Source: an uncultured Acidobacteriota bacterium (GTDB lineage: Bacteria; Acidobacteriota; Thermoanaerobaculia; Multivoradales; UBA5704). Taken from it: DNA of 64,000 nucleotides. Shown piece after piece: positions 1 through 64,000 of this stretch. The stretch covers positions 258,808-322,807 of the forward strand of contig CAVWLA010000001.1 of assembly GCA_963755825.1 (NCBI GenBank). Reading direction: 5' to 3'. Positions within the stretch are counted from its first letter, which is position 1. Each line of letters starts with the position of its first letter. The translations under genes were made by a program, and so were the position numbers. The notes beneath the pieces were generated by a model. It worked only from the letters and a program-made list of their open reading frames with translations, was not told the DNA's origin and made no database searches.

Positions 1-91
1 GCGAGGGTTGCCAGGCCCTCGAGGCCCTGGACCGAGAGCTGCCGCCGGCGAGCGGCCGGCCCTGATCCGCATCCCCAAAGCCTAGTTTCAC

Positions 92-2641
92 TCAGCCCAG
101 GAAGCGGGCCAGATAAGGCGCGGTCCGGCTCCGGCCGGCCGCGGATTCCGCCACCTGCGAGGGCGTTCCGGCGGCGACCACACGGCCGCCTTCGTCGCCG
201 GCGCCGGGGCCGATGTCGATCACCCAGTCGCTGCCGGCGACGACCCGCATGTCGTGCTCGACGACGAGGACGGTGTTGCCGGCGTCGACCAGCCCATCGA
301 GCTGCCCCATCAGCCGGTCGACGTCCGCCGGATGCAGCCCAGTCGTCGGCTCGTCCAGCACGTAGAGCGTGTTGCCGCGCTGCACCCGCTGCAGCTCGGT
401 CGCGAGCTTGATGCGCTGCGCCTCGCCGCCGGACAGCTCGGTCGCCGCCTGGCCGAGCCGCAGGTAGCCGAGGCCGACCTGGCGCAGGATCTCCAGCGGG
501 CGATGGACCGGCGGCTCGTCGGCGAAGAACTGCCAGGCCGCGTCGACGGTCATCCCCAGCACGCCGGCGATGCTCTGGCCGCGGTACTCGATCTCGAGCG
601 TCTTCGCGTTGTACCGCGCGCCGTGGCAGGTGGGGCAGGCCGAGTAGACGCTGGCGAGGAAGAGCAGCTCGACGCAGAGGAAGCCCTCGCCTTCGCAGGT
701 CTCGCAGCGCCCCTTCGCCACGTTGAAGGAGAAGCGTCCGGCGTCGTAGCGGCGCGCCCGCGCCGCCCGTGTCGCGGCGAAGAGCCGGCGCACGGGATCG
801 AAGAGACCGGTGTAGGTCGCGAGATTGGAGCGCGGCGTCCGGCCGATCGGCTTCTGATCGACCGGCACCAGCCGCCGCAGGCTCTCCATCCCCGAGACGA
901 TCCGCCCGGCTCGACCGCGGACCTCGCCCGCCGGCGCTCCCCCATCGTCCTCCTCGACGTCGGCGGAGACCTCGCGGCCGAGGTGCTCCGCCACCAGCTC
1001 GACGAGAGCCTGGCTGACCAGGCTCGACTTCCCCGATCCGGAGACGCCGGTCACCGTCGTCAGCACCCCGAGAGGGAACGCCGCCTCGAGGTCTCGCAGG
1101 TTGTTGCGCGAGACGCCGGCGAGGCGGAGCCAGCCCTTCGGCGGCCGCGGCTCGCGGCGGTGCGACGGCGGCCCGGCGAAGAGATGGCGCCGGGTCACCG
1201 ACGCCTCGACCTGCGCCAGCCCTTCGGGCCGGCCGCTGTAGAGCACATGGCCGCCCTGCTCGCCGGCAGCTGGTCCAACGTCGACGATCCAGTCGGCACG
1301 GCGGACCACGTCGAGGTCGTGCTCGACCACGAAGAGCGAGTTGCCGGCGCGCTTCAGCTGCTCGAGCGCGGCGAGCAGCGCCTCGGTGTCCGCCGGATGG
1401 AGCCCGGCCGAGGGCTCGTCGAGCACGTAGACGACGCCGAAGAGGTTCGAGCGTACCTGGGTGGCGAGCCGCAGCCTCTGGAGCTCGCCCGGTGAGAGCG
1501 TCGGCGTGCTCCGTTCGAGCGCGAGATACCCCAGGCCGAGATCGAGCAGCACCGCGGCCCGCGCCACGAGGTCGGCGGAGATCCGCTGCGCGACCTGCGC
1601 CTTCTCCGGATGGCGCTTCGCGAGCTTGGCCATCGCCGCCGCCGTGCCGTCCGCGTAGGGCCGGAGCAGGCCCGCCAGGCGGACGATCGGCAGCCGGGAG
1701 ATGTCGGCGATGTCCAGACCTGCGAAGGTGACGGTGAGCGCTTCCGGACGCAGCCGCTTGCCGCCGCAGAGCGGGCAGTCGCGGCTCTCGAGGTACCGCG
1801 CCACCCGCTTCCGGATCGCCGGGCTCTGGGTGGTGGCGAAGGTGTGCAGCACGTAGCGCCGGGCGCTCGAGAAGTTGCCGTGGTAGTCGGGCGGCACCTT
1901 GCGCTTCCGGGCGGCGCGTATCTCGGCAGCGTCGAGGCCGCCATAGACCGGCACGACCGGCTGCTCGTCGGTGAAGAGGATCCACCAGCGGTCCTTCTCC
2001 GGCAGCTCGCGCCAAGGGCGGTCGACGTCATAGCCCAGCGTCGTCAGCATGTCGCGCAGGTTCTGGCCATGCCAGGCGGTCGGCCAGCCGCCGATCGCCC
2101 GCTCGCGGATGGTCAGCGAGTCGTCCGGCACCAGCGAGCGCTCGGTCGCCTCGTAGATCCTGCCCATCCCGTGGCAGCGGGGGCAGGCGCCCTGCGGGGT
2201 GTTGGTGGAGAACGACTCGGCCTCGAGATGGGCCTGGCCGGGCGGATACTTGCCGGCTCGCGAATAGAGCATGCGGAGGAGATTCGAGATCGTCGTGACG
2301 CTGCCGACCGACGAGCGCGAAGTCGGCGCGCCGCGCTGCTGCTGCAGCGCCACTGCCGGCGGCAGGCCGTCGATCTCGTCGACCTCAGGCACCCCCATTT
2401 GATCGAACAGGCGCCGGGCATAGGGGGCGACCGATTCGAGGTAGCGCCGCTGCGCCTCGGCATAGAGGGTGCCGAAGGCGAGCGACGACTTGCCGGAGCC
2501 GGAGATGCCGGTGAAGACGACGAGTGCGTTGCGCGGGATCTCGAGGTCGACGTTCTTGAGGTTGTGCTGGCGCGCCCCACGCACCCGCACGAAGCCGGTG
2601 AGCTCCGGCGCGACGGCTGCGGTATCCCCTGGAGCTGCCAC
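92..2641 (-). CDS. uvrA2: UvrA-like excinuclease ABC subunit A paralog (class II UvrA / UvrA2, 849 aa)
   Basis: 849 aa ORF with two ABC ATPase modules (Walker [13 protein letters not shown] and [10 protein letters not shown]), ABC signatures ([18 protein letters not shown]) and Zn-finger cysteines (CPRCHG, CETCEG, CPTCHG). It is about 90 aa shorter than canonical UvrA, consistent with class II UvrA lacking the UvrB-binding insert. Confidence 0.85.
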
Positions 2642-2718
2642 CCCCCGAGGCTACGCAATCTCCGAGCCAGGAGATCGCCAGGTGGCTATCGTGCTGATGC
2701 GGCCAAGCGGCCCTTCCC

Positions 2719-4365
2719 TCAGGGCGGCGCCGCCCTCCGCGCCTCGACCACCTCCGGACGTACCGGTTCGGCCCGACTGCACTGTGCAACGATCTGCGCG
2801 TAGAAGGCGCGCGCCTTGCCGGTGTCGCCAGCCAGGCCGGCGGCGCGCGCCGCGTTGTAGAGCCCGTTGAGGCGGTTGGGGGCGGCGGCGAGCGCCGTCT
2901 CGTATTCCGTCAACGCGTCGCTCGGGCGGTGCAGCTCGAGCAGGAGATCCCCCAGCAGCTCGCGCGCCGGCAGCAGCTCTCCCGGAGTGACCGGGTGCTT
3001 GCCGACCTTGTCCTGCAGATCCGCCGCCGCGCGCAGCAGCGCGAGCGCCGCGTCCGGCTTTCCCTGCGCCTGCGCCAGCCAACCCGCGGCGGAGAGGCGG
3101 AGCGATTCGACCTCTGCCGCCCAATCGTAGGGCCCCGCCGGCGGCGCCTTGACCAGTGCGTCGTGGATCGCCGCGAGCTGCGCCAGCCCGTCCTGGGCGA
3201 TCGCCAGGTCGCCGCCGCGCGCGCCGCCCAGGGAGCGTGCGAAATGGGTGGCGGCGAGCGCGTAGCCGTAGGCGTCCCAGGGTAGCCCCGCCTTGGGCGG
3301 CGCGAGCTTGGCGGCGTCCTTCCACTGGCGGCGCTCGAGAGCGTAGCGGGCCGGGACCGCGGTGAGCGCGTAGCCGGCGGCGAAGTTGGGCTCGTCGAAG
3401 GTCGTCGCCCTCGTGGTGCGCTCGAGGACCGCCCTGGCCTTGGCGTCCTCGCCCGTCTGCAGGTAGGCGTACTCGAGATAGTCGAGGGCGTGCATGGCGT
3501 CGAACGAGGTGGCGCCGGGGTGCATGGTGGCGACCAGCGCGTCGGCGGTGGCCGCGGAAGCGAGGTTCGACTGGATCGACTCCTCCCACAGACCGAGGCG
3601 GGTGAAGATGTGCGAGGGCATGTGCTGTGCGTGCGGCGACGCCGGGGCGATCTTGGCGTAGGCGCGCGCCGCCGGCAGCGCCAGACTGGCGAGCTGAGGA
3701 TAGTCGAGCGAGTGGATGAGGTAGTGGGCGATTCCCGGATGGTGAGGCTCGAGCGGCAGGAGACGATTGAGGATCTCGGCCGCCTGACGCTGCTGGCTGA
3801 AGCTGCGATCGTTCGGCGGCGCGGAGCCGAGGAGCGAGAGGGCGTAGAAGATCGATGCCTCGTGGTCGTCGGGGAACCGCTTGGCGACGTCCGCCATGGC
3901 GTCGCGGAAACCGGCGGCGCGCGAGCGGTGGTCGAGCTTGCCGGCGTCGTGGTAGAAGGCGACGATCGCACCGATGTAGGCACGCTCGCGCTCGCTGGCA
4001 CCGCCCATCGCCGCCGCCCTGTCCGCGGCCGCTCGCCCCTGGTCGAGCTCGGCCGCGGTCGGCGGCGCCCAGACCGGGTGGTAGAACGACATCGCGATGC
4101 CCCACTGTGCCATCGCGCACCCGGGGTCGCGGGCGGCGACGTCGGCGAAGGTCTGCCGCGCCAGCTCGTAGCCGAAGGAGTGGAGCAGCGCCGTGGCGCG
4201 ATCGAGCTCCGCCGCCACGGCGTCCCGGCAGGTCGTCGGGAAGCGCACCGAGCCGAGCTCGCCTTCGGCGGCCCCTGGCGCCGGGTGCTGGTGCTCCTGC
4301 GCCAGCGCTCCCGCCGGTCCCAGGATCGAGAGGAGCGCGATCGAAGTAAGCAGCGTACGATTCAT
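2719..4365 (-). CDS. Secreted tetratricopeptide-repeat (TPR) protein
   Basis: ORF 2719-4629 trimmed to internal ATG at 4363-4365 ([24 protein letters not shown] signal peptide, GGAG RBS upstream). Alpha-helical TPR-like repeats throughout. Overlapping 616 aa ORF in other frame is a GC artefact. Confidence 0.6.
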
Positions 4366-4680
4366 CGGAGACTCCTGGAGGGAGGTGCATCCCTGTGGAT
4401 CCGAGTGGACGCCGGAGCTCCGGCGCAGAACGGTGAGTGAGGGCGGCTCCTCGGCATATTGGGCTCCTTTCGATCCTAGTCCCAAGAAGGGATATGTCCA
4501 CGAGACCGGGCGACTCCAGGCGCCGAGTTTCTCGCCCATTGCGAAAACTTGCAAATCGATCAAGGCAGACCTTTTCGGCGATCTAAATCCAAGCATAGAA
4601 GACTGCTGTGGTAACCTTAAACAAGGCATGCGTCACGACGCGCCTGCCGGCACTGCCAACGATGGCGTGGAGGACACAAG

Positions 4681-4899
4681 ATGGCGAACGTCTACGTTGA
4701 ACCGCGACCGAAGGGGCGTCCAGAAGGAACCCCGATCACAGACTACGTACTCGAATCTGCGGGTGGCCAGACCATAGGGGATGTCTTCAAGACCCAGGCA
4801 GAAGCGGCTCGCTACGCCAGAGATCACGGCCATCATCCACTTTGTGCCCGCGTCCGTAATACCGACAAGGGCAACCCGGATCACTGGCGTTCCTGTTGA
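4681..4899 (+). CDS. Small DUF2188-like protein (72 aa)
   Basis: 72 aa ORF with GGAGGA RBS 6 nt upstream. The charged, Trp-terminal pattern (RVRNTDKGNPDHWRS) resembles DUF2188 small proteins. It lies in a locally lower-GC segment. Confidence 0.45.
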   Translation: MANVYVEPRPKGRPEGTPITDYVLESAGGQTIGDVFKTQAEAARYARDHGHHPLCARVRNTDKGNPDHWRSC

Positions 4900-5301
4900 A
4901 GTCGATCGCATGATTGCCTTGTCGCTGGTCGGCCTGTCCCCCCCCACGCCCGATGCTCGCGCCTTTCGCCGTCCTAAAGCGCGGGAGAAGTTGAAGCTTG
5001 CTGGCTTCCGCGCCATGGTTTGACCTCGGCCCGCTGCCGATACTGGTGAGAGAGATCTGGCGCGAAGTGGGAGCGGTAGAGATGCGTTGCCTTGCCGAGA
5101 GGAGGCCGGCGAGGCGGAGCTCTTCGACGATGCGCGAATAGCCCCCGTGCCGTTGGCGCCCTACGGCCGATAGCCGCGACACAGGGGGCCGGTCTCCCAC
5201 TGCGGATTAGCCAGAAGCTGGCTGGTAACAGTTTCGTGGTCAGCAGGTCTCGGTTTAATCCCGATCGTCGGCCCCAAAAGTCGGCAAAGCAGATCGCTCT
5301 T

Positions 5302-5590
5302 TCAGCGCGATCCGTGACCTTCCCTCAAGTCTGCGGCGTCGCCTTCTGGGGGAGGAGGGGGGGATAGCCGCGAGGCGGCAGTCGCCGGCGAATCGTAGAC
5401 GAAGACGTTCGCCTGGCCGCCGTACATTTGGAGCTGGCGGAGAGACGGCTTGCTGTCTCCATGCTGCCCAGGAGATCGTCCGACGGCGGCGCCGGCGCTA
5501 GATCCCGAGGGCGGCGAGGAACCGGCGACGAGGATCGCGCTGTTCAGGATACGGACCGTCCTGGTGAGAGTGGCTGGCGTGCTGCTCATG
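5302..5590 (-). pseudogene. Degenerate truncated paralog of the small membrane protein gene at 6623-6997
   Basis: Translation from ATG at 5588-5590 gives MSSTPATLTRTVRILNSAIL...SKPSLRQLQMYGGQANVF, matching the N-terminus of the 6623-6997 protein. It has lost the hydrophobic helix through an internal deletion and has a divergent tail. It sits inside direct repeat copy 1. Confidence 0.4.
5389..5590. repeat. Direct repeat copy 1 (~200 bp, imperfect, with ~15 nt deletion) of the 5' end of gene 6623-6997
   Basis: Sequence gaagacgttcgcctggccgccgtacatttggagctggcggag...gctcatg aligns with 6806-7000 at roughly 85% identity. Confidence 0.65.
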
Positions 5591-5838
5591 TTGACTTCCG
5601 GTCGCCCCGTCGAATGCGGACTGGTGACTCCGCTTGTCTCTCGACGAGGGACGACGCAGAAATAGCCTGGATTCCTGCTGAGCGCGCATTGAGTGACCCT
5701 ACCTGTTCGAGGGCCTCCAAGTGCGACGACTCGCCCGTCTCCGCCTGACGACCAGCGCCTTGGCCGCCGAGGTGTAGGAGTCGAGGCGCGCCGACCGATC
5801 AAGCATCACCACTGTCCGAAGAAGTCTAGGCTGACAAG

Positions 5839-6447
5839 GTGAAGTCCGTCGCGGAGGAGGAAGGCCAGCCCTTCGGCCGGCAGACGCGGTATTCTTGCTG
5901 GCCCATGCTTATCGACGTCAAAGGGCTAGTGAGCGCCGCTGTCAACGTCTGGCAGTTCCTGAAGGGCAGGAAGCAGCTCCTTGAGGTCGTCATCAGAAAA
6001 AACGATCTTGAATCTGAGTCTGATTGGGTTGGGCTCGTTCCTGCGTTTCTATCTCCCTCACCAAAGTCAGCGGCTGAGCGGACGGTGCTGGATGCTCATC
6101 TCTCGGAGGTGATCATCATCAACCACGAGGACAAGCCTACGGAAGTGCTACGACTTCAATTCGCCGTATTTTCTCGATGGCGGAGGGAAGTTCATCCCGT
6201 GGTCGTGAGGGAGGATAGGCTCACGGGAGGCCCTCGGATCGAGGCGCGGCACTCTCAGTCCTTTCAGGTTCGCTACGTCGCATCATTCGAGGGTCGGCTC
6301 CTCAGGAAGAGAGTGTTCCTCATCCTCAAGACTACGGGCCCTCGTGAAATACGAAAGAAGCTGCCTGACTACCTCTTCTTTAAGGCGCACAGCCCTGGTG
6401 ATCCCGTCTCAGGCACTGGCCGTGACGCTGACCAAATCGAAGCCTGA
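5839..6447 (+). CDS. Hypothetical protein, no recognisable domain (orphan gene in low-GC insert)
   Basis: 202 aa ORF with markedly lower GC and AT-rich codons compared with surrounding genes. It lies between the two direct repeat copies. An alternative start at MLIDVKG is possible. Confidence 0.4.
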   Translation: MKSVAEEEGQPFGRQTRYSCWPMLIDVKGLVSAAVNVWQFLKGRKQLLEVVIRKNDLESESDWVGLVPAFLSPSPKSAAERTVLDAHLSEVIIINHEDKPTEVLRLQFAVFSRWRREVHPVVVREDRLTGGPRIEARHSQSFQVRYVASFEGRLLRKRVFLILKTTGPREIRKKLPDYLFFKAHSPGDPVSGTGRDADQIEA

Positions 6448-6622
6448 GATCCCAGAGGAAAGATCAAGCGGCGGCCCGCGCTTGCTTGCACCAGTTGCGA
6501 TTGCCCGGGCGGTCGGCTCGAACTTCTTGGCCAACTGCTCTGGCTCGCAGTCTGCTCGGACCAGCTCCATCGTGGTCCCGCGACGAACAGACTCAGGGCG
6601 CTCGTCGGAGCGCCAGGATCGA

Positions 6623-6997
6623 TCATCCGAGATCGTTCTTGGTGTGCTCCGGCTCCGGGGCTGCGGCTTCGCCTTCCATGGGAGGCAGGGGGATGGCGGC
6701 CAGGCGGCAGCCGCCGGCCGCGATGGCGGCGAGGACGGCGACGGTGACCGCCAGGCGGGGGCCCTGCCAGAGGCTGCCGATCCATTGGCGGATCTCGTAG
6801 GCGAAGACGTTCGCCTGGCCGCCGTACATCTGGAGCTGGCGGAGGGACTGCTTGCTGTCCTCCATGCTGCCCAGGGGATCGTCCGGCGGCGGCGGCGAGG
6901 TGCGGTAGATCACCAGGGCGGCGAGGAGGCCGGCGGCGAGGATCGCGTTGCTCAGGATGCGGAGCGTCCTGGTGCGGGCGGCTGGCGTGATGCTCAT
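6623..6997 (-). CDS. Small membrane protein, hypothetical (124 aa, one predicted TM helix)
   Basis: ATG at 6995-6997. Hydrophobic segment LRILSNAILAAGLLAALVIY. The 5' ~200 bp is duplicated at 5389-5590. Confidence 0.45.
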   Translation of the reverse strand: MSITPAARTRTLRILSNAILAAGLLAALVIYRTSPPPPDDPLGSMEDSKQSLRQLQMYGGQANVFAYEIRQWIGSLWQGPRLAVTVAVLAAIAAGGCRLAAIPLPPMEGEAAAPEPEHTKNDLG

Positions 6998-7000
6998 GGG
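6796..7000. repeat. Direct repeat copy 2 (intact) of the ~200 bp segment
   Basis: Matches 5389-5590, see copy 1. Confidence 0.65.
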
Positions 7001-7282
7001 TTGGCTCCCCTCGCCGCGCCGCCGCTCGCGAGCTGCCCGGCGATCGGCATGCGGGGGATTCTATTGGAGACGGCGTGGGAGACAGCGGGCGTAACCTGCC
7101 ATATCCTGATAGCGTCTCTGTGGGCAGGCTCCGAGGGTCCGCCCCGGAACAAACCCTCGTTCTGAGCCGTTGTTTTCCACCGGATGTACCTCGGCGCGGC
7201 GCCCGCGGTCAGTTGTGGCGCTTCCCTTGCACTGTTCGATCGGGGCGGCTGTCTCGGGCCGTCCGTTTCCGGCGAGGATTCC

Positions 7283-8632
7283 ATGGGTAAAAAGGGCTGG
7301 GTGGTGATCGCGGCGATCGTCGCGGTGGTTCTCGCTGGAGGGATCTACTTCGAGCGGCACAAGACGCCGGAGCCCAGATTCCGCACCGTCAAGGTGGAGC
7401 AGGGAGACGTGGTGGCTACCGTCACCGCCTCCGGCACGCTGTCGGCGGTCACCACGGTGCAGGTGGGCAGCCAGGTCTCGGGGATCGTCGCCAAGCTCTT
7501 CGTCGACTTCAACTCCGAGGTGAAGAAGGGGCAGCTCCTGGCCGAGCTCGACCCGACGCCGTTCCAGGCGGCGGTCGACCAGCAGCAGGCGAGCGTGCAG
7601 AAGGCCAAGGTCGACCAGGTGAGCTCGCAGATCGCCTGGGGGCGGTCGAAGAAACTCCTGGCGCAGGGCCTGATCGCGCAGTCTGACTACGACACCGCCA
7701 CGGCGACGCGCGACGGCGCCGTCGCGGCGGTCAAGGTGGCTCAGGCGTCGCTCCAGCAGGCGCTCGCCAACCTCACCTATACGAAGATCCTGTCGCCGAT
7801 CGACGGCATCGTCGTCGACCGCGAGTACAACGTCGGGCAGACGGTGGCGGCCTCGTTCCAGGCGCCGACCATCTTCACCATCGCGCAGGATCTGGCGAAG
7901 ATGCAGGTGCTGACCAACATGGACGAGGCCGACATCGGCGGCATCAAGGTCGGCCAGAGCGCCAACTTCACCGTCGACGCGTTCCCCGACCAGACCTTCC
8001 GCGGCTCCGTGTCGCAGATCCGGCTGTCGCCGCAGACGGTGCAGAACGTCGTCACCTATCCCGTCGTCATCGACGTCGCCAACGTCGACTTGAAGCTCAA
8101 GCCCGGGATGACCGCCGACGTCCAGGTGCCGGTCGACGTGCGCCACGACGTGCTGCGGGTGCCGAACGCGGCGCTGCGCTTCAAGCCCGATCCCGCCGAC
8201 CTGGTGCCGGGAGCGGTGACGACGGTGACCGGCGGCGGCGGGACGGGCAAGCCGGGCGACCAGGCGGCTCAGGGCACCCAGGCGGCTCTCGGGACCGAGA
8301 GTGGCGCCGGGGGCGCGGCGTCTGGAGCCGCCGGAGCCGCCGGAGCGACCGGACATGGGGGCCGCGGCGCCGGCGGGGCGAGCCGCAGCGGCCGCACCGG
8401 CGGCGGCTCCCGCCAGGCCATCGTCTACGTCCAGGTCGAGAACGGCAAGCTCAAGCCGGTCCAGGTGCGCACCTCGATCACCGACGGCTCGTTCACCGCG
8501 GTGACCTCGAAGGATCTCAAGGTGGACGACGAGGTGGTCGTCGGCCTCGCCACGGCCAAGGCCGGCACCTCGTCGACCTCGCGGCCGCCGACCCTCGGCG
8601 GCGGCGGACCCGGCCGCGGCGGACCGCGGTAG
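7283..8632 (+). CDS. macA: Efflux ABC transporter periplasmic adaptor subunit (HlyD/MacA family)
   Basis: ORF 7184-8632 trimmed to ATG at 7283 (MGKKGWVVIAAIVAVVLAGG membrane anchor). It has coiled-coil and beta-barrel/lipoyl motifs typical of membrane fusion proteins (TKILSPIDGIVV, ADVQVPV). Gly-rich C-terminal tail. Confidence 0.85.
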   Translation: MGKKGWVVIAAIVAVVLAGGIYFERHKTPEPRFRTVKVEQGDVVATVTASGTLSAVTTVQVGSQVSGIVAKLFVDFNSEVKKGQLLAELDPTPFQAAVDQQQASVQKAKVDQVSSQIAWGRSKKLLAQGLIAQSDYDTATATRDGAVAAVKVAQASLQQALANLTYTKILSPIDGIVVDREYNVGQTVAASFQAPTIFTIAQDLAKMQVLTNMDEADIGGIKVGQSANFTVDAFPDQTFRGSVSQIRLSPQTVQNVVTYPVVIDVANVDLKLKPGMTADVQVPVDVRHDVLRVPNAALRFKPDPADLVPGAVTTVTGGGGTGKPGDQAAQGTQAALGTESGAGGAASGAAGAAGATGHGGRGAGGASRSGRTGGGSRQAIVYVQVENGKLKPVQVRTSITDGSFTAVTSKDLKVDDEVVVGLATAKAGTSSTSRPPTLGGGGPGRGGPR

Positions 8633-8640
8633 GAGGCGCC

Positions 8641-9429
8641 ATGGCCAAGGTCATCGAGATCACCGATCTCACCCGCGTCTACAAGGTCGGCGGCTCCGAG
8701 GTGCGCGCCCTGGACGGCATCTCGCTCGCGGTCGAGAACGGTGAGTTCCTGGCCGTCATGGGCTCCTCGGGCTCCGGCAAGTCGACGCTGATGAACATCC
8801 TCGGCTGCCTCGACCGCCCGACCTCGGGGCGCTACGTCCTCGAGGGGATCGACGTCTCCTCGCTCGACCGCGACGCCCGCGCCGAGATCCGCAACGACAA
8901 GATCGGCTTCGTCTTCCAGAGCTTCAACCTGCTGGCGCGCACCTCGGCGCTGGAGAACGTCGAGCTGCCGCTCCTCTACTCGAAGAAGGCGCTGAAGATC
9001 TCGGACGCCGAGCGCGAGGCGAAGGCCCGCGCCTGCCTGGCGCGGGTGGGCCTCGCGGAGCGCTGGGACCACACCTCGGCGCAGCTCTCGGGCGGCCAGC
9101 AGCAGCGGGTGGCGATCGCCCGCAGCCTGGTCAACGATCCGGCCATCGTCCTCGCCGACGAGCCGACCGGCAACCTCGACTCGCACACCTCGGAGGAGGT
9201 CATCGCCATCTTCCAGGGCTTGAACGACGAGGGCAAGACCATCGTCCTCATCACCCACGAGCCGGACATCGCCGAGTTCGCCCAGCGCGTCGTCACCTTC
9301 CGCGACGGCAAGATGATCTCCGACGAGCGGGTCAAGAACCGCCGCCGCGCGGCGACCTCCGCTGCCGCGCCGGCGCCGGCGGCCGCCGACCCCGCCGTCG
9401 AGCCGGTCGCCTCAGGAGCCCGCCCATGA
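8641..9429 (+). CDS. macB: ABC transporter ATP-binding protein (MacB/LolD-type)
   Basis: Walker A GSSGSGKSTL, signature LSGGQQQRVAIARSL, Walker B IVLADEPTGNLD. ATG 9 nt after macA stop. Confidence 0.9.
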   Translation: MAKVIEITDLTRVYKVGGSEVRALDGISLAVENGEFLAVMGSSGSGKSTLMNILGCLDRPTSGRYVLEGIDVSSLDRDARAEIRNDKIGFVFQSFNLLARTSALENVELPLLYSKKALKISDAEREAKARACLARVGLAERWDHTSAQLSGGQQQRVAIARSLVNDPAIVLADEPTGNLDSHTSEEVIAIFQGLNDEGKTIVLITHEPDIAEFAQRVVTFRDGKMISDERVKNRRRAATSAAAPAPAAADPAVEPVASGARP

Positions 9430-10652
9430 CCAAGTCGCAGAACATCCTCAAGGTCGCCTTCGGCGCCCTCGGGCGCAACAAGCTGCGCTCGCTGCTGACC
9501 ACCCTCGGCATCATCATCGGCGTCGCCTGCGTGGTGGCGACGATCGGCATCGGCGACGGCGCGCGCATCCAGGCGCAGGACCAGCTGCGCTCGCTGGGCA
9601 CCAACTTCCTGATGATCTTCCCCGGCGCCATCACCTCCTCCGGGGCGCGCAGCGGCTTCGGCGGCAGCTCCAAGCTCTCCGAGGACGACGTCGACGCCAT
9701 CCGCCGCGAGGTGCCCGCCGCCGCCTACGTCTCGGCCTCCAACCGCACCGTGGCGCAGGTCATCTACGGCAACCAGAACTGGTCGACGACGATCCAGGGG
9801 GCGCAGGTCGACTGGCCGCTCATCCGCTCCTGGAACATCGGCGTCGGCCAGTTCTTCTCCGACCAGGACGACCGCGCCGCGGCGAAGGTCTGCGTCCTCG
9901 GCACGACGGTCGCCGAGAACCTCTTCGGCAGCGAGGACCCGATCGGCAAGACCATCCGCATCAAGAACCTGCCGTTCCGGGTGGCGGGCGTGCTCGAGGC
10001 CAAGGGCGGCTCGACCAACGGCGCCGACCAGGACGACACCGTCATCGCGCCCTACGAGACGGTGCGCAAGAAGCTCCTCGGCACCACCGCGGTCGGCACC
10101 GTCCTGGTCTCGGCGACCTCGAACGACAAGGTCGACGAGGCGCAGAACGAGATCACCGCGCTCCTCGAGCAGCGCCATCGCATCAACCGCGCCGCCGGGC
10201 AGGAGGACGACTTCGCCATCCGCTCGCAGACGGAGATGCTGGAGCAGGCGGCGCAGCAGTCGCAGACCATGAGCTACCTGCTGTGGTCGATCGCCGGCGT
10301 CTCTCTCCTCGTCGGCGGCATCGGCATCATGAACATCATGCTGGTGTCGGTCACCGAGCGCACGCGGGAGATCGGCATCCGCATGGCGATCGGCGCCAAG
10401 GGCGGCGACATCCGCGCCCAGTTCCTCGTCGAGGCGGTGGTGCTGGCGATCTCCGGCGGCGCCATCGGCATCGGCGTCGGGATCGGCATCCAGCGCGGCG
10501 TCGCCCGCTTCGCCGGCTGGCCGGTCGCCGTGCAGGCGAGCGCCATGGGGCTCGCCTTCGCCTTCTCGGCGCTCATCGGCATCACCTTCGGTTTCTACCC
10601 GGCGCTCAAGGCGTCACAGCTCGATCCCATCGAAGCGCTGCGCTACGAGTAG
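9426..10652 (+). CDS. ABC transporter permease, FtsX/MacB-like (408 aa)
   Basis: N-terminal TM helix, MacB-like periplasmic domain, and a C-terminal FtsX domain with 3 TM helices ([12 protein letters not shown] motif). Start overlaps upstream stop (ATGA). Confidence 0.9.
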
Positions 10653-10659
10653 CGGACCG

Positions 10660-12719
10660 ATGTCCGACACCTCGTCAGCCGCCGCCGGGCACGACTTCAT
10701 CCGCGACCTGGTCGCCCGCGACCGCGCCGCCGGCAAGCACGGCGGGAGAGTGGTCACCCGCTTTCCGCCGGAGCCTAACGGCTACCTCCACATCGGCCAC
10801 GCCAAGTCGATCTGCCTCAACTTCGGCCTCGCCCTGGAGAACGCCGGCAGCTGCCACCTCCGCCTCGACGACACCAACCCGGAGACCGAGGATGCGGAGT
10901 ACGTCGACGCCATCCAGCGCGACGTGCGCTGGCTGGGCTTCGACTGGGGGAGAGCTTCTTCCACGCCGCGGACTACTTCGAGCGGCTCTACGACTTCGCC
11001 GTCGAGCTCATCCGCCGCGGCAAGGCCTACGTCTGCACCCTCTCCGAGGACGAGATCCGCGCCTACCGCGGCACCGTCACCGAGCCGGGCCGCAACAGCC
11101 CCGGCCGCGACCGCTCCGTCGAGGAGAACCTCGACCTCTTCGCCCGCATGCGGGCGGGGGAGCTCGCCGACGGCGCCGCCGTGCTGCGCGCCAGGATCGA
11201 CATGGCCGCCGCCAACATGAAGCTGCGCGACCCGCTCCTCTACCGCATCAAGCGCGCCACCCACTACCACCGCGGCGACGCCTGGTGCATCTACCCGATG
11301 TACGACTTCGCCCATCCGCTCTCCGACGCCATCGAGGGCATCACCCACTCCCTCTGCACGCTCGAGTTCGAGAACAACCGCGACATCTACGACTGGCTGG
11401 TCGACACCCTGCCCTTCGCCGACCCGCCGCGGCAGATCGAGTTCGCCCGCCTCAACCTCACCTACACCCTGATGAGCAAGCGCAAGCTCCTCGAGCTCGT
11501 CGAGCGCCGGCTGGTGGCGGGCTGGGACGACCCGCGCCTGCCGACCCTCGCCGGCCTGCGCCGGCGCGGCTTCACCCCGGCGGCGCTGCGCGACTTCTGC
11601 GAGCGGATCGGCGTCGCCAAGGCGAACAGCACGGTGGACGTGGCTCTTCTCGAGGCCTGCCAGCGCGAGGATCTCAACCCCCTGGTGCCGCGCCTCCTCT
11701 GCGTGCTGCGGCCGCTCAAGCTGGTGATCGAGAACTATCCCGAGGACGAGGTCGAGGAGCTCGACGCGCCGCTCTACCCGCACGACGTGCCGAAGGAGGG
11801 GGAGAGGAGGATCCCCTTCTCGCGCGTCCTCTACATCGAGCGCGACGACTTCGCCGAGCTGCCGCCGAAGGGTTTTCACCGCCTCGCCCCGGGCCGCGAG
11901 GTGCGCCTGCGCTACGCCTACCTCGTCCGCTGCACGGGCGTCGTCCGCGATGCCGCGAGCGGCGAGGTCGTCGAGGTGCGCTGCACCTACGACCCGACCA
12001 CCCGCGGCGGCACCGCGCCGGACGGCCGCAAGGTGCCGGGCACCCTGCACTGGGTGTCCGCGGCGCAGTCGGTGACGGTCGAGGTGCGGCTCTACGACCG
12101 GCTCTTCCGCGTCGAGCGGCCGGATCTCGAGGAGGGCGGCTTCGAGGCCTGTCTCAATCCGCGCTCGCTGGAGATCCTCACGGGTAGCCGGCTCGAGCCG
12201 GCGGCGCTCGACGCCGGGCTCGGCGAGCGGCTGCAGTTCGAGCGCCAGGGGTACTTCTACCGCGACCCCGTCGATTCGACCCCCGAGCGCCCGGTGTTCA
12301 ACCGCATCGTGCCGCTCCGCGACTCGTGGGCGCTGGAGGCGGCGGCAGGGCAAAAGGCGGCCGAGGCGTCGCGGCCTGCGGCGCCGGATCGACCGACCCC
12401 GCAAAAGCCTGCGAAGGAGGCCGAGCCGAAGGTCGCCGAGCCGCTTTCGGAGGACGAGATCGCCGCGCTCGACGCCATGCGCCCGACGGTGGGCCCGCTC
12501 GTCGCGGGCGTCCTCGCCGACCATCCCGCCGAGGTCGAGAAGCTCCGCGGCGGCAAGGCCGGGCTGCTCGGCTTCCTCGTCGCGCAGGTGATGAAGCGGG
12601 TGGCGGCGGGTGGCGGCAAGGCCAATCCGAAGCTGGTCAACGCACTCCTCGGCGAAGCGCTCGGCTCGCCTGCCGCGCCGACCGCTGCGCCCGCCGGCGA
12701 TCCATCCGCGGCCGGCTAG
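10660..12719 (+). CDS. glnS: Glutaminyl-tRNA synthetase with appended C-terminal YqeY/GatB-like domain; apparent frameshift in a G5 homopolymer at 10946-10950
   Basis: ORF 10660-11220 matches the GlnRS N-terminus ([20 protein letters not shown] motif). ORF 11148-12719 in the -1 frame continues GlnRS ([32 protein letters not shown] motif). Translating across 10942-10960 with one extra G restores a continuous GlnRS ([20 protein letters not shown]). The last ~120 aa ([25 protein letters not shown]) resemble the GatB/YqeY tail. Confidence 0.85.
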
Positions 12720-12738
12720 CCCCGCGGCACCGCGTCTC

Positions 12739-14682
12739 TCAGCCGCGCCAGTCGAGGATTCTGTCGACCGTCTGCTGCGTCAGCGCGTGGTAGCCGGGGC
12801 GCGCCTGGCCGTAGATGCGGAGCGCCCGCTCGGTCCCCGCCGGGGTCTTCGCCAGCTCGCTGTAGAGCGGCTTGACGAGCTTGCGCCGGCCGACCGCGGT
12901 CAGGAACCGCTCGAGCGTCGGATAGGCCGGCTCGTAGCGGCTCTGGATCGAGCGCTCGAGCCAGACGGAGAGGATCTCGTCGTTGCCGCTGGCGGTGAAG
13001 TGGAAGGCGGCGTCGAGGGCGGCCATCCGCTCGGCGGGCACCGGGCGCTGGAGCTTGCCGAGGAAGTGGAGCCACTCCTGGGCCGTCCAGCCCTGCGTCG
13101 CCAGCTGCTCCGGCGCCGTGCCGGCGGCGAGCGCGGCGACCTGCAGGTCGACCTTGGCGAAGGCGGCGGAGATCACCCGCGGCGCGTTCGCCGGCAGCCC
13201 CGGCCCATGGATCCAGGCCCTGGCGTCGATCCGCGCCGCCACCTGCGGATCGTTCAGGAGATGCTGGTCGAGGTAGGACTCGAAGCCCGCGGTGTCCATC
13301 GAGCGGAAGGCGTGGCCGTCGAACCAGCCGCGGAGGAAGGCGTCGAGGCGGTCGCGCCCCGCCGCCTGCTCGAGGGCGAAGAGGAAGAGCGCCCCCTTCT
13401 CGTAGGCGACGTCGTTGACCGCGTCGTCGGGATCGCGGCCCGCCATGTCGAGATGGAGCCGGGTGTCGGGGCTGTCCGGCCCCAGCTCCTGGAGGGTCGC
13501 GTCGAGGCTCTCGCGCCCCAGCGCCGCCTCCATCTCCTCGAGCGGACGGCCGTAGAGCGCCTCGACGATGCGGCGCTCGAAGTAGACGGTGAAGCCCTCG
13601 TTCAGCCAGAAGTCGTTCCAGCTCGCGTTGGTCACCAGGTTGCCCGACCAGGAGTGCGCCAGCTCGTGGGCGACGAGGGCGACGAGCGAGCGGTCGCCGG
13701 CGAGGATGGTCGGCGTGGCGAAGGTGAGGCGCGGATTCTCCATGCCGCCGAACGGATAGCTCGCCGGCAGGATGAGCAGGTCGTAGCGGCCCCAGCGGTA
13801 GGGACCGTAGAGCTTCTCGGCGGCGGCGATCATCCGCGGCGTGTCGGCGAGCTCCCAGGCGGCGCGCTCGATGACCGCCGGCTGCGCGTAGACGCCGCTC
13901 CGCTCGGCGCCGCCGGCGGCCGGGAACGCCCTGAACTCGAGGTCGCCGACGGCCAGCGCCAGCAGGTACGAGGGGATCGGCTGCGGCATGCGGAACTCGT
14001 AGCGGCCGTCGGCGTGCTTCGTCTGCGGGTTCTCGGCGCTCATCACGGCGAGGAGGTCGGGCGGCACGGTGACCGTCGCCTCGTAGGTCATCCGCACGCT
14101 CGGCGTGTCCTGGCAGGGGATCCAGGTGCGCGCCAGGATCGCCTCCGACTGGCTGTAGAGGAACGGCTTGGCGCCGCCGGCCTGCTCCGGGGTGAGCCAC
14201 TGCAGCGCCGCCGACTCGGGCCGCGTCGCGTAGTCGACGTTCACCCATTGCGTCCGCGGCGTGATCTCGACCTCGAGGTCGCGGCCGAGGAAGTGGACCG
14301 GCTCGCCGAGATGGAAGGAGGCTCTGGTCTTGCCGTCGTCGAGCGTCACGGCGCGGATGTCGAGGTCGCGGGTGTCGAGGTGGAGGCGGAGGCCCTCGTG
14401 CGGCGCCAGGTGCAGGCTGGCGCGGCCGCTGAGCGTGCGGCTGGCGAAATCGACCCGCAGGGTGAGCTTCAGGTGGTCGACCGACGCCTCGGCCGGCCGC
14501 GCGAACGAGTGCGGATCGCCTGCCGGCTGGCCGGCCGCCGGGCTCGCGGCCTGCGCGCCGTCCGCCGGCGAGGGCTGAACGACCTCGGGCCGGGGCGGCC
14601 GGCCGGAGGTGGCGCAGGCGACGAGGAGCGGCAGGGCGGCGAGCAGGAGTGTCGAGACGAGCGGCAGGTCGAACGGCTTCAT
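12739..14682 (-). CDS. M1-family zinc aminopeptidase, lipoprotein (leukotriene A4 hydrolase-like)
   Basis: 647 aa with lipoprotein signal (LLVACAT). GAMEN-like GGMENP and zinc motif HELAHSWSGN...E. The overlapping 673 aa ORF in another frame is Pro/Arg-rich GC artefact. Confidence 0.8.
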   Translation of the reverse strand: MKPFDLPLVSTLLLAALPLLVACATSGRPPRPEVVQPSPADGAQAASPAAGQPAGDPHSFARPAEASVDHLKLTLRVDFASRTLSGRASLHLAPHEGLRLHLDTRDLDIRAVTLDDGKTRASFHLGEPVHFLGRDLEVEITPRTQWVNVDYATRPESAALQWLTPEQAGGAKPFLYSQSEAILARTWIPCQDTPSVRMTYEATVTVPPDLLAVMSAENPQTKHADGRYEFRMPQPIPSYLLALAVGDLEFRAFPAAGGAERSGVYAQPAVIERAAWELADTPRMIAAAEKLYGPYRWGRYDLLILPASYPFGGMENPRLTFATPTILAGDRSLVALVAHELAHSWSGNLVTNASWNDFWLNEGFTVYFERRIVEALYGRPLEEMEAALGRESLDATLQELGPDSPDTRLHLDMAGRDPDDAVNDVAYEKGALFLFALEQAAGRDRLDAFLRGWFDGHAFRSMDTAGFESYLDQHLLNDPQVAARIDARAWIHGPGLPANAPRVISAAFAKVDLQVAALAAGTAPEQLATQGWTAQEWLHFLGKLQRPVPAERMAALDAAFHFTASGNDEILSVWLERSIQSRYEPAYPTLERFLTAVGRRKLVKPLYSELAKTPAGTERALRIYGQARPGYHALTQQTVDRILDWRG

Positions 14683-15683
14683 CGATTGGGGGCTCCTGGG
14701 GTCGAGCGGTTCGGGTCGCCGGCAGCGCCGGCGTCACCGGCCTCGTCGGCTGCCATGGCGGCTGCCACGGCGCCGCCCGGCCAGAGCGCCGGCTCGCCGC
14801 GGTCGAGCGCGGCGTGCAGGGCCTGCACGATGGCGAAGACCTCGCGGCGGCTGATCTTGGCGCCGGGGCCGGCGGCGGCGACGCGATCGAGGGTGGCGTG
14901 GGCGAGATGGACGGGGAGGGCGTTGAAGGCGACGAGGCCGCGCTCGGCGCCGGCGCGCTGGAGATCGAGGAGGTAGCGCTCTGCCTCGGCGAGGTCGCGG
15001 CGCGCCAGCGCCATGACCGCCGCCCGCTCGACCGCCGGCGGCAGGTAGCGCCTGCCCTCCTTGGCGTCGGCGTCCGAGTCCTTGAGGATGTTGACCAGCT
15101 GCAGCCCCTCGCCGAAGATCGGCGCCCGCGCGCGGAGCGCCGCGGCGAACGGCGCCAGCTCCGGCCGCCCGAGGAGGAAGAGGTCGGTCAGCAGCTCGCC
15201 GACGATGCCGGCGACGACGTAGCAGTAGGCGCGCAGGTCGGCGAGGTCGGCGAGCTCGAGGCGGCCGTCGTCGCCTGCGCGCTCGACGTAGCGCTCCATC
15301 CCGGCGATGGTCCGCCGCGTGTGGTCGCGGATGAGCGCGACCGCCGCGGGGCGCAGAGCGAAGAAGCTGTCGAGGACGAAGGGCACCTCGGCGAGCAGGC
15401 TGCGATAGCCCGGCTGGGCGCAGGGGACCGCGCCGCTCCAGGCGCCCGCCGCCACCGCAATCTCTCCGGCATCCGCCGCCGGGCCGTCGAGCATGGCGTC
15501 GAAGCGGTCGAGCGCCGCGATCTTCTCGGCGCGCTGCCAGCCGGCGGCGTCCTCGAAGGTGTCGGCGATGCGGAAGAGCAGGTAGGCGAGCGTCACCTCG
15601 CTCCGCGTCGGCTCGGGGAGGAGCGGGATGGAGAGCGCGAAGGTGCGGCTCGAATGGAGCAGGAGCTGTTCCAGATCGGCCAT
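14679..15683 (-). CDS. Squalene/phytoene synthase family protein (trans-isoprenyl diphosphate synthase head-to-head)
   Basis: ORF 14679-16817 trimmed to ATG 15681-15683 (MADLEQLLLHSSRTFALSIPLL). SQS_PSY signatures (YCYVVAGIVGELLT, DxxED-like FRIADTFED, QLVNILKD). Last gene of the isoprenoid operon. Confidence 0.75.
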   Translation of the reverse strand: MADLEQLLLHSSRTFALSIPLLPEPTRSEVTLAYLLFRIADTFEDAAGWQRAEKIAALDRFDAMLDGPAADAGEIAVAAGAWSGAVPCAQPGYRSLLAEVPFVLDSFFALRPAAVALIRDHTRRTIAGMERYVERAGDDGRLELADLADLRAYCYVVAGIVGELLTDLFLLGRPELAPFAAALRARAPIFGEGLQLVNILKDSDADAKEGRRYLPPAVERAAVMALARRDLAEAERYLLDLQRAGAERGLVAFNALPVHLAHATLDRVAAAGPGAKISRREVFAIVQALHAALDRGEPALWPGGAVAAAMAADEAGDAGAAGDPNRSTPGAPNR

Positions 15684-15775
15684 GGCTCGCAGCGAAGGAT
15701 ACCAGCTCGGCCGCGCTGGACGCGGCGAAGGGAGGGCCGGAGAGCAGGGCGGAGAGAGTACGTTGCGGCGCCCCG

Positions 15776-16651
15776 TCAGGAGGCGCGGCTGACGACGACG
15801 GTGCCGGGCACCTCGTCGCCGGCGAGGGCGCTCTCCAGCAGCCCGGGCACCTGTCCATCGGCGATCAGCGAGGGGACACCGAGGTCGGCGAGGGCGAGCG
15901 CCGTCTCGACGCGGTGGCGCATGCCGCCGGTGACGTCGGTGCCGCGCGCGGCGCCGATCGCGGTGCCGGCGCTGTGCAGGTCGCTCCGCGTCAGGCGGGC
16001 GAGGGTGGAGCCGTCGCGGTCGAAGACGCCGGCGGTCTCGCCCAGCCAGATGGCGCGGCGGACGGTGATGCCGCGCTCGGGGAGGCGCTGGGCGAGGAGA
16101 GCGAAGGCGCTCTCCGTCGAGCAGATGGAGACGCCGCGGTCGCGGTCCATCACCACGTCGCCGTAGACGACCGGCAGGAGCCCGCGCGCCAGCGCCAGGA
16201 GGAGCGGCTCGTCGGCGAACGTCGCCGGCGAGCCCGCCGCCGCGGTCATCGCGCTCGACGGGCTGATCGAGAAGGGGAGGGCGCCCGCCGCGGCGAGCGC
16301 CGCCACCACCTGCCAATGGAGCGCCGCGGCGCGCTCCTGGGTGATCGAGATGCCTTCGAGCTGAGCGCGCGACGCAGGGGCGCCGGTGCCGCCGGCGAGG
16401 CCGCTCGTCAGCCCGCTGGTCAGCCGATACTTCGCGGCGGCGACATGGCCGAACGAGCCGCTGCCGTGGCCGACGATCACCCGCGCGCCGCGCGCGGTGG
16501 AGGCCGCGGCGCCGGCGGCGATCTCCTCGGCCAGCCGCTCGATCACCTCGGGGCGCGCCGTCTCCGGCTGCTCCTTGTCGGTGATCAGGCTGCCGCCGAG
16601 CTTGACGAGGATGACGTCCAGGGCTTCGCTCCGGTCTCGCGGGCTCAGAAT
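15776..16651 (-). CDS. ipk: Isopentenyl phosphate kinase (amino-acid-kinase fold); start codon uncertain, no in-frame ATG/GTG/TTG
   Basis: C-terminal ~290 aa of ORF 15776-18841: LDVILVKLGGSLITDK, VIVGHGSGSFGH, then nucleotide-binding Gly-rich segments typical of IPK and fosfomycin-kinase-like AAK enzymes. Abuts the decarboxylase stop (16660). Only CTG/ATT codons are available near the expected start. Confidence 0.7.
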   Translation of the reverse strand: MLSPRDRSEALDVILVKLGGSLITDKEQPETARPEVIERLAEEIAAGAAASTARGARVIVGHGSGSFGHVAAAKYRLTSGLTSGLAGGTGAPASRAQLEGISITQERAAALHWQVVAALAAAGALPFSISPSSAMTAAAGSPATFADEPLLLALARGLLPVVYGDVVMDRDRGVSICSTESAFALLAQRLPERGITVRRAIWLGETAGVFDRDGSTLARLTRSDLHSAGTAIGAARGTDVTGGMRHRVETALALADLGVPSLIADGQVPGLLESALAGDEVPGTVVVSRAS

Positions 16652-16659
16652 CGCGGGGC

Positions 16660-17667
16660 TCAGAAGAGGTGGTCGGAGTCGGTCTCCGGCCCGGCGCCGA
16701 CGCCGTCGCGGATGACGAAGCCGACGACCGGCAGGCTGTCGAGCCGCGCCGCGACGTCGTCGACCGATTCGGCCTCGCAGATGACGTGGACATTGGCGCC
16801 GGCGTCCATCGTCGCATAGGCCTGCAGGCCCTCCTGGCGCAGCTCGCGCACGGCGCGCAGGACGCCGACCGTCCCCGGGCTCCAGTAGAAGACCGGCGGC
16901 TGCGACGACATGGCGATCAGGTGGAGGTCGATCGCCTCCTCTTCGAGCACGGGGCCGAGGAGCGCGATGTCGCGCGCCGCGATCGCCCGCCGCACCTGCT
17001 CGAGGCGCGCCGGGAGGAGCTCCTGGCGTTGCGGGTAGTACGGGCTGGTGATCGCCCGCCGATGCCCTTCGAGCGAGGAGACGACCTTGGGGCCGATCTC
17101 GACGACGGCGATGACGTCGCAGAGGTCCCAGTGCTCGGCGCCGGCGATCTGCACCGCGCCGGGGTCGTCGGCCTTCTTCTCCTTCGGGCCCGGCCACTCG
17201 ACGAAGCCGCCGAAGACCGAGCGCGCCGCCGACCCCGAGCCGCTGGCGCGGGCGAGGCGCGACAGCTCGGTCGGCGGCGCCCCCTTGCCGAGGGCGCCCG
17301 CCGCGGCGAGCGTCAGGGCGGCGAAGCCCGAGGCCGAGGAGGCGAGACCGCCGGCGGTGGGGAAGCCGTTCTTGGTCGCCACCCGGAAGGCCGCGCGGCT
17401 CCCCGCCCAGGCGCGGATGTTGTCGAGCTGGCGGCGCATGCGCTCCTGGAAGTCGTGCGCCGGGGTGCGGAAGCCGCCGTCGGGCTCGGAGAGCCAGACC
17501 TCGTCCTTCGTCCCCTCGGGCAGCAGCTCCACCGTGCAGCGGGTGACGCAGCTCTCCAGGGTCATCGAGATCGACGGGTTCTGCGGGATGGCGCGCTCGA
17601 GATCGCGGGCGCCCCAGTACTTGATGAAGGCGATGTTCGCCGGGGCTTGGACGGTCGTCTTGCTCAT
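16660..17667 (-). CDS. mvaD: GHMP-family mevalonate (di)phosphate decarboxylase (MVD or phosphomevalonate decarboxylase)
   Basis: 335 aa, MSKTTVQAPANIAFIKYWG N-terminus and GLASSASGFAAL GHMP motif. ATGA overlap with the mevalonate kinase stop at 17664-17667. Confidence 0.85.
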   Translation of the reverse strand: MSKTTVQAPANIAFIKYWGARDLERAIPQNPSISMTLESCVTRCTVELLPEGTKDEVWLSEPDGGFRTPAHDFQERMRRQLDNIRAWAGSRAAFRVATKNGFPTAGGLASSASGFAALTLAAAGALGKGAPPTELSRLARASGSGSAARSVFGGFVEWPGPKEKKADDPGAVQIAGAEHWDLCDVIAVVEIGPKVVSSLEGHRRAITSPYYPQRQELLPARLEQVRRAIAARDIALLGPVLEEEAIDLHLIAMSSQPPVFYWSPGTVGVLRAVRELRQEGLQAYATMDAGANVHVICEAESVDDVAARLDSLPVVGFVIRDGVGAGPETDSDHLF

Positions 17668-18900
17668 CGAGGGGTCTCCCGCCGCAGGCCGGCGGCGCCG
17701 AATCGAACCGGGCGAACCGGCAGGGTCGCGAGGCAGGGCAGGCTCTCGCGGTGGCCGCCCGCGGCGCCGGAATCGACGCTCGAGTCAGCGCTGGAACCGG
17801 CGCTGGAATCGGCGCTGGAATCGGCGCTGGAATCGGCGCTGGAATCGGGATGATAAACCAGGAGCGCGCCGGCACCGCTCCCGGAGAGCGCGCCGGCGCC
17901 GGAGATCTTGGCGGCGCCGCCGGCGGCCTCGATCTGTCGCACGATCCGCGCCACCGGCGCCGGCACCACGCCGAGCGCTTCGAGGCACTCCTCGAACTCG
18001 GCGAGCAGGTCGCGGATCGGCGCCGCGGTCGCGGCGCCGATCTCGAGGTCGGCGCGCAGCGCGACGGTCGCCGCCGCCATGCGGTCGAGGAGGCGCTCGG
18101 TGCCGGCGCGGTCGCGAGCCAGGCGCTCGCGGACCGCCGCCACCACGGCGCCGGTCGCCTCGGCCGGCGCGCCGGTGTCGTAGACGGCGAGGCGGTCGAG
18201 GGCGGTCGAGCGCAGCGCGATCGGCTCGACGGCGAGGCCGCCGCGGTCGCCCGGCGCCGGGGCGGTCCGTGCCGCCCACAGCAGGCCGCCGCGGAGCACC
18301 GTCGCCGCGTCGACCCCCGAGGGAGTGCCGTGCTGGCGGCGCTCGACCTCGTGCACCAGCCGCTCGACGGTCGCCAGGTCGGGCGCCGCGCCGCGCAGCG
18401 CCAGATAGCCCGCGACGACCGCCGCCGCCGCCGCCGCCGAGCTGCCGAAGCCGGAGCCCGGCGGCAGGTCGGAGTCGATGCGGAGCCGCAGCCCCGGCGG
18501 ATCGCCGGCGCCGGGAGGATCATCAGCGGAGCCCTCGCCGGTCTGCATGAGGTGCGCCGCCGCCTCGCCGAGCGAGACCTTGACGAGGTGCACCGGGTCT
18601 TCGCCGCGGAGCTGGCGGAAGGACGGCGCGCCGGAGCTCGCGGCATAGCCTGCCCAACGCTCGCGCGCCTGCCGCGCGTAGGCGAGGATCTCCTCCCAGC
18701 TGGTCTCCGCCGCGCAGCCGAGATCGGGGAGCTCGAGGCGGACGGATGGCGGCTCGCCGGGCGATGCGAGCGGGAAGAAGCGGGCGGTGAGGCGGAGATC
18801 GATCGCCGCGACCAGCGCCGGCCGGCCGTAGACGACGGCATGCTCGCCCATCAGGATGAGCTTGCCGGGGGTGGAGACGGCGAGCGGCCCGGAGCTCCGC
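17664..18900 (-). CDS. mvk: Mevalonate kinase; true start upstream of annotated ATG (conserved PGKLIL-GEHAVVYG motif spans the ATG), approximate 5' end
   Basis: GHMP kinase motifs PPGSGFGSSAA and KISGAGA. Translating upstream of the first ATG (18849-18851) in frame gives ...LAVSTPGKLIL-M-GEHAVVYG, the canonical MVK N-terminal strand, so translation must begin before 18851. No ATG/GTG/TTG is present between there and the hmgA stop (18958). Confidence 0.85.
17765..17848. repeat. 12 bp tandem repeat (cgctggaatcgg x ~6) inside the mvk coding region, encoding (SSAD)n
   Basis: Direct reading of 17789-17848 shows 5 perfect 12-mers plus degenerate flanking units. Translated on the minus strand as DSSADSSADSSADSSAGSSADSSVDSG, inserted after the MVK Gly-rich loop. 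Confidence 0.7.
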
Positions 18901-18957
18901 GCCGGACCGCCGGTCGCGGCGTCGGAGCCGGGGAGAAGGCCGTCGAGCAGGGGAGCC

Positions 18958-20253
18958 CTAGGTGGGGATCGGAGCCGCGGGAGGCACCGCGCCGCGCCCC
19001 AGCTTCTCGTGCGACCGCGCCAGGTCGCGGGAGGTGAGCGCCGACATCAGCGACAGCTCGCCGGCGAGCACCGCGCCGCCGACGATCTCCGCCAGGCGCA
19101 GCACCGCGTCGCCGCGGCGGAGCGGCTCGGGCGAGACGCCGAGGACGGTCAGCGCCTCGCGCTGGGTGTCGAGCGCCGTACCGCCGCCGATCGCCCCCAA
19201 CGGGCAGTCGGGGAGGAAGACCGAGGCGAAGACGGCGCCGTTGTCGCGCGGCTCGATGCAGGTCACCCCGAGCGATCCCTCGACCACCTGCGCCGGGTCC
19301 TGCCCGGTGGCGATGAAGAGGGCGGCGAGGACGTTGGCGTAGTGGGCGTTGAAGCCGAGCGAGCCGGCGGCGATCGAGCCGAGGAGGTTCTTCCGGTACT
19401 GCACCTCGACGAGCTCCTTGGCGTTGGTCTTGAGGATGGTCTCCAAGATGTCGGCCTCGACCACCACCTCGGCGTAGATGCGCTTGCCGCGCCCCTCGTG
19501 GAAGTTGACCGCCGCCGGCTTCTTGTCGGCGCAGTAGTTGCCCGAGAGCGAGATGCAGGCGACGCCGGTCGACGGCTCAATGAGGTCGCTGATGACGCGG
19601 TCGCAGGCGATGGTCGCCATGTTCATCCCCATGGCGTCGCCGGAGTCGAATCGGAAGCGCAGGAAGACCGTGGTGCCGAAGGCGAAGGGTCGCACGTCGA
19701 GGAGCTTCAGGTAGCCGCTCGTCGACTCGGCGATGCGCCGGATGTCGGCATCGTGATCCTCGATCCAGCGCAGGAACTGCTGCGTCTGCACGATGCCGGA
19801 GGTGCGGAAGACCGGCGCCCGCGTCATCCCCACGTCCTCGACGCGGACGGTCGCGCCGCCGGCGGCGGAGATCGCCGTGCAGCCGCGGTTGGTGCTGGCG
19901 ACGAGCGCCGCCTCGGTGGTGGCGAGCGGCAGGTAGACGTCGCCCTGCACGTGGTTGCCGCGCAGGGTGAGCGGGCCGGCGACGCCCATCGGGATCTGCG
20001 CGATGCCGATGAAGTTCTCGCAGTTGCGCGCCGCGGCGCGGTTGACGTCGAGCGAATGCTGGGCGATGTGATGGAGGGGAGCGCGCGTCAGCTCCTCGAG
20101 CGCCTGGCGGCGGATCTCGGCCGCCATCTGCGGCGGCAGATCCTTCGGCAGCTGATGGAAATGGATCTCACGGGCGACCAGCGAGCGCACCAGCTCATCG
20201 CGGGTGGAAGGGCGTCTCAAGGTGGATGCGAGTGGTCTCATCGTCTCGTTCAT
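18958..20253 (-). CDS. hmgA: HMG-CoA reductase, class I (NADPH-dependent, archaeal/eukaryotic type)
   Basis: 431 aa with ENFIGIAQIPMGVAGPL, DAMGMNM and GTxGG motifs characteristic of class I HMGR. Confidence 0.9.
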   Translation of the reverse strand: MNETMRPLASTLRRPSTRDELVRSLVAREIHFHQLPKDLPPQMAAEIRRQALEELTRAPLHHIAQHSLDVNRAAARNCENFIGIAQIPMGVAGPLTLRGNHVQGDVYLPLATTEAALVASTNRGCTAISAAGGATVRVEDVGMTRAPVFRTSGIVQTQQFLRWIEDHDADIRRIAESTSGYLKLLDVRPFAFGTTVFLRFRFDSGDAMGMNMATIACDRVISDLIEPSTGVACISLSGNYCADKKPAAVNFHEGRGKRIYAEVVVEADILETILKTNAKELVEVQYRKNLLGSIAAGSLGFNAHYANVLAALFIATGQDPAQVVEGSLGVTCIEPRDNGAVFASVFLPDCPLGAIGGGTALDTQREALTVLGVSPEPLRRGDAVLRLAEIVGGAVLAGELSLMSALTSRDLARSHEKLGRGAVPPAAPIPT

Positions 20254-21347
20254 GTCCCCGACCTTCTATGGAGCTCGGCTGCTCGCAGCTCCGGGATCGT
20301 TCGTGCACCGATGCAAAACATCGAGATCTTGAGCTCCTGGACGATGCGCCGGATGCGCTCGGCGACGCGCTCGGGCGACTGCGTCGCCGCCTCCAGGAAC
20401 TGGTACGCCATGCCCGCCAGGTCGGCCCCGAGGGCGAGCGCCTTGGCCACGTCGATGCCGCTGCGCAGCCCGCCGCTGCCGATCACCGTCAGCCCGCCGA
20501 CGCCCTTCAATTCGCGGATGGCGACCGGCGTCGGGATGCCCCAACCGGCGAAGAGCTCGCCCAGCGCCACGTCGCCGGCGCGCGCCGCCTCGATCCGCGC
20601 CCAGCTGGTGCCGCCCGCCCCGGCGGTGTCGACGATGCGGATGCCGTGCTCGGCGAGCCGCCGGGCGACCTTCCCCGAGATGCCGGCGCCGACCTCCTTG
20701 GCGATCACCGGCACGGCGAGCTCGCGCGCCACCTCGCCCATCTTCGCCAGCAGTCCCGAGAAGTTGCGATCTCCCTCGGGCTGGATCGCCTCCTGCAGCG
20801 GGTTCAAGTGGAGGACGAGAGCATCCGCGGCGATCATCTCCACCGCCCGCCGGCACTCGTGAATACCCATGCCGTAGTTGAGCTGCACCGCCCCCAGATT
20901 GGCGAGCAGCGGCACCGACGGAGCGGCGTTCCGAACGCGAAAAGTATCAGCTTTTGTAGGATCTTCCAACGCCTTGCGCTGCGAGCCGACGCCCACCGCG
21001 ACACCCTCCGCCTCGGCGCCGGCGGCGAGGTTGCGGTTGATGTCGCCGGCGATCGCGGTGCCGCCGGTCATGCACGAGACGAGGAGCGGCGCGGCGAGGC
21101 GCTTGCCGAGGAACTCGACCGAGGTGTCGATCTCGTCGAAGTCGATCTCGGGGAGCGCGCTGTACTCGAAGCTCCAGTCGGCGAAGTAGCTGGCCTCCGC
21201 CTGCATGCGCGGATCGAGCGCCAGCCGGATGTGCTCGGCCTTGCGGTCGCGCTCCGCCGCCGGTTCGGCCGGCCGCTCCGCTCGGCCGTCGGCGGTGTTG
21301 GAGGCGCTGGCCGCCGTCAGCTCGCCGGCCCCTGTCCGGGCGCTCAC
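20250..21347 (-). CDS. fni: Type 2 isopentenyl-diphosphate isomerase (FMN-dependent IDI-2)
   Basis: C-terminal part of ORF 20250-22406: RKAEHIRLAL, VSCMTGG, VGSQR, VIAKEVGAG, DTAGAGGTSWA. Start assigned to GTG at 21345-21347, overlapping the upstream stop (GTGA), with GGGAG 8 nt upstream. Confidence 0.8.
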   Translation of the reverse strand: MSARTGAGELTAASASNTADGRAERPAEPAAERDRKAEHIRLALDPRMQAEASYFADWSFEYSALPEIDFDEIDTSVEFLGKRLAAPLLVSCMTGGTAIAGDINRNLAAGAEAEGVAVGVGSQRKALEDPTKADTFRVRNAAPSVPLLANLGAVQLNYGMGIHECRRAVEMIAADALVLHLNPLQEAIQPEGDRNFSGLLAKMGEVARELAVPVIAKEVGAGISGKVARRLAEHGIRIVDTAGAGGTSWARIEAARAGDVALGELFAGWGIPTPVAIRELKGVGGLTVIGSGGLRSGIDVAKALALGADLAGMAYQFLEAATQSPERVAERIRRIVQELKISMFCIGARTIPELRAAELHRRSGT

Positions 21348-22522
21348 TCCTCGCGCTCCCGCAGGTAGTCGAGGAGGCCGCTGAAGAAGGCGTGGCCGGA
21401 GCCGCCGAGGGAGAGCTCGGCGAGCGCGTCGGCGGCGATCGCCAGCCGCGCCTCGATCATCTCGCCGACGCGGGCGCGGGCGCCGGTGGCCTCGAGGATG
21501 CGCTGCACCCGCGCCACCTCCGCCGGCGCCAGCTCGGGGTTGCCGAAGGCGGCGTCGATCGCCTGGCGGTCGGCCGGCGAGGCGGCGGCGAGCGCGTGGT
21601 GGATCAGGAAGGTGAACTTCCCCTCGGTCAGGTCGGCGCCCACCGGCTTGCCGACCGTCTCGGCGTCGCCGAACATGCCGAGGAGATCGTCCTGGAGCTG
21701 GAAGGCCTCGCCGATGGCGCCGCCGTAGCGGGTGAGCACGGCGCGCCTCTCGGCGGTGGCCCCGGCGAGAATGGCGCCGAGCTCGATCGGCCGCTCGCAG
21801 GTGTAACGCCCCGACTTCAGCCGCAGCACCGAGAGCAGCTCCTCGGCGCCGGCCTGCTCGGCGGTGCCGCCGCGCAGCGCCACGAGGAGCTCGAGATACT
21901 GGCCGCCGATGACCTCCTGCGACATCGCCGAGAACGAGCGCGCCAGCTCCGCGGCCCGCCGGCGGTCGTCGGCCGTGGCGCCGCCGACCTGCACCAGCGC
22001 GGAGGTGAAGAGCTCGACCGCCCAGGTATGGGCGAGATCGCCGAGGAGGATGCCGACCGAGGCGCCGAAGTCGCGGGCGTCGCCGCGCCAGCGGTGCGCC
22101 AGGTGCGCCTCGCGGAAGCGCACGTGCGCCGCCGGCTGGCCGCGCCGCACCTCGGCGTGATCCATGATGTCGTCGTGGATCAGCAGGTAGGTGTGGAGGA
22201 GCTCGGTGGCGAGGGCGAGCGGCAGCGCCGCGAAGTCGTCGCGCCCGCCGCAGGCGTGGTAGGTGTAAAAGACGAGGGCCGGCCGCAGGCGCTTGCCGCC
22301 CTGGCGGGTGAGCGCCGCGACGCCGTCGATCAGCTCGAGCGTCGCCGCCGCCGCGGACGCACCGGCCGCGTCCGCCGCGGCCTGGCGCCGCTTGCCGTCG
22401 ATCCACTCGGCGAGCGAGCGATCGACGGTGGCGCGGAAATCGGCGATCAGCGCGGCGAAGCTCTCCGCCGCGCGGCCGGCGGCCGGAGCGGGGGTGCTGG
22501 TGGCGGCGGTGGATCGGGTCAT
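21344..22522 (-). CDS. idsA: Polyprenyl diphosphate synthase (geranylgeranyl/farnesyl diphosphate synthase family)
   Basis: ORF 21344-23593 trimmed to ATG 22520-22522 (MTRSTAATST). First and second Asp-rich motifs LLIHDDIMD and FQLQDDLLG. First gene of the operon. Confidence 0.85.
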   Translation of the reverse strand: MTRSTAATSTPAPAAGRAAESFAALIADFRATVDRSLAEWIDGKRRQAAADAAGASAAAATLELIDGVAALTRQGGKRLRPALVFYTYHACGGRDDFAALPLALATELLHTYLLIHDDIMDHAEVRRGQPAAHVRFREAHLAHRWRGDARDFGASVGILLGDLAHTWAVELFTSALVQVGGATADDRRRAAELARSFSAMSQEVIGGQYLELLVALRGGTAEQAGAEELLSVLRLKSGRYTCERPIELGAILAGATAERRAVLTRYGGAIGEAFQLQDDLLGMFGDAETVGKPVGADLTEGKFTFLIHHALAAASPADRQAIDAAFGNPELAPAEVARVQRILEATGARARVGEMIEARLAIAADALAELSLGGSGHAFFSGLLDYLREREE

Positions 22523-22675
22523 GACGGGGGCTCGAGAGCGCACGCCGTGCGCCCCTGCCGCGCGAAGTTTACCGGAATTCCTCCAGGGGCGGAGGCGGGC
22601 GCCGGACCGTGAGACCGCCCGGCCGCCTGGGCTATGCTGCCGCCCGTCCAGCCCCCCATCCATGAGGAGGAGCGC

Positions 22676-23515
22676 ATGGCCATCGCGATCTACCAGGTGG
22701 ACGCCTTCACCGATCGCCCCTTCGCCGGCAACCCCGCCGGCGTCTGCCCGCTGCCGGCGTTTCCCGCCGCCGATTGGATGCGCGCGGTGGCGGCGGAAAT
22801 GAACCTCGCCGAGACGGCGTTCGTCGTCCGCCACGAGAGCCCCGCCGGCGGCGGGGTGGAGCTCGACCTGCGCTGGTTCACGCCGACGATCGAGGTGAAG
22901 CTCTGCGGCCACGCGACGCTCGCCGCGGCGCATCTCCTCTGGGAGATCGGCGCCGTGCCGGCGGGGGAGGGGATCACCTTCCACACGCTCTCCGGACCGC
23001 TCGGCGCGGTGCCGGCCGGCGACTGGATCGAGCTCGACTTCCCCGCCGAGCCGCCGGCGCCGCTCGCCACGCCGCCGGACGGCCTCGCCGCCATGCTCGG
23101 CGCCACGCCGCTCTGGGTGGGAGCGAATCGCTTCGACCTGGTCGTCGAGGTGACGGCGGAGGAGGTGGTGCGCGATCTGGCGCCCGACATCCGGCGCCTC
23201 AAGGCTCTGCCGTATCGCGGCGTTCAGGTGACCGCGGCCGCGGCTCCGGGTTCTTTGGCGGACGGCTACGATTTCGTCTCGCGTTTCTTCGCCCCGGCCG
23301 CCGGAGTCGACGAGGACCCGGTCACCGGCTCCGCTCACTGCTGCCTGGGACCCTTCTGGAGCGGCAGGCTGGGGAGGAAGGCGCTCGTCGGCCGCCAGCT
23401 CTCGGCGCGCGGCGGAACGGTGCGGGTGGAGACGCTGGGCGAGCGGGTGAGCCTCGGTGGGCAGGCGGTGACGGTCATCCGCGGCGAGCTGGTGGGGAGC
23501 GCGACGACGTTCTAG
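22676..23515 (+). CDS. PhzF-family phenazine-biosynthesis-like isomerase
   Basis: MAIAIYQVDAFTDRPFAGNPAGVC N-terminus with GAGGAGG RBS. Two-domain DAP-epimerase-like fold motifs (GHATLAAAH, GSAHCCLGPFW). Confidence 0.75.
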   Translation: MAIAIYQVDAFTDRPFAGNPAGVCPLPAFPAADWMRAVAAEMNLAETAFVVRHESPAGGGVELDLRWFTPTIEVKLCGHATLAAAHLLWEIGAVPAGEGITFHTLSGPLGAVPAGDWIELDFPAEPPAPLATPPDGLAAMLGATPLWVGANRFDLVVEVTAEEVVRDLAPDIRRLKALPYRGVQVTAAAAPGSLADGYDFVSRFFAPAAGVDEDPVTGSAHCCLGPFWSGRLGRKALVGRQLSARGGTVRVETLGERVSLGGQAVTVIRGELVGSATTF

Positions 23516-23529
23516 ACGCTGAGCTGCAG

Positions 23530-23585
23530 GCGATCCCGCCTCCGCTGCGCCGGAGAGGAGCCCGGTGGAGCGGCGACGGGATCGC
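23530..23585. terminator. GC-rich compound hairpin between convergent genes (candidate bidirectional terminator)
   Basis: gcgatcccg ... cgggatcgc stem (9 bp) enclosing an inner ctccg/cggag stem. No T-tract, as usual for high-GC genomes. Confidence 0.35.
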
Positions 23586-23605
23586 TCTCGCATCCCGCCC
23601 AGCGG

Positions 23606-23794
23606 CTACTTGGCGGCATCCACCTCGGCGCGGCCGATCTTCTCTTGCACCTTGCCGACGTTCTTCTGCGCCTTGCCCTTGAGCTCCTGGCCGAGGTCGC
23701 CGGTCACCGCGCCCGCCACTTCGTTCGCCTTGCCGCGGATCTGCTTGTCGACGCCCTCGCCCTGGTTCTTCACGCCGTGATCGCCGATTCCCAT
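23606..23794 (-). CDS. CsbD-family general stress protein (62 aa)
   Basis: MGIGDHGVKNQGEGVDKQIRGKANEVAGAVTGDLGQELKGKAQKNVGKVQEK, the KGKAxExxG repeats typical of CsbD. GGAGA RBS. Confidence 0.7.
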   Translation of the reverse strand: MGIGDHGVKNQGEGVDKQIRGKANEVAGAVTGDLGQELKGKAQKNVGKVQEKIGRAEVDAAK

Positions 23795-23878
23795 GGTCGT
23801 CTCCTTGCGGCGAGAGCCGCGTTCTTGCAGGCGTCGTCGCTTCGTGTTGGGATACTGCCTGCGCCAGCATTCCACTGC

Positions 23879-26629
23879 ATGGATCGTTCCAACTCCTTTC
23901 GATCGGTTCCGCCGCCGCGGCGTCGGCGCGTGCGCCGCCTCGCCGTCGCCGCCCTGTCGCTGGCGCTCGCCGGCGCGCCGCGGCCGGTGCTCGCCGGCGT
24001 CGACCGCTGGACCTCGCTCGGCCCGCCGGGCGGTCGAGCGCTCGGCCTGGCGTTCGCTCCCGCCGAGGCAGGGGAGCTCTACCTCTCCGCCGACGGCGGT
24101 CTCTGGAAGAGCGTCGATGGCGGCTCGTCGTGGTGGCATCTCACCGCCGAGGGCGCCGCCGCCCCGCTCGCCGTCGACCCCTTCGACGACCGCATCGTCT
24201 ACGCCGCTCCCGGCGACCGCATCGAGCTCAGCCAGGACGGCGGGCTCACCTGGACGACGGTGCGCACGTCGCCGGGCGAGCGCTTCGTGGCCCTCGCCGC
24301 CGACCGCCAAGCCGCCGGCACCGTCTATGCCCTCGCGGCCGGGCACGGCGTACTGAAGAGCATCGACCACGGCTGGACCTGGACCGACGCCAGCGCCGGG
24401 CTCGCCGGGTTCGGCGCGTACTCCTCGCTGGCGCTCGACCCCAGCCGCCCGGGCGCGCTCTACGTGTCGACCGCGGGCGGCGTCTACGCCAGCGCCGACG
24501 GCGCCCGCCGCTGGTCGCGGGGCGGGCGCGGCCCCGCCGGCGAGATCGTCGCCGGCCGCCTCGCGGTCGCCGCCGCGCCGGGCGGCGTCGCTGTCGTCTA
24601 CGCCTTCGTCGGCGGCGCCAGCGGCGCCTGCCTGCTGCGCAGCACGGACACCGGCGCCTCGTGGACGGCGGTGGCGGCGCCCGCTCTCCAGCCGCAGGGG
24701 CCCTTCGACTGCCGCGACGTCGCGGTCGATCCGCTGGATGCCGGCCGGCTCTTCCTGCTGGCGAGCGACGGCAGCCTCTACAGCAGCGCCGACGGCGGCG
24801 GCGCCTGGCAGCTCGCCGGCCGCCTGCCCGGTCTCTTCGCGGCTCTCCGCCTCGATCCGCACGACCCGCGCACGCTCTACGCGCTCGCCGGTGCCGGCAG
24901 CGACGACGGGGTGGCGCGCAGCGGCGACGGCGGCCGCACCTGGCGGACGATCGACGACGGCTTCGATGCCCTCTCGATCGAGCGTTTGGCGACCGCCAGC
25001 GGCGCCCTCGGCACGCTCTACGCGCTGGCGACCGACGGCGCGCTGTGGAAGAGCGGCGACTACGGTATCCAATGGGCGCCGCTCGCCATCGGCCTGCCGA
25101 GCTTCGAGCTGGCGGTCGATCCCTTCGACGCGCAGCACGTGCTGCTCGCTCTCTCGAGCGGCACCATCGCCAGCCGCGACGGCGGCGCCACCTGGTCGCC
25201 GGCGCCGGGGGCCGGACCCGCCGGCGTCGTGCGCCTCGCCTTCGATCCCTTCGTCCGCGAGTCGCTCCTCGCCGGCACCGCGGACGGCCACATCTTCGCC
25301 AGCCACGACGCAGGAGCGAGCTGGGCGGCGCTGGCGGCGGCCGGTCCGGCCTGCGCCTCCTGCTCGCCGGCGGCGGTCGCCTTCGTCTTCGATCCCGTCG
25401 ACCCGCGGCATCTCTATGCCGTCGTCGGCGGCCGGCTCGCCGTCAGCGGCGACGCCGGCGCCTCGTGGACGGCGCAGCCGGCGGCCGGCGGCGACCTGCG
25501 GGCGCTCATCCTCGATCCCTCGGCGCCGCGCACGCTCTACGCCGGCGGCTGCGACGGTGTCCGCAAGAGCCCGGACGGCGGCATCACCTGGCGCGCCAGC
25601 GGCGAGGGCATCGCGCTCGCCGCGGCCGGTGCCGCGTCACCCGCGTGCGTGGAGCGGCTGGCGATCGACCCGCGCCGCCCGGAGACGCTCTACGCCGGCG
25701 CCGGCGGCGCGCTCTCCGGCCTCTACCGCAGCACCGATGCCGGCGCCAGCTGGGCGCCGCTCGCCGGCGCCGCCGGCCTGCCGGCCGATGCGGCGGTCCG
25801 CGCGCTGGCGCTCGAGCCGACTGACTCGGGCCGCCTCTATGCCGCGACCTCGTCGCTGGGTGTGGTGACCGGGCGCTTCGCGGGCGCGGCGCCGCTCGGC
25901 CTCGGCGCCACGCCGGCGGGAGCGGCGCGCTACAGCCTGCGCGCCGCCTGGCGGGACTTCGCCGGCGACACCGGGCCGGCGACGCCGGTGGCGCTCGGCG
26001 CCGACGCCGGCTACTTCTCGTTCTTCTCGCCGGCCGACCTCGAGCTCGCCGTCAAGGTGCTCGACGGCAGCGGTGTCAACGGCCACCTGTGGGCGTTCTA
26101 TGGTTCGCTCACCGACGTGCAGTTCGAGCTCACCGTCGCCGACGCGCTGACCGGCGCCGTCCGCTCGTACTTCAATCCCGCTGGGCAGCTGGCGAGCGTC
26201 GGGGATACCGGCGCCCTGCCGGCGCTCGCCGCCGCCGAGCCCCCGGCTCCCTTCCGGCGCCCGCCGCCGATCGCGGCGGTCGCCTTCCCCCCGGCTCCCT
26301 GCGCTGCAGGAGCGGCGGATCTCTGCCTCGCCGCCGGCCGGTTTCGCGCCACGGTCGTATGGCAGACCGCCGCCGGCTCCGGCGCCGGCCAGGCGATTTC
26401 GCTCGGCGACGACGGCGGCTATTTCTGGTTCTTCGTTCCCGGCGTCCCCGAGCTCGCCGTCAAGCTGCTCGACGGCCGCGCCGTCAACGGCCGCTACTGG
26501 CTCTTCTACGGGGCGCTCTCCGACGTCGAGTACGACCTCCGGGTGGAGGACCTGACGACCGGCGCCGTGCGCGCCTACCACAACCCCGCCGGGCACCTGG
26601 CGAGCGCGGCCGACGTCGACGCCTTCTGA
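23879..26629 (+). CDS. Secreted BNR/Asp-box repeat protein (13 S-x-D-x-G-x-T/S-W repeats) with two tandem copies of an unrecognised ~105 aa C-terminal domain
   Basis: ORF 23645-26629 trimmed to ATG 23879 (signal peptide MDRSNSF...LALAGAPRPVLAG). Repeats SVDGGSSWWH, SQDGGLTWTT, SIDHGWTWTD, STDTGASWTA, KSPDGGITWR and others. The C-terminus has two copies of the FxV...DDxGYFWFF...VKxLDG...YW..Y....V......TG....Y.NP module. Confidence 0.75.
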   Translation: MDRSNSFRSVPPPRRRRVRRLAVAALSLALAGAPRPVLAGVDRWTSLGPPGGRALGLAFAPAEAGELYLSADGGLWKSVDGGSSWWHLTAEGAAAPLAVDPFDDRIVYAAPGDRIELSQDGGLTWTTVRTSPGERFVALAADRQAAGTVYALAAGHGVLKSIDHGWTWTDASAGLAGFGAYSSLALDPSRPGALYVSTAGGVYASADGARRWSRGGRGPAGEIVAGRLAVAAAPGGVAVVYAFVGGASGACLLRSTDTGASWTAVAAPALQPQGPFDCRDVAVDPLDAGRLFLLASDGSLYSSADGGGAWQLAGRLPGLFAALRLDPHDPRTLYALAGAGSDDGVARSGDGGRTWRTIDDGFDALSIERLATASGALGTLYALATDGALWKSGDYGIQWAPLAIGLPSFELAVDPFDAQHVLLALSSGTIASRDGGATWSPAPGAGPAGVVRLAFDPFVRESLLAGTADGHIFASHDAGASWAALAAAGPACASCSPAAVAFVFDPVDPRHLYAVVGGRLAVSGDAGASWTAQPAAGGDLRALILDPSAPRTLYAGGCDGVRKSPDGGITWRASGEGIALAAAGAASPACVERLAIDPRRPETLYAGAGGALSGLYRSTDAGASWAPLAGAAGLPADAAVRALALEPTDSGRLYAATSSLGVVTGRFAGAAPLGLGATPAGAARYSLRAAWRDFAGDTGPATPVALGADAGYFSFFSPADLELAVKVLDGSGVNGHLWAFYGSLTDVQFELTVADALTGAVRSYFNPAGQLASVGDTGALPALAAAEPPAPFRRPPPIAAVAFPPAPCAAGAADLCLAAGRFRATVVWQTAAGSGAGQAISLGDDGGYFWFFVPGVPELAVKLLDGRAVNGRYWLFYGALSDVEYDLRVEDLTTGAVRAYHNPAGHLASAADVDAF

Positions 26630-26639
26630 AGACGGCGAC

Positions 26640-26670
26640 GGGTCCGGGCGCCGTGCAGCGTCCGGACCCG
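26640..26670. terminator. Hairpin between convergent genes
   Basis: gggtccgg-N14-ccggaccc immediately after the stop at 26629 and before the 3' end of the minus-strand gene. Confidence 0.35.
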
Positions 26671-26690
26671 CGCGTCGAGCCGGCGCTCCG

Positions 26691-27539
26691 CTACGGACAG
26701 TTGGGGAGCGAGCTGGTGTCCTGGATCGGCTGGAACGCCTCGTTCTGCGGGTTGGTGTAGAGGCGGATGAAGCCGGTGGAGGTGTCGGTGACGGTGATCT
26801 GCGTAAAGACGTTGGTGAGGCCGCCGGCGAAGAACCAGTAGTGACTGTTGAGGGAGCAGCCGTCGAGAACCTTCAGCACCGTCTCGACGTTCGACGCCGA
26901 GAAGAACCAGAGATAGCCGGTGTCGTCGGTGAGCTTGACCACCTGGGCGGCGCCGGCCTGCTGCGGCGTCGAGTACCTGGCGGTGACCTGGAAGCGGTTG
27001 CCTGCTCCCAGGCAGAGCGTCGTGCTGGTCGGCGTGCAGGTGGAGGGCGCCGCCGCCGAGCAGCCGAGCGTCAGGCTATAGGTTCCCACCTGGTTGACGG
27101 CATGGCTCGAGGCAACGGCGAAGTAGGTTCCCGTCGTCGGCGCGGTGAACGAGACCTGCGAGTTGGTGCCGCCGCCGCTGTCGTCGTCCTGGATGACCGG
27201 GTTGCCGTTCTCGTCCTCGATGATGAGGTAGGTGTCGAAGTTCGCCGAGGCGAGGGAGACGGCGATCTGCTGGCCGCCGGTGGCGCTGAACCGGTAGAAG
27301 TCGTCGAAGAAGGAGCCGACGCTGCCGTTCGGCCCCGGCTCGGTGCAGTCGCTCGCCACCAGGCTTCCGGACACCGTCTGGCCGCAGGCGAGGGGAACGA
27401 CGGTGGAGCAGCTCGGGTTGGTGCCGCGGCGGGCGAGCCGCGGTGAACCCGGAGCCGTCGCTGCGGCCGAGGCGTTGGCGGCCGCCGCGGTGGCGAGCAG
27501 GAGTCCGCACGTGGTGGACAAGATGGATGAGCGCTTCAT
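26691..27539 (-). CDS. Secreted protein: signal peptide + PPC-like (pre-peptidase C-terminal-like) domain + shared C-terminal ~105 aa module
   Basis: 282 aa. N-terminal signal peptide, then a GSFFDDFYRFSATGGQQIAVSL...GTYSLTLGC beta-sandwich motif typical of PPC domains. The C-terminus (...LTDDTGYLWFFSASNVETVLKVLDGC...DTSSLPNCP) is homologous to modules in 23879-26629, 27679-28509 and 55088-55999. Confidence 0.65.
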   Translation of the reverse strand: MKRSSILSTTCGLLLATAAAANASAAATAPGSPRLARRGTNPSCSTVVPLACGQTVSGSLVASDCTEPGPNGSVGSFFDDFYRFSATGGQQIAVSLASANFDTYLIIEDENGNPVIQDDDSGGGTNSQVSFTAPTTGTYFAVASSHAVNQVGTYSLTLGCSAAAPSTCTPTSTTLCLGAGNRFQVTARYSTPQQAGAAQVVKLTDDTGYLWFFSASNVETVLKVLDGCSLNSHYWFFAGGLTNVFTQITVTDTSTGFIRLYTNPQNEAFQPIQDTSSLPNCP

Positions 27540-27678
27540 GCGCGTCGTCTCCTTTATGTGGAAACCGCCCCGCGCGGACGGTCCGACCGCCCAAAGATTG
27601 CAAGGCTGTTGCCAGTCGGCGAGCGGCGGGCCGGAGCGCCTGGCGGCGCCCCGGCCTCGCGACGCAGCACGCCGTACC

Positions 27679-28509
27679 CTACGGACAGTTGGGGAAGGCG
27701 CTGGTGTCCTGGATCGGCTCGAAGGCCTGGTTCAGCGGATTGGTGTAGAGGCGGGTGAAGCCGGTCGTCGTGTCTGTCACCTTGATCTGCGTGTCGACGT
27801 TGGTGAGGCCGCCGGCGAAGAACCAGTAGTGGCCGCCGAGCGTGCAGCCGTCGAGCACCTTGAGCACCGTCTCGACGTTCGACGCGTTGAAGAACCACAG
27901 GTAGCCGGTGTCGTCGGTCAGCTTCACGATCTGCGCCTGGCCGCTCTGCTGCGCCGACTGGAAGGTCGCCTGGACCTGGAAGCGGTTGTTGACGAGGCAG
28001 AGCGTCGTCGGCCCCGGAGCGCAGGTGGTGGCGCCGGAGCTGCCGCAGGCGAGGGTCAGGCTGTACGGGCCGGTCGCCGCCGTCTGGGCGCTCGAGGCGA
28101 CGGCGTAGTAGGTGCCGCTGGTGGGCACCGTGAAGGAAGCCCGCGAGTTGGTGCCGCCGCCGCCGTCGTCGTCCTGCTGGATGACGTTGCCGGCACCGTC
28201 CTCGATGAAGAGGTAGGTGTCGACGGTCGCCGAGGAGAGCGAGATCGCGATCTGCTGCCCGGCGGTGGCGGTGAAGCCGTAGAGGTCGTCGTAGAAGAAG
28301 CCGCCGCCGTTGGCCGGCTCCTGGCAATCGGTGGTGGCGAGGGTACCGTTGACCGTCTGACCGCAGCTCAGCGGCGTGAGCGGGCAGGTGGTCCCGGCCC
28401 GCGGCGCGAGCCTGGCGAGCGCCTCCGGCTTGGCCGGCACCCCGGCCGCGGCCGGCCCGGCGGCGGTGAGCAAAAATCCCAAGCTCCAAGCGAACGACGA
28501 ATGTCTCAT
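27679..28509 (-). CDS. Tandem paralog of 26691-27539 (PPC-like domain + shared C-terminal module)
   Basis: 276 aa, same architecture. The C-terminal halves are near-identical (VKLTDDTGYLWFF...VETVLKVLDGC) and the 3' UTRs also match (ctacggacagttgggga). Confidence 0.65.
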   Translation of the reverse strand: MRHSSFAWSLGFLLTAAGPAAAGVPAKPEALARLAPRAGTTCPLTPLSCGQTVNGTLATTDCQEPANGGGFFYDDLYGFTATAGQQIAISLSSATVDTYLFIEDGAGNVIQQDDDGGGGTNSRASFTVPTSGTYYAVASSAQTAATGPYSLTLACGSSGATTCAPGPTTLCLVNNRFQVQATFQSAQQSGQAQIVKLTDDTGYLWFFNASNVETVLKVLDGCTLGGHYWFFAGGLTNVDTQIKVTDTTTGFTRLYTNPLNQAFEPIQDTSAFPNCP

Positions 28510-28594
28510 GCGCGTCCTCCTCCAAGATGGGAACCACCCTCTGTGGATGGTCCGCTGGCTGTCCGTCGATCGGGCGGTCGAGCCTCTGGTCGCA

Positions 28595-29290
28595 TCACCA
28601 CTCGATGTTCTGCAAGCTGCCTGCCGGGGCCGTCACGGCGAGCGAGCCGTGGAGGCCGCCGCCGGTCACCGTACCGTGGATCGACTGGGGAGGGAAGGCC
28701 GCGGGAGCGGCGGCGGCGAGGCTCGGGAGGGCGAGCTGTGAGGTGTCGCCGGCGATCGTGACGTCGATCTGGAACGCGCCGGCGCCTGTCGCGGTGACCT
28801 GGCCGACGAACGCCAGCGCCGGTCCGTGGGCGAGGCCGCTCGCCGATTCGTAGCGCGCGCCGTGGAGCAGGCCGTGCACCGGCCCTGCCGCCCAGCCGTC
28901 GCCGTCCCGCAGCGCCTTGATGGCGGTCGCCACATAGGGGTTCTGCGCCGCGAGCGCGCCTTCCATCGCGGCCGCGCTCGGCAGCGGCGCCGGCGCGGCG
29001 GCGGTCGGCGCCGCGATCGCGGAAGGGTCCGGCGCGGGAGTCGCGCGGCCGCAGCCGGCCTGCGGCGCTCCCCAGGCGCGGCAGTAGGCGAGGTAGCTGT
29101 CGCCGCCCCAGGGCAGCGCGCCGCCTCCGCACTCGCAGAAGCCGCCCGCCGCCGCCGCGGCGCAGTCGGCCTGCGCACAGCTCCCCGAGCTGCAGTCCTG
29201 CGCGCAGGCGAGGCCCTGCGCCCGAGACGCCGGCGCCGCGGCGGCGAGGAGCAAGAGGGCGGTGAGAGAGGTGAGCCAGAGAGTGCGCAT
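28595..29290 (-). CDS. Secreted hypothetical protein with Cys-rich N-terminal segment
   Basis: 231 aa with signal peptide MRTLWLTSLTALLLLAAAAPASRAQG, 10 Cys in the first 80 residues (CAQDCSSGSCAQADC...CECGGG) and an Ala/Gly-rich remainder. No recognisable domain. Confidence 0.4.
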   Translation of the reverse strand: MRTLWLTSLTALLLLAAAAPASRAQGLACAQDCSSGSCAQADCAAAAAGGFCECGGGALPWGGDSYLAYCRAWGAPQAGCGRATPAPDPSAIAAPTAAAPAPLPSAAAMEGALAAQNPYVATAIKALRDGDGWAAGPVHGLLHGARYESASGLAHGPALAFVGQVTATGAGAFQIDVTIAGDTSQLALPSLAAAAPAAFPPQSIHGTVTGGGLHGSLAVTAPAGSLQNIEW

Positions 29291-29314
29291 CGGTCGGCCT
29301 CCGTCAGTGCTCGC

Positions 29315-30625
29315 TCAGGGTCGCTGCTTCCGCGCCGGCGGCGGCTTCGGCTGCCGGTAGGGCGGGAAGGTGAGCAATCGGATGTACCCGGCGAAGACGT
29401 TGTCGGTGTTCTCCGGGTGATAGGTGGCCCAGGTGATGACGCCCTGACCGGAGTCATTGACGTCAAAGTGGTAGTTTTCGGCTGCAAGAAAGTCGGTTGT
29501 GATCAAGAGAGGCGGCGCAGCTTGGCGTGTGTTGGGGTCGAATCGGCTGACGTAAATGCTGGTGTCCCCCGACGGCTCTGCGACGCCCCAGGTGAGGGCG
29601 AAGGTCCCGTCGGCCAAGCCGCGCGCCTGTCCTTGCAGGAAGCCAGAGGGTGGCGCCTGACCCAACTCGAGCGCATCTGTGAGCGGTGCGCCGAGTTGGT
29701 CGAAGAGACGAACATACAGCGCATAGAGATGAGCTTGTTCGGGCACCGCCCAGATAAGCAGAAACCTGCCATCCGGCGCGATGCCAACTCCGACGCCGCC
29801 ATCACGAATTCCGAACGCGCCTTCGGCCTGAGCCACATTCTGTGAGAGCAGAGGCGTCTGCGGTTGTCCGGCTCCTGTAAAAATTTGGAAACCCAGCGGG
29901 CAGGGCCTTGGTGGGACGAAGCTTCTTGCGCAACGCGAGTAGAGAACGATGAAGCGACCTTGGCCATTGATCGCCGCGTCGTCGAAATAGAGCCGGCTGG
30001 GATTCGTGGCGAGTGCGACGGGCACGCCGAGCGGCTTTGTATCGAAGTCAAAAACCTGGATGCTCGGTTGTCGGAATGGGTCTCCATTCGGATAGGCGCC
30101 ATCCAGGCGGAACATCACCGGCAGGAACAATGGATCCAATCCGCCGCTCCACCGATAGTAGAGCTGGTAGTACTCGATGTCCGAATTGGGCCAAGTGAAT
30201 GAGCTCTTCAGAATGTTGTCTTGGCGATCGAGGAGAACTGCGGCGCTGGTCTTCGCTAGATAGTGTTGCCAGGTTACCAGGTAGTGGTCACCGAGCGGCA
30301 CGATGCCGCCTGTGTCCACCGGCCGACCCGCCTCAGGCACGAAGAGGTTACCGAGCAAAGCGCCATCGGGAGCGTAGCTCTGGACCTCGAACTGTGGATA
30401 TCCGTCGGTCCCAGGAGGCACGATCGTCGCTGTTCCAGAGAGGGCGAAGCCGCCATCGGCGAGAAGGGCCACGCTCTGGTAGTAGTGGCTGGCAAGAAAC
30501 GGAACATTGAGGACTGGCTCCGCGTGGACGACGTCGTTGCTCGCCGCGCTGAGGTTGTGAGCCAGCAAGGCCACGCACGCCGCGGCCACGAGGGACCTCC
30601 GACTGTGAGCACGATCGATCTTCAA
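29315..30625 (-). CDS. Secreted hypothetical protein (436 aa)
   Basis: Signal peptide and moderate GC. No motif recognised. Pro-rich C-terminus. Confidence 0.4.
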   Translation of the reverse strand: MKIDRAHSRRSLVAAACVALLAHNLSAASNDVVHAEPVLNVPFLASHYYQSVALLADGGFALSGTATIVPPGTDGYPQFEVQSYAPDGALLGNLFVPEAGRPVDTGGIVPLGDHYLVTWQHYLAKTSAAVLLDRQDNILKSSFTWPNSDIEYYQLYYRWSGGLDPLFLPVMFRLDGAYPNGDPFRQPSIQVFDFDTKPLGVPVALATNPSRLYFDDAAINGQGRFIVLYSRCARSFVPPRPCPLGFQIFTGAGQPQTPLLSQNVAQAEGAFGIRDGGVGVGIAPDGRFLLIWAVPEQAHLYALYVRLFDQLGAPLTDALELGQAPPSGFLQGQARGLADGTFALTWGVAEPSGDTSIYVSRFDPNTRQAAPPLLITTDFLAAENYHFDVNDSGQGVITWATYHPENTDNVFAGYIRLLTFPPYRQPKPPPARKQRP

Positions 30626-30637
30626 CTTTGACTACTC

Positions 30638-32266
30638 CTATTGGCAGCTGCTCTGGAAGTAGCTCAAGAGCACCGCGATGTCGTCCCTGTAGAACGGGGG
30701 AGCCGGGGCGGAATACAACGTATTTGCCAGGAGCTGGGAAAAAGAGCTCGACCACACGGCTCCTGTCTTGGGATCGGACCATTGCAGCTTCCAGCAACCG
30801 CCGACCGTGACGCGAAATTGGAGGCCTGTCTGATATCCGGTGGTGGATCCGTTGCCGCAAGAGAATTCGTGGTATCCGTCATTTTTGGGCGGCCCGTTAA
30901 GCACCTGGCTCATTGGCAGGGCGTGATGGATATAGAGTGCGTAGTTGTAGGTGGATGCCATGGTCGACCAATACGCATTTGCGTTCTGTGTGAAGCAGGT
31001 CCCTCGGTCGATCATCCCCCACGCCGGCACTCCCGCGCACCAGTCGCTGGCGCCGTTGCAGCTCGCCTGCTGCACGGCGGTGAGGTCGATCGGCGTGGTG
31101 CTCACGATCCCCGGCTTGAGGAAGCTGTAGAGCACGCCGAGCTGCGTCGCGGCGTCCTGGCTGCTCTGCACGCTGCGGTCGTAGCTGTAGCCGGCGAAGA
31201 GGCCGCCGGTGTACATGGCGAACTCCCAGGCCTCGGCGCGCACGTCGTCCGCCGTCCTGAAGTTGTAGTTGAGATTGGGGATGGCCTGGCCTTCGTCGAA
31301 GCCGATGCCGAGGCCGGCGCGTTGGCCGGCGATCGAGGCGTCGCGGAAGACGGCGATGGCGCCGTCGACGCCGGGGTTGTTGATCTCGGTGTAATGCGCG
31401 CTCTCCAGCTTGACGCCGGGCACCTGCCAGCCGAACGACGGCGCCATGTGGCCGTTGATCATCACCAGGTGGCTGGCGTCGTTCGCCTGGATGGTGGCGA
31501 GCATCGCGGTCTGCCAGTCGATCACTTGGCCGGCGGTAGCCATTGAGGTGTTGAGGTCGGGCTCGTTGGCGATCTCCCAGATGAGGTTGGGATATTTCTT
31601 CAGCTGGTTGACGACCGCCGCGACCGCCGCCTTCTGTGCGCTCCGCGCCGTGATGTTCTGCGCCACGGTATCCGTCTTGTGGACGGGATCGTCGAAGCTC
31701 GCGAAGTACTTCTGCGCCGTGAAGCCCTGGCCGGAGACCGTGTTGGCGGGATTGAACGGGCTCGTCGACCAGTTGCCGTCCCACGGATCGAGGAGGGTCA
31801 GCTCGACGATGATGCCCTTGTTGTAGGCGTCGCAGAGGACCCTGTCGAGATTGCCGAGGTTGACGGTGTCGAGCTGGCCGAGATTCCACTTGCCCGCGAC
31901 ATAGACGAAGGGCTGCTCGTTGGCGAAGGGCGCCCCGTAGGCTCCCATCCCCGGGCTGTGGTTGAGGATGCTGTAGTTGCGGACGAGGTTGTTCTTGTCG
32001 GCCTGGAGGATCGAGAAGACGCTCGCAAAGGTGCTGAGAGCGCAGTACTGCGCCGCCCGCTGCGGCTGCGCGATGTGGCAGAGGTACTCGTACGACATGC
32101 CAAGGAGCGGCAGGGTCGCTCCCTTGTAGGAGAAGTAGTGGTGGTTGCTGGTGAGCGCGACCGGCGCTCCGGTCGGTGAGCAGGTCTGGGCGCGAGCGGC
32201 GGCCGCGATCGACGCCGAGGCGATCAGAACGGCGACGAGCTGCCGGGACCGGCGGACGGCAGGCAT
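30638..32266 (-). CDS. Secreted putative glycoside hydrolase, GH5-like TIM-barrel
   Basis: Signal peptide MPAVRRSRQLVAVLIASASIAAAARA. LIWEIANEPD matches the GH5 catalytic acid/base NEP motif. Cys-rich C-terminal domain. Family assignment is tentative. Confidence 0.5.
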   Translation of the reverse strand: MPAVRRSRQLVAVLIASASIAAAARAQTCSPTGAPVALTSNHHYFSYKGATLPLLGMSYEYLCHIAQPQRAAQYCALSTFASVFSILQADKNNLVRNYSILNHSPGMGAYGAPFANEQPFVYVAGKWNLGQLDTVNLGNLDRVLCDAYNKGIIVELTLLDPWDGNWSTSPFNPANTVSGQGFTAQKYFASFDDPVHKTDTVAQNITARSAQKAAVAAVVNQLKKYPNLIWEIANEPDLNTSMATAGQVIDWQTAMLATIQANDASHLVMINGHMAPSFGWQVPGVKLESAHYTEINNPGVDGAIAVFRDASIAGQRAGLGIGFDEGQAIPNLNYNFRTADDVRAEAWEFAMYTGGLFAGYSYDRSVQSSQDAATQLGVLYSFLKPGIVSTTPIDLTAVQQASCNGASDWCAGVPAWGMIDRGTCFTQNANAYWSTMASTYNYALYIHHALPMSQVLNGPPKNDGYHEFSCGNGSTTGYQTGLQFRVTVGGCWKLQWSDPKTGAVWSSSFSQLLANTLYSAPAPPFYRDDIAVLLSYFQSSCQ

Positions 32267-32372
32267 GATCGAATCCCTCCGATGAGGATGAGCGCTCGCA
32301 TCGACTTCGCACCCACAGTAGCATCGAAACCACGGCGAGCCGCCGGGGGCCGTCTGCTACACTTCCGCGGCC

Positions 32373-33800
32373 ATGCCGGAGACCGTCCACCGCCCGCCGC
32401 CCGGTTCCCGGGTCGGCATGATCAGCCTGGGGTGCCCGAAGAATCTCGTCGACAGCGAGGTGATGCTGGGCGAGCTGGCGCGGCGGGGCTATGAGGTGGT
32501 GGCGGACCTGGGGTCGGCCGAGACGGTCATCGTCAACACCTGCGGCTTCATCGAGGAGGCGAAGCAGGAGTCGATCGACACCATCCTCGAGGTGGTGGGG
32601 CGCAAAGGGCACGGGGTCGAGCGGGTCCTCGTCGCCGGATGCATGGTCAACCGCTACGGCGAGGAGCTGGCGCGGGAGATCCCGGAGATCGACGGCTTCG
32701 TGGGGCTCGACCAGCTGCGCGAGGTGGGAGAGCTGGTCCAGCTCGGCGGCGGCCCGCCGCTGCCGGCGCCGTCGCATGTCGTCTTCGATCACACCGCGCC
32801 GCGCCTGCTCACCACCCGCGGCCACGCCTACCTGAAGGTCGCCGAGGGCTGCGACAACCCCTGTACCTTCTGCGCCATCCCGATCTGGCGCGGCCGCTTC
32901 CGCAGCCGCACCATGGCGAGCCTGGTCGACGAGGCGCGCCAGCTCGCCGCGGCCGGGGTGCGCGAGCTCTGCCTCATCGCCCAGGACACCACCCGCTACG
33001 GCGAGGACCTGGGCCTCGGCCGCCACGGGCTGCTGCGCCTCGTCGAGGCGCTCCTCGCCGGCACCGATCTCCCGTGGATCCGCTTCCTCTACGCCTATCC
33101 GACGACGCTCGACGAGGAGCTCCTGCGGCTGATGGGGAGCGAGCCGCGCTTCTGCTCCTATGTCGACATGCCGCTGCAGCACAGCCACGGTCAGCTGCTG
33201 GCGGCGATGCGGCGCGGCGGCGACGCCAAGCGCTACCTCCGCCTCCTCGACCGCGCCCGCGAGCTCGCCCCCGACATCTTCCTGCGCTCGACCTTCATCG
33301 TCGGCTTCCCCGGCGAGAGCGAGGAGCATTTCGCCGACCTCGTCGCCTTCGTCGAGCAGGCCCGCTTCGATCACCTCGGCGCCTTCGCCTTCAGCCCGGA
33401 GCCGGACACCCCGGCCGCCGCGCTCGCCGGCCGCGTCCCCAAGGGCGTCGCCCGCCGGCGCCTGAAGCGTCTCCTCGAGGCGCAGCGGCCGATCGCCATC
33501 GAGCGCCGGCAGCGCCTCGTCGGCCGCCGTCTGCAGGTGCTCATCGAGGGGGTCTGCGAGGAGAGCGAGCACCTCCTCCAGGGCCGCCACCAGGGGATGG
33601 CGCCGGACATCGACGGCCGGGTGCTGATCAACGACTGCGGGGCGGCGAGCTCCGACCTCGGGCTGGCCGAATCCACCGAGGCCGAGCCGGAGCGGCCGGA
33701 GCTCGATCTCGCCGCGGTGCCGGCCGGCACCCTCGCCTGGGTCGAGATCACCGAAGCCCACGCCAACGACCTCGTGGGCCGGCTGGTCGGCATCCTCTAG
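32373..33800 (+). CDS. rimO: Ribosomal protein S12 methylthiotransferase RimO (radical SAM MTTase)
   Basis: UPF0004 N-terminal cysteines (ISLGCPKN, NTCGF), radical SAM CxxxCxxC (AEGCDNPCTFCAIP) and a TRAM-like C-terminus. Confidence 0.85.
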   Translation: MPETVHRPPPGSRVGMISLGCPKNLVDSEVMLGELARRGYEVVADLGSAETVIVNTCGFIEEAKQESIDTILEVVGRKGHGVERVLVAGCMVNRYGEELAREIPEIDGFVGLDQLREVGELVQLGGGPPLPAPSHVVFDHTAPRLLTTRGHAYLKVAEGCDNPCTFCAIPIWRGRFRSRTMASLVDEARQLAAAGVRELCLIAQDTTRYGEDLGLGRHGLLRLVEALLAGTDLPWIRFLYAYPTTLDEELLRLMGSEPRFCSYVDMPLQHSHGQLLAAMRRGGDAKRYLRLLDRARELAPDIFLRSTFIVGFPGESEEHFADLVAFVEQARFDHLGAFAFSPEPDTPAAALAGRVPKGVARRRLKRLLEAQRPIAIERRQRLVGRRLQVLIEGVCEESEHLLQGRHQGMAPDIDGRVLINDCGAASSDLGLAESTEAEPERPELDLAAVPAGTLAWVEITEAHANDLVGRLVGIL

Positions 33801-33804
33801 ATCC

Positions 33805-34770
33805 ATGCTGGTCGTCCAGGACGCCTTCCATGCGAGCGACCTGCCGCGCGGCGGTGTCGGCGCGGTGGGCAATTTCGACGGCATCCACCGCGGCCAGCGC
33901 GCCCTCCTCGACCTCATGGTGGCGCGGGCGCGGGAGATCGGCGTGCCGGCGGTCGTCATCACCTTCGACCCGCACCCCGTCGCGGTGCTGCGGCCCGAGC
34001 AGGCGCCGCTGCCGCTCACCACCCTCGAGCAGCGCGAGAAGCTCCTCGACGAGGCGGGAGTCGACGTCGTCCTCGTCATCCGCTTCACCCCGGAGTTCGC
34101 GCGCACCCCGGCGCGCAACTTCGCCCGCGACTTCCTGCACGGCAAGCTCGACCTGCGCGAGGTCTACGTCGGCGCCTCCTTCCAGTTCGGCCACCGCCGG
34201 GAGGGCGACCTTCCCCTCCTCCGCGAGCTGGGGGCGAGCTTCGGCTTCGCCGCTTTCGGGGTCGAGGAGGTCAACCTCGGCGGCGAGCGGATCTCGAGCA
34301 CCCGCATCCGCCAGGCGCTCGCCGAGGGGAAGGTCGAGGACGCGCGCGAGATGCTCGGCCGGCCGTACGCGATCACCGGCATCGTCGCCCGCGGCGACCG
34401 CATGGGGCAGCGCCTGGGCTGGCCGACGATCAACCTGAAGCCCGAGAACCGGCTGATCCCGGCGGACGGCGTCTACGTCTCGCGCTGCTTCTTCCCCAGC
34501 TATCCGGCGAGCTTCGACGCGGTGACCAACATCGGCACCCGGCCGACCGTCTACGAGAACTACCAGCGGGTGGTGGAGAGCCACATCCTGGAGTTCAAGG
34601 CGGACGTCTACGGCGAGCGGGTGGAGCTGTCGTTCTGGAAGCGCCTGCGCGAGGAGCGCATCTTCCCCACCATGATGGACCTCGCGACGCAGATCGGGCG
34701 CGACGTCGAGGCCGCCCGCGAGTTCCTGCTCCGCCAACGGGCGGCGGCGGCGGTGGGGGAGGCGGACTAG
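33805..34770 (+). CDS. ribF: Bifunctional riboflavin kinase / FMN adenylyltransferase
   Basis: GNFDGIHRGH-like motif (GNFDGIHRGQ) in the N-terminal FAD synthetase domain. C-terminal riboflavin kinase motifs (PTINL, GVYV, GTRPT). Confidence 0.85.
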   Translation: MLVVQDAFHASDLPRGGVGAVGNFDGIHRGQRALLDLMVARAREIGVPAVVITFDPHPVAVLRPEQAPLPLTTLEQREKLLDEAGVDVVLVIRFTPEFARTPARNFARDFLHGKLDLREVYVGASFQFGHRREGDLPLLRELGASFGFAAFGVEEVNLGGERISSTRIRQALAEGKVEDAREMLGRPYAITGIVARGDRMGQRLGWPTINLKPENRLIPADGVYVSRCFFPSYPASFDAVTNIGTRPTVYENYQRVVESHILEFKADVYGERVELSFWKRLREERIFPTMMDLATQIGRDVEAAREFLLRQRAAAAVGEAD

Positions 34771-34962
34771 CGGCGGTGGGAATCCGCCCGGCGGCCGGCG
34801 CACGGACCACTCTTCGACCGCCCGCCCGGAGCGGGAGAGGGGGACCCGCGGGGCGCCTGGCCGGCGACCGCGGCGCGGCATTTTTGACCGGCGAAGATTG
34901 TTACGACGCGCATAGGGCGGCGGTATGCTGCCCGATCGGTATCGGGCGGTTCCGAGCCGCCC

Positions 34963-35316
34963 TTGCGAAGGGAGACCAGAGAGCCTATGTCCAACGACAA
35001 GATCGTCGCGGTGAAGGACGACACGTTCGAGAGCGAAGTGCTGAAGTCAGACGTCCCGGTCCTCGTCGACTTCTGGGCCGAGTGGTGCGGCCCCTGCCGG
35101 ATGGTGGCGCCGGTGCTCGACGAGCTGGCCGACGAGATGGACGGCAAGGTGCGGGTGGTCAAGCTGAACGTCGACGAGAACCAGCAGATCGCCTACCAGT
35201 TCCAGGTGCAGAGCATCCCGACCTTCATCCTGTTCAAGAACGGCCAGATGGCCGACCGCATGATGGGCGCCATGCCCAAGGCGGCCTTCCAGACCTTCAT
35301 CAACCGCAACCTCTGA
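34963..35316 (+). CDS. trxA: Thioredoxin
   Basis: 117 aa with WAEWCGPCR active site. AGGGAG RBS 9 nt upstream. Confidence 0.9.
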   Translation: MRRETREPMSNDKIVAVKDDTFESEVLKSDVPVLVDFWAEWCGPCRMVAPVLDELADEMDGKVRVVKLNVDENQQIAYQFQVQSIPTFILFKNGQMADRMMGAMPKAAFQTFINRNL

Positions 35317-35404
35317 GCGGCAGGCGGGGGACCGGCGCCGTCTCACCGGCGCCGGTCGGCAGGCCGCGTTCCCCGATGGAAAACATGGGCCGGGCGCCTG
35401 GCGG

Positions 35405-36634
35405 ATGATCGCTCCCGCGGCGCTCGCCGCCCTCGACCGCGATCTCGCCGAGCTCGGCTGCGGCGCGCTCCTGCTCCTCGCCGACTCCTCGCGCGACCCC
35501 GATCTCGCCCCCTTCGTCGGCCCGGCCCACCTCGGCAGCAGCTTCCTCGTCGCGCCGCGCGGCAGCGGGCCGTTCCTCGGCTTCCTGACCGCCATGGAGC
35601 GCGACGAGGCGGCGGCGACCGGCCTCGCCCTCCTCGAGCCGGCGGCACTCGAAGTGGGGAAGCGCCTGGAGGAGAGCCTTGCCGCTGCCGATTTCCTCGC
35701 CGCGGTCCTCGCCCGCGGCCTCGCCCTCGCCGGCGTGCCGCCGGGGCGCCTCGCCCTCGCCGGCCACGGCGCGGCGGGAGTCCTCTGGGGGGCCTGCTCG
35801 CGGCTCGCCGCCCACGGCTACACGCTGGCCGACGGCAACGAGCTCACCCTCGTCCTCCGCAAGACCAAGGGCCCGGCGGAGATCGCCGCCGCCCGCGCCG
35901 CGGCGCGGGGCACCGCGGCGGCTCTCCGCGAGGTCGCCCGCCTGCTGGCGGCGGCCGAGGTGCGGCGAAGCCCGCGGGCGGAGCTCTGGCTCGCCGGCGA
36001 GCGCCTGACGGTCGGCAGGCTGCGGGCGGCGGTGGCGCAGACGGTCGCCGCCCATGGCCTCGAGCAGCCGCAGGGCAACATCCTCGCCCCCGGCCGCGAC
36101 GCCGGGGTGCCCCACTCGACGGGCGACGACGCGCGCGTCCTCCGCGCGGGCGAGCCGCTGGTCGCCGACCTCTTCCCGCGCGGCGCCGTCTTCGCCGACT
36201 GCACGCGCACCTTCTGCGTCGGTCCGCCGCCCGAGCCGCTCCGCCGCGCCCACGCCGCCGTCCTGGACGCCCTCGCCGCCGCCCACCGCGAGGCGGTCGC
36301 CGGCGTCCGCGGCTTCGCCCTCCAGGAGTCCGCCTGCGCACGGCTGGGGGCGGCCGGCTATCCGACGCCCCTCTCCCACCCTGGCACCGCGACCGGCTAC
36401 GTCCACGGCCTCGGCCACGGCGTCGGCCACGAGCTCCACGAGTACCCGAGCTTCCGCCGCCACGCCGGTCGCGAGGGCGTGCTCGCCGCGGGCGACCTCT
36501 TCACCCTCGAGCCTGGTCTCTACGATCCGGCGGACGGGTGGGGGGTGCGGCTGGAGGACCTGGTGGTGCTCGGCGACGGTGGCCTCGAGAACCTCACCCC
36601 GCTGCCCTACGAGCTCGATCCGCGCGCCTGGTAG
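35405..36634 (+). CDS. M24-family metallopeptidase (Xaa-Pro aminopeptidase/creatinase-like)
   Basis: C-terminal pita-bread domain with metal ligand motifs [13 protein letters not shown] and LEPGLY. Confidence 0.8.
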
Positions 36635-36710
36635 GCGCCTCCGCCTCGAACCCGCCGCTCGCCCGGCCCGTAGGGGAACCAAACGGCGCCGCCGCGCCCT
36701 GGAGACCCTC

Positions 36711-39221
36711 ATGAGCCATTTGAGCCACCTGAGCCATCTGCTGCGTGACCTCCGCTACGCCCTGCGGGTGCTCGGCAAGAGCCCGGGGTTCACCGCCGTG
36801 GCGGTCTTGACGCTCGGTCTCGCCATCGGCGCCAATACGGCGATCTTCAGCATCGCCAACGCGCTGCTCTTGAAGCCGCTGCCCTTCCCGGCGCCCGAGC
36901 GGCTGCTGGCGGTGGTGCGCCACTATCCGGAGGGCGAGGGCTCGTCGATGTCGATCCCCCGCTTCCTCTACCTGCGCGACCACGCGCGGTCGTTCGACCA
37001 TGTGGCGACCTACGACCGGCTCGCCTCCGGCTTCAACCTGGCGGGCGACGGCAGGCCGGAGCGGATCATCGGCTCGCGGGTGTCGCGCGACTTCCTCGCC
37101 ACGCTGGCGGCGAAGCCGGAGCTCGGCCGCGATTTCCTCGCCGAAGAGGACCGCCCCGGCGCCCGCCGCGTCGTGCTCCTCTCGGACGCCCTCTTCCACC
37201 GCCGCTTCGGCGGCGACCGGCGGGTGCTCGGCCGCACCGCGCGGCTCAACGGCGAGATCTACACGGTCGTCGGCGTCATGCCGCCGGCCTTCCGCTTCCC
37301 CAGCCGCGCCGAGCTGTGGACGCCGCTGCAGATCGATCCGGCGAGCCAGGAGAAGGCCAACTATCTCGAGATCGTCGGCCGCCTGAAGGACGGCGTGACG
37401 GAGACCTCGGCGGCGGCCGAGATCGAGGTGATCGGACGCCGCTTCGGCGCCGAGCGGATCGCCGGCGAGACCCCCGACCCGCGGGTCAGCTGGCGGGTCA
37501 GGCCGCTCGCCGAGCAGCTCTACGGGCGCCTGCGGCCGGCCGTCCTCGTGCTCATGGCGGCGGTCGGCTGCGTCCTCCTCATCGCCTGCGTCAACATCGC
37601 CAACCTGCAGCTGGCGCGGGCCGCGGCGCGGCGGCGGGAGATCGCCATCCGCAGCGCGCTCGGCGCCGGCGGCCGGCGGATCGCGGCGCAGCTCCTCGCC
37701 GAGAGCCTCGTCCTCGGCCTGCTCGGCGGGGTCGCCGGCGCCGCCCTCGGCTTCGCCGGCCTCCAGGGGCTCCTCGCCCTGCGGCCGGCGGCGCTCGACG
37801 CGCTGCTGCCGCTCTCGGCGGTGGGGATCGACGGCAACGTGCTCGCCTTCACCCTGGGCGTCGCCGTCCTCGCCGGCCTCCTCTTCGGCCTCGCCCCGGC
37901 GCTCCAGGCCCTGCGCGGCGACCTCATCGACCCCTTGAAGGAGGGCTCGCAGCGGACGACCGGCGGCATCGGCGGCCTGCGCACCCGCCGCGCCCTGGTC
38001 ATCTCCGAGGTCGCCCTCGCCCTCGTGCTGCTGACCGGCGCCAGCCTGCTGGTCAAGAGCTTTACCGGCCTCCTCCGCATCCAGCCCGGCTTCGACACCG
38101 ACCACCTGCTGACCATGAAGCTGTCGATGCCCCTCTCGCGCTACGGCGACGCCGCGGCGCTCGACCGCTTCGCCCGCCAGCTGGTCGCCCGCGGGGAGGG
38201 CCTGCCGGGGGTGCGCGGCGTGGCGATCGCCACCTCGCTCCCCATGGAGATGGGGCCGGACATGCCCTTCATCATCGAGGGGCGCTGGAAGGGCGCCAAG
38301 GGCCCGGCGAACGCCGACGGCGAGCACGACGGCGAGGGCGGCGCGCAGTACCGCGCGGTGACGCCGGGCTTCTTCCCGGCGCTCGGCATCCCGCTCGTCG
38401 CCGGCCGCAACTTCGGCGACGCCGACGGCGCCGGCCGCGAGCTCGTCGTCATCGTCAACCAGACGCTCGCCAAGCGCTACTTCCCGCACCAGAGCCCGCT
38501 CGGCCAGCGCCTCCACATCGGCATGCCGGAGGTCCCCGAGCTCGGCGATCCGGCGCCGCGGACGATCGTCGGCGTGGTGCGCGACGTGCGCGAGCTGGGG
38601 CTCGACGAGAAACCGCCGGCGCTCACCTACGTGCCGCTCGGCCAGGTGGCGAAGCCGCTGGCGATCAAGCTCATCGACCTGCTGCCGATGGCGGTGGTGG
38701 CGCGGTCGTTCGGCGCTCCGGCGGCGCTCGCCCCCTCGCTCGAGCACGCCGTGTGGGCGATCGATGCCGAGCAGCCGGTCGCCGACGTCGAGACGCTCGA
38801 CGTCATCGTCGACCGCTCGCTCGGCCTGCAGCGCTTCGAGGCGGTGCTGCTGGGATTCCTCGCCGTCGCCGCCCTCATCCTCTCCGCGGTCGGCATCTAC
38901 GGCGTGCTCTCCTACCTCGTCACCCAGCGGACGCGGGAGATCGGCATCCGCATGGCTCTGGGCGCCAGCAGCGGCCACGTGCAGCGCTCGGTGCTCGGCT
39001 CCGGCCTCTGGGCGGTCGCGATCGGCATGGTCGTCGGCCTCGGCGGCTCGCTCGCCCTCACCCGCCTGCTGGCGGCGCTCCTCGTCGACGTCAACGCCCG
39101 CGATCCCGCCGCCTTCGGCCTCGCCGCGGCGGTGCTCACCGGCGTCGCCCTCCTCGCCGGCGGCGTCCCCGCCCGCCGCGCCAGCCGCATGGACCCACTC
39201 CGCGCGCTGCGGCAGGAGTGA
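36711..39221 (+). CDS. ADOP-family ABC transporter permease (Acidobacterial duplicated orphan permease; two MacB-like periplasmic domains and two FtsX domains)
   Basis: ORF 36054-39221 trimmed to ATG 36711 (GGAGA RBS). N-terminus [34 protein letters not shown] is the hallmark of TIGR03434-type ADOP proteins. Duplicated FtsX motifs [12 protein letters not shown] and [12 protein letters not shown]. The N-terminus begins [10 protein letters not shown] (triplicated 9 bp). Confidence 0.85.
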
Positions 39222-39336
39222 GCGGAGACCCTCGATCCTCCCTCCGGCCTCGCGGCGCCGCGGCGCCCGAAGGCCGCGCTAAGATGCCGTCGAGTTGTAG
39301 CGCACGACGACGGCGCTCCGGCGCGGAGGAGGGGAC

Positions 39337-39741
39337 ATGGTCGCGGATTTCAAGAAGTTCCTGCTACAGACGAACGCGCTCGCCCTGGCGATCGGCGTCA
39401 TCATCGGGGCGGCGGTGGGCAAGGTCGTCACCTCGATGGTCGGCGACCTGCTGATGCCGGTGATCGGCCTCGTCCTCCCCGCCGGCGGCTGGCGGGACCT
39501 CAAGTGGGTGCTCTCCCTGAAGCCCGACGGCACGCCGGCCAACGCCATCGCCTACGGTGCCTTCCTCGGCAACGTCGTCGACTTCGTCATCATCGCCTTC
39601 GTCGTCTACCTGATCACCAAGGCGTTCCTCAAGCCGGCGCCCGCGGCGGCGGCGCCGAGCACCAAAGAGTGCCCCGAGTGCAAGGAGCTGATCCCGGCGG
39701 CGGCCCGCCGCTGCCGCGCCTGCACCAGCCAGGTCGCTTGA
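39337..39741 (+). CDS. mscL: Large-conductance mechanosensitive channel MscL with C-terminal CxxC...CxxC zinc-ribbon-like tail
   Basis: FKKFLLQTNALALAIGVIIGAAVGKVVTSMVGDLLMP and GAFLGNVVDFVIIAFVVY match the MscL TM1/TM2 consensus. The C-terminus KECPECKELIPAAARRCRAC replaces the usual helical bundle. Confidence 0.85.
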   Translation: MVADFKKFLLQTNALALAIGVIIGAAVGKVVTSMVGDLLMPVIGLVLPAGGWRDLKWVLSLKPDGTPANAIAYGAFLGNVVDFVIIAFVVYLITKAFLKPAPAAAAPSTKECPECKELIPAAARRCRACTSQVA

Positions 39742-41504
39742 CGAGGTCTCCCCGCCCGCGGCACCGGCACCGGCTCCGGCTCGGGCTCCCGGTGGCCGCT
39801 GCCTGCCTCCTCGCGGCGTCGACCCTGGCGCCGCGAGGCTGCGGCCCCACCGGCTCGCTCGCCGGCCTGCGCATCGAGGTCGCCTTCCCCGCCGCGCTCC
39901 GCGCCGCGCCGGCCGACGGCCGCGTGCTCCTCATCCTCTCCACCCGCGGCGGCGCCGAGCCGCGCACGCAGGTCGCCGAGAGCGCCGCGAGCGAGGAGGT
40001 CTTCGGCGTCGACGCCCACGCCCTGCGGCCGGGCGAGAGCGCGGTCTTCGACGCCGCGACCTTCGGCTACCCGCGCGCCAACCTGGCGGCGCTGCCGGCG
40101 GGCGACTACACCGTGCAGGCGGTCCTCGACCTCTACGACACCTTCCACCGCGGCGACGGCAAGACCGTCGAGCTGCACGCCGACCACGGCGAGGGGCAGA
40201 GCTGGAGCACCTCGCCGGGGAACCTCGTCTCGACGCCGGTCGAGCTCACCCTCGATCCGGCGCGGCAGCCGGTCGTCCGCATCGCTCTCGCGCAGGCGAT
40301 CCCGCCGATCGAGACGCCGGCCGACACCCGCTACGTGCGCCATTTCAAGATGGTCTCGCCGCTCCTCTCGCGCTTCTGGGGGCGGCCGGTCGAGCTCGGC
40401 GCCGTCGTCCTCCTCCCCGCCGGCTTCGACAGCCATCCGCAGGCGCGCTTTCCGGCGGTCTACTACTTCGGCCACTACGCGAACGACTTCGCGACGCCGG
40501 TGGGCTTTCTCGAGACCCGTCCCTCGTGGCTCGACGAGCAGGCGAGCGGCTCCTCGCTCGACGCCGCCTACCAGCTCTACCGCGACTGGCGCTCCGGCCG
40601 CCTGCCGCGCATGCTGGTGGTCTCGCTGCAGCACCCGAACCCCTATTACGACGACTCCTACGGCGTCGACTCGGCGAACCTCGGCCCCTACGGCGAGGCC
40701 ATCGTCCACGAGCTGATCCCGGCGATCGAGGCGCGCTTCCGCGGCATCGGCGAGCCCTGGGCGCGGGCGGTCTACGGCGACTCGACCGGCGGCTGGGCGG
40801 CGCTCGCCCAGCAGATCTTCTACCCCGACGAGTACAACGGCGTCTGGTCGCTCTGCCCCGACCCGGTCGACTTCCGCGCCTTCCAGACCACCGACCTCTA
40901 CGCCGACGCCAACGTCTACTGGAGCGACGCCGGAGGGCGCTCGCCGCGCCCCGACAGCCGCGACCTCGCCGGCGACGTCATCACCACGGTCGAGGGGCAG
41001 AACCGCTACGAGCGGGCCATCGGCAGCCACAACCGCTCGGGCGATCAGTTCGACGCCTGGGAGGCGGTCTACGGCCCGCTGGGCGACGACGGCTACCCGC
41101 TGCCGGCCTGGGACAAGACGACCGGCGCCATCGACCACCGGGTCGCCGCCTATTGGCGGGAGCACTACGACCTCAGCCACATCCTGGAGCGCGACTGGAA
41201 GACTCTCGGCCCCAAGCTCACGGGGAAGATCCACGTCACCGTCGGCGACAAGGACAGCTTCTTCCTCGACGGCGCCGTCCGCCTCCTCGACCGCTTCCTC
41301 GCCGGCACGCGGGAGGCCGGCCGCGGTCCCTTCTACGCCGGCAGCGTCGACTTCGGCCGCGACCAGCCGCACTGCTACACCGGCGGTCAGGGCGACGCCG
41401 CCGGCGAGCGCCTCTCGCTCAACCAGCGCCTGCTGCCGGCCATGCAGAGCCGCATGCTGGCGACGGCGCCGGCGGGGGCGGACGTGGCGAGCTGGCGCTA
41501 TTGA
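39738..41504 (+). CDS. Putative esterase-family alpha/beta hydrolase (esterase D/enterochelin-esterase-like) with N-terminal domain; start uncertain
   Basis: C-terminal region has VYGDSTGGWAAL (GxSxG nucleophile elbow) in the putative-esterase PF00756 context. The N-terminus is lipoprotein-like (LLAASTLAPRGC). No ATG is present; TTG 39738 or GTG ~39790 are candidate starts. Confidence 0.55.
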   Translation: MTRSPRPRHRHRLRLGLPVAAACLLAASTLAPRGCGPTGSLAGLRIEVAFPAALRAAPADGRVLLILSTRGGAEPRTQVAESAASEEVFGVDAHALRPGESAVFDAATFGYPRANLAALPAGDYTVQAVLDLYDTFHRGDGKTVELHADHGEGQSWSTSPGNLVSTPVELTLDPARQPVVRIALAQAIPPIETPADTRYVRHFKMVSPLLSRFWGRPVELGAVVLLPAGFDSHPQARFPAVYYFGHYANDFATPVGFLETRPSWLDEQASGSSLDAAYQLYRDWRSGRLPRMLVVSLQHPNPYYDDSYGVDSANLGPYGEAIVHELIPAIEARFRGIGEPWARAVYGDSTGGWAALAQQIFYPDEYNGVWSLCPDPVDFRAFQTTDLYADANVYWSDAGGRSPRPDSRDLAGDVITTVEGQNRYERAIGSHNRSGDQFDAWEAVYGPLGDDGYPLPAWDKTTGAIDHRVAAYWREHYDLSHILERDWKTLGPKLTGKIHVTVGDKDSFFLDGAVRLLDRFLAGTREAGRGPFYAGSVDFGRDQPHCYTGGQGDAAGERLSLNQRLLPAMQSRMLATAPAGADVASWRY

Positions 41505-41556
41505 CGGGACGCGCCGCCGGCCGGGCCGGCGCCGTTCACGATAGATTCATCGCCCC

Positions 41557-42045
41557 ATGAGCAGCGCCGCGCGCCGTCCGCCCCAACGCCCGCCGCCGCC
41601 CGCGCCGCCCCCGCGCGCCGATCGCCAGACGCGGTCGCTCAAGGCGCTCGCCGTCCTCGTCGCCTTCGTCATCGTCGCCGTCCTCTGGCAGACGGCGTCG
41701 ACCGCGCGCTGGCAGCCGGCGCAGGCGACGGTCGGCTCGGTCGAGTCGCAGGTGGCGCCGTTCGTCGACCTGCGGCGGTTCGGCATCCATTTCGGCCGCC
41801 AGCGCCACGAGTCGTTCACCTACCGCTATCGGGTCGGCGCGGCACATTTCGAGGGCCGCGAGGACGGGGCGCCCGCCGCCTCGCGGCTGGTCGTCTACTA
41901 CGACCCCGCCGAGCCCGGTCATTCGCAGGTCGGCCGCCCGAGCCTCGGCCCCGCCCTCGGCGCCTCGGCCGCCGCGCTCGCCCTCCTCGCGCTGGCTTTC
42001 TGGCTGGCGCGGCGAGGCCGTTTGCGGCGCGATCGATCCTCCTGA
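41557..42045 (+). CDS. Hypothetical membrane protein (two TM helices flanking a soluble domain; DUF3592-like topology)
   Basis: 162 aa with a Pro-rich N-terminus and hydrophobic helices LKALAVLVAFVIVAVLW and AAALALLALAFWLA. Confidence 0.4.
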   Translation: MSSAARRPPQRPPPPAPPPRADRQTRSLKALAVLVAFVIVAVLWQTASTARWQPAQATVGSVESQVAPFVDLRRFGIHFGRQRHESFTYRYRVGAAHFEGREDGAPAASRLVVYYDPAEPGHSQVGRPSLGPALGASAAALALLALAFWLARRGRLRRDRSS

Positions 42046-42076
42046 CGCGGGCGCTTGCTCTGCACGACACTCTTCC

Positions 42077-42240
42077 GTGCCGCTGCGGAGACGTCCCGCG
42101 GTCCCCGTGATGTCCAGAGGGTATCGTTCAGGACCTGGGACGTCTCGACACCCCCGCCCGCCGTAGTGAAGGTGTGTAGAGACGTCCCAGGTCCTGAACG
42201 ATATTGCGCGCAGGCCACGGAGACCGCGGGACGTCTCCGC
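42077..42240. repeat. Long imperfect nested inverted repeat (~66 nt arms, ~30 nt loop) built from four copies of a GAGACGTCCC/GGGACGTCTC 10-mer
   Basis: Outer arms gccgctgcggagacgtcccgcggtc (42077-42101) and gaccgcgggacgtctccgcagcggc (42216-42240) are perfect reverse complements. Inner arms tcgttcaggacctgggacgtc and gacgtcccaggtcctgaacga are likewise perfect. Confidence 0.75.
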
Positions 42241-42287
42241 AGCGGCCGACAGGTCCGCATCGGCGACGACGATCGACGGCTCGCCGC

Positions 42288-43943
42288 TCAGCCGAGGCGC
42301 GTCATGCGCTCGGCGATGAGGTGGTGGACGATCGGCCGCTCGCCGCCGAGGTGGAAGGAGCGCGCCACGTCGAGCACGTCCAAGTCGGTGACCGTCTGGC
42401 GCTCGTGCTGGCGCAGGTGCTCGAGCCAGGACTTGACGAGGAAGACCTCGACGTAGTGGTGCGGCGTCTCGGCGTCGGCGAAGAGCCCCCAGTCGAAGGC
42501 GCCGTCGCGCAGGCGGATGCGGCGCACCTCCTGCATCGCGGCGGCGAACTCGGCGGTGCGCTCGACGTCGACCGAGTACTGGACGGTGACCAGCACCGGC
42601 CCGCGCTCGGGCTCGAAGCCGTCGTGGATGATCGGCGCCGGGTTCTGCCGCGACGGAGCCAGGTTCAACCCTTCGCCGGAGAGCAGGTGGAAGCGGTAGG
42701 TGGCGGCGAGGCCGACGATCATGCCGACCGCCGAGAGGACGAGCGCCATGGGCACGCCGAGGTGGGTGCCGACGGCGCCCCAGAGGGCGCTGCCGAAGGT
42801 GAGGCCGCCGTAGAAGACCAGCATGTAGACGGAGAGCGCCCGCGCCCGCACCCACGCCGGCACCACGGTCTGCACCGCGACGTTGAGGCTGGAGAGGAGC
42901 GACAGCCAGGCGCCGCCGGCGAGGAGCATGGTCGCCATCAGCAGCCAGAAGTCCCGCACGTAGGCGAGCGAGACGGTGGCGCCGGCGAAGACGATGGTCG
43001 CCACCGCGACGACGAGGTCGCTCGAGCTCTTGCGCTGCCAGCGGGGCAGCGCGATGGCGCCGGCGACGGCGCCGACCCCCATGGCGCCGAGGAGCAGGCC
43101 GTAGCCGCCGGCGCCGCGGTTGAGGTCGTTCTTGGCGACGAGCGGCAGCAGGGCCCAGAGCGAGCTGCCGCAGAGGATGAAGACGGTGCCGCGGGCGATC
43201 ACCGCCAGCAGCTCGGGGGCATGGCGCACGTAGCGGACGCCGCTGCGCATGGCGCCGAGCACGCGCTCGGCGGGCAGCACCGTCTCCTCGCGGCGGCGCT
43301 TCCACCAGAAGAGCACGGCGACGACGCCGAGGAAGGAGACGCCGTTGAGCAGGAAGGTGGCGGCCGGGCCGGAGGCGGCGACGACGAGGCCGGCGAGCGC
43401 CGGGCCGGCGGCGCGCGCGATGTTGAACGACAGGCTGCCCAGGGAGACGGCGGCAGGGAGGTCCTCGCGCGGCACCAGCTCGGGGACGATCGCCTGCCAG
43501 GCCGGCCCGTTGAGCGCCGCGCCGAGGCCGAGAAGGAAGGTGAAGAAGAGGAGGACGCCGGGCGTCGCGAAGCCCGCGTGCGCGGCGATGCCGAGGCCCG
43601 CCGCCGCCACCGCCATCCACAGCTGGGTGACGATGAGGAGCCGCCGCCGGTCGACGACGTCGGCGATCGCTCCGGCGGGGAGCGAGAGGAGGAACATCGG
43701 CAGGCTGCTCGCCGCCTGCACCAGGGCGACGATGGCGGGCGACGGGGTGAGCGTCGCCATCATCCACGAGGCGCCGACGCTCTGGAACCAGGTGCCGACG
43801 TTGGAGGCCGTCTGGGCGATCCACAGCCAGAGGAAGACGCGCTCGGCGAGCGGCCGCCAGGGGGAGGGGGGGCGGGCGGCGGGCGCCGCCGCCGGCGGAG
43901 CCCCCGCGGCGGGGACCTCGCCGACGCTCGTCGCTCGCACCAT
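42288..43943 (-). CDS. MFS transporter (EntS/enterobactin-exporter-like) with ~110 aa cytoplasmic C-terminal extension
   Basis: 12 predicted TM helices with MFS motifs (AGAIADVVDRRRLL). The tail is DUF-like and hydrophilic. Confidence 0.8.
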   Translation of the reverse strand: MVRATSVGEVPAAGAPPAAAPAARPPSPWRPLAERVFLWLWIAQTASNVGTWFQSVGASWMMATLTPSPAIVALVQAASSLPMFLLSLPAGAIADVVDRRRLLIVTQLWMAVAAAGLGIAAHAGFATPGVLLFFTFLLGLGAALNGPAWQAIVPELVPREDLPAAVSLGSLSFNIARAAGPALAGLVVAASGPAATFLLNGVSFLGVVAVLFWWKRRREETVLPAERVLGAMRSGVRYVRHAPELLAVIARGTVFILCGSSLWALLPLVAKNDLNRGAGGYGLLLGAMGVGAVAGAIALPRWQRKSSSDLVVAVATIVFAGATVSLAYVRDFWLLMATMLLAGGAWLSLLSSLNVAVQTVVPAWVRARALSVYMLVFYGGLTFGSALWGAVGTHLGVPMALVLSAVGMIVGLAATYRFHLLSGEGLNLAPSRQNPAPIIHDGFEPERGPVLVTVQYSVDVERTAEFAAAMQEVRRIRLRDGAFDWGLFADAETPHHYVEVFLVKSWLEHLRQHERQTVTDLDVLDVARSFHLGGERPIVHHLIAERMTRLG

Positions 43944-43994
43944 GGCGGCGGAAGTCTACCTCGCGGGTGGAGGCCGCCAGGTGGTGCGCCGGCC

Positions 43995-45623
43995 TCAGCC
44001 GGGATCGGGGATCGACAGGATGCCGGCGCCGACCGCTCCCGCCGCCACGGCGAGCGCGTCGCGGTCGCCGCGCTCCATGGCCAGCTCGACCTCGAGGCTC
44101 TGGCGGTCGCGGCCGACGGTGGCGACGGCGACGATCTCGTCGCCCTTGCGGTAGACGACGGTGGCGTCGCGCGCCTCGAGCGAGCCGGACACCGCGGTGC
44201 GCTCCCAGGCCTTGCCGTGGCCGACGTAGGAGATCTGCACGTCGTAGTGCTGGCTCCAGAAGAACGGCGCGGCGGTGAACGCCTCGCGGCCGCCCAGCAT
44301 GCTCGCCGCCGCCGCCTGCCCCTGGCGCTCGGCGACCACCCAGTGCTCGACGCGGTGGCGCTCGCCGCTCCGCGCGTCGAGCCAGCTGGCGATGTCGCCG
44401 GCCGCGTAGACGCCATGGATCGCGGTCTCCAGGCGGGGATCGACGAGGACGCCGTTGTCAACCTCGAGGCCCGCCGCCTCGGCGAGCTCGACCCGCGGCT
44501 GGACGCCGATGCCGGCGACGACGAGGTCGGCTGGCAGCCGTAGGCCGTCCTCGAGCTCGACTGCCTCGGCGGTGATCCGCGCCGCCTTCGCCAGCAGCCG
44601 GAAGACGACGCCGTGCTCCTCGTGGAGGGCGCGGACGAAGTCGGCGAGCTCGCGGCCGAGGACGCGGCCGAGCGGCCGCTCGTCAGGGGCGACGACGGTC
44701 ACCTCGACGCCGCGGGCGCGCAGCGCCGCCGCCGCCTCGAGGCCGATGAAGCTGGCGCCGAGGACGACCGCCCGTTTCGCGGCTCCGGCAGCCGTGGCGG
44801 CCGCGGCGATGGCGCGGCTGTCGGCGAGCGAGCGGAGGAGATGGACGTGCGGCAGCTCGGCGCCGGGGACGTCCAGCCGGCGCGGCTCGGCGCCGGTGGC
44901 GAGGAGGAGGGCGCCGCGCGGGCCGAAGGGGAGCGTCCGCCCGTCGGCGAGGCGCACCGAGCGCGCCGTCAGGTCGATCGCCTCGACGCGCGTCCCCAGG
45001 ACCAGCTCGATCTTCTTCTCGGCATAGAAGTCGCGGCCGTGGAGCGGGATCCAGTCCTCCGGCGCGTTGCCCGCCAGGTAGTCCTTCGACAGGTTGGGGC
45101 GGTCGTAGGGGACCTCGTCCTCGCCACCGACGAGCTGCAGCGGCCCGCCGTACCCCCGGCGGCGGAGCGCCTCCGCGGCGGCGTTGCCGGCGCCGCCGGC
45201 GCCGACGATGACGACCGCCTCGGGCTCTGGGGCCGGGGTCGAGGCGGGCGCCGGGGCCGCGGCCGGAGTGAGCTTGCCCTCCACCCGCACGCGGTCGCCG
45301 TGGCGCTCGACGCGATAGCAGGCCAGCGGGTTGAGCGCCGGGGCGCGCAGCGCCTCGCCGCTCTCGAGGCTGAAGCAGGCATGGTGCCAAGGGCAGCGCA
45401 CGGTGCCGTCGACCACTAACCCTTCGGCGAGCGGGCCGCCGTAGTGGGTGCAGTGGGCGCCGACGGCGAAGGCGTCCTCGCCGCGGCGGACGAGGATCGC
45501 CGCCTCGCCGTCGACGTGGCCGAGAAGAGGCGTCCCCTCCGCGAGGTCGTCCCAGGCGACCCCCGCCTGCAGATCCGGTCCGTCGAGCTTCTGTTCACCG
45601 CTCATCCCTGGCTCCTCTCTCAA
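43995..45623 (-). CDS. Rieske [2Fe-2S] ferredoxin domain fused to FAD/NAD(P)H-dependent ferredoxin-reductase-like oxidoreductase
   Basis: N-terminal Rieske ligands CTHYGGPL...CPWHHACF. This is followed by VVIVGAGGAGNAAAE (FAD GxGxxG), VVLGASFIGLEAAAAL (NAD GxGxxG) and a C-terminal dimerisation domain. Confidence 0.75.
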   Translation of the reverse strand: MREEPGMSGEQKLDGPDLQAGVAWDDLAEGTPLLGHVDGEAAILVRRGEDAFAVGAHCTHYGGPLAEGLVVDGTVRCPWHHACFSLESGEALRAPALNPLACYRVERHGDRVRVEGKLTPAAAPAPASTPAPEPEAVVIVGAGGAGNAAAEALRRRGYGGPLQLVGGEDEVPYDRPNLSKDYLAGNAPEDWIPLHGRDFYAEKKIELVLGTRVEAIDLTARSVRLADGRTLPFGPRGALLLATGAEPRRLDVPGAELPHVHLLRSLADSRAIAAAATAAGAAKRAVVLGASFIGLEAAAALRARGVEVTVVAPDERPLGRVLGRELADFVRALHEEHGVVFRLLAKAARITAEAVELEDGLRLPADLVVAGIGVQPRVELAEAAGLEVDNGVLVDPRLETAIHGVYAAGDIASWLDARSGERHRVEHWVVAERQGQAAAASMLGGREAFTAAPFFWSQHYDVQISYVGHGKAWERTAVSGSLEARDATVVYRKGDEIVAVATVGRDRQSLEVELAMERGDRDALAVAAGAVGAGILSIPDPG

Positions 45624-45725
45624 GATACGGCGCGCGAACCGCCCTGCCTACAGCAGGACCGGTGCCACCTTCGCCATCGCGAAGGGGCTTGACGGCGATG
45701 CTAACCTGACCTCGCGTCCTCGGCG

Positions 45726-46016
45726 ATGCCCGATGCGAGGACGGACCCGGAGGAGATCATGGCGACCTGTGCCCACACCGATCAGATCCGCGACGTCACC
45801 CCCTCGACCGACCGCGGTTGCGAGGACTGCCTGAAGACCGGCGACAGCTGGGTCCACCTGCGGCTGTGCATGACCTGCGGCCACGTCGGCTGCTGCGACT
45901 CGTCGAAGAACCGGCACGCGACGAAGCACTTCCACCACACCCAGCACGCCATCATGCGCTCCTTCGAGCCGGGCGAGGACTGGAGCTGGTGCTACATCGA
46001 CCAGGTCATGCTGTGA
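45726..46016 (+). CDS. UBP-type zinc-finger (zf-UBP) domain protein
   Basis: CEDCLKTGDSWVHLRLCMTCGHVGCCDSSKNRHATKHFHHTQHAI matches the zf-UBP (PF02148) Cys/His pattern. An alternative start is at MATCAHTD (45759). Confidence 0.6.
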   Translation: MPDARTDPEEIMATCAHTDQIRDVTPSTDRGCEDCLKTGDSWVHLRLCMTCGHVGCCDSSKNRHATKHFHHTQHAIMRSFEPGEDWSWCYIDQVML

Positions 46017-47476
46017 CCGGCCCGGAGCGGCCGCGGCTGGAGGAGCTGCGCGGCATCGAGGTGCTCGCCGACCTCGCCCCCGAGGAGCTCGCCTGGGTGG
46101 CCGAGCACTCGGAGGTGGTGACGGTGGCGCCGGGCGAGGTCGTGCTCGCCGAGGGGTCGCCCGCCGACACCCTCTTCATGCTCCTCTCCGGGGTGATCGA
46201 GGGGCGGCGGGAGAAGGGGCCGGCGGACGGGCGGTTCTTCTCCGTGCACGCCGGCGAGGTCTCCGGCATGCTGCCGTTCTCGCGCATGAAGGAGTTCACG
46301 GTGACCGGCCGCGCCCTGGTCGAGAGCCGCGTCGCGCGCCTCGCGGCGGCGCTCTTCCCGCAGCTCCTGGCGCGCATTCCCCAGCTCGAGCCGCGGCTCG
46401 TCGGGGTGCTCACCGACCGGGTGCGCGAGACCACCCGCAACGACGAGCAGCGCGAGAAGCTGATGGCGCTGGGCAAGCTCTCGGCGGGGCTCGCCCACGA
46501 GCTCAACAACCCCGCCGCCGCGGCGCGCCGTGCCGCCGCCGACCTGCGCGAGCGCCTGGGCTCGATGCGGCGGGCCGCCGCCGAGCTCGCCGCGCGGGGC
46601 CTGACCAACGAGGACCGCGCGGTGCTCTGCGAGCTCGCCGACGCCGTCGAGACGGCGCGCGCGGCCGGCGCCGCGCAGGCGTCGAAGACGCCGCCCTCGC
46701 CGATGGAGGAGGCCGACCGCGAGAGCGCCATCGGCGACTGGCTTGACGAGCGCGGCATTGCCGACGGTTGGCGCCTCGCCGCGACCTTCGCCGGCGCCGG
46801 CCTCTCTCCTGAAGACCTGGCGCGCCTGGCGGCGCGGCTGCCGGAACCGGCATGGGCGGCGGCGCTGGGCTGGCTCGAGGCCGGCCTCGCCGCCTCCTCG
46901 CTGGTCGCCGACATCGAGAGCACCTCGCGCCGCATCTCGGAGCTGGTCGGCGCGGTCAAGAGCTACTCCCACATGGACCGCGGCTCCGGCAAGGTGGCGA
47001 TCGAGCTGGCCTGCGAGATCGAGAGCACCATCACCATGCTCTCCTACAAGATCCGCAAGAAGGGAATCGCCCTCACCCGCGACCACGACCCGGCGATGCC
47101 GGAGATCCAGGCCTACGCCGGCGAGCTCAACCAGGTGTGGACGAACCTCCTCGACAACGCCATCGACGCGGTGCACGAGGGCGGCCGGGTGACGATCACG
47201 ACGCGGCGGGTCAACCACTGGGCGGTGGTCGAGATCCGCGACGACGGGCCGGGCATCCCGCCAGACGTCCAGGGGCGCATCTGGGATCCCTTCTTCACCA
47301 CCAAGCCGCTGGGCCAGGGGACCGGCCTGGGGCTCGACATCGCGCGCCGCATCGTCGTCCAGCGCCACGGCGGCGAGCTGGCCCTCGAGTCGGTCCCCGG
47401 CGACACCCGCTTCATCGTCCGCCTGCCGCTCGCCGACGGCGCGGACGCCGCCGCTGCCCCTGAGCCGCATTCCTGA
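46013..47476 (+). CDS. Sensor histidine kinase with N-terminal cyclic-nucleotide-binding (cNMP/CAP effector) domain
   Basis: GTG start at 46013-46015 overlapping the upstream stop (GTGA). The cNMP-binding domain spans VLADLAPEELAWV...GEVVLAEGSPADTLFMLLSGVIEG and carries no TM helices. HisKA H-box LAHELNNPAAA. HATPase_c N/G1/G2 boxes (NLLDNAIDA, DDGPGIP, GTGLGL). Confidence 0.8.
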   Translation: MTGPERPRLEELRGIEVLADLAPEELAWVAEHSEVVTVAPGEVVLAEGSPADTLFMLLSGVIEGRREKGPADGRFFSVHAGEVSGMLPFSRMKEFTVTGRALVESRVARLAAALFPQLLARIPQLEPRLVGVLTDRVRETTRNDEQREKLMALGKLSAGLAHELNNPAAAARRAAADLRERLGSMRRAAAELAARGLTNEDRAVLCELADAVETARAAGAAQASKTPPSPMEEADRESAIGDWLDERGIADGWRLAATFAGAGLSPEDLARLAARLPEPAWAAALGWLEAGLAASSLVADIESTSRRISELVGAVKSYSHMDRGSGKVAIELACEIESTITMLSYKIRKKGIALTRDHDPAMPEIQAYAGELNQVWTNLLDNAIDAVHEGGRVTITTRRVNHWAVVEIRDDGPGIPPDVQGRIWDPFFTTKPLGQGTGLGLDIARRIVVQRHGGELALESVPGDTRFIVRLPLADGADAAAAPEPHS

Positions 47477-47514
47477 CGCACCACCCGAGACCCCGAGAGC
47501 GCGCGAACCGACCG

Positions 47515-49392
47515 ATGACCGAGAACAACGAGACCACCGAGACGAACGATCCCAGCCAGCCGGCGCCGCCGGCGAAGGCGCTCAAGCCGGCGCCGAAGCC
47601 GGTCCTCTTCACCGTCGACGACGACCTCGAGGTGCTGCGCGCCGTCGAGCGCGACCTCCGCCGCCGTTACGGCGCCGATTACCGGGTGCTCCGCGCCAGC
47701 TCCGGCGCCTCGGCGCTCGAGGCGCTCCGCGAGCTCAAAGCGCGCGACGGCGCCCTTGCCCTCCTCCTCGTCGACCAGCGGATGCCGCAGATGAACGGCG
47801 TCGAGCTGCTCGAGCAGGCGATCCCGCTCTTCCCCGACGCCAAGCGCGTGCTCTTGACCGCCTACGCCGACACCGACGCCGCCATCCAGGCGATCAACTC
47901 GGCGCGCCTCGACTACTACCTCCTCAAGCCCTGGGACCCGCCGGAGGAGAATCTCTATCCGGCGCTGGACGACCTGCTCGCTGACTGGAAGGCGGGCTAC
48001 AGGCCGCCGTTCGAAGGGGTCCGGGTGGTGGGGCACCGGTGGTCGCCGCGATCGTTCGAGGTCCGCGACTTCCTCGCCCGCCACCAGGTGCCGTATCGGT
48101 GGCTCGACGTCGAGACCGACACGGCGGCGAAGCGGCTGGCGGAGGAGACGGTGGGGGTGGCGGCGGCGGATGCTGCGGAATCGCTCGATCCGGCCGAGGC
48201 GGTGACGGCCGTGACCGCGGCGACCGCCGCGGCCGCCGGAGTCACCCCGAAACCCTGCCTGCCGCTGGTCTTCTTTCCCGACGGCTCGCATCTGACCGAG
48301 CCGACGCGCGCCGAGCTCGCCGCCCGCCTCGGTCTGCGCACGCAGGCGGAGAAGCCGTTCTACGACCTGGTGATCGTCGGCGGCGGCCCGGCGGGGCTGG
48401 CGGCCGCGGTCTATGGCGCCTCGGAAGGGCTGCGGACGCTGATGGTCGAGGGCGACGCGCCGGGCGGGCAGGCGGGGACGAGCTCGCGGATCGAGAACTA
48501 TCTGGGCTTCCCGTCCGGTCTTTCGGGCGCCGACCTGACGCGGCGCGCGGTCGCCCAGGCGGCGCGCTTCGGGGTCGAGATCCTGTCGCCGCAGGAGGCG
48601 ACGGGCCTGAGGTTGGAGGACGCCTATCGCATCGTCACGCTGGGCGACGGCACGGCGGTGAGCTGCCACGCGCTCCTGGTGGCGACGGGGGTGTCCTATC
48701 GCAAGCTCGACATGCCGGGCGTCGAGCGGCTGACCGGCGCCGGGATCTACTACGGCGCCGCGATGACGGAGGCGATGTCCTGCCGCAACGAGGAGGTCTT
48801 CGTCGTCGGCGGCGCCAACTCGGCGGGCCAGGCGGCGATGCACCTCTCGAAGTACGCCAAGAAGGTGACCATGCTGGTGCGCGGCGCGTCGCTCGCGGCG
48901 GGGATGTCGCAGTACCTGGTCGATCAGATCTGCGGCACCCCGAACATCGAGGTGCGGTTCGGCGCCCAGGTCGCCGAAGCGCACGGCGAGGAGAGCCTGG
49001 AGGAGCTGACGATCGAGGTGCGGGAGGTCGGAAAGGAGACCTTGCCGGCGAACTCGCTGTTCATCCTGATCGGGGCGATGCCGCGGACGGGGTGGCTGGA
49101 GGGGGTGGTGGCGCGGGACGACCGGGGGTTCATCCTGTCGGGGCCGGATCTGGTGAGCGATGGAAATGGGAATGGGGCGGGTGGGGCGGGAGCGGATGGG
49201 GGGGAGGGGAAGGCCGGGCGGCGGCCTCGCGGGTGGACGCTGGACCGCGACCCTTTTTTGCTCGAGACCTCGGTGCCCGGGGTGTTCGTCGCCGGGGACG
49301 TGCGGCATGGGTCGGTCAAGCGGGTGGCCTCTGGGGTGGGGGAGGGGGCGATCGCGGTTTCGTTCGTGCACCAGTATCTGGCGCGGTTGTAG
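47515..49392 (+). CDS. Response-regulator receiver domain fused to thioredoxin-reductase-like FAD/NAD(P) flavoprotein lacking the CxxC redox disulfide
   Basis: REC domain (FTVDDDLEVLRAV...LLLVDQRMPQMNG...LLKPWD). Central thioredoxin/glutaredoxin-like fold. TrxB-like GxGxxG motifs (LVIVGGGPAGLAAAVYG and VFVVGGANSAGQAAMHL). The TrxB CATC position reads TEAM, leaving a single Cys nearby. Confidence 0.8.
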   Translation: MTENNETTETNDPSQPAPPAKALKPAPKPVLFTVDDDLEVLRAVERDLRRRYGADYRVLRASSGASALEALRELKARDGALALLLVDQRMPQMNGVELLEQAIPLFPDAKRVLLTAYADTDAAIQAINSARLDYYLLKPWDPPEENLYPALDDLLADWKAGYRPPFEGVRVVGHRWSPRSFEVRDFLARHQVPYRWLDVETDTAAKRLAEETVGVAAADAAESLDPAEAVTAVTAATAAAAGVTPKPCLPLVFFPDGSHLTEPTRAELAARLGLRTQAEKPFYDLVIVGGGPAGLAAAVYGASEGLRTLMVEGDAPGGQAGTSSRIENYLGFPSGLSGADLTRRAVAQAARFGVEILSPQEATGLRLEDAYRIVTLGDGTAVSCHALLVATGVSYRKLDMPGVERLTGAGIYYGAAMTEAMSCRNEEVFVVGGANSAGQAAMHLSKYAKKVTMLVRGASLAAGMSQYLVDQICGTPNIEVRFGAQVAEAHGEESLEELTIEVREVGKETLPANSLFILIGAMPRTGWLEGVVARDDRGFILSGPDLVSDGNGNGAGGAGADGGEGKAGRRPRGWTLDRDPFLLETSVPGVFVAGDVRHGSVKRVASGVGEGAIAVSFVHQYLARL

Positions 49393-49424
49393 AGGCTGGG
49401 CGAGCCGGCGGGTCGATTCGCGTC

Positions 49425-49740
49425 GCGCGCGATGGGGAAGGCGCGGCGGCGATGCGGTCGCGGCGGCCGCAACGGGGAAGCGGCGGCGCGAGTGGGGAAG
49501 GATCGGCTGCAATGAGGAAGGATTCGATTCTTCCTCGAAGGATTGGATTCTTCCTCGAAGCGGCCGCCGTGATGAGGAAGAATCCGGTCCTTCCTCAAAT
49601 CGGCCGTCGCAATGAGGAAGAATCCGATCCTTCCTCTCTGCAGCCGCCGCGATGGCGAAGAATCCGATCCTTCGCCATCGCGGCGGTCTCAGAGAGGAAG
49701 AGATCGATCCTTCGGCTCTCCGGCCGTCGAAATGTACTTT
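49425..49740. repeat. Tandem array of ~8 imperfect 20/40 bp hairpin repeats (consensus cggccgNcgNNatgaggaagaatccgatccttcctc)
   Basis: Units read directly: ...aatgaggaaggattcgattcttcctcgaag / gattggattcttcctcgaag / cggccgccgtgatgaggaagaatccggtccttcctcaaat / cggccgtcgcaatgaggaagaatccgatccttcctctctg / cagccgccgcgatggcgaagaatccgatccttcgccatcg / cggcggtctcagagaggaagagatcgatccttcggctctc. The stem gaggaag/cttcctc is replaced by ggcgaag/cttcgcc in one unit, a compensatory change. The array is preceded by 20 bp tggggaag units. Confidence 0.75.
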
Positions 49741-49809
49741 CTGGGCGGATCAGTGCGGGCCGCCGGCCTTCGCGAAAGACGATCTGCCGACCGTATCGTA
49801 GGTCGTGCC

Positions 49810-49832
49810 CCAGGGGGCCCTTCGCCCCCTGG
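49810..49832. terminator. Palindromic hairpin ccagggggc-ccttc-gccccctgg downstream of convergent genes
   Basis: Perfect 9 bp stem, 5 nt loop. Confidence 0.35.
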
Positions 49833-49986
49833 ACCCCCGCTCGGGCGGGCGCCGGGAGGGTTTCGCGACGGCAGTGGGTGTGCGGCACCGAAGAAGGGTG
49901 AGGCCGCCGCAGAGTCCCGTGCCACGGCTGGGTGGGGCGAGGAAGGGTGTAGCGCGAGGGCGCCGGGTTCTTGGGCGGGAGCTGTC

Positions 49987-52900
49987 CTAATCCGCCGGGT
50001 CGGAGAATTCGGCGAGGTGTTCCTCGACGAGGTCGGCGCGGTCGATGCTTTCCCAGGCAGACCTCGCCTGCGCTACGAGCTCGCGCCGCGAGGCAGGGTC
50101 TGGTGCGAGACGGGCAAGGCGGACGAGGGACCAACCGATCGAATAGGGCTCCGGGATACGGCGGTAGAGCGCGAGGGCCGCGTTGAATTGAGAGCTCGCG
50201 GCCGCGCGGTCGCCAGCCGAAAGGTCGATATCGCCGAGGCTTCTTATGCAAGTGGCCTCGCCGAGCACACCGCCGACGCGCCGGTAAAGAGGCAGAGCCT
50301 TCTGAAAGAGGTTGCGGGCGGTGTCGTGGTCGGCGTGTTCGCGAGCAATGTCGCCGAGGCTACAGAAGCAATCGGCCTCGCCGCGCGCGTCGCCGAGGCG
50401 CCGGTAGAGAGGCAGAGCCTGCTGAATAAGGTTACGGGCGGTGGCATGGTCGGAGCGGTCGAGAGCGATGTCGCCGAGGCTCTGGACACAATGGGCCTCG
50501 CCGATCATGCTGCCGATGCGCCGGTACAGAGGCAGAGCCTCCTGATAGAGGTCGCGAGCGGTGTCATGGTCGGAAAGTTGAAAAGCGATGTCGCCGAGCT
50601 TCCGGATGCAATTGGGCTCGCCGCGCCCGGTGCCGAACTGCCGGTAGAGAGGCAGAGCCTGCTGGTACAAATCGCGGGCGGTGCCGTGGTCAGAACGGTC
50701 GAGAGCGATGTCGCCGAGGCCCTGGATGCAATTGGCTTCGCCGAGCACCTTACCGACGCGCCGATAGAGAGGCAGGGCCTGCTGGTATAGGTCGCGGGCG
50801 ATGCCGTGGTCAGAACGGTAATAGGCGAGATGGGCGAACTGCGCAAGACACTCTGCTTCGATCTGTGGGTCGCCGAGCCGTGCCGCTGCCTTCAGGGTCT
50901 GTTCTTGTAGGGCCGGAGACGCTAGAAATCCGGTAAAGCTCGCGAATTTGGCCAGGGCTCTGCAAGCGGCCAGCGCCCGTTGCATGCCCTCGAGCTCGAG
51001 ACCGAGACCGAGACCGAAAATCGCCGTCGCTTCGAGGTTCCCCACCTCCGGGGCGAGACGTTCGATGGCGCCGGTGCCACCCTCGGTGCCAACCAGGTTG
51101 CCGAGCATTGCGAGCTCGAGGTAGTGGGCGACGGCGCGCTGCTGATCTTCCACCGCCGGCGGGTGACGACGCCGAACGTGCTCGCGCACGGGAGCCAGCG
51201 TGCGCAGCCTTCTATCCGAATCGAACGCCAGGCCGACTCGGCGCAGCACCGCGGCCGCCTCCTCGGCATCCTCGCTCAGAACTGCCGCGAGATCCTGGTG
51301 GGCGATGCCGTCTGGGAGTACGGCGTGGAGCGCCAGTAGGGAACGCGCTGCGGGGGTCATCCGTTTGCTGCCGATGGAGAGCTCAAGCGAGACGGCGAGG
51401 TTGGTGAGGCGCTGGTCGCCGTCGCTGGCGCGGAGCATCTCTGTGCGCTGGTCTTGCCAGCGGCGCGTGAGCCCTACGAGATCGGGCTCGGATTCGGCCT
51501 GGTAGGCGAGGAGCGTGACGGCGAGGGCGAGGCGGTCGACGGCTTCGATCAGAGGTACGAGCTGAGGATCGGAGCCGAGACGCGCTCCGGTCACGGCAAG
51601 GAAGGCGCTCCGCGCGGCCTCGGGGCTGAGCGGGCCGGCGTGAATCGCTTCGCGCCAGGGAATGCCGAAGGGCCGCTGCTCGCCGCGGATCGAGGCGGCC
51701 AGGGCCAGCCCCGAGATGCTGCAGAGATCGGCGATGAACGCCTCGGTTGCGGCCGTCTCCGCTTCCCACGGAGTTTCCAGGTTGTCCAGTACGAGCGCGA
51801 TGGGCGCCCGCTCCAGCTCAGCGAAGACTGCCGGCTCGGTGAGCGGCCCGGGCTCGACGCCGAGGGAGCGCGCGATCTCGGCGGCGAGCGCCTCGCGGCC
51901 TTTGGCGCCGTCGCAGCGGACGAAGTAGCGGCGAGGTCCGAACCGCGCGAAGGTCGGTGGGGCGTGGAGCGCTCGGAGGGTGATGGTCGACTTTCCCGCG
52001 CCGGCAGGGCCGAGGATCGGCGTCGGGGATGGCGGATCGGCGCAGAGGGAGTCGACGAGGTCGCGGATCTCGTCTTCGCGGCCGAAGCAGCGCGGGACTG
52101 TGGGGAGCCGAGGAGCACTGGGTGGGGCGCTCGGTGGCGGAGAGCTGAGTCTTCCGGCCGCCGGGCTCGCGGCGGGTACGAGCGAACGAAAGAAGGGCGC
52201 GAGGTCGCCGTAGTCAGCGCCGTAGGCGAGCGCAAAGATTCGATCCTCCCGGGGGTGCTGAGCTTGAACGCTCGCCAGCTCACTGTCGCGGCAGAGCCGG
52301 AAGTGCCGAGCCTCTCCCTCCGAGAGTACCTGGCGCGACCAGCGGAGGAGAGCCCCGAAGTTGGGATCGGCGAGGCCGTTGCCGCAGCCGATGAAGAGCA
52401 GTGTCTTCATGGTGCGCAGTGCGCGCAGCACATTCTGCGCGTGGGCATCGCCGATGACCTGCTCATAGCTGCGGATGCCCAGGACGACCGATTCCGGCTC
52501 GTCCCAGTAGCCGTGCAAGTGGAGGATCGCCGGCTCGTCGCGGAGCGCTCTCTCGATTTTGAGGCCCTGGCGCCAGGTCACCGCCGGTCTGCGCGTCACC
52601 TCTTCGAGTAGGCCGTCGTAGTTGGTTGTCGCCAGGGGGATTCCGAGATCACGCAGGGCGTCGAGCACGGAACGATCCTCGGCGCGAAGCGCTCCGACCG
52701 TCTCTTTCAGCCAGAGGCTGTACTCGGACCCGGCGGGCGCGCCGAGCTTGGCGGCGATTTTCTCTGCCGCGGAGAGAAGGTCGTCCATGTCGCCCGAACC
52801 GACGTCGGCGAGCACGCGATCTCTCCAGCCAGCGGGCAAGGATGCGCCGACGAACTGCACGCACCACTCCACGCCGACCTTAAGAAGCCCCGTCCAGGAA

Positions 52901-53013
52901 GAAGCGGGGGCGTTGCGGGTCGCGCCGACCGAGACTCCTGTCCCGACGATCGCGAGGACTCGCCCGGCGGCGACCTCCGTACGGAGATCCTGAAGTAGCA
53001 GCTCTTGAGTCAT
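49987..53013 (-). CDS. SIR2-like domain / STAND (NB-ARC-like) NTPase / TPR-repeat protein, antiviral STAND (Avs5-like, SIR2-STAND) candidate defense protein
   Basis: 1008 aa. The N-terminal ~270 aa SIR2_2/DUF4020-type domain has LAIVGTGVSV, TTNYDGLLE and LHLHGYW. The central P-loop NTPase has Walker A ILGPAGAGKSTI, Walker B LVLDNLE and a helical winged-helix region. The C-terminal ~350 aa hold at least 7 near-identical TPR units (RSDHGIARDLYQQALPLYRRVGKVLGEANCIQGLGDIALD). GC is lower than neighbouring genes. Confidence 0.8.
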   Translation of the reverse strand: MTQELLLQDLRTEVAAGRVLAIVGTGVSVGATRNAPASSWTGLLKVGVEWCVQFVGASLPAGWRDRVLADVGSGDMDDLLSAAEKIAAKLGAPAGSEYSLWLKETVGALRAEDRSVLDALRDLGIPLATTNYDGLLEEVTRRPAVTWRQGLKIERALRDEPAILHLHGYWDEPESVVLGIRSYEQVIGDAHAQNVLRALRTMKTLLFIGCGNGLADPNFGALLRWSRQVLSEGEARHFRLCRDSELASVQAQHPREDRIFALAYGADYGDLAPFFRSLVPAASPAAGRLSSPPPSAPPSAPRLPTVPRCFGREDEIRDLVDSLCADPPSPTPILGPAGAGKSTITLRALHAPPTFARFGPRRYFVRCDGAKGREALAAEIARSLGVEPGPLTEPAVFAELERAPIALVLDNLETPWEAETAATEAFIADLCSISGLALAASIRGEQRPFGIPWREAIHAGPLSPEAARSAFLAVTGARLGSDPQLVPLIEAVDRLALAVTLLAYQAESEPDLVGLTRRWQDQRTEMLRASDGDQRLTNLAVSLELSIGSKRMTPAARSLLALHAVLPDGIAHQDLAAVLSEDAEEAAAVLRRVGLAFDSDRRLRTLAPVREHVRRRHPPAVEDQQRAVAHYLELAMLGNLVGTEGGTGAIERLAPEVGNLEATAIFGLGLGLELEGMQRALAACRALAKFASFTGFLASPALQEQTLKAAARLGDPQIEAECLAQFAHLAYYRSDHGIARDLYQQALPLYRRVGKVLGEANCIQGLGDIALDRSDHGTARDLYQQALPLYRQFGTGRGEPNCIRKLGDIAFQLSDHDTARDLYQEALPLYRRIGSMIGEAHCVQSLGDIALDRSDHATARNLIQQALPLYRRLGDARGEADCFCSLGDIAREHADHDTARNLFQKALPLYRRVGGVLGEATCIRSLGDIDLSAGDRAAASSQFNAALALYRRIPEPYSIGWSLVRLARLAPDPASRRELVAQARSAWESIDRADLVEEHLAEFSDPAD
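50232..51090. repeat. ~120 bp tandem DNA repeats (x7) encoding the TPR sensor units of the STAND protein
   Basis: Plus-strand units ccggtagagaggcagagcctgctg...gatgtcgccgaggc... recur every ~120 bp at about 80% identity. Confidence 0.7.
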
Positions 53014-53167
53014 TCCGTTTTGCCTGCGTGAATGCTATCTCAGACGGCGAGGCGCCACGTGGGTGCGGAGCGAGAGCTGCGAACAGGCGGCGCGGCAGAG
53101 AGGCTGGCAAATTCTTTCGGGGGCGCCAAAGGCTTGCGGCGGTCTCGTCCCGCGAAGTGATTCAAAT

Positions 53168-53278
53168 CGTCATCCTGAGCGGAGCGAAGGATCTGGGCGG
53201 GGGGAGCTCTAAGCACAAGACGGTCAATGACTTGGAGCGCTCCCTTCCCCCGGATCCTTCGCTTCGCTCAGGATGACG
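53168..53278. repeat. Long hairpin (26 bp arms cgtcatcctgagcggagcgaaggatc / gatccttcgcttcgctcaggatgacg, ~59 nt loop with inner pairing)
   Basis: Arms at 53168-53193 and 53253-53278 are reverse complements with 1 mismatch. A third copy of the right arm lies at 53722-53746. Confidence 0.7.
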
Positions 53279-53395
53279 TACGAAGTTTCCGTGAGCCATC
53301 GCGGCGAAGTATTTGGCGGAGCCAGCAAGAATTTGCAGGCTCTGAGGACGAGGCCGATCGCCAGAATCGGGGATGAGTCGCGGCCCGCGTCCCAG

Positions 53396-53675
53396 CACGG
53401 GCATGAATGCCCGTGCTATGAGGGGCGCCGGATAAATCCGGCTTCGCGCAGTCCGTGGGCTCGTCTCGATGCCGCGGACGAGAGGTAGCGATGAGCCACA
53501 ATCTGGACGGATTGCGGACAACGCGCCCTCCTCAACATCGCCGGCGTCCTCTGCGGCTCCGGATCGGCTGAGGCGATCGAAATCCGTCTGCCGACCGCCA
53601 ACGCGCTGACCGTCCCAGTGCGCGAAGCCGGATTCATCCGGCGCCCCTCAATAGCACGGGCATTCATGCCCGTGC
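53396..53675. mobile_element. MITE-like element: ~58 bp terminal inverted repeats flanking ~165 bp, itself flanked by 25 bp direct repeats (53253-53278 and 53722-53746)
   Basis: Left TIR gcacgggcatgaatgcccgtgctatgaggggcgccggataaatccggcttcgcgcag (53396-53452). Right TIR cagtgcgcgaagccggattcatccggcgcccctcaatagcacgggcattcatgcccgtgc (53616-53675). The right TIR is the reverse complement of the left with about 4 mismatches, and each TIR contains two internal hairpins. No transposase ORF is present inside. Confidence 0.45.
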
Positions 53676-53815
53676 GGGGGTCCGGTGGCCTCGACTCGAG
53701 CCCGCGAATGCGGCGTGGCCAGATCCTTCGCTTCGCTCAGGATGACACTGCGCGGGAGCGTCAAGGAACCATGGCGCCGAAGAAATTGGCAGCGCCGCAC
53801 GAAACTCGCAAGCGC

Positions 53816-54775
53816 TCAGCTCACCGGCGCGATCCGCAGCACGATCTTGCCTCGCGTGTGCCCCGTCTCGCTGGCGGCGTGGGCTTGGGCGACGTCTTCT
53901 AAGAGATAGGTCTTTTCGATGGTGGGGCGGAGGAGGTGGGTTCGGGCGAGCTCGGCTAAGAGGTCGAGGTCGCGGGCGTTGGGTTGGGTCTTGATCCAGC
54001 GGGCTCGGCGGGCTTCGGGGGAGAGGCGGGCGGCGAAGGCGGTGCGCAGGCGGGCGAGGGCGATGCGGGGGCCGATCTCGGTGGTCACGTAGGTGCCTCC
54101 GTCGAGGAGGGCGCGGTCGCAGAGGGTGAAGTCGGAGGCTCCGGCGGCGTCGAAGATGACGTGGAAGGCCTCGTCTCCGGCGGTGAAGTCTTCGGTCGTG
54201 TAGTCGATGGTGCGCTCGGCGCCGAGGCCGCGGAGGAACTGCTGGCTGGTGGGGCCGGCGATGGCGGTGACGTGGGCTCCGATGGCGGCGGCGATCTGGA
54301 CGGCGAGGTGACCGACTCCGCCGGCGGCACCGAGGATGGCGAGGCGCTGGCCGCGGGCGAGGGCGGCGAGGTCGCGCAGGGACTGGAGCGCGGTGAGGCC
54401 CGCCAGGGGGAGCGCCGCGGCCTCTTCGTAGGTGAGCTCCTCGGGCTTGTGGGCGACGGCGGTGGCGAGAGCGTACTCGGCGTAGCCGCCGGCATGGCCG
54501 TCGAGCATGGCGAAGACGGGGTCTCCCGGCTCGAAGCCCTCGACCTCGGGGCCGACCGCCTCGACGTCCCCCGAGACGTCGAAGCCGAGGATGTGGGGGA
54601 AGCGCAGGGGGTGGACGAAGCGGAGGCTGCCCCGGCGGATCTTCCAGTCGATCGGGTTGACGCTCGCGGCGCGGACGCGGATGAGGACCTGGCCGGCTCC
54701 CGCGGTGGGGCGGCTGGCGCCGCCGATGATCAGCCGCTCGGGGCCGCCGTAGCGGGTGAGGAGGGCCGCCCTCAT
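53816..54775 (-). CDS. qor: NADPH:quinone oxidoreductase / zinc-independent MDR-family oxidoreductase
   Basis: 319 aa with a GroES-like N-domain and Rossmann motif ILGAAGGVGHLAVQIA. Confidence 0.8.
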   Translation of the reverse strand: MRAALLTRYGGPERLIIGGASRPTAGAGQVLIRVRAASVNPIDWKIRRGSLRFVHPLRFPHILGFDVSGDVEAVGPEVEGFEPGDPVFAMLDGHAGGYAEYALATAVAHKPEELTYEEAAALPLAGLTALQSLRDLAALARGQRLAILGAAGGVGHLAVQIAAAIGAHVTAIAGPTSQQFLRGLGAERTIDYTTEDFTAGDEAFHVIFDAAGASDFTLCDRALLDGGTYVTTEIGPRIALARLRTAFAARLSPEARRARWIKTQPNARDLDLLAELARTHLLRPTIEKTYLLEDVAQAHAASETGHTRGKIVLRIAPVS

Positions 54776-55087
54776 TCGGCGGCTCCCGCCGCGGCCCAGC
54801 GGCGTGCGGGTCTCGCGCCTTGTTGGTTCATCGATCTCTCCGTGCGCGAGGCGTGCGGTTCGCGAAGGGGTGCCGCGCGGCTGCTGCTGCCGCTCGGCGG
54901 AGCGAGTGTAGCCCAGCGGGTTGCGCGCTGCAGATGGCTGGCGATTTCGTTGTCGCCGGTCGATGCGGAACGGTCTGTGGCAAGAGCTCGCGGATTGGCG
55001 GGGCGCCGCCCGCTGGCTGTAACATGACCGGGCAGCGCCGCGCCTCTAGCTCCGACGATGAACCTCATCTCTCATGGAGGAAGCTCG

Positions 55088-55999
55088 ATGGACTCCTATC
55101 TCCACAGGCTGCCGAGACTGTGCCTGCCGCTCGCCGCGGCGGCTCTCCTGCTCGCCGAGGTGGCGCCCGCCCAGGCCACGGTCAACACCGTCTATGCCTG
55201 CGCCGGCGGCGGCAACGGCGGCCAGCACGACTACATCTTCAACGGCTTCTACGTCGCCAACGTGCACGCCACCAACCTGCACTCGGTCGCCATCATCTAC
55301 CGGTCCGATTCGTCCGGCACCTACTCGATCAGCCTGACGGCCCACCGGGGCTCGTACACCGGCCCGGTGGTGGGGACGACGCAGACGCTGAACGCGTCGC
55401 TCCCGTCCGGCGCCGACCAGCAGCTCACCTACAACTTCGGCGATGCCGCGATGAACACCGGCGACACCCTCTTCTTCACCCACACCTACAGCGGTCCCGG
55501 CAACGTCTTCTTCAGCCTTTCGGATTCGGGCTGCACGGGGGACGAGGAGTCGGTCGGCACCTCGAGCAACCTCAACGGCTTCAGCGTCGGCGTCGCCATC
55601 ACCTCGAACGTCGTCAACACGCCGCCGCCGCCGACCTGCCCGAACGCGCAGACGCTCTGCATCGACGACGTCGCCGGCGACAAGCGCTTCCAGATCACCG
55701 TCACCTACAACACCGGCACCACCTCGGGCAACGGCGGCCCGATCGACCTGAAGCCGGTCAACGTCACCTTCGGCGGCCTCTTCTGGTTCTTCAACCCGAG
55801 CAACCCCGAGATGCTGATCAAGGTGCTCGACGGCTGCACGGTGAACAATCACTTCTGGGTCTTCTACTCGGCGGGCACCGACGTCGGCTTCCACGTCACC
55901 GTCAAGGACTCGAAGACCGGCCACATGGTCAGCTACAGCAATCCGCTCCACACGGCGGCGCCGCCGGTGCAGGACACCAGCGCCTTCGTCTGCCCTTAG
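55088..55999 (+). CDS. Secreted protein with the shared ~105 aa C-terminal module (third family member)
   Basis: ORF 55058-55999. Start assigned to ATG 55088 (GGAGGA RBS 7 nt upstream; signal peptide MDSYLHRLPRLCLPLAAAALLLAEVAPAQA). The C-terminus (...KRFQITVTYNTG...FGGLFWFFNPSNPEMLIKVLDGC...DTSAFVCP) is homologous to the 26691-28509 proteins. Confidence 0.6.
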   Translation: MDSYLHRLPRLCLPLAAAALLLAEVAPAQATVNTVYACAGGGNGGQHDYIFNGFYVANVHATNLHSVAIIYRSDSSGTYSISLTAHRGSYTGPVVGTTQTLNASLPSGADQQLTYNFGDAAMNTGDTLFFTHTYSGPGNVFFSLSDSGCTGDEESVGTSSNLNGFSVGVAITSNVVNTPPPPTCPNAQTLCIDDVAGDKRFQITVTYNTGTTSGNGGPIDLKPVNVTFGGLFWFFNPSNPEMLIKVLDGCTVNNHFWVFYSAGTDVGFHVTVKDSKTGHMVSYSNPLHTAAPPVQDTSAFVCP

Positions 56000-56011
56000 G
56001 TTCCCCCCCAC

Positions 56012-56056
56012 CTCCGGCCGGCGCCGCGCGATGGCCGATCGCGCCGCCGGCCGGAG
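56012..56056. terminator. Perfect 45 nt GC-rich palindrome/hairpin after the stop at 55999
   Basis: ctccggccggcg-ccgcgcgat-ggcc-gatcgcgcc-gccggccggag with nested perfect stems. Confidence 0.45.
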
Positions 56057-56120
56057 AGCTCCCCTCCGCCTTGCTCCCGCCCTCCCCTTGCGGAGAGAAT
56101 GAGGGCGTAGCCACCGCCGC

Positions 56121-57482
56121 ATGATCGACTCCCTCCCCCAGCAGAAGGCGCTCCCCCACAGCGAGGAGTCGGAGCGCGCCGTGCTCGGCGGCATCCTGCT
56201 CGACCCGCGGGTGCTGCCGACGATCTCCGGCCGCCTGCGCCCCGACGACTTCTACCTCGAGCGCCACCAGACGCTCTACGACGCCATGCTCGCCCTCCAG
56301 GAGCAGCAGGTGGAGATCGACCTGCGCACCCTGCAGGCGAAGCTCGAGCAGCAGGGGACCTTCGACTCGATCGGCGGCGTCGCCTACCTCTCGCAGCTCG
56401 ACCTCGACCTCCCCGACCTCGGCCGCATCGATGCCTACGTCGAGATCATCAAGGAGCGCTCGGTCCGCCGCCGGCTCATCCAGGTGTCGGGCAAGATCAT
56501 CCGCGACTGCCTCGACGGCGGCCTCGAGGCGCAGGCGGCGCTCGCCCACGCCGAGCAGGCGATCCTCGGCCTCGGCGAGGAGGCGGTGCAGCGCGGCTTC
56601 GTGCAGATCGGCCAGGTCTTCCACTCGACCCTGGAGGATCTCGAGGAGCGGCCGGGCTCGACGCTGATCGGCGTGCCGACCGGCTTCATCGACTTCAACC
56701 GCCTCTCGCATGGGTTGAACCGCGGCAACCTCATCATCATCGCCGGCCGCCCCGGCATGGGGAAGACCAGCTTCGCCTTGAACATCGCCCAGCACGTCGC
56801 CATCCGCGAGAAGCGGGGCGTCGGGATGTTCTCGCTCGAGATGAGCCAGCAGGAGCTCGCGCTGCGCATACTCTGCTCGGAGGCCGACGTGCCGTTCTCG
56901 CGGCTGCGCTCCGGAGCGCTCTCCCAGAAGCAGTGGAGCCGCGTCATCCAGACCGTCCGCGGCACCAGCGACGCGCCGTTCTACATCGACGACTCGGCGA
57001 ACCCCACCCTCCTCGAGGTGGCCTCGAAGTCGCGCCGCCTGAAGGCCGAGCGCGGCCTGGAGCTGGTCATCCTCGACTACCTGCAGCTCATGCAGGCGGG
57101 CGGCCGTTACGAGAACCGCAACCTGGAGATCGCCGCCATCAGCCGCGGCCTGAAGCAGCTCGCCAAGGAGCTCGACCTGCCGGTGATCGCCCTCTCGCAG
57201 CTCTCCCGCCAGCCGGAGCGGCGGGGGAGCGACCACCGCCCGCAGCTCGCCGACCTGCGCGAGAGCGGCTCGATCGAGCAGGACGCCGACATGGTCGCCT
57301 TCGTCTACCGCGACGAGGTCTACAACCCCGACGACGCCGACAACAAGGGCCTGGCGGAGCTCATCGTCGCCAAGCACAGGAACGGCGAGACCGGCACCAT
57401 CGAGCTCTACTTCAACGGCGAGACGACCACCTTCCGCAACCTTGCCCGCGATGGCGCGACCGAGCCCGACGCCCCCTTCTGA
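56121..57482 (+). CDS. dnaB: Replicative DNA helicase DnaB
   Basis: 453 aa with Walker A IIIAGRPGMGKTSFAL, Walker B LVILDYLQLM and an N-terminal DnaB primase-interaction domain. Confidence 0.9.
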   Translation: MIDSLPQQKALPHSEESERAVLGGILLDPRVLPTISGRLRPDDFYLERHQTLYDAMLALQEQQVEIDLRTLQAKLEQQGTFDSIGGVAYLSQLDLDLPDLGRIDAYVEIIKERSVRRRLIQVSGKIIRDCLDGGLEAQAALAHAEQAILGLGEEAVQRGFVQIGQVFHSTLEDLEERPGSTLIGVPTGFIDFNRLSHGLNRGNLIIIAGRPGMGKTSFALNIAQHVAIREKRGVGMFSLEMSQQELALRILCSEADVPFSRLRSGALSQKQWSRVIQTVRGTSDAPFYIDDSANPTLLEVASKSRRLKAERGLELVILDYLQLMQAGGRYENRNLEIAAISRGLKQLAKELDLPVIALSQLSRQPERRGSDHRPQLADLRESGSIEQDADMVAFVYRDEVYNPDDADNKGLAELIVAKHRNGETGTIELYFNGETTTFRNLARDGATEPDAPF

Positions 57483-58677
57483 TCCGCCGCGCTCGGCGGA
57501 GTTGGGCAACCCGACAGACGATCTCGCCGCCGCCCTGCGGCCGGCCTGGGTCGACGTCGACCTCGACGCCCTCCTCGCCAACCTCGCCGCCATCCGCCGC
57601 CGCGCGCCCGGGATGCGGACCCTCGCCGTGGTCAAGGCGGACGCCTACGGCCACGGCGCCGTCGGCGTCTCGCGCGCCCTCGAGCGCGGCGGCGTCGAGT
57701 GGCTGGGCGTCGCCCTCCTCGAGGAGGGGGCGGAGCTGCGGCGGGCCGGCATCGCTCTCCCCATCCTCGTCCTCGGCACGGCGCGGCCGGCGAAGATCGC
57801 CCTCTACCGCCGCTATCGTCTGACCCCCACCATCTCCAGCCTCGGCGAGCTCGCCCTCTGGCGGCAGTGGGTGGCGGGCGAGGTGGAGCCGCAGCCGGTC
57901 CACCTCAAGGTCGACACCGGCATGGGGCGGCTGGGGATCGCCGAGGGCGAGGTGGCCGAGGCGCTCGCCGCCCTCCGCGCCGAGCCGCGCCTCCGCCTCG
58001 CCGGCCTGCTGTCGCACTTCGCCGACGCCGACGATCCGGCGAGCCCGCGCAACCGCCTCCAGGAGGAGCGCTTCGCGGCGGTCGTCGCGGCGCTGACGCC
58101 GGCCGAGCGCGAGGGGATCGAGATCCACATGGCGAACAGCGCCGCGGCGCTGTCGCGGCCCGCCGCCCGCTTCACCCTCGGCCGGCTGGGGATCGCTCTC
58201 TACGGCGTCGACCCGCTGGCGCAGGCGGCGGACCTGGCGCCGGTGATGTCGGTGGCGGCGCGGATCGTCCAGCTCCGCGAGGTGCCGGCGGGGACGCCGC
58301 TCTCCTACGGCGGCCGCACCGTCGCCCGCCGGCGGAGCCGCATCGCCGTCGTGCCGGTGGGCTACGCCGACGGCTACGCCTGGCGGCTGACCGGCCGCGC
58401 CGACGCCCTGGTGCGCGGCCGCCGGGTGCCGATCGCCGGCTCGGTGACCATGGACATGACGCTCCTCGACGTCACCGACACCGGCGGCGAGGTGGGGGAG
58501 GAGGTCGTCCTCCTCGGCCGCCAGGGCGGCGAGGAGGTGAGCGCCGCCGAGCTCGCCCGCCACGCCGGGACGATCTCCTGGGAGATTCTCTGCCACCTCG
58601 GCCTCCGCCTGCCGCGCCGCTACCGGCGCGATGGCCGGGTCGAGGAGCTGGTGTCGCGCTTCTCGCGGGACGACTAG
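57442..58677 (+). CDS. alr: Alanine racemase (start may be downstream, e.g. TTG 57502)
   Basis: PLP-binding AVVKADAYGHG and a C-terminal beta domain with the catalytic Tyr region (VPVGYADGY). The first ATG overlaps the dnaB end by 41 nt. Confidence 0.85.
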   Translation: MPAMARPSPTPPSDPPRSAELGNPTDDLAAALRPAWVDVDLDALLANLAAIRRRAPGMRTLAVVKADAYGHGAVGVSRALERGGVEWLGVALLEEGAELRRAGIALPILVLGTARPAKIALYRRYRLTPTISSLGELALWRQWVAGEVEPQPVHLKVDTGMGRLGIAEGEVAEALAALRAEPRLRLAGLLSHFADADDPASPRNRLQEERFAAVVAALTPAEREGIEIHMANSAAALSRPAARFTLGRLGIALYGVDPLAQAADLAPVMSVAARIVQLREVPAGTPLSYGGRTVARRRSRIAVVPVGYADGYAWRLTGRADALVRGRRVPIAGSVTMDMTLLDVTDTGGEVGEEVVLLGRQGGEEVSAAELARHAGTISWEILCHLGLRLPRRYRRDGRVEELVSRFSRDD

Positions 58678-58730
58678 CCAATGCCGGGATAGGATGACCC
58701 CCTTCGAGGCGAGAGCGGAGCGAGCGCGAT

Positions 58731-59540
58731 TTGGCAGCCCACACCCAGACCCTAGCCCCCGAGCGGCGGCGGCCGCTGCGCGCGCCGGCGATGCCCGGCC
58801 CGCTCGCCCGCTTCTTCGAGGAGATGGGGCGCCTGGTGCAGATGATCTGGCGCGTCCTCGCCTGGACGCCGCGGCCGCCCTACGACGTGCGCGAGCTGCT
58901 CCGCCAGATGGTGCGCGTGGGCTTCGACTCGATCCCGGTGGTGATGCTGACCGCCATGTTCACCGGCATGGTGCTGGCGCTCGAGACCTTCACCGTCCTC
59001 CTGCGCTTCAACGCCGAGAGCTTCGTCGGCTCGCTCGTCGGCCTCTCCATGGTGCGCGAGCTGTCTTCGGTGCTCTCCGGCCTCATCGTCGCCGGCCGCG
59101 TCGGCTCGGCGATGGGGGCGGAGCTCGGCACCATGCGGGTGACCGAGCAGATCGACGCCCTCGAGGTGATGGCGACCGATCCGGTGCACTACCTGGTGGT
59201 GCCGCGGGTGTGGGCGACGACCCTCACCCTGCCGATCCTGATCGTCCTCGCCGACGCCATCGGCATCTACGGCGGCTATCTGGTCTCCGTCGTCCTCCTC
59301 GGCGCCAACCCCGTCTCCTACCTCGCCAAGAGCTTCCAGTACATGGATCTGCACGACCTCTTCGCCGGCCTCATCAAGGCCGCCGTCTTCGGCTTCCTGC
59401 TCGCCGTCATCGGCTGCCAGAAGGGCTTCTACACCACCGGCGGCGCCGAGGGCGTGGGGCGCTCGACGACCAGCGCCGTGGTCTCCGCCTCGATCGCCAT
59501 CCTGATCGCCGACTTCTTCTTGTCGAAGCTGCTCTTCTGA
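58731..59540 (+). CDS. mlaE: Mla/Ttg2-type ABC transporter permease (MlaE family)
   Basis: 269 aa with a 5-6 TM MlaE/YrbE pattern (ELGTMRVTEQIDALEVM signature). Confidence 0.85.
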   Translation: MAAHTQTLAPERRRPLRAPAMPGPLARFFEEMGRLVQMIWRVLAWTPRPPYDVRELLRQMVRVGFDSIPVVMLTAMFTGMVLALETFTVLLRFNAESFVGSLVGLSMVRELSSVLSGLIVAGRVGSAMGAELGTMRVTEQIDALEVMATDPVHYLVVPRVWATTLTLPILIVLADAIGIYGGYLVSVVLLGANPVSYLAKSFQYMDLHDLFAGLIKAAVFGFLLAVIGCQKGFYTTGGAEGVGRSTTSAVVSASIAILIADFFLSKLLF

Positions 59541-59551
59541 GCGGAGCGCTG

Positions 59552-60379
59552 ATGGCCGAGCCGCAGCGCCGAGAGCAGGACCGTCCGCAGATCGCCATCC
59601 GCGGCCTCAAGAAGTCATTCGGCCCCAAGGTGGTGCTCGACGGCGTCGACCTGGATATCGCCGCCGGCGAGTCGCTCGTCGTCATCGGCGCCTCGGGGAC
59701 CGGCAAGAGCGTGCTCCTGAAGCACATCGTCGGCCTGATGAAGCCCGACGCCGGCAGCGTCGAGGTGGACGGCGTCGAGATCGCCAAGCTCGGCTACCGC
59801 GAGCTCACCGACTTCCGCCGCAAGTTCGGCATGTCGTTCCAGGAGGGGGCGCTCTTCGACTCCATGTCGGTGGCCGAGAACGTCGCCTTCCCCCTGAAGC
59901 GGCTGACCAAGAAATCGAAGGACGAGATCCGCCAGCGGGTGGAGGAGTGCCTGGCGCTGGTCCAGCTGCCGGGGATCGGCGACCGCATGCCGTCGCAGCT
60001 CTCCGGCGGCATGCGGCGGCGGGTGGGCTTCGCGCGGGCGATCGCGCAGGTGCCCGAGATCCTCCTCTTCGACGAGCCGACGACCGGCCTCGACCCGGTG
60101 ACGACGGCGCAGATCAACGAGGTGATCGTCAGCATGAACGATCAGCTCAAGGCGACCATGGTCACCATCACCCACGACATGGAGAGCGCCTACCGGATCG
60201 GCGACCGCATCGCCATGCTCGACCGCGGCAAGATCGTCGCGGCGGCGCCGCCGGCCGAGTTCAAGGAGCTCTCCGATCCTCGCATCCAGCAGTTCCTGCA
60301 CGGCCGCGCCGAGGGTCCGCTCACCGAGGCGAGCCGCCATGCCGCCGCCGAGCCGGCGCCCGCCGGGCAGGTGGAGTAG
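59552..60379 (+). CDS. mlaF: Mla-type ABC transporter ATP-binding protein (MlaF family)
   Basis: ORF 58631-60379 trimmed to ATG 59552 (GGAG RBS). Walker A GASGTGKSVL, signature LSGGMRRRVGFARAI, Walker B LLFDEPTTGLD. Confidence 0.85.
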   Translation: MAEPQRREQDRPQIAIRGLKKSFGPKVVLDGVDLDIAAGESLVVIGASGTGKSVLLKHIVGLMKPDAGSVEVDGVEIAKLGYRELTDFRRKFGMSFQEGALFDSMSVAENVAFPLKRLTKKSKDEIRQRVEECLALVQLPGIGDRMPSQLSGGMRRRVGFARAIAQVPEILLFDEPTTGLDPVTTAQINEVIVSMNDQLKATMVTITHDMESAYRIGDRIAMLDRGKIVAAAPPAEFKELSDPRIQQFLHGRAEGPLTEASRHAAAEPAPAGQVE

Positions 60380-60529
60380 ACTTCCCTCGCCCCACCCCGC
60401 GGACCTGCCGACCGAGAGCGTTCCCGAGCCGCGCAGACGGCGGTCCCCGGCCCCACGTGTTGGTACGACTCGTGCAACTGCCACGACGGCAGCTGCACCT
60501 AACGACGTAACTACTCAAAGGGGGTCACT

Positions 60530-60778
60530 ATGGGCATTCTGGCTTGGATCGTGCTCGGTATCGTCTCTGGCTTCGTCGCCAGCAAGATCGTCAACAAGAG
60601 CGGCGAGGGACTCCTCCTCGACCTCGTGCTCGGCATCATCGGCGCGGTGGTCGGCGGCTGGCTGTTCAGCATGTTCGGCCACAGCGGCGTCACCGGCCTC
60701 AACCTCTACAGCTTCCTGGTGGCGATCATCGGCGCCGTCCTCGTCCTCGTCATCTACCACGCCATCCGGCGGATGTAA
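60530..60778 (+). CDS. GlsB/YeaQ/YmgE-family (transglycosylase-associated) small membrane stress protein
   Basis: 82 aa with 3 TM helices and the motif GILAWIVLGIVSGFVASKI...GIIGAVVGGWLF. AGGGGG RBS. Confidence 0.75.
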   Translation: MGILAWIVLGIVSGFVASKIVNKSGEGLLLDLVLGIIGAVVGGWLFSMFGHSGVTGLNLYSFLVAIIGAVLVLVIYHAIRRM

Positions 60779-60818
60779 GCGTCCCTCCGCCCGCCCCACC
60801 CCTTCTGTGGAAATACGC

Positions 60819-60843
60819 GGTCCGGCCGCTCGGCGGCCGGACC
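60819..60843. terminator. Hairpin ggtccggccg-ctcg-gcggccggacc after the small membrane protein gene
   Basis: 10 bp perfect stem about 40 nt after the stop at 60778. Confidence 0.4.
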
Positions 60844-60973
60844 GTTCGGCGCGCTCGCGGGCCGGACCGCTCGCCGCCTCCGGCAGCCTGCCGCGAGACG
60901 CTGCTAGACTTTGGCTGTCATCGCCGCATCCGTGCCGACGTAACCTCGGTGCTCGGCGTCATCGCCGGAGGGA

Positions 60974-62437
60974 ATGTCTTTGAGCCAGGTCGTCAAGCTG
61001 GGAGTCTTCGGCAGCATCGGTCTCGTCGTCCTCGCCCTCCTCATCTGGCGCATCGAGGACATCCACCCGTTCCAGCGCCAGGCGGGCCGCAAGATCTCGG
61101 CGGTCTTCGACTCCGTCGCCGGCCTCGACGACAAGGCCTCGGTGCGCATCGCCGGCGTCCGCATCGGCCGCGTCGACGGCGTCGACCTCCTCGGCCGCCG
61201 CGCCCGCGTCGGCATCCGCCTGGAGAAGCCGGTGACGCTGACCGAGGGGACCTACGCCAAGATCTCGAACCTCGGGCTCCTCGGCGAGAAGTACGTCGAG
61301 CTGGTGCCCGGCCCCGACGGCGCCCCGGTGCTCGGCAGGGACGCCATCCTCCCCGGCCGCACGCCCCCCTCCTTCGACGATGCGATGGCGAAGCTCGAGA
61401 GCATCGGCGACTCGATCCAGGGCATCACCGGCCAGCTCGGCGGCGGCGCCGGCGGCGGCGGCATCAACCGGCTGCTCAACAGCCTGGAGGCGACGAGCGA
61501 CGAGATCCGCGCCCTGGTCGCCGAGAACCGCGCCACCATCGGCTCGACGGTCACCCACTTCGACGCCCTCTCCGGCACCCTCGCCCGCGAGCTGCCGCGC
61601 CTGGCGGGCGAGATGTCGCGCACCGTCACCCAGATCTCGGAGATCCTGGCCGAGAACAAGGGCAACGTCTCGGCGTCGATCGCCAACGCCCGCGAGCTCA
61701 CCACCCGGCTGCAGACCTCGGTCGACAACTTGAACGCCATCACCGGCAAGATCGCCAGCGGCGAGGGAACGGTCGGCAAGCTGGTCAACAAGAACGAGGC
61801 CTACGACAAAGTGGTCGGCACCCTCGACAGCATCAAGGGCGGCGTCGAGACCCTGAGCAGCACGCTCGGCGCGGCGCAGAAGTTCAAGCTCGACCTCGAC
61901 CTGCAGAGCTTCCGGCTGAACGCCGGCCAGTCGCGAAGCGGCCTCTCGATCGACGTCGACCCCTCCGACGGCAAGCACCTCTACCGCATCGGCGTCGCCA
62001 GCACGCCGGACGGCCGGCGGACGACGAAGACCCAGGACATCACCTTCACCGGCCCGGACGGCGCCAGCACCAGCGAGACGATCACCACCTTCAGCTCGGA
62101 GAACACCTACGTGCTCTCCGGCCTCTTCGGCTACAAGGGGCCGTACGACACCCGGCTGTGGGCCGGGGTGATCGAGAACACCGGCGGCGGCGCCATCGAC
62201 TATCCGCTCTTCGGCCGCCGCGGCCTGCTCTCCTTCGAGGCCTTCGACTTCAACCGCGAGGAGAAGAAGAAGCCCCACCTGCGGCTCTCCGGCCGCTACC
62301 GGTTCGCCCCCAACCTCTACCTGATCGGCGGCTACGACGATCCCCTGGAGACCAAGTCGCTCTTCCTCGGCGCCGGCATCCGCTGGAACGACGACAACCT
62401 GAAGTACATCCTGGGAGCGGCGGCGGGGAAGCTCTAG
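60974..62437 (+). CDS. mlaD: MCE-family (MlaD-like) protein with long C-terminal extension
   Basis: N-terminal TM anchor LGVFGSIGLVVLALLIW, then the MCE domain (AVFDSVAGLDDKASVRIAGVRIGRV), a long coiled-coil and beta-rich C-terminal region. GGAGGGA RBS. Confidence 0.75.
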   Translation: MSLSQVVKLGVFGSIGLVVLALLIWRIEDIHPFQRQAGRKISAVFDSVAGLDDKASVRIAGVRIGRVDGVDLLGRRARVGIRLEKPVTLTEGTYAKISNLGLLGEKYVELVPGPDGAPVLGRDAILPGRTPPSFDDAMAKLESIGDSIQGITGQLGGGAGGGGINRLLNSLEATSDEIRALVAENRATIGSTVTHFDALSGTLARELPRLAGEMSRTVTQISEILAENKGNVSASIANARELTTRLQTSVDNLNAITGKIASGEGTVGKLVNKNEAYDKVVGTLDSIKGGVETLSSTLGAAQKFKLDLDLQSFRLNAGQSRSGLSIDVDPSDGKHLYRIGVASTPDGRRTTKTQDITFTGPDGASTSETITTFSSENTYVLSGLFGYKGPYDTRLWAGVIENTGGGAIDYPLFGRRGLLSFEAFDFNREEKKKPHLRLSGRYRFAPNLYLIGGYDDPLETKSLFLGAGIRWNDDNLKYILGAAAGKL

Positions 62438-62441
62438 CGGG

Positions 62442-63038
62442 TTAGCGGGCGACCGCCCCGGCCCGCTCGCCGGCGCTCTCGGGCCGGCGGCTCGCCGCGG
62501 CGAGGAGCTCCTCCAAGGGCTTGCCGTCGACGCTGAAGGTGACGCCGCGGACCCCCTCGAACTGCAGGGCGGTGTCGCGCAGCTGGGCGGCGATGCGGCG
62601 GGCGTTGCACTCGTCGCCGACCTCGAGGTAGCCGGAGAGGTAGACGTGCGCCTCGCCGCCTTGCACGTCGAGGCTGGAGAGCGCCAGCGACGAGGCGTAG
62701 AGCGGATCGGCGAGCCCCGAGCGGGAGTCGACGGCGCCGCTCTTGGCGAGGAGAGCGCGGATCGCCCCGGCGAAGGCGGGCGCCGGTGCCGGCAGGGTGA
62801 CCTCGACCGGCATTGTGCTGTCGCCGCAGCCGGCGGCGCGGCCCGAGCGCCCGGCGTCGCCCGGCGCGATGAGGAACAGGCGGACGCGGTCGGTCACCGC
62901 GGCGGCGGCGGGCTTCGCCGGCGGCCGGGGAGGGGCGCCGGCGTGACGGCAGGGGAGCGAGAGCGAGAGGGCGACCGCGAGGCCGAGCCGGAGCGCGGGC
63001 GCCGCCGCCGGCAGCAGCAGGCGGCTCAGAGCGGCCAC
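62442..63038 (-). CDS. Hypothetical lipoprotein (GerMN-like fold suspected)
   Basis: 198 aa with signal/lipobox-like LSLSLPCRH. Weak similarity of [33 protein letters not shown] to GerMN-domain proteins. Low confidence. Confidence 0.35.
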
Positions 63039-63157
63039 CCCGGCCGGCCGGTGGCGAGCGAGCCACGACGGAAACTGGGACGGAGAGCGGGGCGGGGAGG
63101 GTCCGGCGGTGGCATCGGTGGCATCGGCAGCGTGGCGATGCTAGCGTCCCCCCACCG

Positions 63158-63952
63158 ATGAGGCAATATCTCGATCTGCTGCAGCACATCCTCGACCACG
63201 GCGAGGAGAAGGGGGATCGCACCGGCACCGGCACCCTCTCGGTCTTCGGCCACCAGATGCGCTTCGACCTCGCGGCGGGCTTCCCGCTGCTGACGACCAA
63301 GAAGCTCCACCTGCGCTCGATCGTCCACGAGCTCCTCTGGTTCCTCTCCGGCAGCACCAACGTCGCGCCGCTCCACCAGCACGGGGTGACCATCTGGGAC
63401 GAATGGGCGGACGCCGAGGGCGAGCTGGGGCCGATCTACGGCCGCCAGTGGCGCGCCTGGCCGGCCCCCGACGGGCGGACCATCGACCAGCTGGCGCAGG
63501 TCGTCGAGGGCATCCGCCGCGATCCCGACTCGCGCCGCCACGTGGTCTCCGCCTGGAACGTCGCCGACCTGCCGCGGATGAGCCTGCCGCCCTGCCACGC
63601 GCTCTTCCAGTTCTACGTCGCCCGCGGCCGCCTCTCCTGTCAGCTCTACCAGCGGAGCGCCGACGTCTTCTTGGGCGTCCCCTTCAACATCGCCTCTTAT
63701 GCTCTCCTCACCGCCATGGTGGCCCAGGTGACCGGCCTCGCGCCGGGCGAGCTCGTCCACACCCTGGGCGACGCCCACCTCTACTCGAACCATCGCCAGC
63801 AGGCGCTCCTCCAGCTCGGCCGCGCGCCGCGGCCGCTCCCCACCCTGACCCTCGCTCCCGGCGTCCGCTCCCTCTTCGACTTCCGCTACGAGGACGTGGC
63901 GATCGCGGGCTACGACCCGCACCCGGCGATCAAGGCGCCGATCGCCGTCTGA
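63158..63952 (+). CDS. thyA: Thymidylate synthase (ThyA, folate-dependent)
   Basis: 264 aa with [11 protein letters not shown], catalytic Cys in [12 protein letters not shown] and DAHLYSNH motifs. Confidence 0.9.
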
Positions 63953-64000
63953 GCCCCTCTCCCGAGCCCTGGACGATGTCCGTCGGCCTGATCGCCGCGC

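Follow-up and report, generated by a model that had tools for sequence, protein, structure and literature searches.

Layout and composition of the locus

The window, the whole 64-kb stretch of DNA that was analysed, contains a GC-poor islet at 4366-6622, which fills the 2.26-kb space between a TPR gene and a small membrane-protein gene, p124. The TPR gene (2719-4365, minus strand) encodes 548 amino acids, with a start at 4365 that agrees with the called protein, and p124 (6623-6997, minus strand) encodes an intact protein of 124 amino acids with two transmembrane (TM) segments. Within the islet lie two ORFs on the plus strand, p72 and p202, together with a second, defective copy of p124 (ψp124), a remnant of an IS3-family insertion sequence and two spacers. 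The source's gene caller placed zero genes in the islet and recorded both flanking proteins. The flanking genes have housekeeping functions (UvrA-like, TPR, MacAB, GlnRS, M1 peptidase and the mevalonate pathway).

The GC content of the islet is 0.56-0.65, compared with 0.71 for the genome. In the GC scan, positions 4400-6400 range from 0.555 to 0.65, the window as a whole averaging 0.714 (sd 0.044), and GC is already about 0.6 in the region upstream of the TPR gene (4366-4680), where a single sigma-70-like site occurs on the minus strand (4500-4473). Codon usage analysis gave a GC at third codon positions (GC3) of 0.92 for host genes, and the values for codon positions 1/2/3 are 0.66/0.52/0.59 in p72 and 0.64/0.42/0.655 in p202. 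The GC scan and the codon-position GC agree with the lower GC that the earlier note had ascribed to the region and to its 202-amino acid ORF. The same note described about 900 bp of non-coding DNA here; ψp124 lies inside that stretch, and what remains without an assignment is a GC-poor spacer of about 390 nt (4900-5290) and a spacer of 226 nt (5613-5838), together about 600 nt that are unexplained. In the first spacer no coding signal or homologue was detected with Pfam and PHROGs on stop-to-stop fragments or by blastn against plasmids, and the second is not homologous to the promoter or leader of intact p124.

By composition p124 is host-like, with a GC3 of 0.92 and a host codon score of +0.52. 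It has 27 homologues at 51-87% identity and is conserved in Thermoanaerobaculia-type MAGs, and searches for a Pfam domain or a PADLOC-DB 2.0 match found none. Its leader and promoter region (6998-7080, minus strand) contains a predicted -10-like box, 'CAATAGAAT', and this region is kept at an orthologous locus (L081) and missing from the pseudogene copy. The neighbours of p124 vary in almost all genomes inspected, each orthologous locus inspected has one copy, and the order AIRS, p124, glycosyltransferase is preserved in one subclade (L082 and L172). The idea that p124 is itself a mobile unit or marks an insertion hotspot is unsupported, given the single copy per locus and the one subclade with a fixed gene order.

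The duplicated p124 sequence

The direct repeats of about 85% identity that had been placed at 5389-5590 and 6796-7000 are real and are longer than stated. BLASTN aligned 5393-5612 with 6795-7021 at 85.1% identity over 228 columns with 9 gaps (E 3.8e-69), and the ungapped blocks within this alignment are 87-94% identical. Past a 73-nt deletion the homology restarts (5359-5389 versus 6688-6718), with 6719-6794 of the intact copy lacking a counterpart in the upstream copy, and by eye it extends to about 5291 versus 6631, at most 10 nt from the stop codon. In the other direction the alignment stops about 20 nt upstream of the pseudogene ATG. Because the homology reaches so near to the stop codon, the repeat unit is the whole of p124 together with ~20 nt of its leader. 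The repeats do overlap the 5' part of the gene at 6623-6997, which they were first described as duplicating, but the homology covers the gene in its entirety.

The upstream copy, ψp124 (about 5291-5612, minus strand), is a pseudogene, as defined by its alignment to intact p124. The start-to-start spacing of the two copies steps from 1408 to 1407, 1403, 1402 and finally 1329, which reveals three small indels (1, 4 and 1 nt) in addition to the 73-nt deletion. The three small indels wreck TM1, and the deletion takes residues ~68-93 including TM2, so that the copy had rightly been called a decayed paralog without its TM segment: both TM helices are gone and the lesions disrupt the frame. Differences between the copies are evenly spread over codon positions 1, 2 and 3 (14, 19 and 20, respectively), and 31 of 43 are specific to the pseudogene as opposed to 7 that are specific to the intact copy; the even spread and the concentration on the pseudogene branch argue for neutral decay of the upstream copy. 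The changes in the pseudogene are biased toward A/T, with 17 from G/C to A/T and 9 in the opposite direction, which corresponds to a roughly estimated neutral equilibrium GC of about 0.56, equal to the lowest GC of the islet. Since neutral decay also lowers GC in this genome, whose GC is 0.71, a low value can stem from decay just as it can from foreign origin and is by itself no proof of the latter.

A GC-poor ORF flanked by direct repeats is what a site-specific integrative element, or a cassette that duplicated its target at the 5' end of p124, would leave behind, and the islet resembles prophages and genomic islands with att repeats in having GC-poor DNA beside a direct repeat that overlaps a host gene. 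However, these repeats exceed 300 nt, span an entire gene, are 85% identical and are frameshifted, unlike short exact att sites; as they consist of a whole gene and its dead copy, they are not an att or target-site duplication. Furthermore, GC-poor DNA and p72 run about 900 nt past the left repeat, which shows that the edges of the islet are not set by the repeats. No integrase or recombinase was detected in the three ORFs of the islet or its longer stop-to-stop fragments (Pfam, PHROGs and NCBIfam), nor in the flanking ORFs tested by Pfam (up to 2.6 kb on the left and most of 13 kb on the right), no tRNA or tmRNA is present within the 64-kb window and an Rfam scan returned zero matches. Integration of this kind is disfavoured and we consider it highly improbable, and with it goes the proposal that a cassette was captured between two copies of its target. 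The locus thereby illustrates that long repeats and a dip in GC are not sufficient to diagnose a bounded mobile element.

A Campbell-type integration would account for the duplication differently. A circular element from a related bacterium, with its own p124 homologue, would have recombined at the chromosomal p124, one of the resulting copies would have decayed, and the element would have been left between the two, with p202 and the IS3 remnant as all that is left of it today. These two are precisely what lies between the direct-repeat copies, and p124 orthologues elsewhere adjoin toxin-antitoxin and restriction-like cargo, both of which are consistent with such an event. Most bootstrap replicates of the tree also group the pseudogene away from the resident copy (329 of 500 place it with L081 and L085, 165 of 500 with the resident copy), but by raw distance it is nearest to the resident gene (0.130 versus 0.150-0.206), and a long-branch effect may explain the bootstrap placement. 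Further points against Campbell-type integration, which we regard as rather unlikely, are the presence of p72 and of GC-poor DNA outside the repeats and the lack of any remaining replication, transfer or recombinase gene.

The IS3 remnant, p72 and the origin of the islet

The IS3-family OrfA remnant (6467-6603, minus strand) comprises about 45 codons from the N-terminal helix-turn-helix with a frameshift near 6499, is cut at both sides and abuts the p124 stop codon. In a tblastn search of plasmids the frame-repaired fragment matched 33 records (E 2e-5 to 4e-4, 52-57% identity); the matches cross the repaired junction, the matched features are annotated as 'IS3 family transposase' and the fragment aligns to codons 13-47 of such a CDS in Bosea NZ_CP126308. 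The assignment is made from ~35-38 aligned residues, which match the OrfA helix-turn-helix, after one frameshift was repaired by hand, and HTH_Tnp_1 was not detected by Pfam on the fragment. No OrfB/DDE (rve) hit was obtained in any islet fragment, the repeat scan gave no inverted-repeat pair around 6467-6603 and no target duplication was found. These absences, together with the small size and the frameshift, make the IS3 piece a relic and not an element. A candidate second piece, OrfB-like, at about 5050-5150 on the minus strand was rejected, as Pfam, PHROGs, NCBIfam and tblastn were all blank.

The first ORF of the islet, p72 (4681-4899, plus strand), is intact, encodes 72 amino acids and has a GGAGG Shine-Dalgarno sequence 7 nt upstream. 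Its homologues place p72 in a small family found on plasmids: tblastn found 24 plasmid records, 22 of which cover at least 80% of the protein, at 56-62% identity with a best E of 2e-23, and the best matches are full-length. The plasmids are proteobacterial, including those of Enterobacter, Cronobacter, Klebsiella and Ralstonia, and the homologues are annotated as a 73-amino acid hypothetical protein; nothing was found for p72 in viral contigs. The label DUF2188-like that had been given to p72 is not established, since the match of residues 22-52 with the core of the DUF2188 model (PF09954) has a sub-threshold score only (Pfam E 0.008, 16.7 bits compared with a gathering cut-off of 22). Among the PADLOC-DB 2.0 models nothing matched p72 beyond PDC-S16 at E 0.029.

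Taken with the pseudogene, the OrfA remnant and the plasmid-type p72 bear out the earlier suggestion that the region is the footprint of an insertion or recombination event, in an accessory islet of foreign-looking composition. With moderate confidence we interpret the 2.26-kb islet as a decaying accessory islet and not as a bounded integrative element. Foreign DNA, among it an insertion sequence of the IS3 family and small genes of plasmid type, would have been inserted downstream of p124, where a second copy of that gene would have appeared, either through local duplication or with imported DNA of a related bacterium. Subsequent deletions would have trimmed the insertion sequence to its ~45 orfA codons, the 73-nt loss and the frame shifts would have disabled the second p124 copy, leaving the spacers behind, and the non-functional parts would have drifted to lower GC, with p72 and p202 as the two surviving ORFs. 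p202 would then be of foreign origin. We infer the insertion from composition and homology and not from an indel, because no empty-site or syntenic relative was found: a scan of genome contigs with the TPR protein and of metagenome contigs with MacA returned no relative with the same flanks. The best genome-contig match to the TPR protein has 62% identity and the best metagenome matches to MacA, on short contigs, have 69-72%, and p124 is adjacent in neither case. The islet as a whole likewise gave no blastn match to plasmids.

A comparable outcome is seen in ordinary pseudogenes beside insertion sequence remnants, which share with the islet a frameshifted and deleted copy, even changes over codon positions, AT-biased drift and an adjacent insertion sequence fragment. 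The islet differs from them in that the duplicated unit matches one small gene almost exactly. In itself the islet is the kind of scar that insertion, duplication and deletion typically leave, and a minor one.

p202 and its domain family

The ORF p202 extends from 5839 or 5905 to 6447 on the plus strand, and its true start is likely the ATG at 5905, which would reduce the protein from 202 to 180 amino acids; no evident ribosome-binding site precedes either candidate start. The protein had been regarded as an orphan, and a word-indexed protein search indeed gave no match, but an exhaustive phmmer search recovered 19 relatives as cluster representatives among 1.84 billion. The closest of these, P0028, is 64% identical (E 4.5e-60). 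Similarly, the description of the ORF as having no recognisable domain agrees with the blank results from Pfam, PHROGs, NCBIfam and PADLOC, yet homologues exist, and the relatives have in common a rare domain of about 130 amino acids with a conserved N-H-D..P-T-E loop, located in p202 at residues ~46-185. From the alignment, AF2 predicted a beta-sandwich of eight strands (pLDDT 88.9); the single-sequence prediction was uninformative (pLDDT 34). No Pfam, NCBIfam, PADLOC or PDB entry matched the domain, fold searches against PDB and BFVD returned generic sandwiches and nothing else, and nothing was found for p202 in plasmids by tblastn or in viral contigs.

P0028 carries an N-terminal TM helix that p202 lacks. 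Read from the ATG at 5905, p202 begins 'MLIDVKGL' where P0028 has 'MPISWKGL', after which about 14 residues of the TM helix are absent. A 5-nt gap in the MAFFT alignment raised the possibility of a frameshift at the 5' end, which was rejected, as frame-by-frame Smith-Waterman alignment of the P0028 N-terminus was non-significant in all frames. The fit obtained by reading in frame is no worse, and so the sole claim made for the N-terminus is that the anchor has been lost.

Over 160 codons, dN/dS between p202 and its closest relative is 0.34, and with its relatives p202 forms a real gene family under purifying selection. Its 160-codon domain is free of stops and frameshifts and every family-invariant residue is kept, so that p202 may be functional and not a remnant. 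These features would fit a model in which p202, singly or together with p72, still serves an accessory or defence function for which the islet is maintained, with p202 as a soluble variant of the membrane-anchored family members; p72 for its part is intact with a good ribosome-binding site, and on a Cronobacter plasmid a homologue of it adjoins a SLATT and nucleotidyltransferase pair. On the other hand, p202 has no effector, anchor or evident ribosome-binding site, is uncalled as a gene in the source genome and matches no known defence model, it is separated from p72 by 940 nt with the opposite-strand pseudogene between them, and its dN/dS mostly mirrors history before its arrival in this genome. 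We consider a working gene of this type unlikely, and regard the p202 of the window as a stranded or remodelled remnant within the decaying islet.

In eight relatives (P0031, P0033-P0035, P0039, P0040, P0043 and P0046) the p202 domain is a C-terminal module, and fusion to independent effector or NTPase modules recurs across the family. The partner is TIR_2 in P0035, P0039 and P0046, and Mrr_cat or Mrr_cat_2 in P0040 and P0043 (above the Pfam cut-off) and in P0031 (below it), with DUF4365 in P0033 and NB-ARC in P0043. P0031 also contains a KGGVGR AAA ATPase (NF047398, E 8e-41), for which a literature search for 'KGGVGR' found no papers. As P0034 shares the N-terminal sequence of P0031 and its CbiA/ParA-type Pfam hits, two KGGVGR ATPase fusions are counted among the 19 relatives, the NF047398 scan itself having covered P0031 only. 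In other relatives the domain is joined to a membrane anchor, and the stand-alone ones adjoin toxin-antitoxin genes; the p202 of the window has neither effector domain nor anchor. These architectures correspond to single-chain conflict proteins of the TIR, Mrr/DUF4365, KGGVGR and NB-ARC (STAND) types, including the PADLOC candidate PDC-M28B, in which the p202 domain is the C-terminal module, the difference being that p202 itself has the beta-sandwich module only.

The 202-amino acid protein had been put forward as a candidate for a defence function. Although no PADLOC-DB 2.0 defence model matched it, the fusions elsewhere to TIR, Mrr-type/DUF4365, KGGVGR and NB-ARC modules lend such a role indirect support only. 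In the fused and tethered proteins the domain most likely serves in sensing, targeting or assembly. Going further, the beta-sandwich could be an undescribed immune sensor or targeting module, pluggable onto TIR, nuclease, KGGVGR-ATPase or STAND proteins or anchored in the membrane, of which the window copy is a soluble functional variant, such as a decoy or a trans-acting partner, a tentative idea to which we attach a small but appreciable probability. p202 thus leads to a very rare domain that is fused to classic immune effectors and NTPases and lies outside the domain libraries used, and it is this domain family, more than the locus itself, that merits follow-up. In fold class p202 is Ig-like/cupredoxin-like, as are PCuAC copper chaperones, ApaG, the luminal/LEA-2-like domain of TMEM106B and DUF4352, and TMEM106B has the same layout of a TM helix followed by a sandwich as the stand-alone p202 relatives.

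A decayed gene copy beside p124

The GC-poor islet at 4366–6622, which lies between a TPR gene (2719–4365, minus strand) and p124, an intact 124-aa membrane-protein gene (6623–6997, minus strand), is of an ordinary kind: a small accessory region in decay, containing a pseudogene and an IS relic. The direct repeats described in the earlier note are present, and were recovered by a repeat finder and by BLASTN, which aligns 5393–5612 with 6795–7021 at 85.1% over 228 columns (E 3.8e-69); the ungapped blocks are 87–94% identical. The start-to-start spacing between the copies steps from 1408 to 1407, 1403, 1402, and 1329 nt, indicating indels of 1, 4, and 1 nt and a 73-nt deletion in the upstream copy. 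Intact 6719–6794 has no counterpart there, and past the deletion 5359–5389 aligns again with 6688–6718. Since the homology extends to ∼10 nt from the stop codon and ∼20 nt 5' of the start codon, the repeated unit is the entire p124 gene and not, as the earlier note had it, the 5' end. Both predicted transmembrane helices are gone from the upstream copy (∼5291–5612, minus strand), in agreement with its previous description as a decayed paralog lacking the transmembrane segment. The two repeats thus represent a gene and its pseudogene. They are neither the target duplication proposed earlier nor the boundaries of the islet, which extends past the left one.

The decay of this pseudogene has been neutral. 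Its differences from intact p124 are even over codon positions (14, 19, and 20 at positions 1, 2, and 3), and polarization with three orthologues places 31 substitutions on the pseudogene branch and 7 on that of intact p124, with 5 ambiguous. The 31 pseudogene changes comprise 17 from G/C to A/T, 9 from A/T to G/C, and 5 from G/C to G/C, and scaling by base content gives an equilibrium GC of ∼0.56, a value from a tiny sample that is indicative only. It does imply that non-functional DNA in the source genome drifts to islet-like GC, and foreign origin is therefore not proved by low GC alone. By raw distance the pseudogene is nearest to the resident p124 (0.130, compared with 0.150–0.206 to orthologues), and neighbor-joining bootstraps are split, placing it with resident p124 in 165/500 replicates and with the orthologues of loci L081 and L085 in 329/500; the copy may have been duplicated in place or imported from a related lineage. 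The main rival account of the islet, Campbell-type integration via a p124 homologue, is considered unlikely. The simplest account is stepwise accumulation, copying, and decay, in which foreign DNA (among it an IS3 element and small genes of plasmid type) would have accumulated 3' of p124, a second p124 copy would have arisen by duplication or import, and deletions together with AT-biased drift would have turned most of the islet into relics.

Composition and contents of the islet

The lower GC noted earlier is borne out by a GC scan, in which values dip to 0.555–0.65 over ∼4400–6400 against a window mean of 0.714 (sd 0.044; 500-nt windows). The islet is limited by the TPR gene start (4365) and the p124 stop (6623). 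A 2.88-Mb contig is the recorded source of both p124 and the 548-aa TPR protein, while the exact readings of the two islet ORFs, p72 (72 aa) and p202 (202 or 180 aa), are absent among ∼15 billion predicted proteins that include the flanking proteins of the same contig. An independent Logan contig has the identical 2258-nt gap with no gene called; the gene caller used for the source therefore placed nothing in the islet and passed over real ORFs of atypical composition. A second GC-poor islet at 29300–32300 (GC 0.58–0.63, mean 0.714) holds two long minus-strand ORFs with signal-peptide-like N termini, of 436 aa (29315–30625) and 542 aa (30638–32266).

p72 (4681–4899, plus strand) has a GGAGG motif 7 nt 5' of its ATG and is a genuine, intact gene associated with plasmids. 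A tblastn search against plasmids found it in 24 records, 22 of them with at least 80% of the protein covered, and the best alignments span all 72 residues at 56–62% identity (best E 2e-23). Enterobacter, Cronobacter, Klebsiella, and Ralstonia are among the hosts, and 4.8-kb ColE1-type replicons among the plasmids; the plasmid annotation is a 73-aa hypothetical protein. The former label "DUF2188-like" corresponds to no more than a Pfam match below threshold (16.7 bits, cut-off 22). On Cronobacter plasmid CP045780 (locus L170, 4001–6586) the p72 homologue lies ∼450 nt from SLATT-domain and nucleotidyltransferase genes, which form a recognized kind of conflict gene pair.

An IS3-family transposase remnant is located at 6467–6603 (minus strand). 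The 46-residue fragment, obtained by joining two neighboring reading frames over a single frameshift, has tblastn matches in 33 plasmid records (E 2e-5 to 4e-4, 52–57% identity) to the N-terminal helix-turn-helix of IS3-family transposases, with alignments spanning the repaired junction; in Bosea plasmid NZ_CP126308 the match corresponds to codons 13–47 of an annotated IS3 transposase. Pfam, tblastn, and a repeat scan showed no OrfB/DDE part, inverted repeats, or target duplication left around the relic. The relic directly adjoins the p124 stop codon, leaving no space for an IS left end, so this junction is probably a deletion or rearrangement scar. The segments 4900–5290 and 5613–5838 gave no match in any search (Pfam, PHROGs, NCBIfam, tblastn, blastn against plasmids). 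No tRNA was found within the window, no Rfam match in 3500–8500, and no integrase among the neighboring genes; the flanks are housekeeping (UvrA-like ABC ATPase, TPR, MacA/MacB, glutaminyl-tRNA synthetase, M1 peptidase, mevalonate-pathway enzymes). A site-specific cassette is disfavored and would be very improbable here. The 849-aa UvrA-like ABC ATPase adjoining the TPR gene (92–2641, minus strand) has a UvrA DNA-binding domain but not the full length of canonical UvrA; it is possibly a UvrA paralogue.

The p202 protein and its domain

p202 (5839–6447, plus strand) is a genuine gene. GC at its three codon positions (0.64/0.42/0.655) follows a coding-like pattern but is far from the host values (0.71/0.53/0.92). 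A word-indexed protein search gave no match; exhaustive phmmer, run over 1.84 billion cluster representatives, recovered 19 relatives at E ≤1e-3, 9 of them at ≤1e-10, and the protein is thus not the orphan it had been taken for. Comparison with the gene of its nearest relative, P0028 (183 aa, 64% identity, E 4.5e-60), gives a dN/dS of 0.34 and a dS of 0.66 over 160 ungapped codons, indicating purifying selection on the p202 lineage for most of this divergence. The relatives share a domain of ∼130 residues (p202 residues ∼46–185) in which N, H, P, T, E, and G positions are invariant or nearly so and form the loop "INHDDKPTE"; p202 keeps every one of these positions. AlphaFold2 with a 20-sequence alignment confidently predicts an all-beta fold of eight strands (mean pLDDT 88.9, pTM 0.79). 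The earlier finding of no recognizable domain stands for Pfam, NCBIfam, PADLOC, PHROGs, and a profile search of PDB sequences, all of which were blank.

The partner modules of the domain in the 19 relatives lie N-terminal to it, except in P0039, where the domain comes first. The partners are TIR (P0035, P0039, P0046), an Mrr-type restriction-endonuclease domain (P0040 and P0043 above the Pfam cut-off), DUF4365 (P0033), and N-terminal hydrophobic helices only (P0028, P0029, P0042, P0044, P0045). Three multi-domain relatives, P0031, P0034, and P0043, are unusual in their architecture. P0031 has a KGGVGR-motif AAA ATPase (NF047398, E 8e-41; also PADLOC candidate PDC-M28B), followed by a below-threshold Mrr-type nuclease match (16.8 bits, cut-off 22) and the beta-sandwich. 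P0034 joins a KGGVGR-type ATPase, with an N terminus shared with P0031 and CbiA/ParA-type Pfam hits, to the beta-sandwich with no nuclease match. The order in P0043 is Mrr nuclease, beta-sandwich, NB-ARC, which shows that the beta-sandwich can be positioned with an effector on one side and a STAND NTPase on the other. Two stand-alone relatives adjoin toxin-antitoxin genes (Unstab_antitox; HicA/DUF1902).

These architectures follow the pattern of conflict and immunity proteins, so the earlier guess of a defense role gains indirect support from the domain's partners elsewhere. The copy in the window has no effector domain and is short of the membrane helix at the N terminus of P0028 by ∼14 residues. 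The best reading of the start, without statistical support, would be ATG 5905, where "MLIDVKGL" matches "MPISWKGL" of P0028. A frameshift model for the 5' end likewise had no statistical support. No ribosome-binding site is evident at 5839 or 5905. Because effector, anchor helix, and evident ribosome-binding site are all missing, p202 is regarded as a probable stranded or remodelled copy. It is doubtful that the domain is an undescribed immune-protein module and the window copy also a functional soluble variant, and a live accessory function of p202 or p72 is rather improbable. The domain family is worth following up whatever this locus proves to be.

p124 in other genomes

p124 has a host-like composition (GC3 0.92) and 27 homologues (51–87% identity), none with a Pfam domain and one named from a Thermoanaerobaculia MAG. 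It is single-copy in each locus examined, and its neighbors vary widely: AIRS and glycosyltransferases flank it in L082 and L172, and NUDIX precedes it in L173. DNA homology between orthologues covers the gene and an ∼80-nt leader with a "CATAGAAT" box, and stops at the stop codon. This −10-like box and ∼60 nt of 5' leader are common to window 6998–7080 and L081 9880–10000; L085 has the box with a shorter leader. The neighboring genes are entirely different. No evidence of p124 mobility was found among the loci examined, and a core gene with poor synteny could show this pattern. Relatives of the TPR protein in one-genome-per-species contigs reach ≤62% identity with no p124 or MacAB nearby, and the best metagenomic MacA relatives (69–72%) are on contigs of ≤2.5 kb without p124. 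In L171 (GCA_037975565.1, 2990–7264) p124 and a macA-macB-like cluster are once more divergently oriented, but the cluster there is only ∼38% identical to that of the window and split into many short ORFs, either pseudogenes or assembly frameshifts.

Accessory genes may land recurrently in the 3' flank of p124. Toxin-antitoxin pairs lie just 3' of the orthologue in two related genomes: TumE/HVO_A0114 in L081 (10452–11076), where a lanthipeptide dehydratase gene precedes p124, and PIN/MazE in L085 (10415–19116), where MiaE precedes it and large SNF2-helicase and MmeI-type methyltransferase genes come after PIN/MazE.

Follow-up and report, generated by a model that had tools for sequence, protein, structure and literature searches.

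Classical bacterial clusters of the mevalonate (MVA) pathway, among them those of Firmicutes and Streptomyces, usually carry the gene for phosphomevalonate kinase (PMK) beside those for mevalonate kinase (MVK) and diphosphomevalonate decarboxylase (MDD). Decarboxylation comes first and phosphorylation second in alternative MVA pathway I, which is also known as the 'haloarchaea-type' route. This route has been described for Haloferax volcanii (MvaD; VanNice et al., 2014) and, in Chloroflexota, for Roseiflexus castenholzii (MPD and isopentenyl phosphate kinase, IPK; Dellas et al., 2013), to which the MPD of Anaerolinea thermophila can be added. Lys21 contacts the beta-phosphate in diphosphomevalonate decarboxylases; bacterial, Sulfolobales, and eukaryotic MDDs all keep it, while MPDs have Leu, Met, or Tyr (Dellas et al., 2013, PMC3857490, Table 4). 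PMD-like enzymes are devoid of the conserved DMD Lys and have the conserved PMD His (Zhu et al., 2024, PMC11052028). [quoted passage not shown]

The window, which is the whole 64-kb stretch of DNA analysed here, is from a soil-type acidobacterium of the class Thermoanaerobaculia. An earlier note had guessed at an Acidobacteriota-like lineage, and rightly so, as the closest relatives are Thermoanaerobaculia (Acidobacteriota) MAGs with 70–89% identity. Seven isoprenoid genes are encoded on the minus strand at 14679–22522 (Table 1). Their order is polyprenyl synthase, IDI-2, class I HMG-CoA reductase (HMGR), MVK, GHMP decarboxylase, IPK, and an enzyme of the squalene/phytoene synthase family (SQS-like), and Pfam and NCBIfam profiles agree with the coordinates and identities that had been proposed for seven co-directional genes.

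Table 1. Features of the isoprenoid operon and its surroundings (window positions)
Feature	Position	Strand	Remarks
M1 aminopeptidase/leukotriene-A4-hydrolase-like	12739..14682	-	PF01433, PF09127, PF17900
Divergent squalene/phytoene-synthase-family enzyme, 334 aa	14679..15683	-	PF00494, 118 bits
IPK, amino-acid-kinase fold, probable CTG start	15776..~16621	-	NF040647, 147 bits (cut-off 120)
GHMP-family decarboxylase, 335 aa	16660..17667	-	TIGR01240, 233 bits (cut-off 171)
12-nt tandem repeat, 7.2 copies, 3' part of MVK, encodes (DSSA)n	17762..17848	-	TRF score 132
MVK, 5' end uncertain	17664..~18950	-	TIGR00549, 142 bits (under cut-off 163)
Class I (NADPH) HMGR, 431 aa	18958..20253	-	TIGR00533, 463 bits (cut-off 442)
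Type 2 (FMN) isopentenyl-diphosphate isomerase, IDI-2	20250..21347	-	TIGR02151, 391 bits (cut-off 281)
Short-chain trans-polyprenyl diphosphate synthase, 392 aa, first operon gene	21344..22522	-	PF00348, 187 bits
Divergent intergenic region, 111 nt, between operon and PhzF-family gene	22523..22633	.	
PhzF-family gene, divergent neighbour of operon	22634-23515	+	

The three 4-nt overlaps that had been noted are present in the sequence (GTGA at 21344–21347, ATGA at 20250–20253, and ATGA at 17664–17667). Translational coupling had been claimed for the seven genes, but three of the six junctions are gaps, namely HMGR/MVK, decarboxylase/IPK (ca 38 nt), and IPK/SQS (92 nt), and only the other three overlap. 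A fourth overlap (ATGA at 14679–14682) couples the stop of the SQS-like gene to an eighth co-directional gene, coding for an M1 aminopeptidase, and the unit therefore runs past the left boundary that had been set at 14679. The aminopeptidase is probably co-transcribed with the operon, a role in isoprenoid synthesis not being evident. In about 20 related loci, nearly all from Thermoanaerobaculia/Acidobacteriota MAGs, it likewise follows the SQS-like gene, with other genes in between in a few of them. To call the operon 'complete' was an overstatement, as HMG-CoA synthase and thiolase were found neither in the operon nor anywhere else in the 64-kb window. The intergenic region at the other end of the operon is presumed to be its promoter region; no sigma-70-like site was found, so that we can only infer a promoter.

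The polyprenyl synthase gene starts with ATG at 22522, and its stop codon, TGA, overlaps the GTG start of IDI-2; its top NCBIfam models are of the FPP/GGPP type, each of them scoring under its equivalog cut-off. The gene for IDI-2, which has an ATGA overlap with HMGR at its other end, shows homology only from residue 35 onward, which leaves its exact start uncertain; overlapping gene calls are identical in locus L081, a close relative with a decarboxylase that is 89% identical to that of the window. HMGR is assigned to class I, the class II model TIGR00532 reaching just 35 bits (PF00368, 393 bits).

All 11 PDB matches of MVK are mevalonate kinases, none being a PMK (rat MVK, 1.5e-17). The PDB alignment begins at PLAVSTPGKLILMGEH; the first ATG comes only after this motif, at 18851, and no ATG, GTG, or TTG was found from the motif to the HMGR stop, a CTG being located at 18950. 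At its other end, the MVK stop overlaps the ATG of the decarboxylase gene. The (DSSA)n repeat is missing from the MVK of loci L081, L001, L009, and others. The top PDB matches of IPK are archaeal IPKs (3ll9, 3.4e-29), and the motifs KLGGS..TDK, GSGSFGH, PVVYGDV, and DVTGG are kept; judged by its sequence, this protein is a bona fide family member. None of the 141 in-frame codons that precede KLGGS is a canonical start. The probable start is a CTG at 16621, placed 7 nt after a GGAG, and this arrangement is identical in L081. Because canonical start codons are lacking for MVK and IPK, expression of both is assumed. One might suspect a decaying or unexpressed cluster with a non-functional pathway, given that no ATG, GTG, or TTG precedes the essential N-terminal motifs of the two kinases and that the gene caller reported just a 126-aa IPK fragment for L081. 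This is hardly credible, however: both frames are open and conserved from end to end, the relatives have ATG or GTG at the place of the CTG with its well-spaced GGAG, this CTG is kept in L081, and codon usage is gene-like along the whole operon.

The decarboxylase is predicted to act on mevalonate 5-phosphate, as a phosphomevalonate decarboxylase (PMD). Its top PDB match is A. thermophila MPD (6n0x, 1.5e-71, ca 44% identity). This match says little about the type, as the window protein scores 245 bits and the MDD from E. faecalis 231 bits against A. thermophila MPD; in terms of sequence, overall similarity does not separate the PMD from the MDD type. Inspection of the active site, which the earlier note had proposed, revealed residues that are not of MVD type: Ala is found at the position of Lys21 and His at that of Met196 (S. 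epidermidis numbering), where the MDDs from E. faecalis and S. epidermidis have Lys and Met. In the PDB entry 6n0z, an engineered variant of A. thermophila MPD, exactly these two sites have been changed (Asn to Lys and His to Met); they are also the sites of the PMD signature of Zhu et al. (2024). The motifs that contain Ser107, Arg144, and the catalytic residue Asp283 are conserved in the PDB alignments. Across loci L001–L059, position 196 is always His and position 21 is never Lys. His is also found in a CPR enzyme (locus L068) that has Lys21, so that His alone is not diagnostic.

Further findings count against this reading. The haloarchaeal PMD model NF040704 yields 140 bits with a cut-off of 475. 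At position 27, where Dellas et al. describe an Arg in MPDs, the window protein has Ala, with an Arg one residue earlier. Finally, locus L080 combines Lys21 with an adjoining IPK. A decarboxylase with dual specificity, which accepts the 5-phosphate and the 5-diphosphate of mevalonate and allows IPP to be made by either order of steps according to the other enzymes of the genome, would accommodate the out-of-register Arg as well as the MDD-like Ser139, Ser141, and Ser192 (S. epidermidis numbering), which are kept. A DMD homologue with additional PMD activity is known from Chloroflexota, and the pattern of a missing Lys with His present is possibly an intermediate one (Zhu et al., 2024, PMC11052028). 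However, a diphosphate substrate has no source if there is no PMK, none having been found nearby, and R. castenholzii MPD has no detectable diphosphate activity (Dellas et al., 2013, PMC3857490). We regard dual specificity as improbable.

The operon has no PMK, as originally noted, and none was detected in its surroundings. The 64-kb window yielded no second GHMP kinase, and neither did 58 related loci, searched over 10 kb on either side of the decarboxylase gene; PMK is presumably absent from the rest of the genome. The identical searches did detect two adjacent GHMP kinases in CPR locus L068. Among 52 informative loci from Acidobacteriota, Gemmatimonadota, and other groups, 51 have IPK as the very next gene after the decarboxylase, with the strand unchanged, and all five loci from gammaproteobacterial MAGs show this order as well. 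Neither an aconitase-type dehydratase nor a UbiD-type decarboxylase nor a mevalonate 3-kinase was found in the 64-kb window (M3K model, 25 bits vs. a cut-off of 440; bisphosphomevalonate decarboxylase model, 40 bits vs. 560).

These data also bear on a classical MVA pathway, with a PMK encoded elsewhere, an MDD as decarboxylase, and an IPK serving only in salvage as it does in plants. In its favour, the decarboxylase scores above the cut-off of TIGR01240, a generic 'diphosphomevalonate decarboxylase' model, public pipelines label its relatives accordingly, the PMK search covers only the 64-kb window and the flanks of related loci, and there are organisms in which IPK co-occurs with a complete classical pathway (Dellas et al., 2013, PMC3857490). 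Nevertheless, we consider this very unlikely, since neither the window protein nor that of any of the loci L001–L059 has the Lys contacting the beta-phosphate, and since MVK and decarboxylase overlap by 4 nt with IPK in the next slot. Moreover, L068, the only locus of the set in which another GHMP kinase adjoins the decarboxylase, has Lys21. The usual position of PMK in classical clusters, beside MVK and MDD, also counts against it.

We thus consider it likely that the operon codes for the lower half of an MVA pathway of the PMD/IPK type, a reading already suggested in the earlier note and now supported by the active-site residues, the family membership of IPK, and the lack of a PMK nearby. 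The class I reductase would form mevalonate from HMG-CoA, the latter supplied by enzymes encoded elsewhere, and MVK would convert mevalonate to mevalonate 5-phosphate. The GHMP decarboxylase would phosphorylate the 3-OH group and decarboxylate, yielding isopentenyl phosphate, from which IPK would form IPP. IDI-2 would equilibrate IPP and DMAPP, and the polyprenyl synthase would build FPP or GGPP, two prenyl diphosphates then probably being joined head-to-head by the SQS-like enzyme. The latter is very divergent (squalene synthase model TIGR01559, 76 bits vs. a cut-off of 287; HpnD, 53 bits; HpnC, 43 bits); its top PDB matches are squalene synthases of the eukaryote type, at just 1e-8, and its first motif is DTFED. 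The gene is kept at the same place in most related loci, and a tie of the operon to squalene or hopanoid synthesis is plausible, if weakly supported.

Like the classical bacterial clusters, this one unites MVA genes with IDI-2 and HMGR in an operon, but an IPK with amino-acid-kinase fold is found in the place of PMK, the decarboxylase has neither Lys21 nor Met196, and HMG-CoA synthase is missing from the cluster. The haloarchaeal route shares the order of reactions and the use of IDI-2, but it is archaeal while the host is bacterial, and the score of the MvaD model given above indicates that the window decarboxylase is not an orthologue at the equivalog level. Mor1 likewise has acidobacterial MVA genes and a squalene synthase homologue; its mvD was called a diphosphate decarboxylase, with no mention of IPK or an alternative route (PMC5462960). 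As Mor1 is outside the 80 loci compared, this likeness is based on the published gene list.

The Chloroflexota route resembles the window operon in having MVK, IPK, no obvious PMK, and a single GHMP decarboxylase that is annotated as MDD yet devoid of the beta-phosphate Lys; A. thermophila MPD is the best match with a solved structure. Differences concern the arrangement of genes, which are scattered in Chloroflexota (the decarboxylase stands alone in 13 of 13 informative loci; see also Hoshino and Gaucher, 2018) while they form one operon here, and the reductase, grouped with class II in Chloroflexi (Hoshino and Gaucher, 2018) but of class I here. Position 21 is Leu or Asn in Chloroflexota and Ala here, and the Arg expected at position 27 lies one residue off. 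No bacterial report of the alternative route outside Chloroflexi was found in the literature searched. The route itself is known, and the window operon would extend its taxonomic range from Chloroflexi and haloarchaea to another phylum, the Acidobacteriota.

At a G+C content of about 72%, spurious open reading frames are inflated in the window, and genes were therefore called by codon usage and then checked against Pfam and NCBIfam. The operon consists of seven genes arranged head to tail on the minus strand (14679-22522), and both databases confirmed the gene identities proposed in the earlier note. For the mevalonate kinase (MVK), every PDB match is a mevalonate kinase. The same note had described the operon as translationally coupled and complete. 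The three 4-nt overlaps that it named are present in the sequence, but the other three junctions are gaps. The description as complete has to be withdrawn: neither the operon nor the rest of the window encodes HMG-CoA synthase or thiolase, so that the operon represents an incomplete pathway. A tblastn search with the HMG-CoA synthase from a Serratia quinivorans contig (locus L058) gave no match in the window and one weak match in one related locus.

Genes of the isoprenoid operon and further features of the window
Feature	Coordinates	Strand	Evidence or remark
Polyprenyl diphosphate synthase	21344-22522	minus	Pfam/NCBIfam
Type 2 IPP isomerase (IDI-2)	20250-21347	minus	TIGR02151, 391 bits (cut-off 281)
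Class I NADPH HMG-CoA reductase (HMGR)	18958-20253	minus	TIGR00533, 463 bits (cut-off 442); class II model 35 bits
Mevalonate kinase (MVK)	17664 to ~18950	minus	TIGR00549, 142 bits, E 2.6e-41, just below cut-off 163
Single GHMP decarboxylase	16660-17667	minus	TIGR01240, 233 bits
Isopentenyl phosphate kinase (IPK), amino-acid-kinase fold	15776 to ~16621	minus	NF040647, 147 bits (cut-off 120)
SQS/PSY-family protein (SQS-like)	14679-15683	minus	PF00494 member
M1 aminopeptidase/leukotriene-A4-hydrolase-like protein	12739-14682	minus	eighth co-directional gene; starts in ATGA overlap 14679-14682
Rieske-plus-reductase fusion	43995-45605	minus	
Three genes in a row: small zf-UBP protein; cNMP-binding histidine kinase; response-regulator receiver/pyridine-nucleotide-disulphide oxidoreductase fusion	45726-49392	plus	
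942-aa protein	49987-52815	minus	SIR2_2, AAA_16 and TPR domains; lower G+C (0.66-0.68)

The stop codon of the SQS-like gene overlaps the start of the M1 aminopeptidase gene. Among the related loci, about 20 have an aminopeptidase gene of this type 3' of the SQS-like gene; with few exceptions, these loci come from metagenome-assembled genomes (MAGs) of Thermoanaerobaculia/Acidobacteriota. The gene has no obvious connection to isoprenoid metabolism. A promoter scan returned no sigma-70-like site near the operon. Terminator-like matches were found solely inside genes or outside the operon, and the operon end is thus marked by none of them.

The earlier note had suggested that the operon encodes the alternative mevalonate route, in which MVK is followed by phosphomevalonate decarboxylase (MPD, also PMD) and IPK. 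We consider this, with good confidence, to be the best-supported reading of the operon, as indicated by the active-site residues of the decarboxylase (Ala21, His196), the presence of an IPK, the conserved gene order, and the lack of a phosphomevalonate kinase (PMK) gene nearby. Residues are numbered as in the diphosphomevalonate decarboxylase (MDD, also DMD) from Staphylococcus epidermidis, with the numbering anchored on the S192A and D283A mutant chains of that enzyme. Alignments to 6n0x and 5v2l revealed that the window decarboxylase retains the motifs AGGLASSAS, GSGSAARS, VSSLEGH, and TMDAG, including those which hold the catalytic residues Ser107, Arg144, Ser192, and Asp283. It carries Ala21 and His196 and is devoid of the Lys that contacts the beta-phosphate. 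A residue other than Lys at position 21 together with His196 is common to all of the related loci L001-L059. The MDDs from Enterococcus faecalis and S. epidermidis have Lys21 and Met196.

According to Dellas et al. 2013 (PMC3857490, including Table 4), Lys21 is one of the residues that bind the terminal phosphate of mevalonate diphosphate. MDDs from bacteria, Sulfolobales, and eukaryotes conserve this Lys; in the monophosphate-acting enzymes from Chloroflexi and haloarchaea, Leu, Met, or Tyr takes its place. A missing DMD Lys combined with a retained PMD His has been described as the PMD pattern (Zhu et al. 2024, PMC11052028). The same two sites were exchanged in an engineered MPD (PDB sequences; Zhu et al. 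2024): 6n0z differs from the A. thermophila MPD 6n0x in exactly Asn to Lys at site 21 and His to Met four residues past Ser192. Position 27 is less clear. According to Table 4 of Dellas et al. 2013, Arg27 in MPDs would clash with a second phosphate; by sequence alignment, the A. thermophila MPD has Arg27 and the window decarboxylase has Ala27, with an Arg at position 26. The decarboxylase from CPR locus L068 carries Lys21 yet also His196, so that His196 alone is not diagnostic.

That the best match of the window decarboxylase is an MPD was dropped as a main argument. The window decarboxylase scores 245 bits against the A. thermophila MPD, but the E. faecalis MDD itself reaches 231 bits against the same protein, and bit scores and pairwise identity (44% to the A. 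thermophila MPD, 37% to the E. faecalis MDD) are thus weak discriminators. A neighbour-joining tree with one MDD as outgroup gave no useful separation of MPD and MDD. With the haloarchaeal MvaD model, the window decarboxylase stays far below the cut-off.

The putative IPK retains the conserved motifs of this family (KLGGS, TDK, GSGSFGH, PVVYGDV, and DVTGG, as seen when aligned with archaeal 3ll9), and its score lies above the curated cut-off. The closest relatives of known structure are IPKs from archaea (3ll9 at 3.4e-29). The His within GSFGH is among the residues which are invariant in IPKs (Dellas et al. 2013); the mapping of the window motifs to the Methanocaldococcus jannaschii numbering used in Table 2 of that study is our own. 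An IPK gene is located directly downstream of the decarboxylase gene in 51 of the 52 loci with enough sequence, and also in all five loci from gammaproteobacterial MAGs.

The classical pathway would require PMK in addition to MDD. Neither Pfam analysis of all 47 called genes nor tblastn detected a PMK in the 64-kb window, and none was found within 10 kb of the decarboxylase gene in 58 related loci. GHMP kinases were searched in the loci and the window in two ways: by phmmer, for which all ORFs of 90 aa or more were compared with the MVK and decarboxylase of the window, and by tblastn with both GHMP kinases from locus L068. Each search returned exactly one kinase site per locus, except for L068 itself. 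This locus, from a Gottesmanbacteria MAG (8047-10975), has two adjacent GHMP kinases followed by the Lys21-bearing decarboxylase and thus serves as a positive control for both the PMK search and the residue rule. With Ala at position 21 and no second GHMP kinase nearby, the operon does not match the classical pathway. A Thermoplasma-type route was rejected, as the models for mevalonate 3-kinase (NF040848, 25 bits) and bisphosphomevalonate decarboxylase (NF040847, 40 bits) remain far from their cut-offs of 440 and 560, respectively. The same applies to the archaeal anhydromevalonate route, as AcnX and UbiD domains do not occur in the window.

Locus L080 from a Nevskiaceae MAG (9968-11790) codes for a Lys21 decarboxylase which is directly followed by IPK and IDI-2; this pairing is an exception to a simple rule by which Lys21 goes with PMK. 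Given the weak points with respect to similarity, tree, MvaD model, position 27, L068, and L080, the case for the alternative route is built on the missing Lys, the coupling to IPK, and the lack of a PMK nearby, and not on phylogeny.

Neither MVK nor IPK has a canonical start codon. For IPK, the 141 in-frame codons upstream of the essential KLGGS motif contain no ATG, GTG, or TTG. A CTG at 16621-16619 (within 16600-16665 of the minus strand), located 7 nt after a GGAG, is the likely start. Most relatives have ATG or GTG at the equivalent position. The CTG and GGAG arrangement is kept in the 89%-identical relative (L081), for which the gene caller produced just a 126-aa fragment of the IPK, and a canonical IPK start is missing also in two further loci (L004 and L033). 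For MVK, the conserved motif PGKLILMGEH is encoded upstream of the first ATG (18851), and the sequence upstream of this ATG, as far as the HMGR stop codon, lacks a canonical start (18851-18957, minus strand); a CTG is found at 18950. In L081, a TTG is present in the corresponding 5' stretch. The 3' part of the MVK gene carries a 12-nt tandem repeat (17762-17848, 7.2 copies, 85% matches) which codes for (DSSA)n near the C-terminus. This repeat does not occur in the MVK of L081, L001, L009, and other relatives.

Because the Rfam and tRNA scans of the window found nothing, an rRNA-based taxonomic assignment could not be made. Scanning species-representative genomes for relatives of the decarboxylase yielded 80 loci. 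An exact-sequence query of the assembly index with the decarboxylase gave no match, and the close relative L081 was used in its place. The 24 closest ones (67-75% identity) are all from Thermoanaerobaculia or Acidobacteriota MAGs, and a protein search identified the 89%-identical relative (P0001, our L081) on a contig from a JGI metagenome that agrees with the window in gene order and flanking genes. This supports the assignment to an Acidobacteriota-like lineage that had been guessed from the sequence. The order synthase, IDI-2, HMGR, MVK, decarboxylase, IPK, SQS recurs in loci from Acidobacteriota and Gemmatimonadota, and parts of it are also found in one Schekmanbacteria and one Salinibacteraceae MAG. 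The S. quinivorans locus (L058, 6087-11002) has a different composition: a LysR regulator, HMG-CoA synthase, class I HMGR, MVK, and a decarboxylase with Ile21 and His196. It has no IPK or PMK within 10 kb and, as annotated, the pathway would end at isopentenyl phosphate.

The SQS-like protein clearly belongs to PF00494 and shows the motifs DTFED and DSDAD. It reaches 76 bits with TIGR01559 (cut-off 287), and solved squalene synthases match at just 1e-8. Such a very divergent enzyme could represent a new subfamily of head-to-head prenyl synthases. In Gemmatimonadota operons (L035, also L029, L034, and L036), about 3.7 kb separate the IPK and SQS-like genes. In L035, the one locus scanned, this gap contains an MMPL/RND transporter with similarity to sterol-sensing domains (11942-14704), a pattern which we take to resemble that of the hopanoid transporter HpnN. 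By this analogy, there are hints that the transporter may serve triterpenoid export. That the operon leads to a triterpenoid is a reasonable guess and nothing more.

Elsewhere in the window, the 942-aa protein looks like the product of a STAND-type anti-phage defence gene. The Rieske-plus-reductase fusion adjoins the trio of zf-UBP, histidine kinase, and receiver-oxidoreductase genes, and we interpret this as an unusual neighbourhood of redox signalling.

The restriction of the alternative route to Chloroflexota has been repeated recently (Zhu et al. 2024). For an acidobacterial genome, Sinninghe Damste et al. listed an IDI-2 gene, hmgcR, mvK, and mvD only, with no PMK; a squalene-synthase homologue is also present in this genome, and IPK and the alternative route were not noted. 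The cultured Thermoanaerobaculum aquaticum has MEP genes. We found no paper which places the route in Acidobacteriota or Gemmatimonadota, with literature coverage being incomplete and novelty unproven. The pathway itself is known; its occurrence in this lineage and in this operon form is absent from the searchable literature. Public pipelines name the decarboxylase of the relatives "diphosphomevalonate decarboxylase", so that the classical pathway would come out as incomplete in reconstructions for these abundant soil bacteria.

The operon is conserved in dozens of MAGs, which belong to several phyla. Tentatively, and with clearly less confidence than for the pathway as such, we propose that, for a large uncultured part of the Acidobacteriota (Thermoanaerobaculia, Multivoradales, some Holophagales), the standard and perhaps sole isoprenoid route is a compact operon of the MPD/IPK type with class I reductase and IDI-2, which is present in some Gemmatimonadota and other MAG lineages as well. 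In that case, the "archaeal-type" route would be widespread among bacteria and not a Chloroflexi oddity, and haloarchaeal PMD could have such bacterial operons as its source or its sink. If the operon works as proposed, the published restriction to Chloroflexota is too narrow, and scenarios for the origin and inter-domain movement of PMD, DMD, PMK, and IPK would need to include these bacterial sequences. Because the operon offers the genes of the alternative route ready-made, in compact and high-GC form, it could also suit metabolic engineering. Its organization differs from that in Chloroflexota: their genes are known to be dispersed, and IPK is directly downstream of the decarboxylase in none of the 13 loci.

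Follow-up and report, generated by a model that had tools for sequence, protein, structure and literature searches.

A tandem array of 20-nt modules with BIME-like architecture in accessory DNA of an uncultured soil Acidobacteriota bacterium

The DNA analysed here, a 64-kb stretch from an uncultured soil Acidobacteriota bacterium (a Thermoanaerobaculia-like MAG) that we refer to as the window, carries an array of short repeats at positions 49429–49728 (300 bases), between two convergent genes (Table 1). On one side lies a flavoprotein gene that is conserved in relatives and whose stop codon is 33 nt before the array start. On the other side, ~250 nt separate the array end and the stop codon of a SIR2-STAND gene, the SIR2 domain of which matches defence SIR2 models (ThsA, Dsr1). 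A 120-nt tandem repeat inside this second gene, at 50226–50819 (4.9 copies, 78% match), corresponds to 40-residue TPR units. We found no U-tract terminator in the array hairpins or their flanks, and no GC-skew switch, as a signal of an origin or terminus.

Table 1. Positions of the genes, array units, and neighbouring elements in the 64-kb window.
Feature	Position	Strand	Description and basis
Receiver domain (response-regulator) and thioredoxin-reductase-like flavoprotein gene	47515–49392	+	Pfam; homologues in Thermoanaerobaculia/Acidobacteriota MAGs
Accessory segment, 4.4 kb	49393–53815		Array, STAND gene, and further palindromic elements; tblastx synteny, junctions, gene tables, composition
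Left array part	49429–49508	+	Four head-to-tail 20-nt modules of the GCGAT-GGGGAAG-GCGCGGCG type; 20-nt register listing, Tandem Repeats Finder period 20
Unit U2	49509–49556		Hairpin GAGGAAGGATTCGATTCTTCCTC at 49514–49536; Tandem Repeats Finder 49517–49560, repeat spacing, loop asymmetry
Unit U3	49569–49608		40-nt palindromic unit, hairpin GAGGAAGAATCCGGTCCTTCCTC (49574–49596), GC-rich linker
Unit U4	49609–49648		Canonical hairpin GAGGAAGAATCCGATCCTTCCTC (49614–49636), linker TCTGCAGCCGCC
Unit U5, 'compensatory'	49643–49685		Perfect 17-bp stem CCGCCGCGATGGCGAAG / CTTCGCCATCGCGGCGG, loop AATCCGATC
Unit U6, degenerate, last	49689–49728		GAGGAAGAGATCGATCCTTCGGCTC; right arm ATCCTTCGGCTCTCCGGCCG
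GC-rich perfect 9-bp hairpin	49811–49833		CCAGGGGGC-CCTTC-GCCCCCTGG; between array and STAND stop codon; no T-run
SIR2-NTPase(STAND)-TPR gene, converging	49987–52815	-	Product P0121, 942 aa, GTG start; longest ORF to 53013

The array consists of ~15 copies of one 20-nt module, placed in both orientations and in strict 20-nt register. The module has the core GAGGAAGRATC, or more generally G(A/G)GGAAGRATC, and a short GC-rich tail; laid out in the 20-nt register, a 5-nt tail (GCRAT or CAGAG) is followed by the core G(A/G)GGAAG and then by RATCCGAT. From left to right, 4–5 head-to-tail modules with no local hairpin are followed by ~4.5 alternating pairs, each of which makes up a 40-nt hairpin unit. 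Tandem Repeats Finder reported a period of 20 at 49427–49521 (4.8 copies) and at 49517–49560 (2.2 copies, 95% match) and a period of 40 at 49546–49673 and 49574–49729, which overlap, and a separate repeat search found copies at the same spacing of 20, 40, 40, and 40 nt. With up to three mismatches allowed, the 23-mer GAGGAAGAATCCGATCCTTCCTC is confined to the array within the 64 kb (0 matches expected from shuffles). The original prediction described about eight 20–40 bp units repeated head-to-tail, each with its own inverted repeat. The array is real and more extensive than that, but its fundamental period is 20 nt, with ~15 modules in two orientations, and the inverted repeat is present in the right two thirds (49509–49728) and missing from the left third (49429–49508), where there is no local hairpin.

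Each 40-nt unit comprises a 7-bp stem, a 9-nt loop, and a 17-nt GC-rich linker that is palindromic too. The GC-rich segments between hairpins (GCGGCCGCCGTGAT, TCGGCCGTCGCAAT, and GCAGCCGCCGCGAT) are conserved between units, just as had been claimed, and the units are mutually 60–78% identical. Their two arms differ systematically (GAGGAAGAATC versus GAGGAAGGATC), which gives a constant A•C or G•T position beside the stem. The folding energy of the region is far beyond that of shuffled sequences on both strands (z of about −9.4 and −9.3), by ~9 standard deviations on either strand. The minus-strand hairpins of U3–U6 are predicted to be 2–4 kcal/mol more stable than the plus-strand ones, via G•U pairs.

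The regularity of the array is broken at several places. The modules of the left part (GGGGAAGG) are GC-enriched and degenerate or decayed, the second being hardly recognisable. Judged from its loop asymmetry, the hairpin of U2 is flipped in orientation relative to U3–U6. After the U2 hairpin, a near-exact 20-nt duplication (49517–49536 and 49537–49556; 1 mismatch, 95% match) interrupts the 40-nt rhythm, indicating that the array changes step-wise by 20-nt slippage. From 49489 onward, nearly every canonical module contains GATC and/or GANTC (GAATC/GATTC), and this part of the array is thus a dense, regular cluster of potential adenine-methylation sites.

When we scanned one genome per species (185,579 species, 596 Gb) with a degenerate 23-nt pattern, five matches were returned, of which four were chance hairpins and one belonged to a related array. 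This homologous array is carried by the 2.35-Mb contig of another uncultured Acidobacteriota MAG (L002), at a locus that is unrelated to the one in the window and is flanked by an 86-aa ORF and lepA, the array being upstream of lepA. It contains 4 alternating ~41-nt units, with the central hairpin GAGGAAGGATCCAATCCTTCCTC, and then 8 head-to-tail 20-nt modules (ATCCTTCCGCTCTACGAGCG) at 7120–7279. An 18-nt core is common to the modules of both genomes (CTGCAGAGAGGAAGGATCGG in the window versus TTGTAGAGAGGAAGGATTGG in L002), and their tails differ; the right arm of U6, ATCCTTCGGCTCTCCGGCCG, and the L002 module ATCCTTCCGCTCTACGAGCG are 75% identical over 20 nt. Both arrays have the same polarity, in that direct modules come first and alternating ones after, counted from the upstream co-directional gene. 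In the L002 modules, a short stem-loop has on its 5′ side a GTAG/GTAC tag that the window modules lack. The presence of a homologous array at an unrelated locus of another genome argues for a family and not a local accident; with two arrays known, its dispersal is weakly documented.

The 86-aa ORF beside the L002 array (7403–7663, minus strand) gave weak winged-helix matches and no significant family or structure match, and no homologue of it was found in the window. Upstream of this ORF, at 7775–8000, where the locus ends, lies a second, unrelated array with a 21/42-nt period (TGAATyC...GACCAG), and the ORF is bracketed by it and by the GGAAGGATC array.

A search for dispersed copies had been suggested as the check for a REP family. 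This check was negative in all DNA sampled, namely the 64-kb window and ~92 kb of other Acidobacteriota-type DNA, where we found neither a solitary module nor a solitary hairpin beyond the arrays. A position weight matrix built from 29 modules gave zero matches at a 14-bit threshold (0.7 from shuffles). A covariance model for the hairpin unit, run on the window and the ~92 kb, detected weak generic GC hairpins and nothing more. A typical abundant REP family would have yielded several matches in the DNA sampled. For the window and L002, Rfam 15 returned nothing at the gathering score, with sub-threshold microRNA-type hairpin noise only, and blastn against 72,556 plasmids and 50,697 phages gave no match. 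Translated-array searches of 5.8 billion and 1.84 billion proteins, aimed at spurious ORFs that might cover sister arrays, were likewise without a match. Among the at least 120 matches listed in a metagenome scan, we saw chance single hairpins, mostly on low-GC contigs, and no related array; viral scans yielded no related arrays, and no literature match to the array sequence was found.

Three viral contigs have 3–4 direct GGAAGRATC motifs at 21-nt spacing (L146, 1294–1365; L142, 9558–9607; L147, 1266–1315). These viral motifs lie upstream of ORFs and look iteron- or operator-like, those of L146 being just upstream of an ATG at ~1383.

The locus was compared with orthologous junctions in relatives. 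The flavoprotein and alcohol dehydrogenase (ADH) genes converge, 16 bp apart, in L009 (9653–9669) and L010 (4001–4017), and other cargo occupies the same junction in L006 (11780–15580) and L008 (3575–4860); with the window included, cargo sizes are 1.3–4.4 kb. The 16-bp junction in two relatives, the different cargo in two others, and the 4.4 kb found here together indicate an insertion hot spot, with the array as part of the accessory DNA there. Besides the array and the SIR2-STAND gene, the inserted segment comprises 0.8 kb rich in repeats, and its G+C fraction is 0.67–0.69 versus 0.72–0.74. None of the orthologous junctions in relatives contains the array. Identity to the nearest STAND homologues does not exceed 58%, and no array was found in the 3′ flanks of three of them (56–58% identity). 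The array does lie between convergent genes and next to the STAND gene, as originally described, but the association between the two did not survive this comparison: a functional tie to the SIR2-STAND gene is not supported, no link having been found, and a tempting connection between the array and a defence gene is thereby removed.

Other palindromic elements occur farther along the accessory segment. An inverted repeat with 43-nt arms built on GTCATCCTGAGCGRAGCGAAGGATC is located at 53168–53278, and a third copy lies 470 nt downstream, at 53719–53746. A related copy, GTCATTCTGAGCGCAGCGAAGAATC, is found at a different locus in a related genome (L006, 8050–8074), so the GTCATCCTGAGCGRAGCGAAGGATC elements seem to form a palindromic family with dispersed members. 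Upstream of the SIR2-STAND gene, a 289-bp MITE-like element (53391–53679) has ~60-nt terminal inverted repeats (including CACGGGCATGAATGCCCGTG) that are 97% complementary. The GTCATCCTGAGCGRAGCGAAGGATC palindrome and one array unit have the end GCGAAGGATC in common, which could be chance. We rejected a link between the array and this palindrome family (53168–53746) as speculation, given that the 10-mer in common is at about chance level (~0.4 expected).

One unit had been singled out in the original prediction for a double change, GGCGAAG...CTTCGCC, that preserves base pairing. We found this variant at 49654–49676, and covariation proved to be broader: in an alignment of five window units and the central L002 hairpin, 10/20 stem pairs change on both sides, a value reached by 1/500 shuffles, with all slid controls much lower. 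These changes indicate that palindromy is maintained, and more widely than had been recognised. The unit in question, U5, is a perfect 17-bp palindrome, and its matched pairs therefore number more than two. Its DNA fold is −25.2 kcal/mol (z = −7.3), and it is 93% self-complementary over 41 nt versus 72–75% identity to neighbouring units.

From the double change, selection on the hairpin structure had been claimed. This argument fails because the two arms are oppositely oriented copies of one module, so that a single copying event suffices and the double change is no proof of hairpin selection. A single template switch or inverted duplication can create matched compensatory stem changes in one step (PMC8794818), and a contiguous perfect palindrome within a diverged array is what one such event predicts. 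In both the window and L002, moreover, the module is kept in direct runs with no local hairpin, and thus the hairpin may not be the selected feature. The matched double changes are explained most economically by local DNA copying rather than by pair-by-pair selection. The array offers a clean case in which stem covariation is explicable by local DNA copying without structural selection, and it calls for caution in covariation-based RNA discovery within repeat arrays.

With about even confidence, we interpret the array as a lineage-restricted, BIME-like palindromic cluster in accessory DNA, which would have been shaped by slippage and arm-to-arm copying and would affect transcript ends in both directions. 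Alternating forward and reverse copies of the module give rise to the 40-nt units, juxtaposed arms to the hairpins, and head-to-tail copies to the left third. Growth would have proceeded in steps of 20 nt and 40 nt, through replication slippage or unequal exchange, and palindromy would have been kept via arm-to-arm copying, either by intrastrand template switching or by inverted duplication. The DNA that carries it, at an insertion hot spot, would have been acquired horizontally. Owing to its symmetry, the array would equip the two converging transcripts with stable stem-loops at their 3′ ends. Reasoning from REP/BIME elements, we would expect it to act most likely as a two-way barrier, through 3′-end protection, transcription attenuation, or insulation of the convergent genes.

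The original assignment to a REP/BIME type agrees with the architecture of the array, in which 23-nt hairpins sit in 40-nt palindromic repeats, modules alternate, linkers are conserved, and the arrangement is tandem and extragenic. It does not agree with the foot of the palindromes, since the window modules are preceded by RATG or AGAG and not by a GTAG/CGTC tag. Dispersed copies were not found in the 64-kb window or the ~92 kb of other Acidobacteriota-type DNA, and membership among the classical REPs is not established. Tandemly reiterated REP dimers, copy-number variation from locus to locus, and families restricted to few loci are documented for REP/BIME sequences (PMC3333891, PMC3733652), and differing REP types that retain complementarity are documented in E. 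coli (PMC3333891). Like E. coli BIME-2 and atypical BIMEs, the array combines alternating short imperfect palindromes with short conserved linkers in an extragenic tandem at gene 3′ ends, its copy number differs by locus, and its variants keep complementarity (PMC3333891). Two slightly different arm types are a further likeness to the E. coli BIMEs; here these are an A-type and a G-type, with the constant mismatch beside the stem. Unlike those elements, the array has a 20-nt module, which is the lower bound for REPs, lacks GTAG in the window, and has no dispersed singletons in the sampled DNA; nor did a RAYT gene turn up among the window genes scanned. Its head-to-tail runs of 4–8 modules also depart from REPs, for which such an arrangement is reported to be rare (PMC3733652).

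Large blocks at few loci of a GC-rich genome, and not a genome-wide spread, are the main arrangement of the GTAG-23 REPs of Thermomicrobium roseum and are known from other clustered REP families (Di Nocera et al., 2013), an arrangement that the array may share. The L002 modules (GTAG-AGCG-GAAGGAT-CGCT) resemble GTAG-type REPs in having the GTAG tag 5′ of a short stem-loop. The Thermomicrobium roseum REPs, however, come from another phylum and have another sequence, and the window array is without GTAG. Neisseria dRS3 mosaics and pneumococcal BOX elements are assembled from short modules with inverted repeats, the middle one being reiterated in tandem, and stable structures are predicted for them. 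The array is similar to these intergenic inverted-repeat mosaics in the reiteration of its modules and in its stable predicted folds (PMC3733652). It differs from them in that dRS3 and BOX copies are dispersed and number in the hundreds in a genome, their modules are longer or of another kind, and the sequences show no similarity. The array documents a family of short palindromic repeats that had not been described before in Acidobacteriota (Thermoanaerobaculia-like), a phylum whose repeat elements are almost unstudied.

A rather unlikely alternative is that the array works at the DNA level, as an iteron-, operator-, or centromere-like platform of an integrated mobile or plasmid-like element, on which a protein would recognise GGAAGRATC every 20 bp (~two helical turns) in direct and inverted copies. 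The module core is the part conserved between the genomes, whereas the tails differ; this core is kept in runs without local hairpin potential (window 49429–49508 and L002 7120–7279), the phasing is exactly 20 nt, and both arrays lie in or beside apparent accessory DNA. The small winged-helix-like ORF of L002, flanked by the homologous array on one side and by the 21/42-nt array on the other, provides a hint of centromere- or iteron-like protein binding, although its product has no significant family or structure match. The GGAAGRATC motifs at 21-nt spacing upstream of viral ORFs are consistent with the same idea but may be unrelated chance families. Among plasmid centromeres, pSK41 parC is composed of four 20-bp tandem repeats, and F sopC is composed of twelve 43-bp repeats, each with an inverted repeat. 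Like plasmid centromeres and iterons, the array is non-coding and has a 20-bp or ~40-bp period with direct and internal inverted repeats. Unlike them, it is in a chromosomal context and is matched by none of the plasmids or phages searched. Its neighbours are the flavoprotein and SIR2-STAND genes, and no candidate binding-protein, replication, or partition gene adjoins the window array. We also regard it as unlikely that the array is a functional platform of an uncharacterised Acidobacteriota mobile element and not a selfish repeat, whether by binding a GGAAGRATC-specific protein every 20 bp in a centromere- or iteron-like manner or by encoding a GGA-rich sponge RNA. A protein-binding or sponge role, if true, would raise the importance of the array, and nothing here requires such a role.

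It seems quite improbable that the array represents the end, or a remnant, of a mobile element by which the SIR2-STAND gene was brought in, with the left border formed by multiple transposase or recombinase sites or by a MITE-like derivative. The array does start 33 nt into the left edge of the 4.4-kb insertion, nested inverted-repeat elements follow past the STAND gene (53168–53278, 53391–53679, and 53719–53746), and its runs of direct and inverted modules resemble fused multi-site transposon ends. Within the 4.4-kb insertion, however, there is no transposase or integrase, and no matching module is present at the right border. Nor was a target-site or att-like duplication found, a candidate duplication of the ADH 3′ end at the left border having been rejected with an alignment score equal to the random mean. 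STAND homologues elsewhere occur without the array, and other genes surround the array in L002.

We consider it very improbable that the array encodes a repetitive structured non-coding RNA, be it a CsrB/RsmZ-like GGA sponge or a 3′ UTR selected at the RNA level. Up to ~16 GGAAGGA/GGGGAAGG motifs are present, the GGA tracts are unpaired in predicted folds and lie in loops in some of them, and for each L002 direct module a GAAGGAU loop closed by a 5-bp stem (GAGCG/CGCUC) is possible. The shared polarity of the two arrays relative to the upstream co-directional gene and the G•U pairs that stabilise the minus-strand hairpins of U3–U6 point in the same direction. Against an RNA product, however, the two strands are equally structured because of the symmetry, the fold of the direct-module part is not better than that of shuffled sequences (z = −1.8), and no promoter-like or terminator-like site was found at the array. 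The array has no Rfam family at the gathering score, is absent from the orthologous locus in relatives, and is accompanied by no convincing csrA-like gene in the sampled DNA.

A one-off product of local slippage, an assembly artefact, a coding repeat, or a CRISPR array is scarcely credible and was excluded: the array does occupy a single locus in the window, on a long (2.88 Mb) metagenome-assembly contig, but a homologous array exists at another locus of an independent genome, and identities of 60–78% between units are those of neither a recent slip nor an assembly or polishing artefact. A coding repeat was rejected because the period of 40 nt is not divisible by 3 and neither protein collection contained a match. 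CRISPR arrays have identical 23–47 nt direct repeats and unique spacers of similar or greater length. The original prediction was correct that this array is not one of them, as its 17-nt 'spacers' are conserved and palindromic, its repeats are only 60–78% identical, and its modules run in both directions.

Four unrelated high-GC metagenome contigs (L065, ~9907–9952; L068, ~2178–2222; L097, ~1713–1758; L131, ~3692–3735) have one long single hairpin in common (...ATTCTTCCTC-CGYGTCCCTCT), which may belong to a dispersed hairpin or terminator family of soil bacteria.
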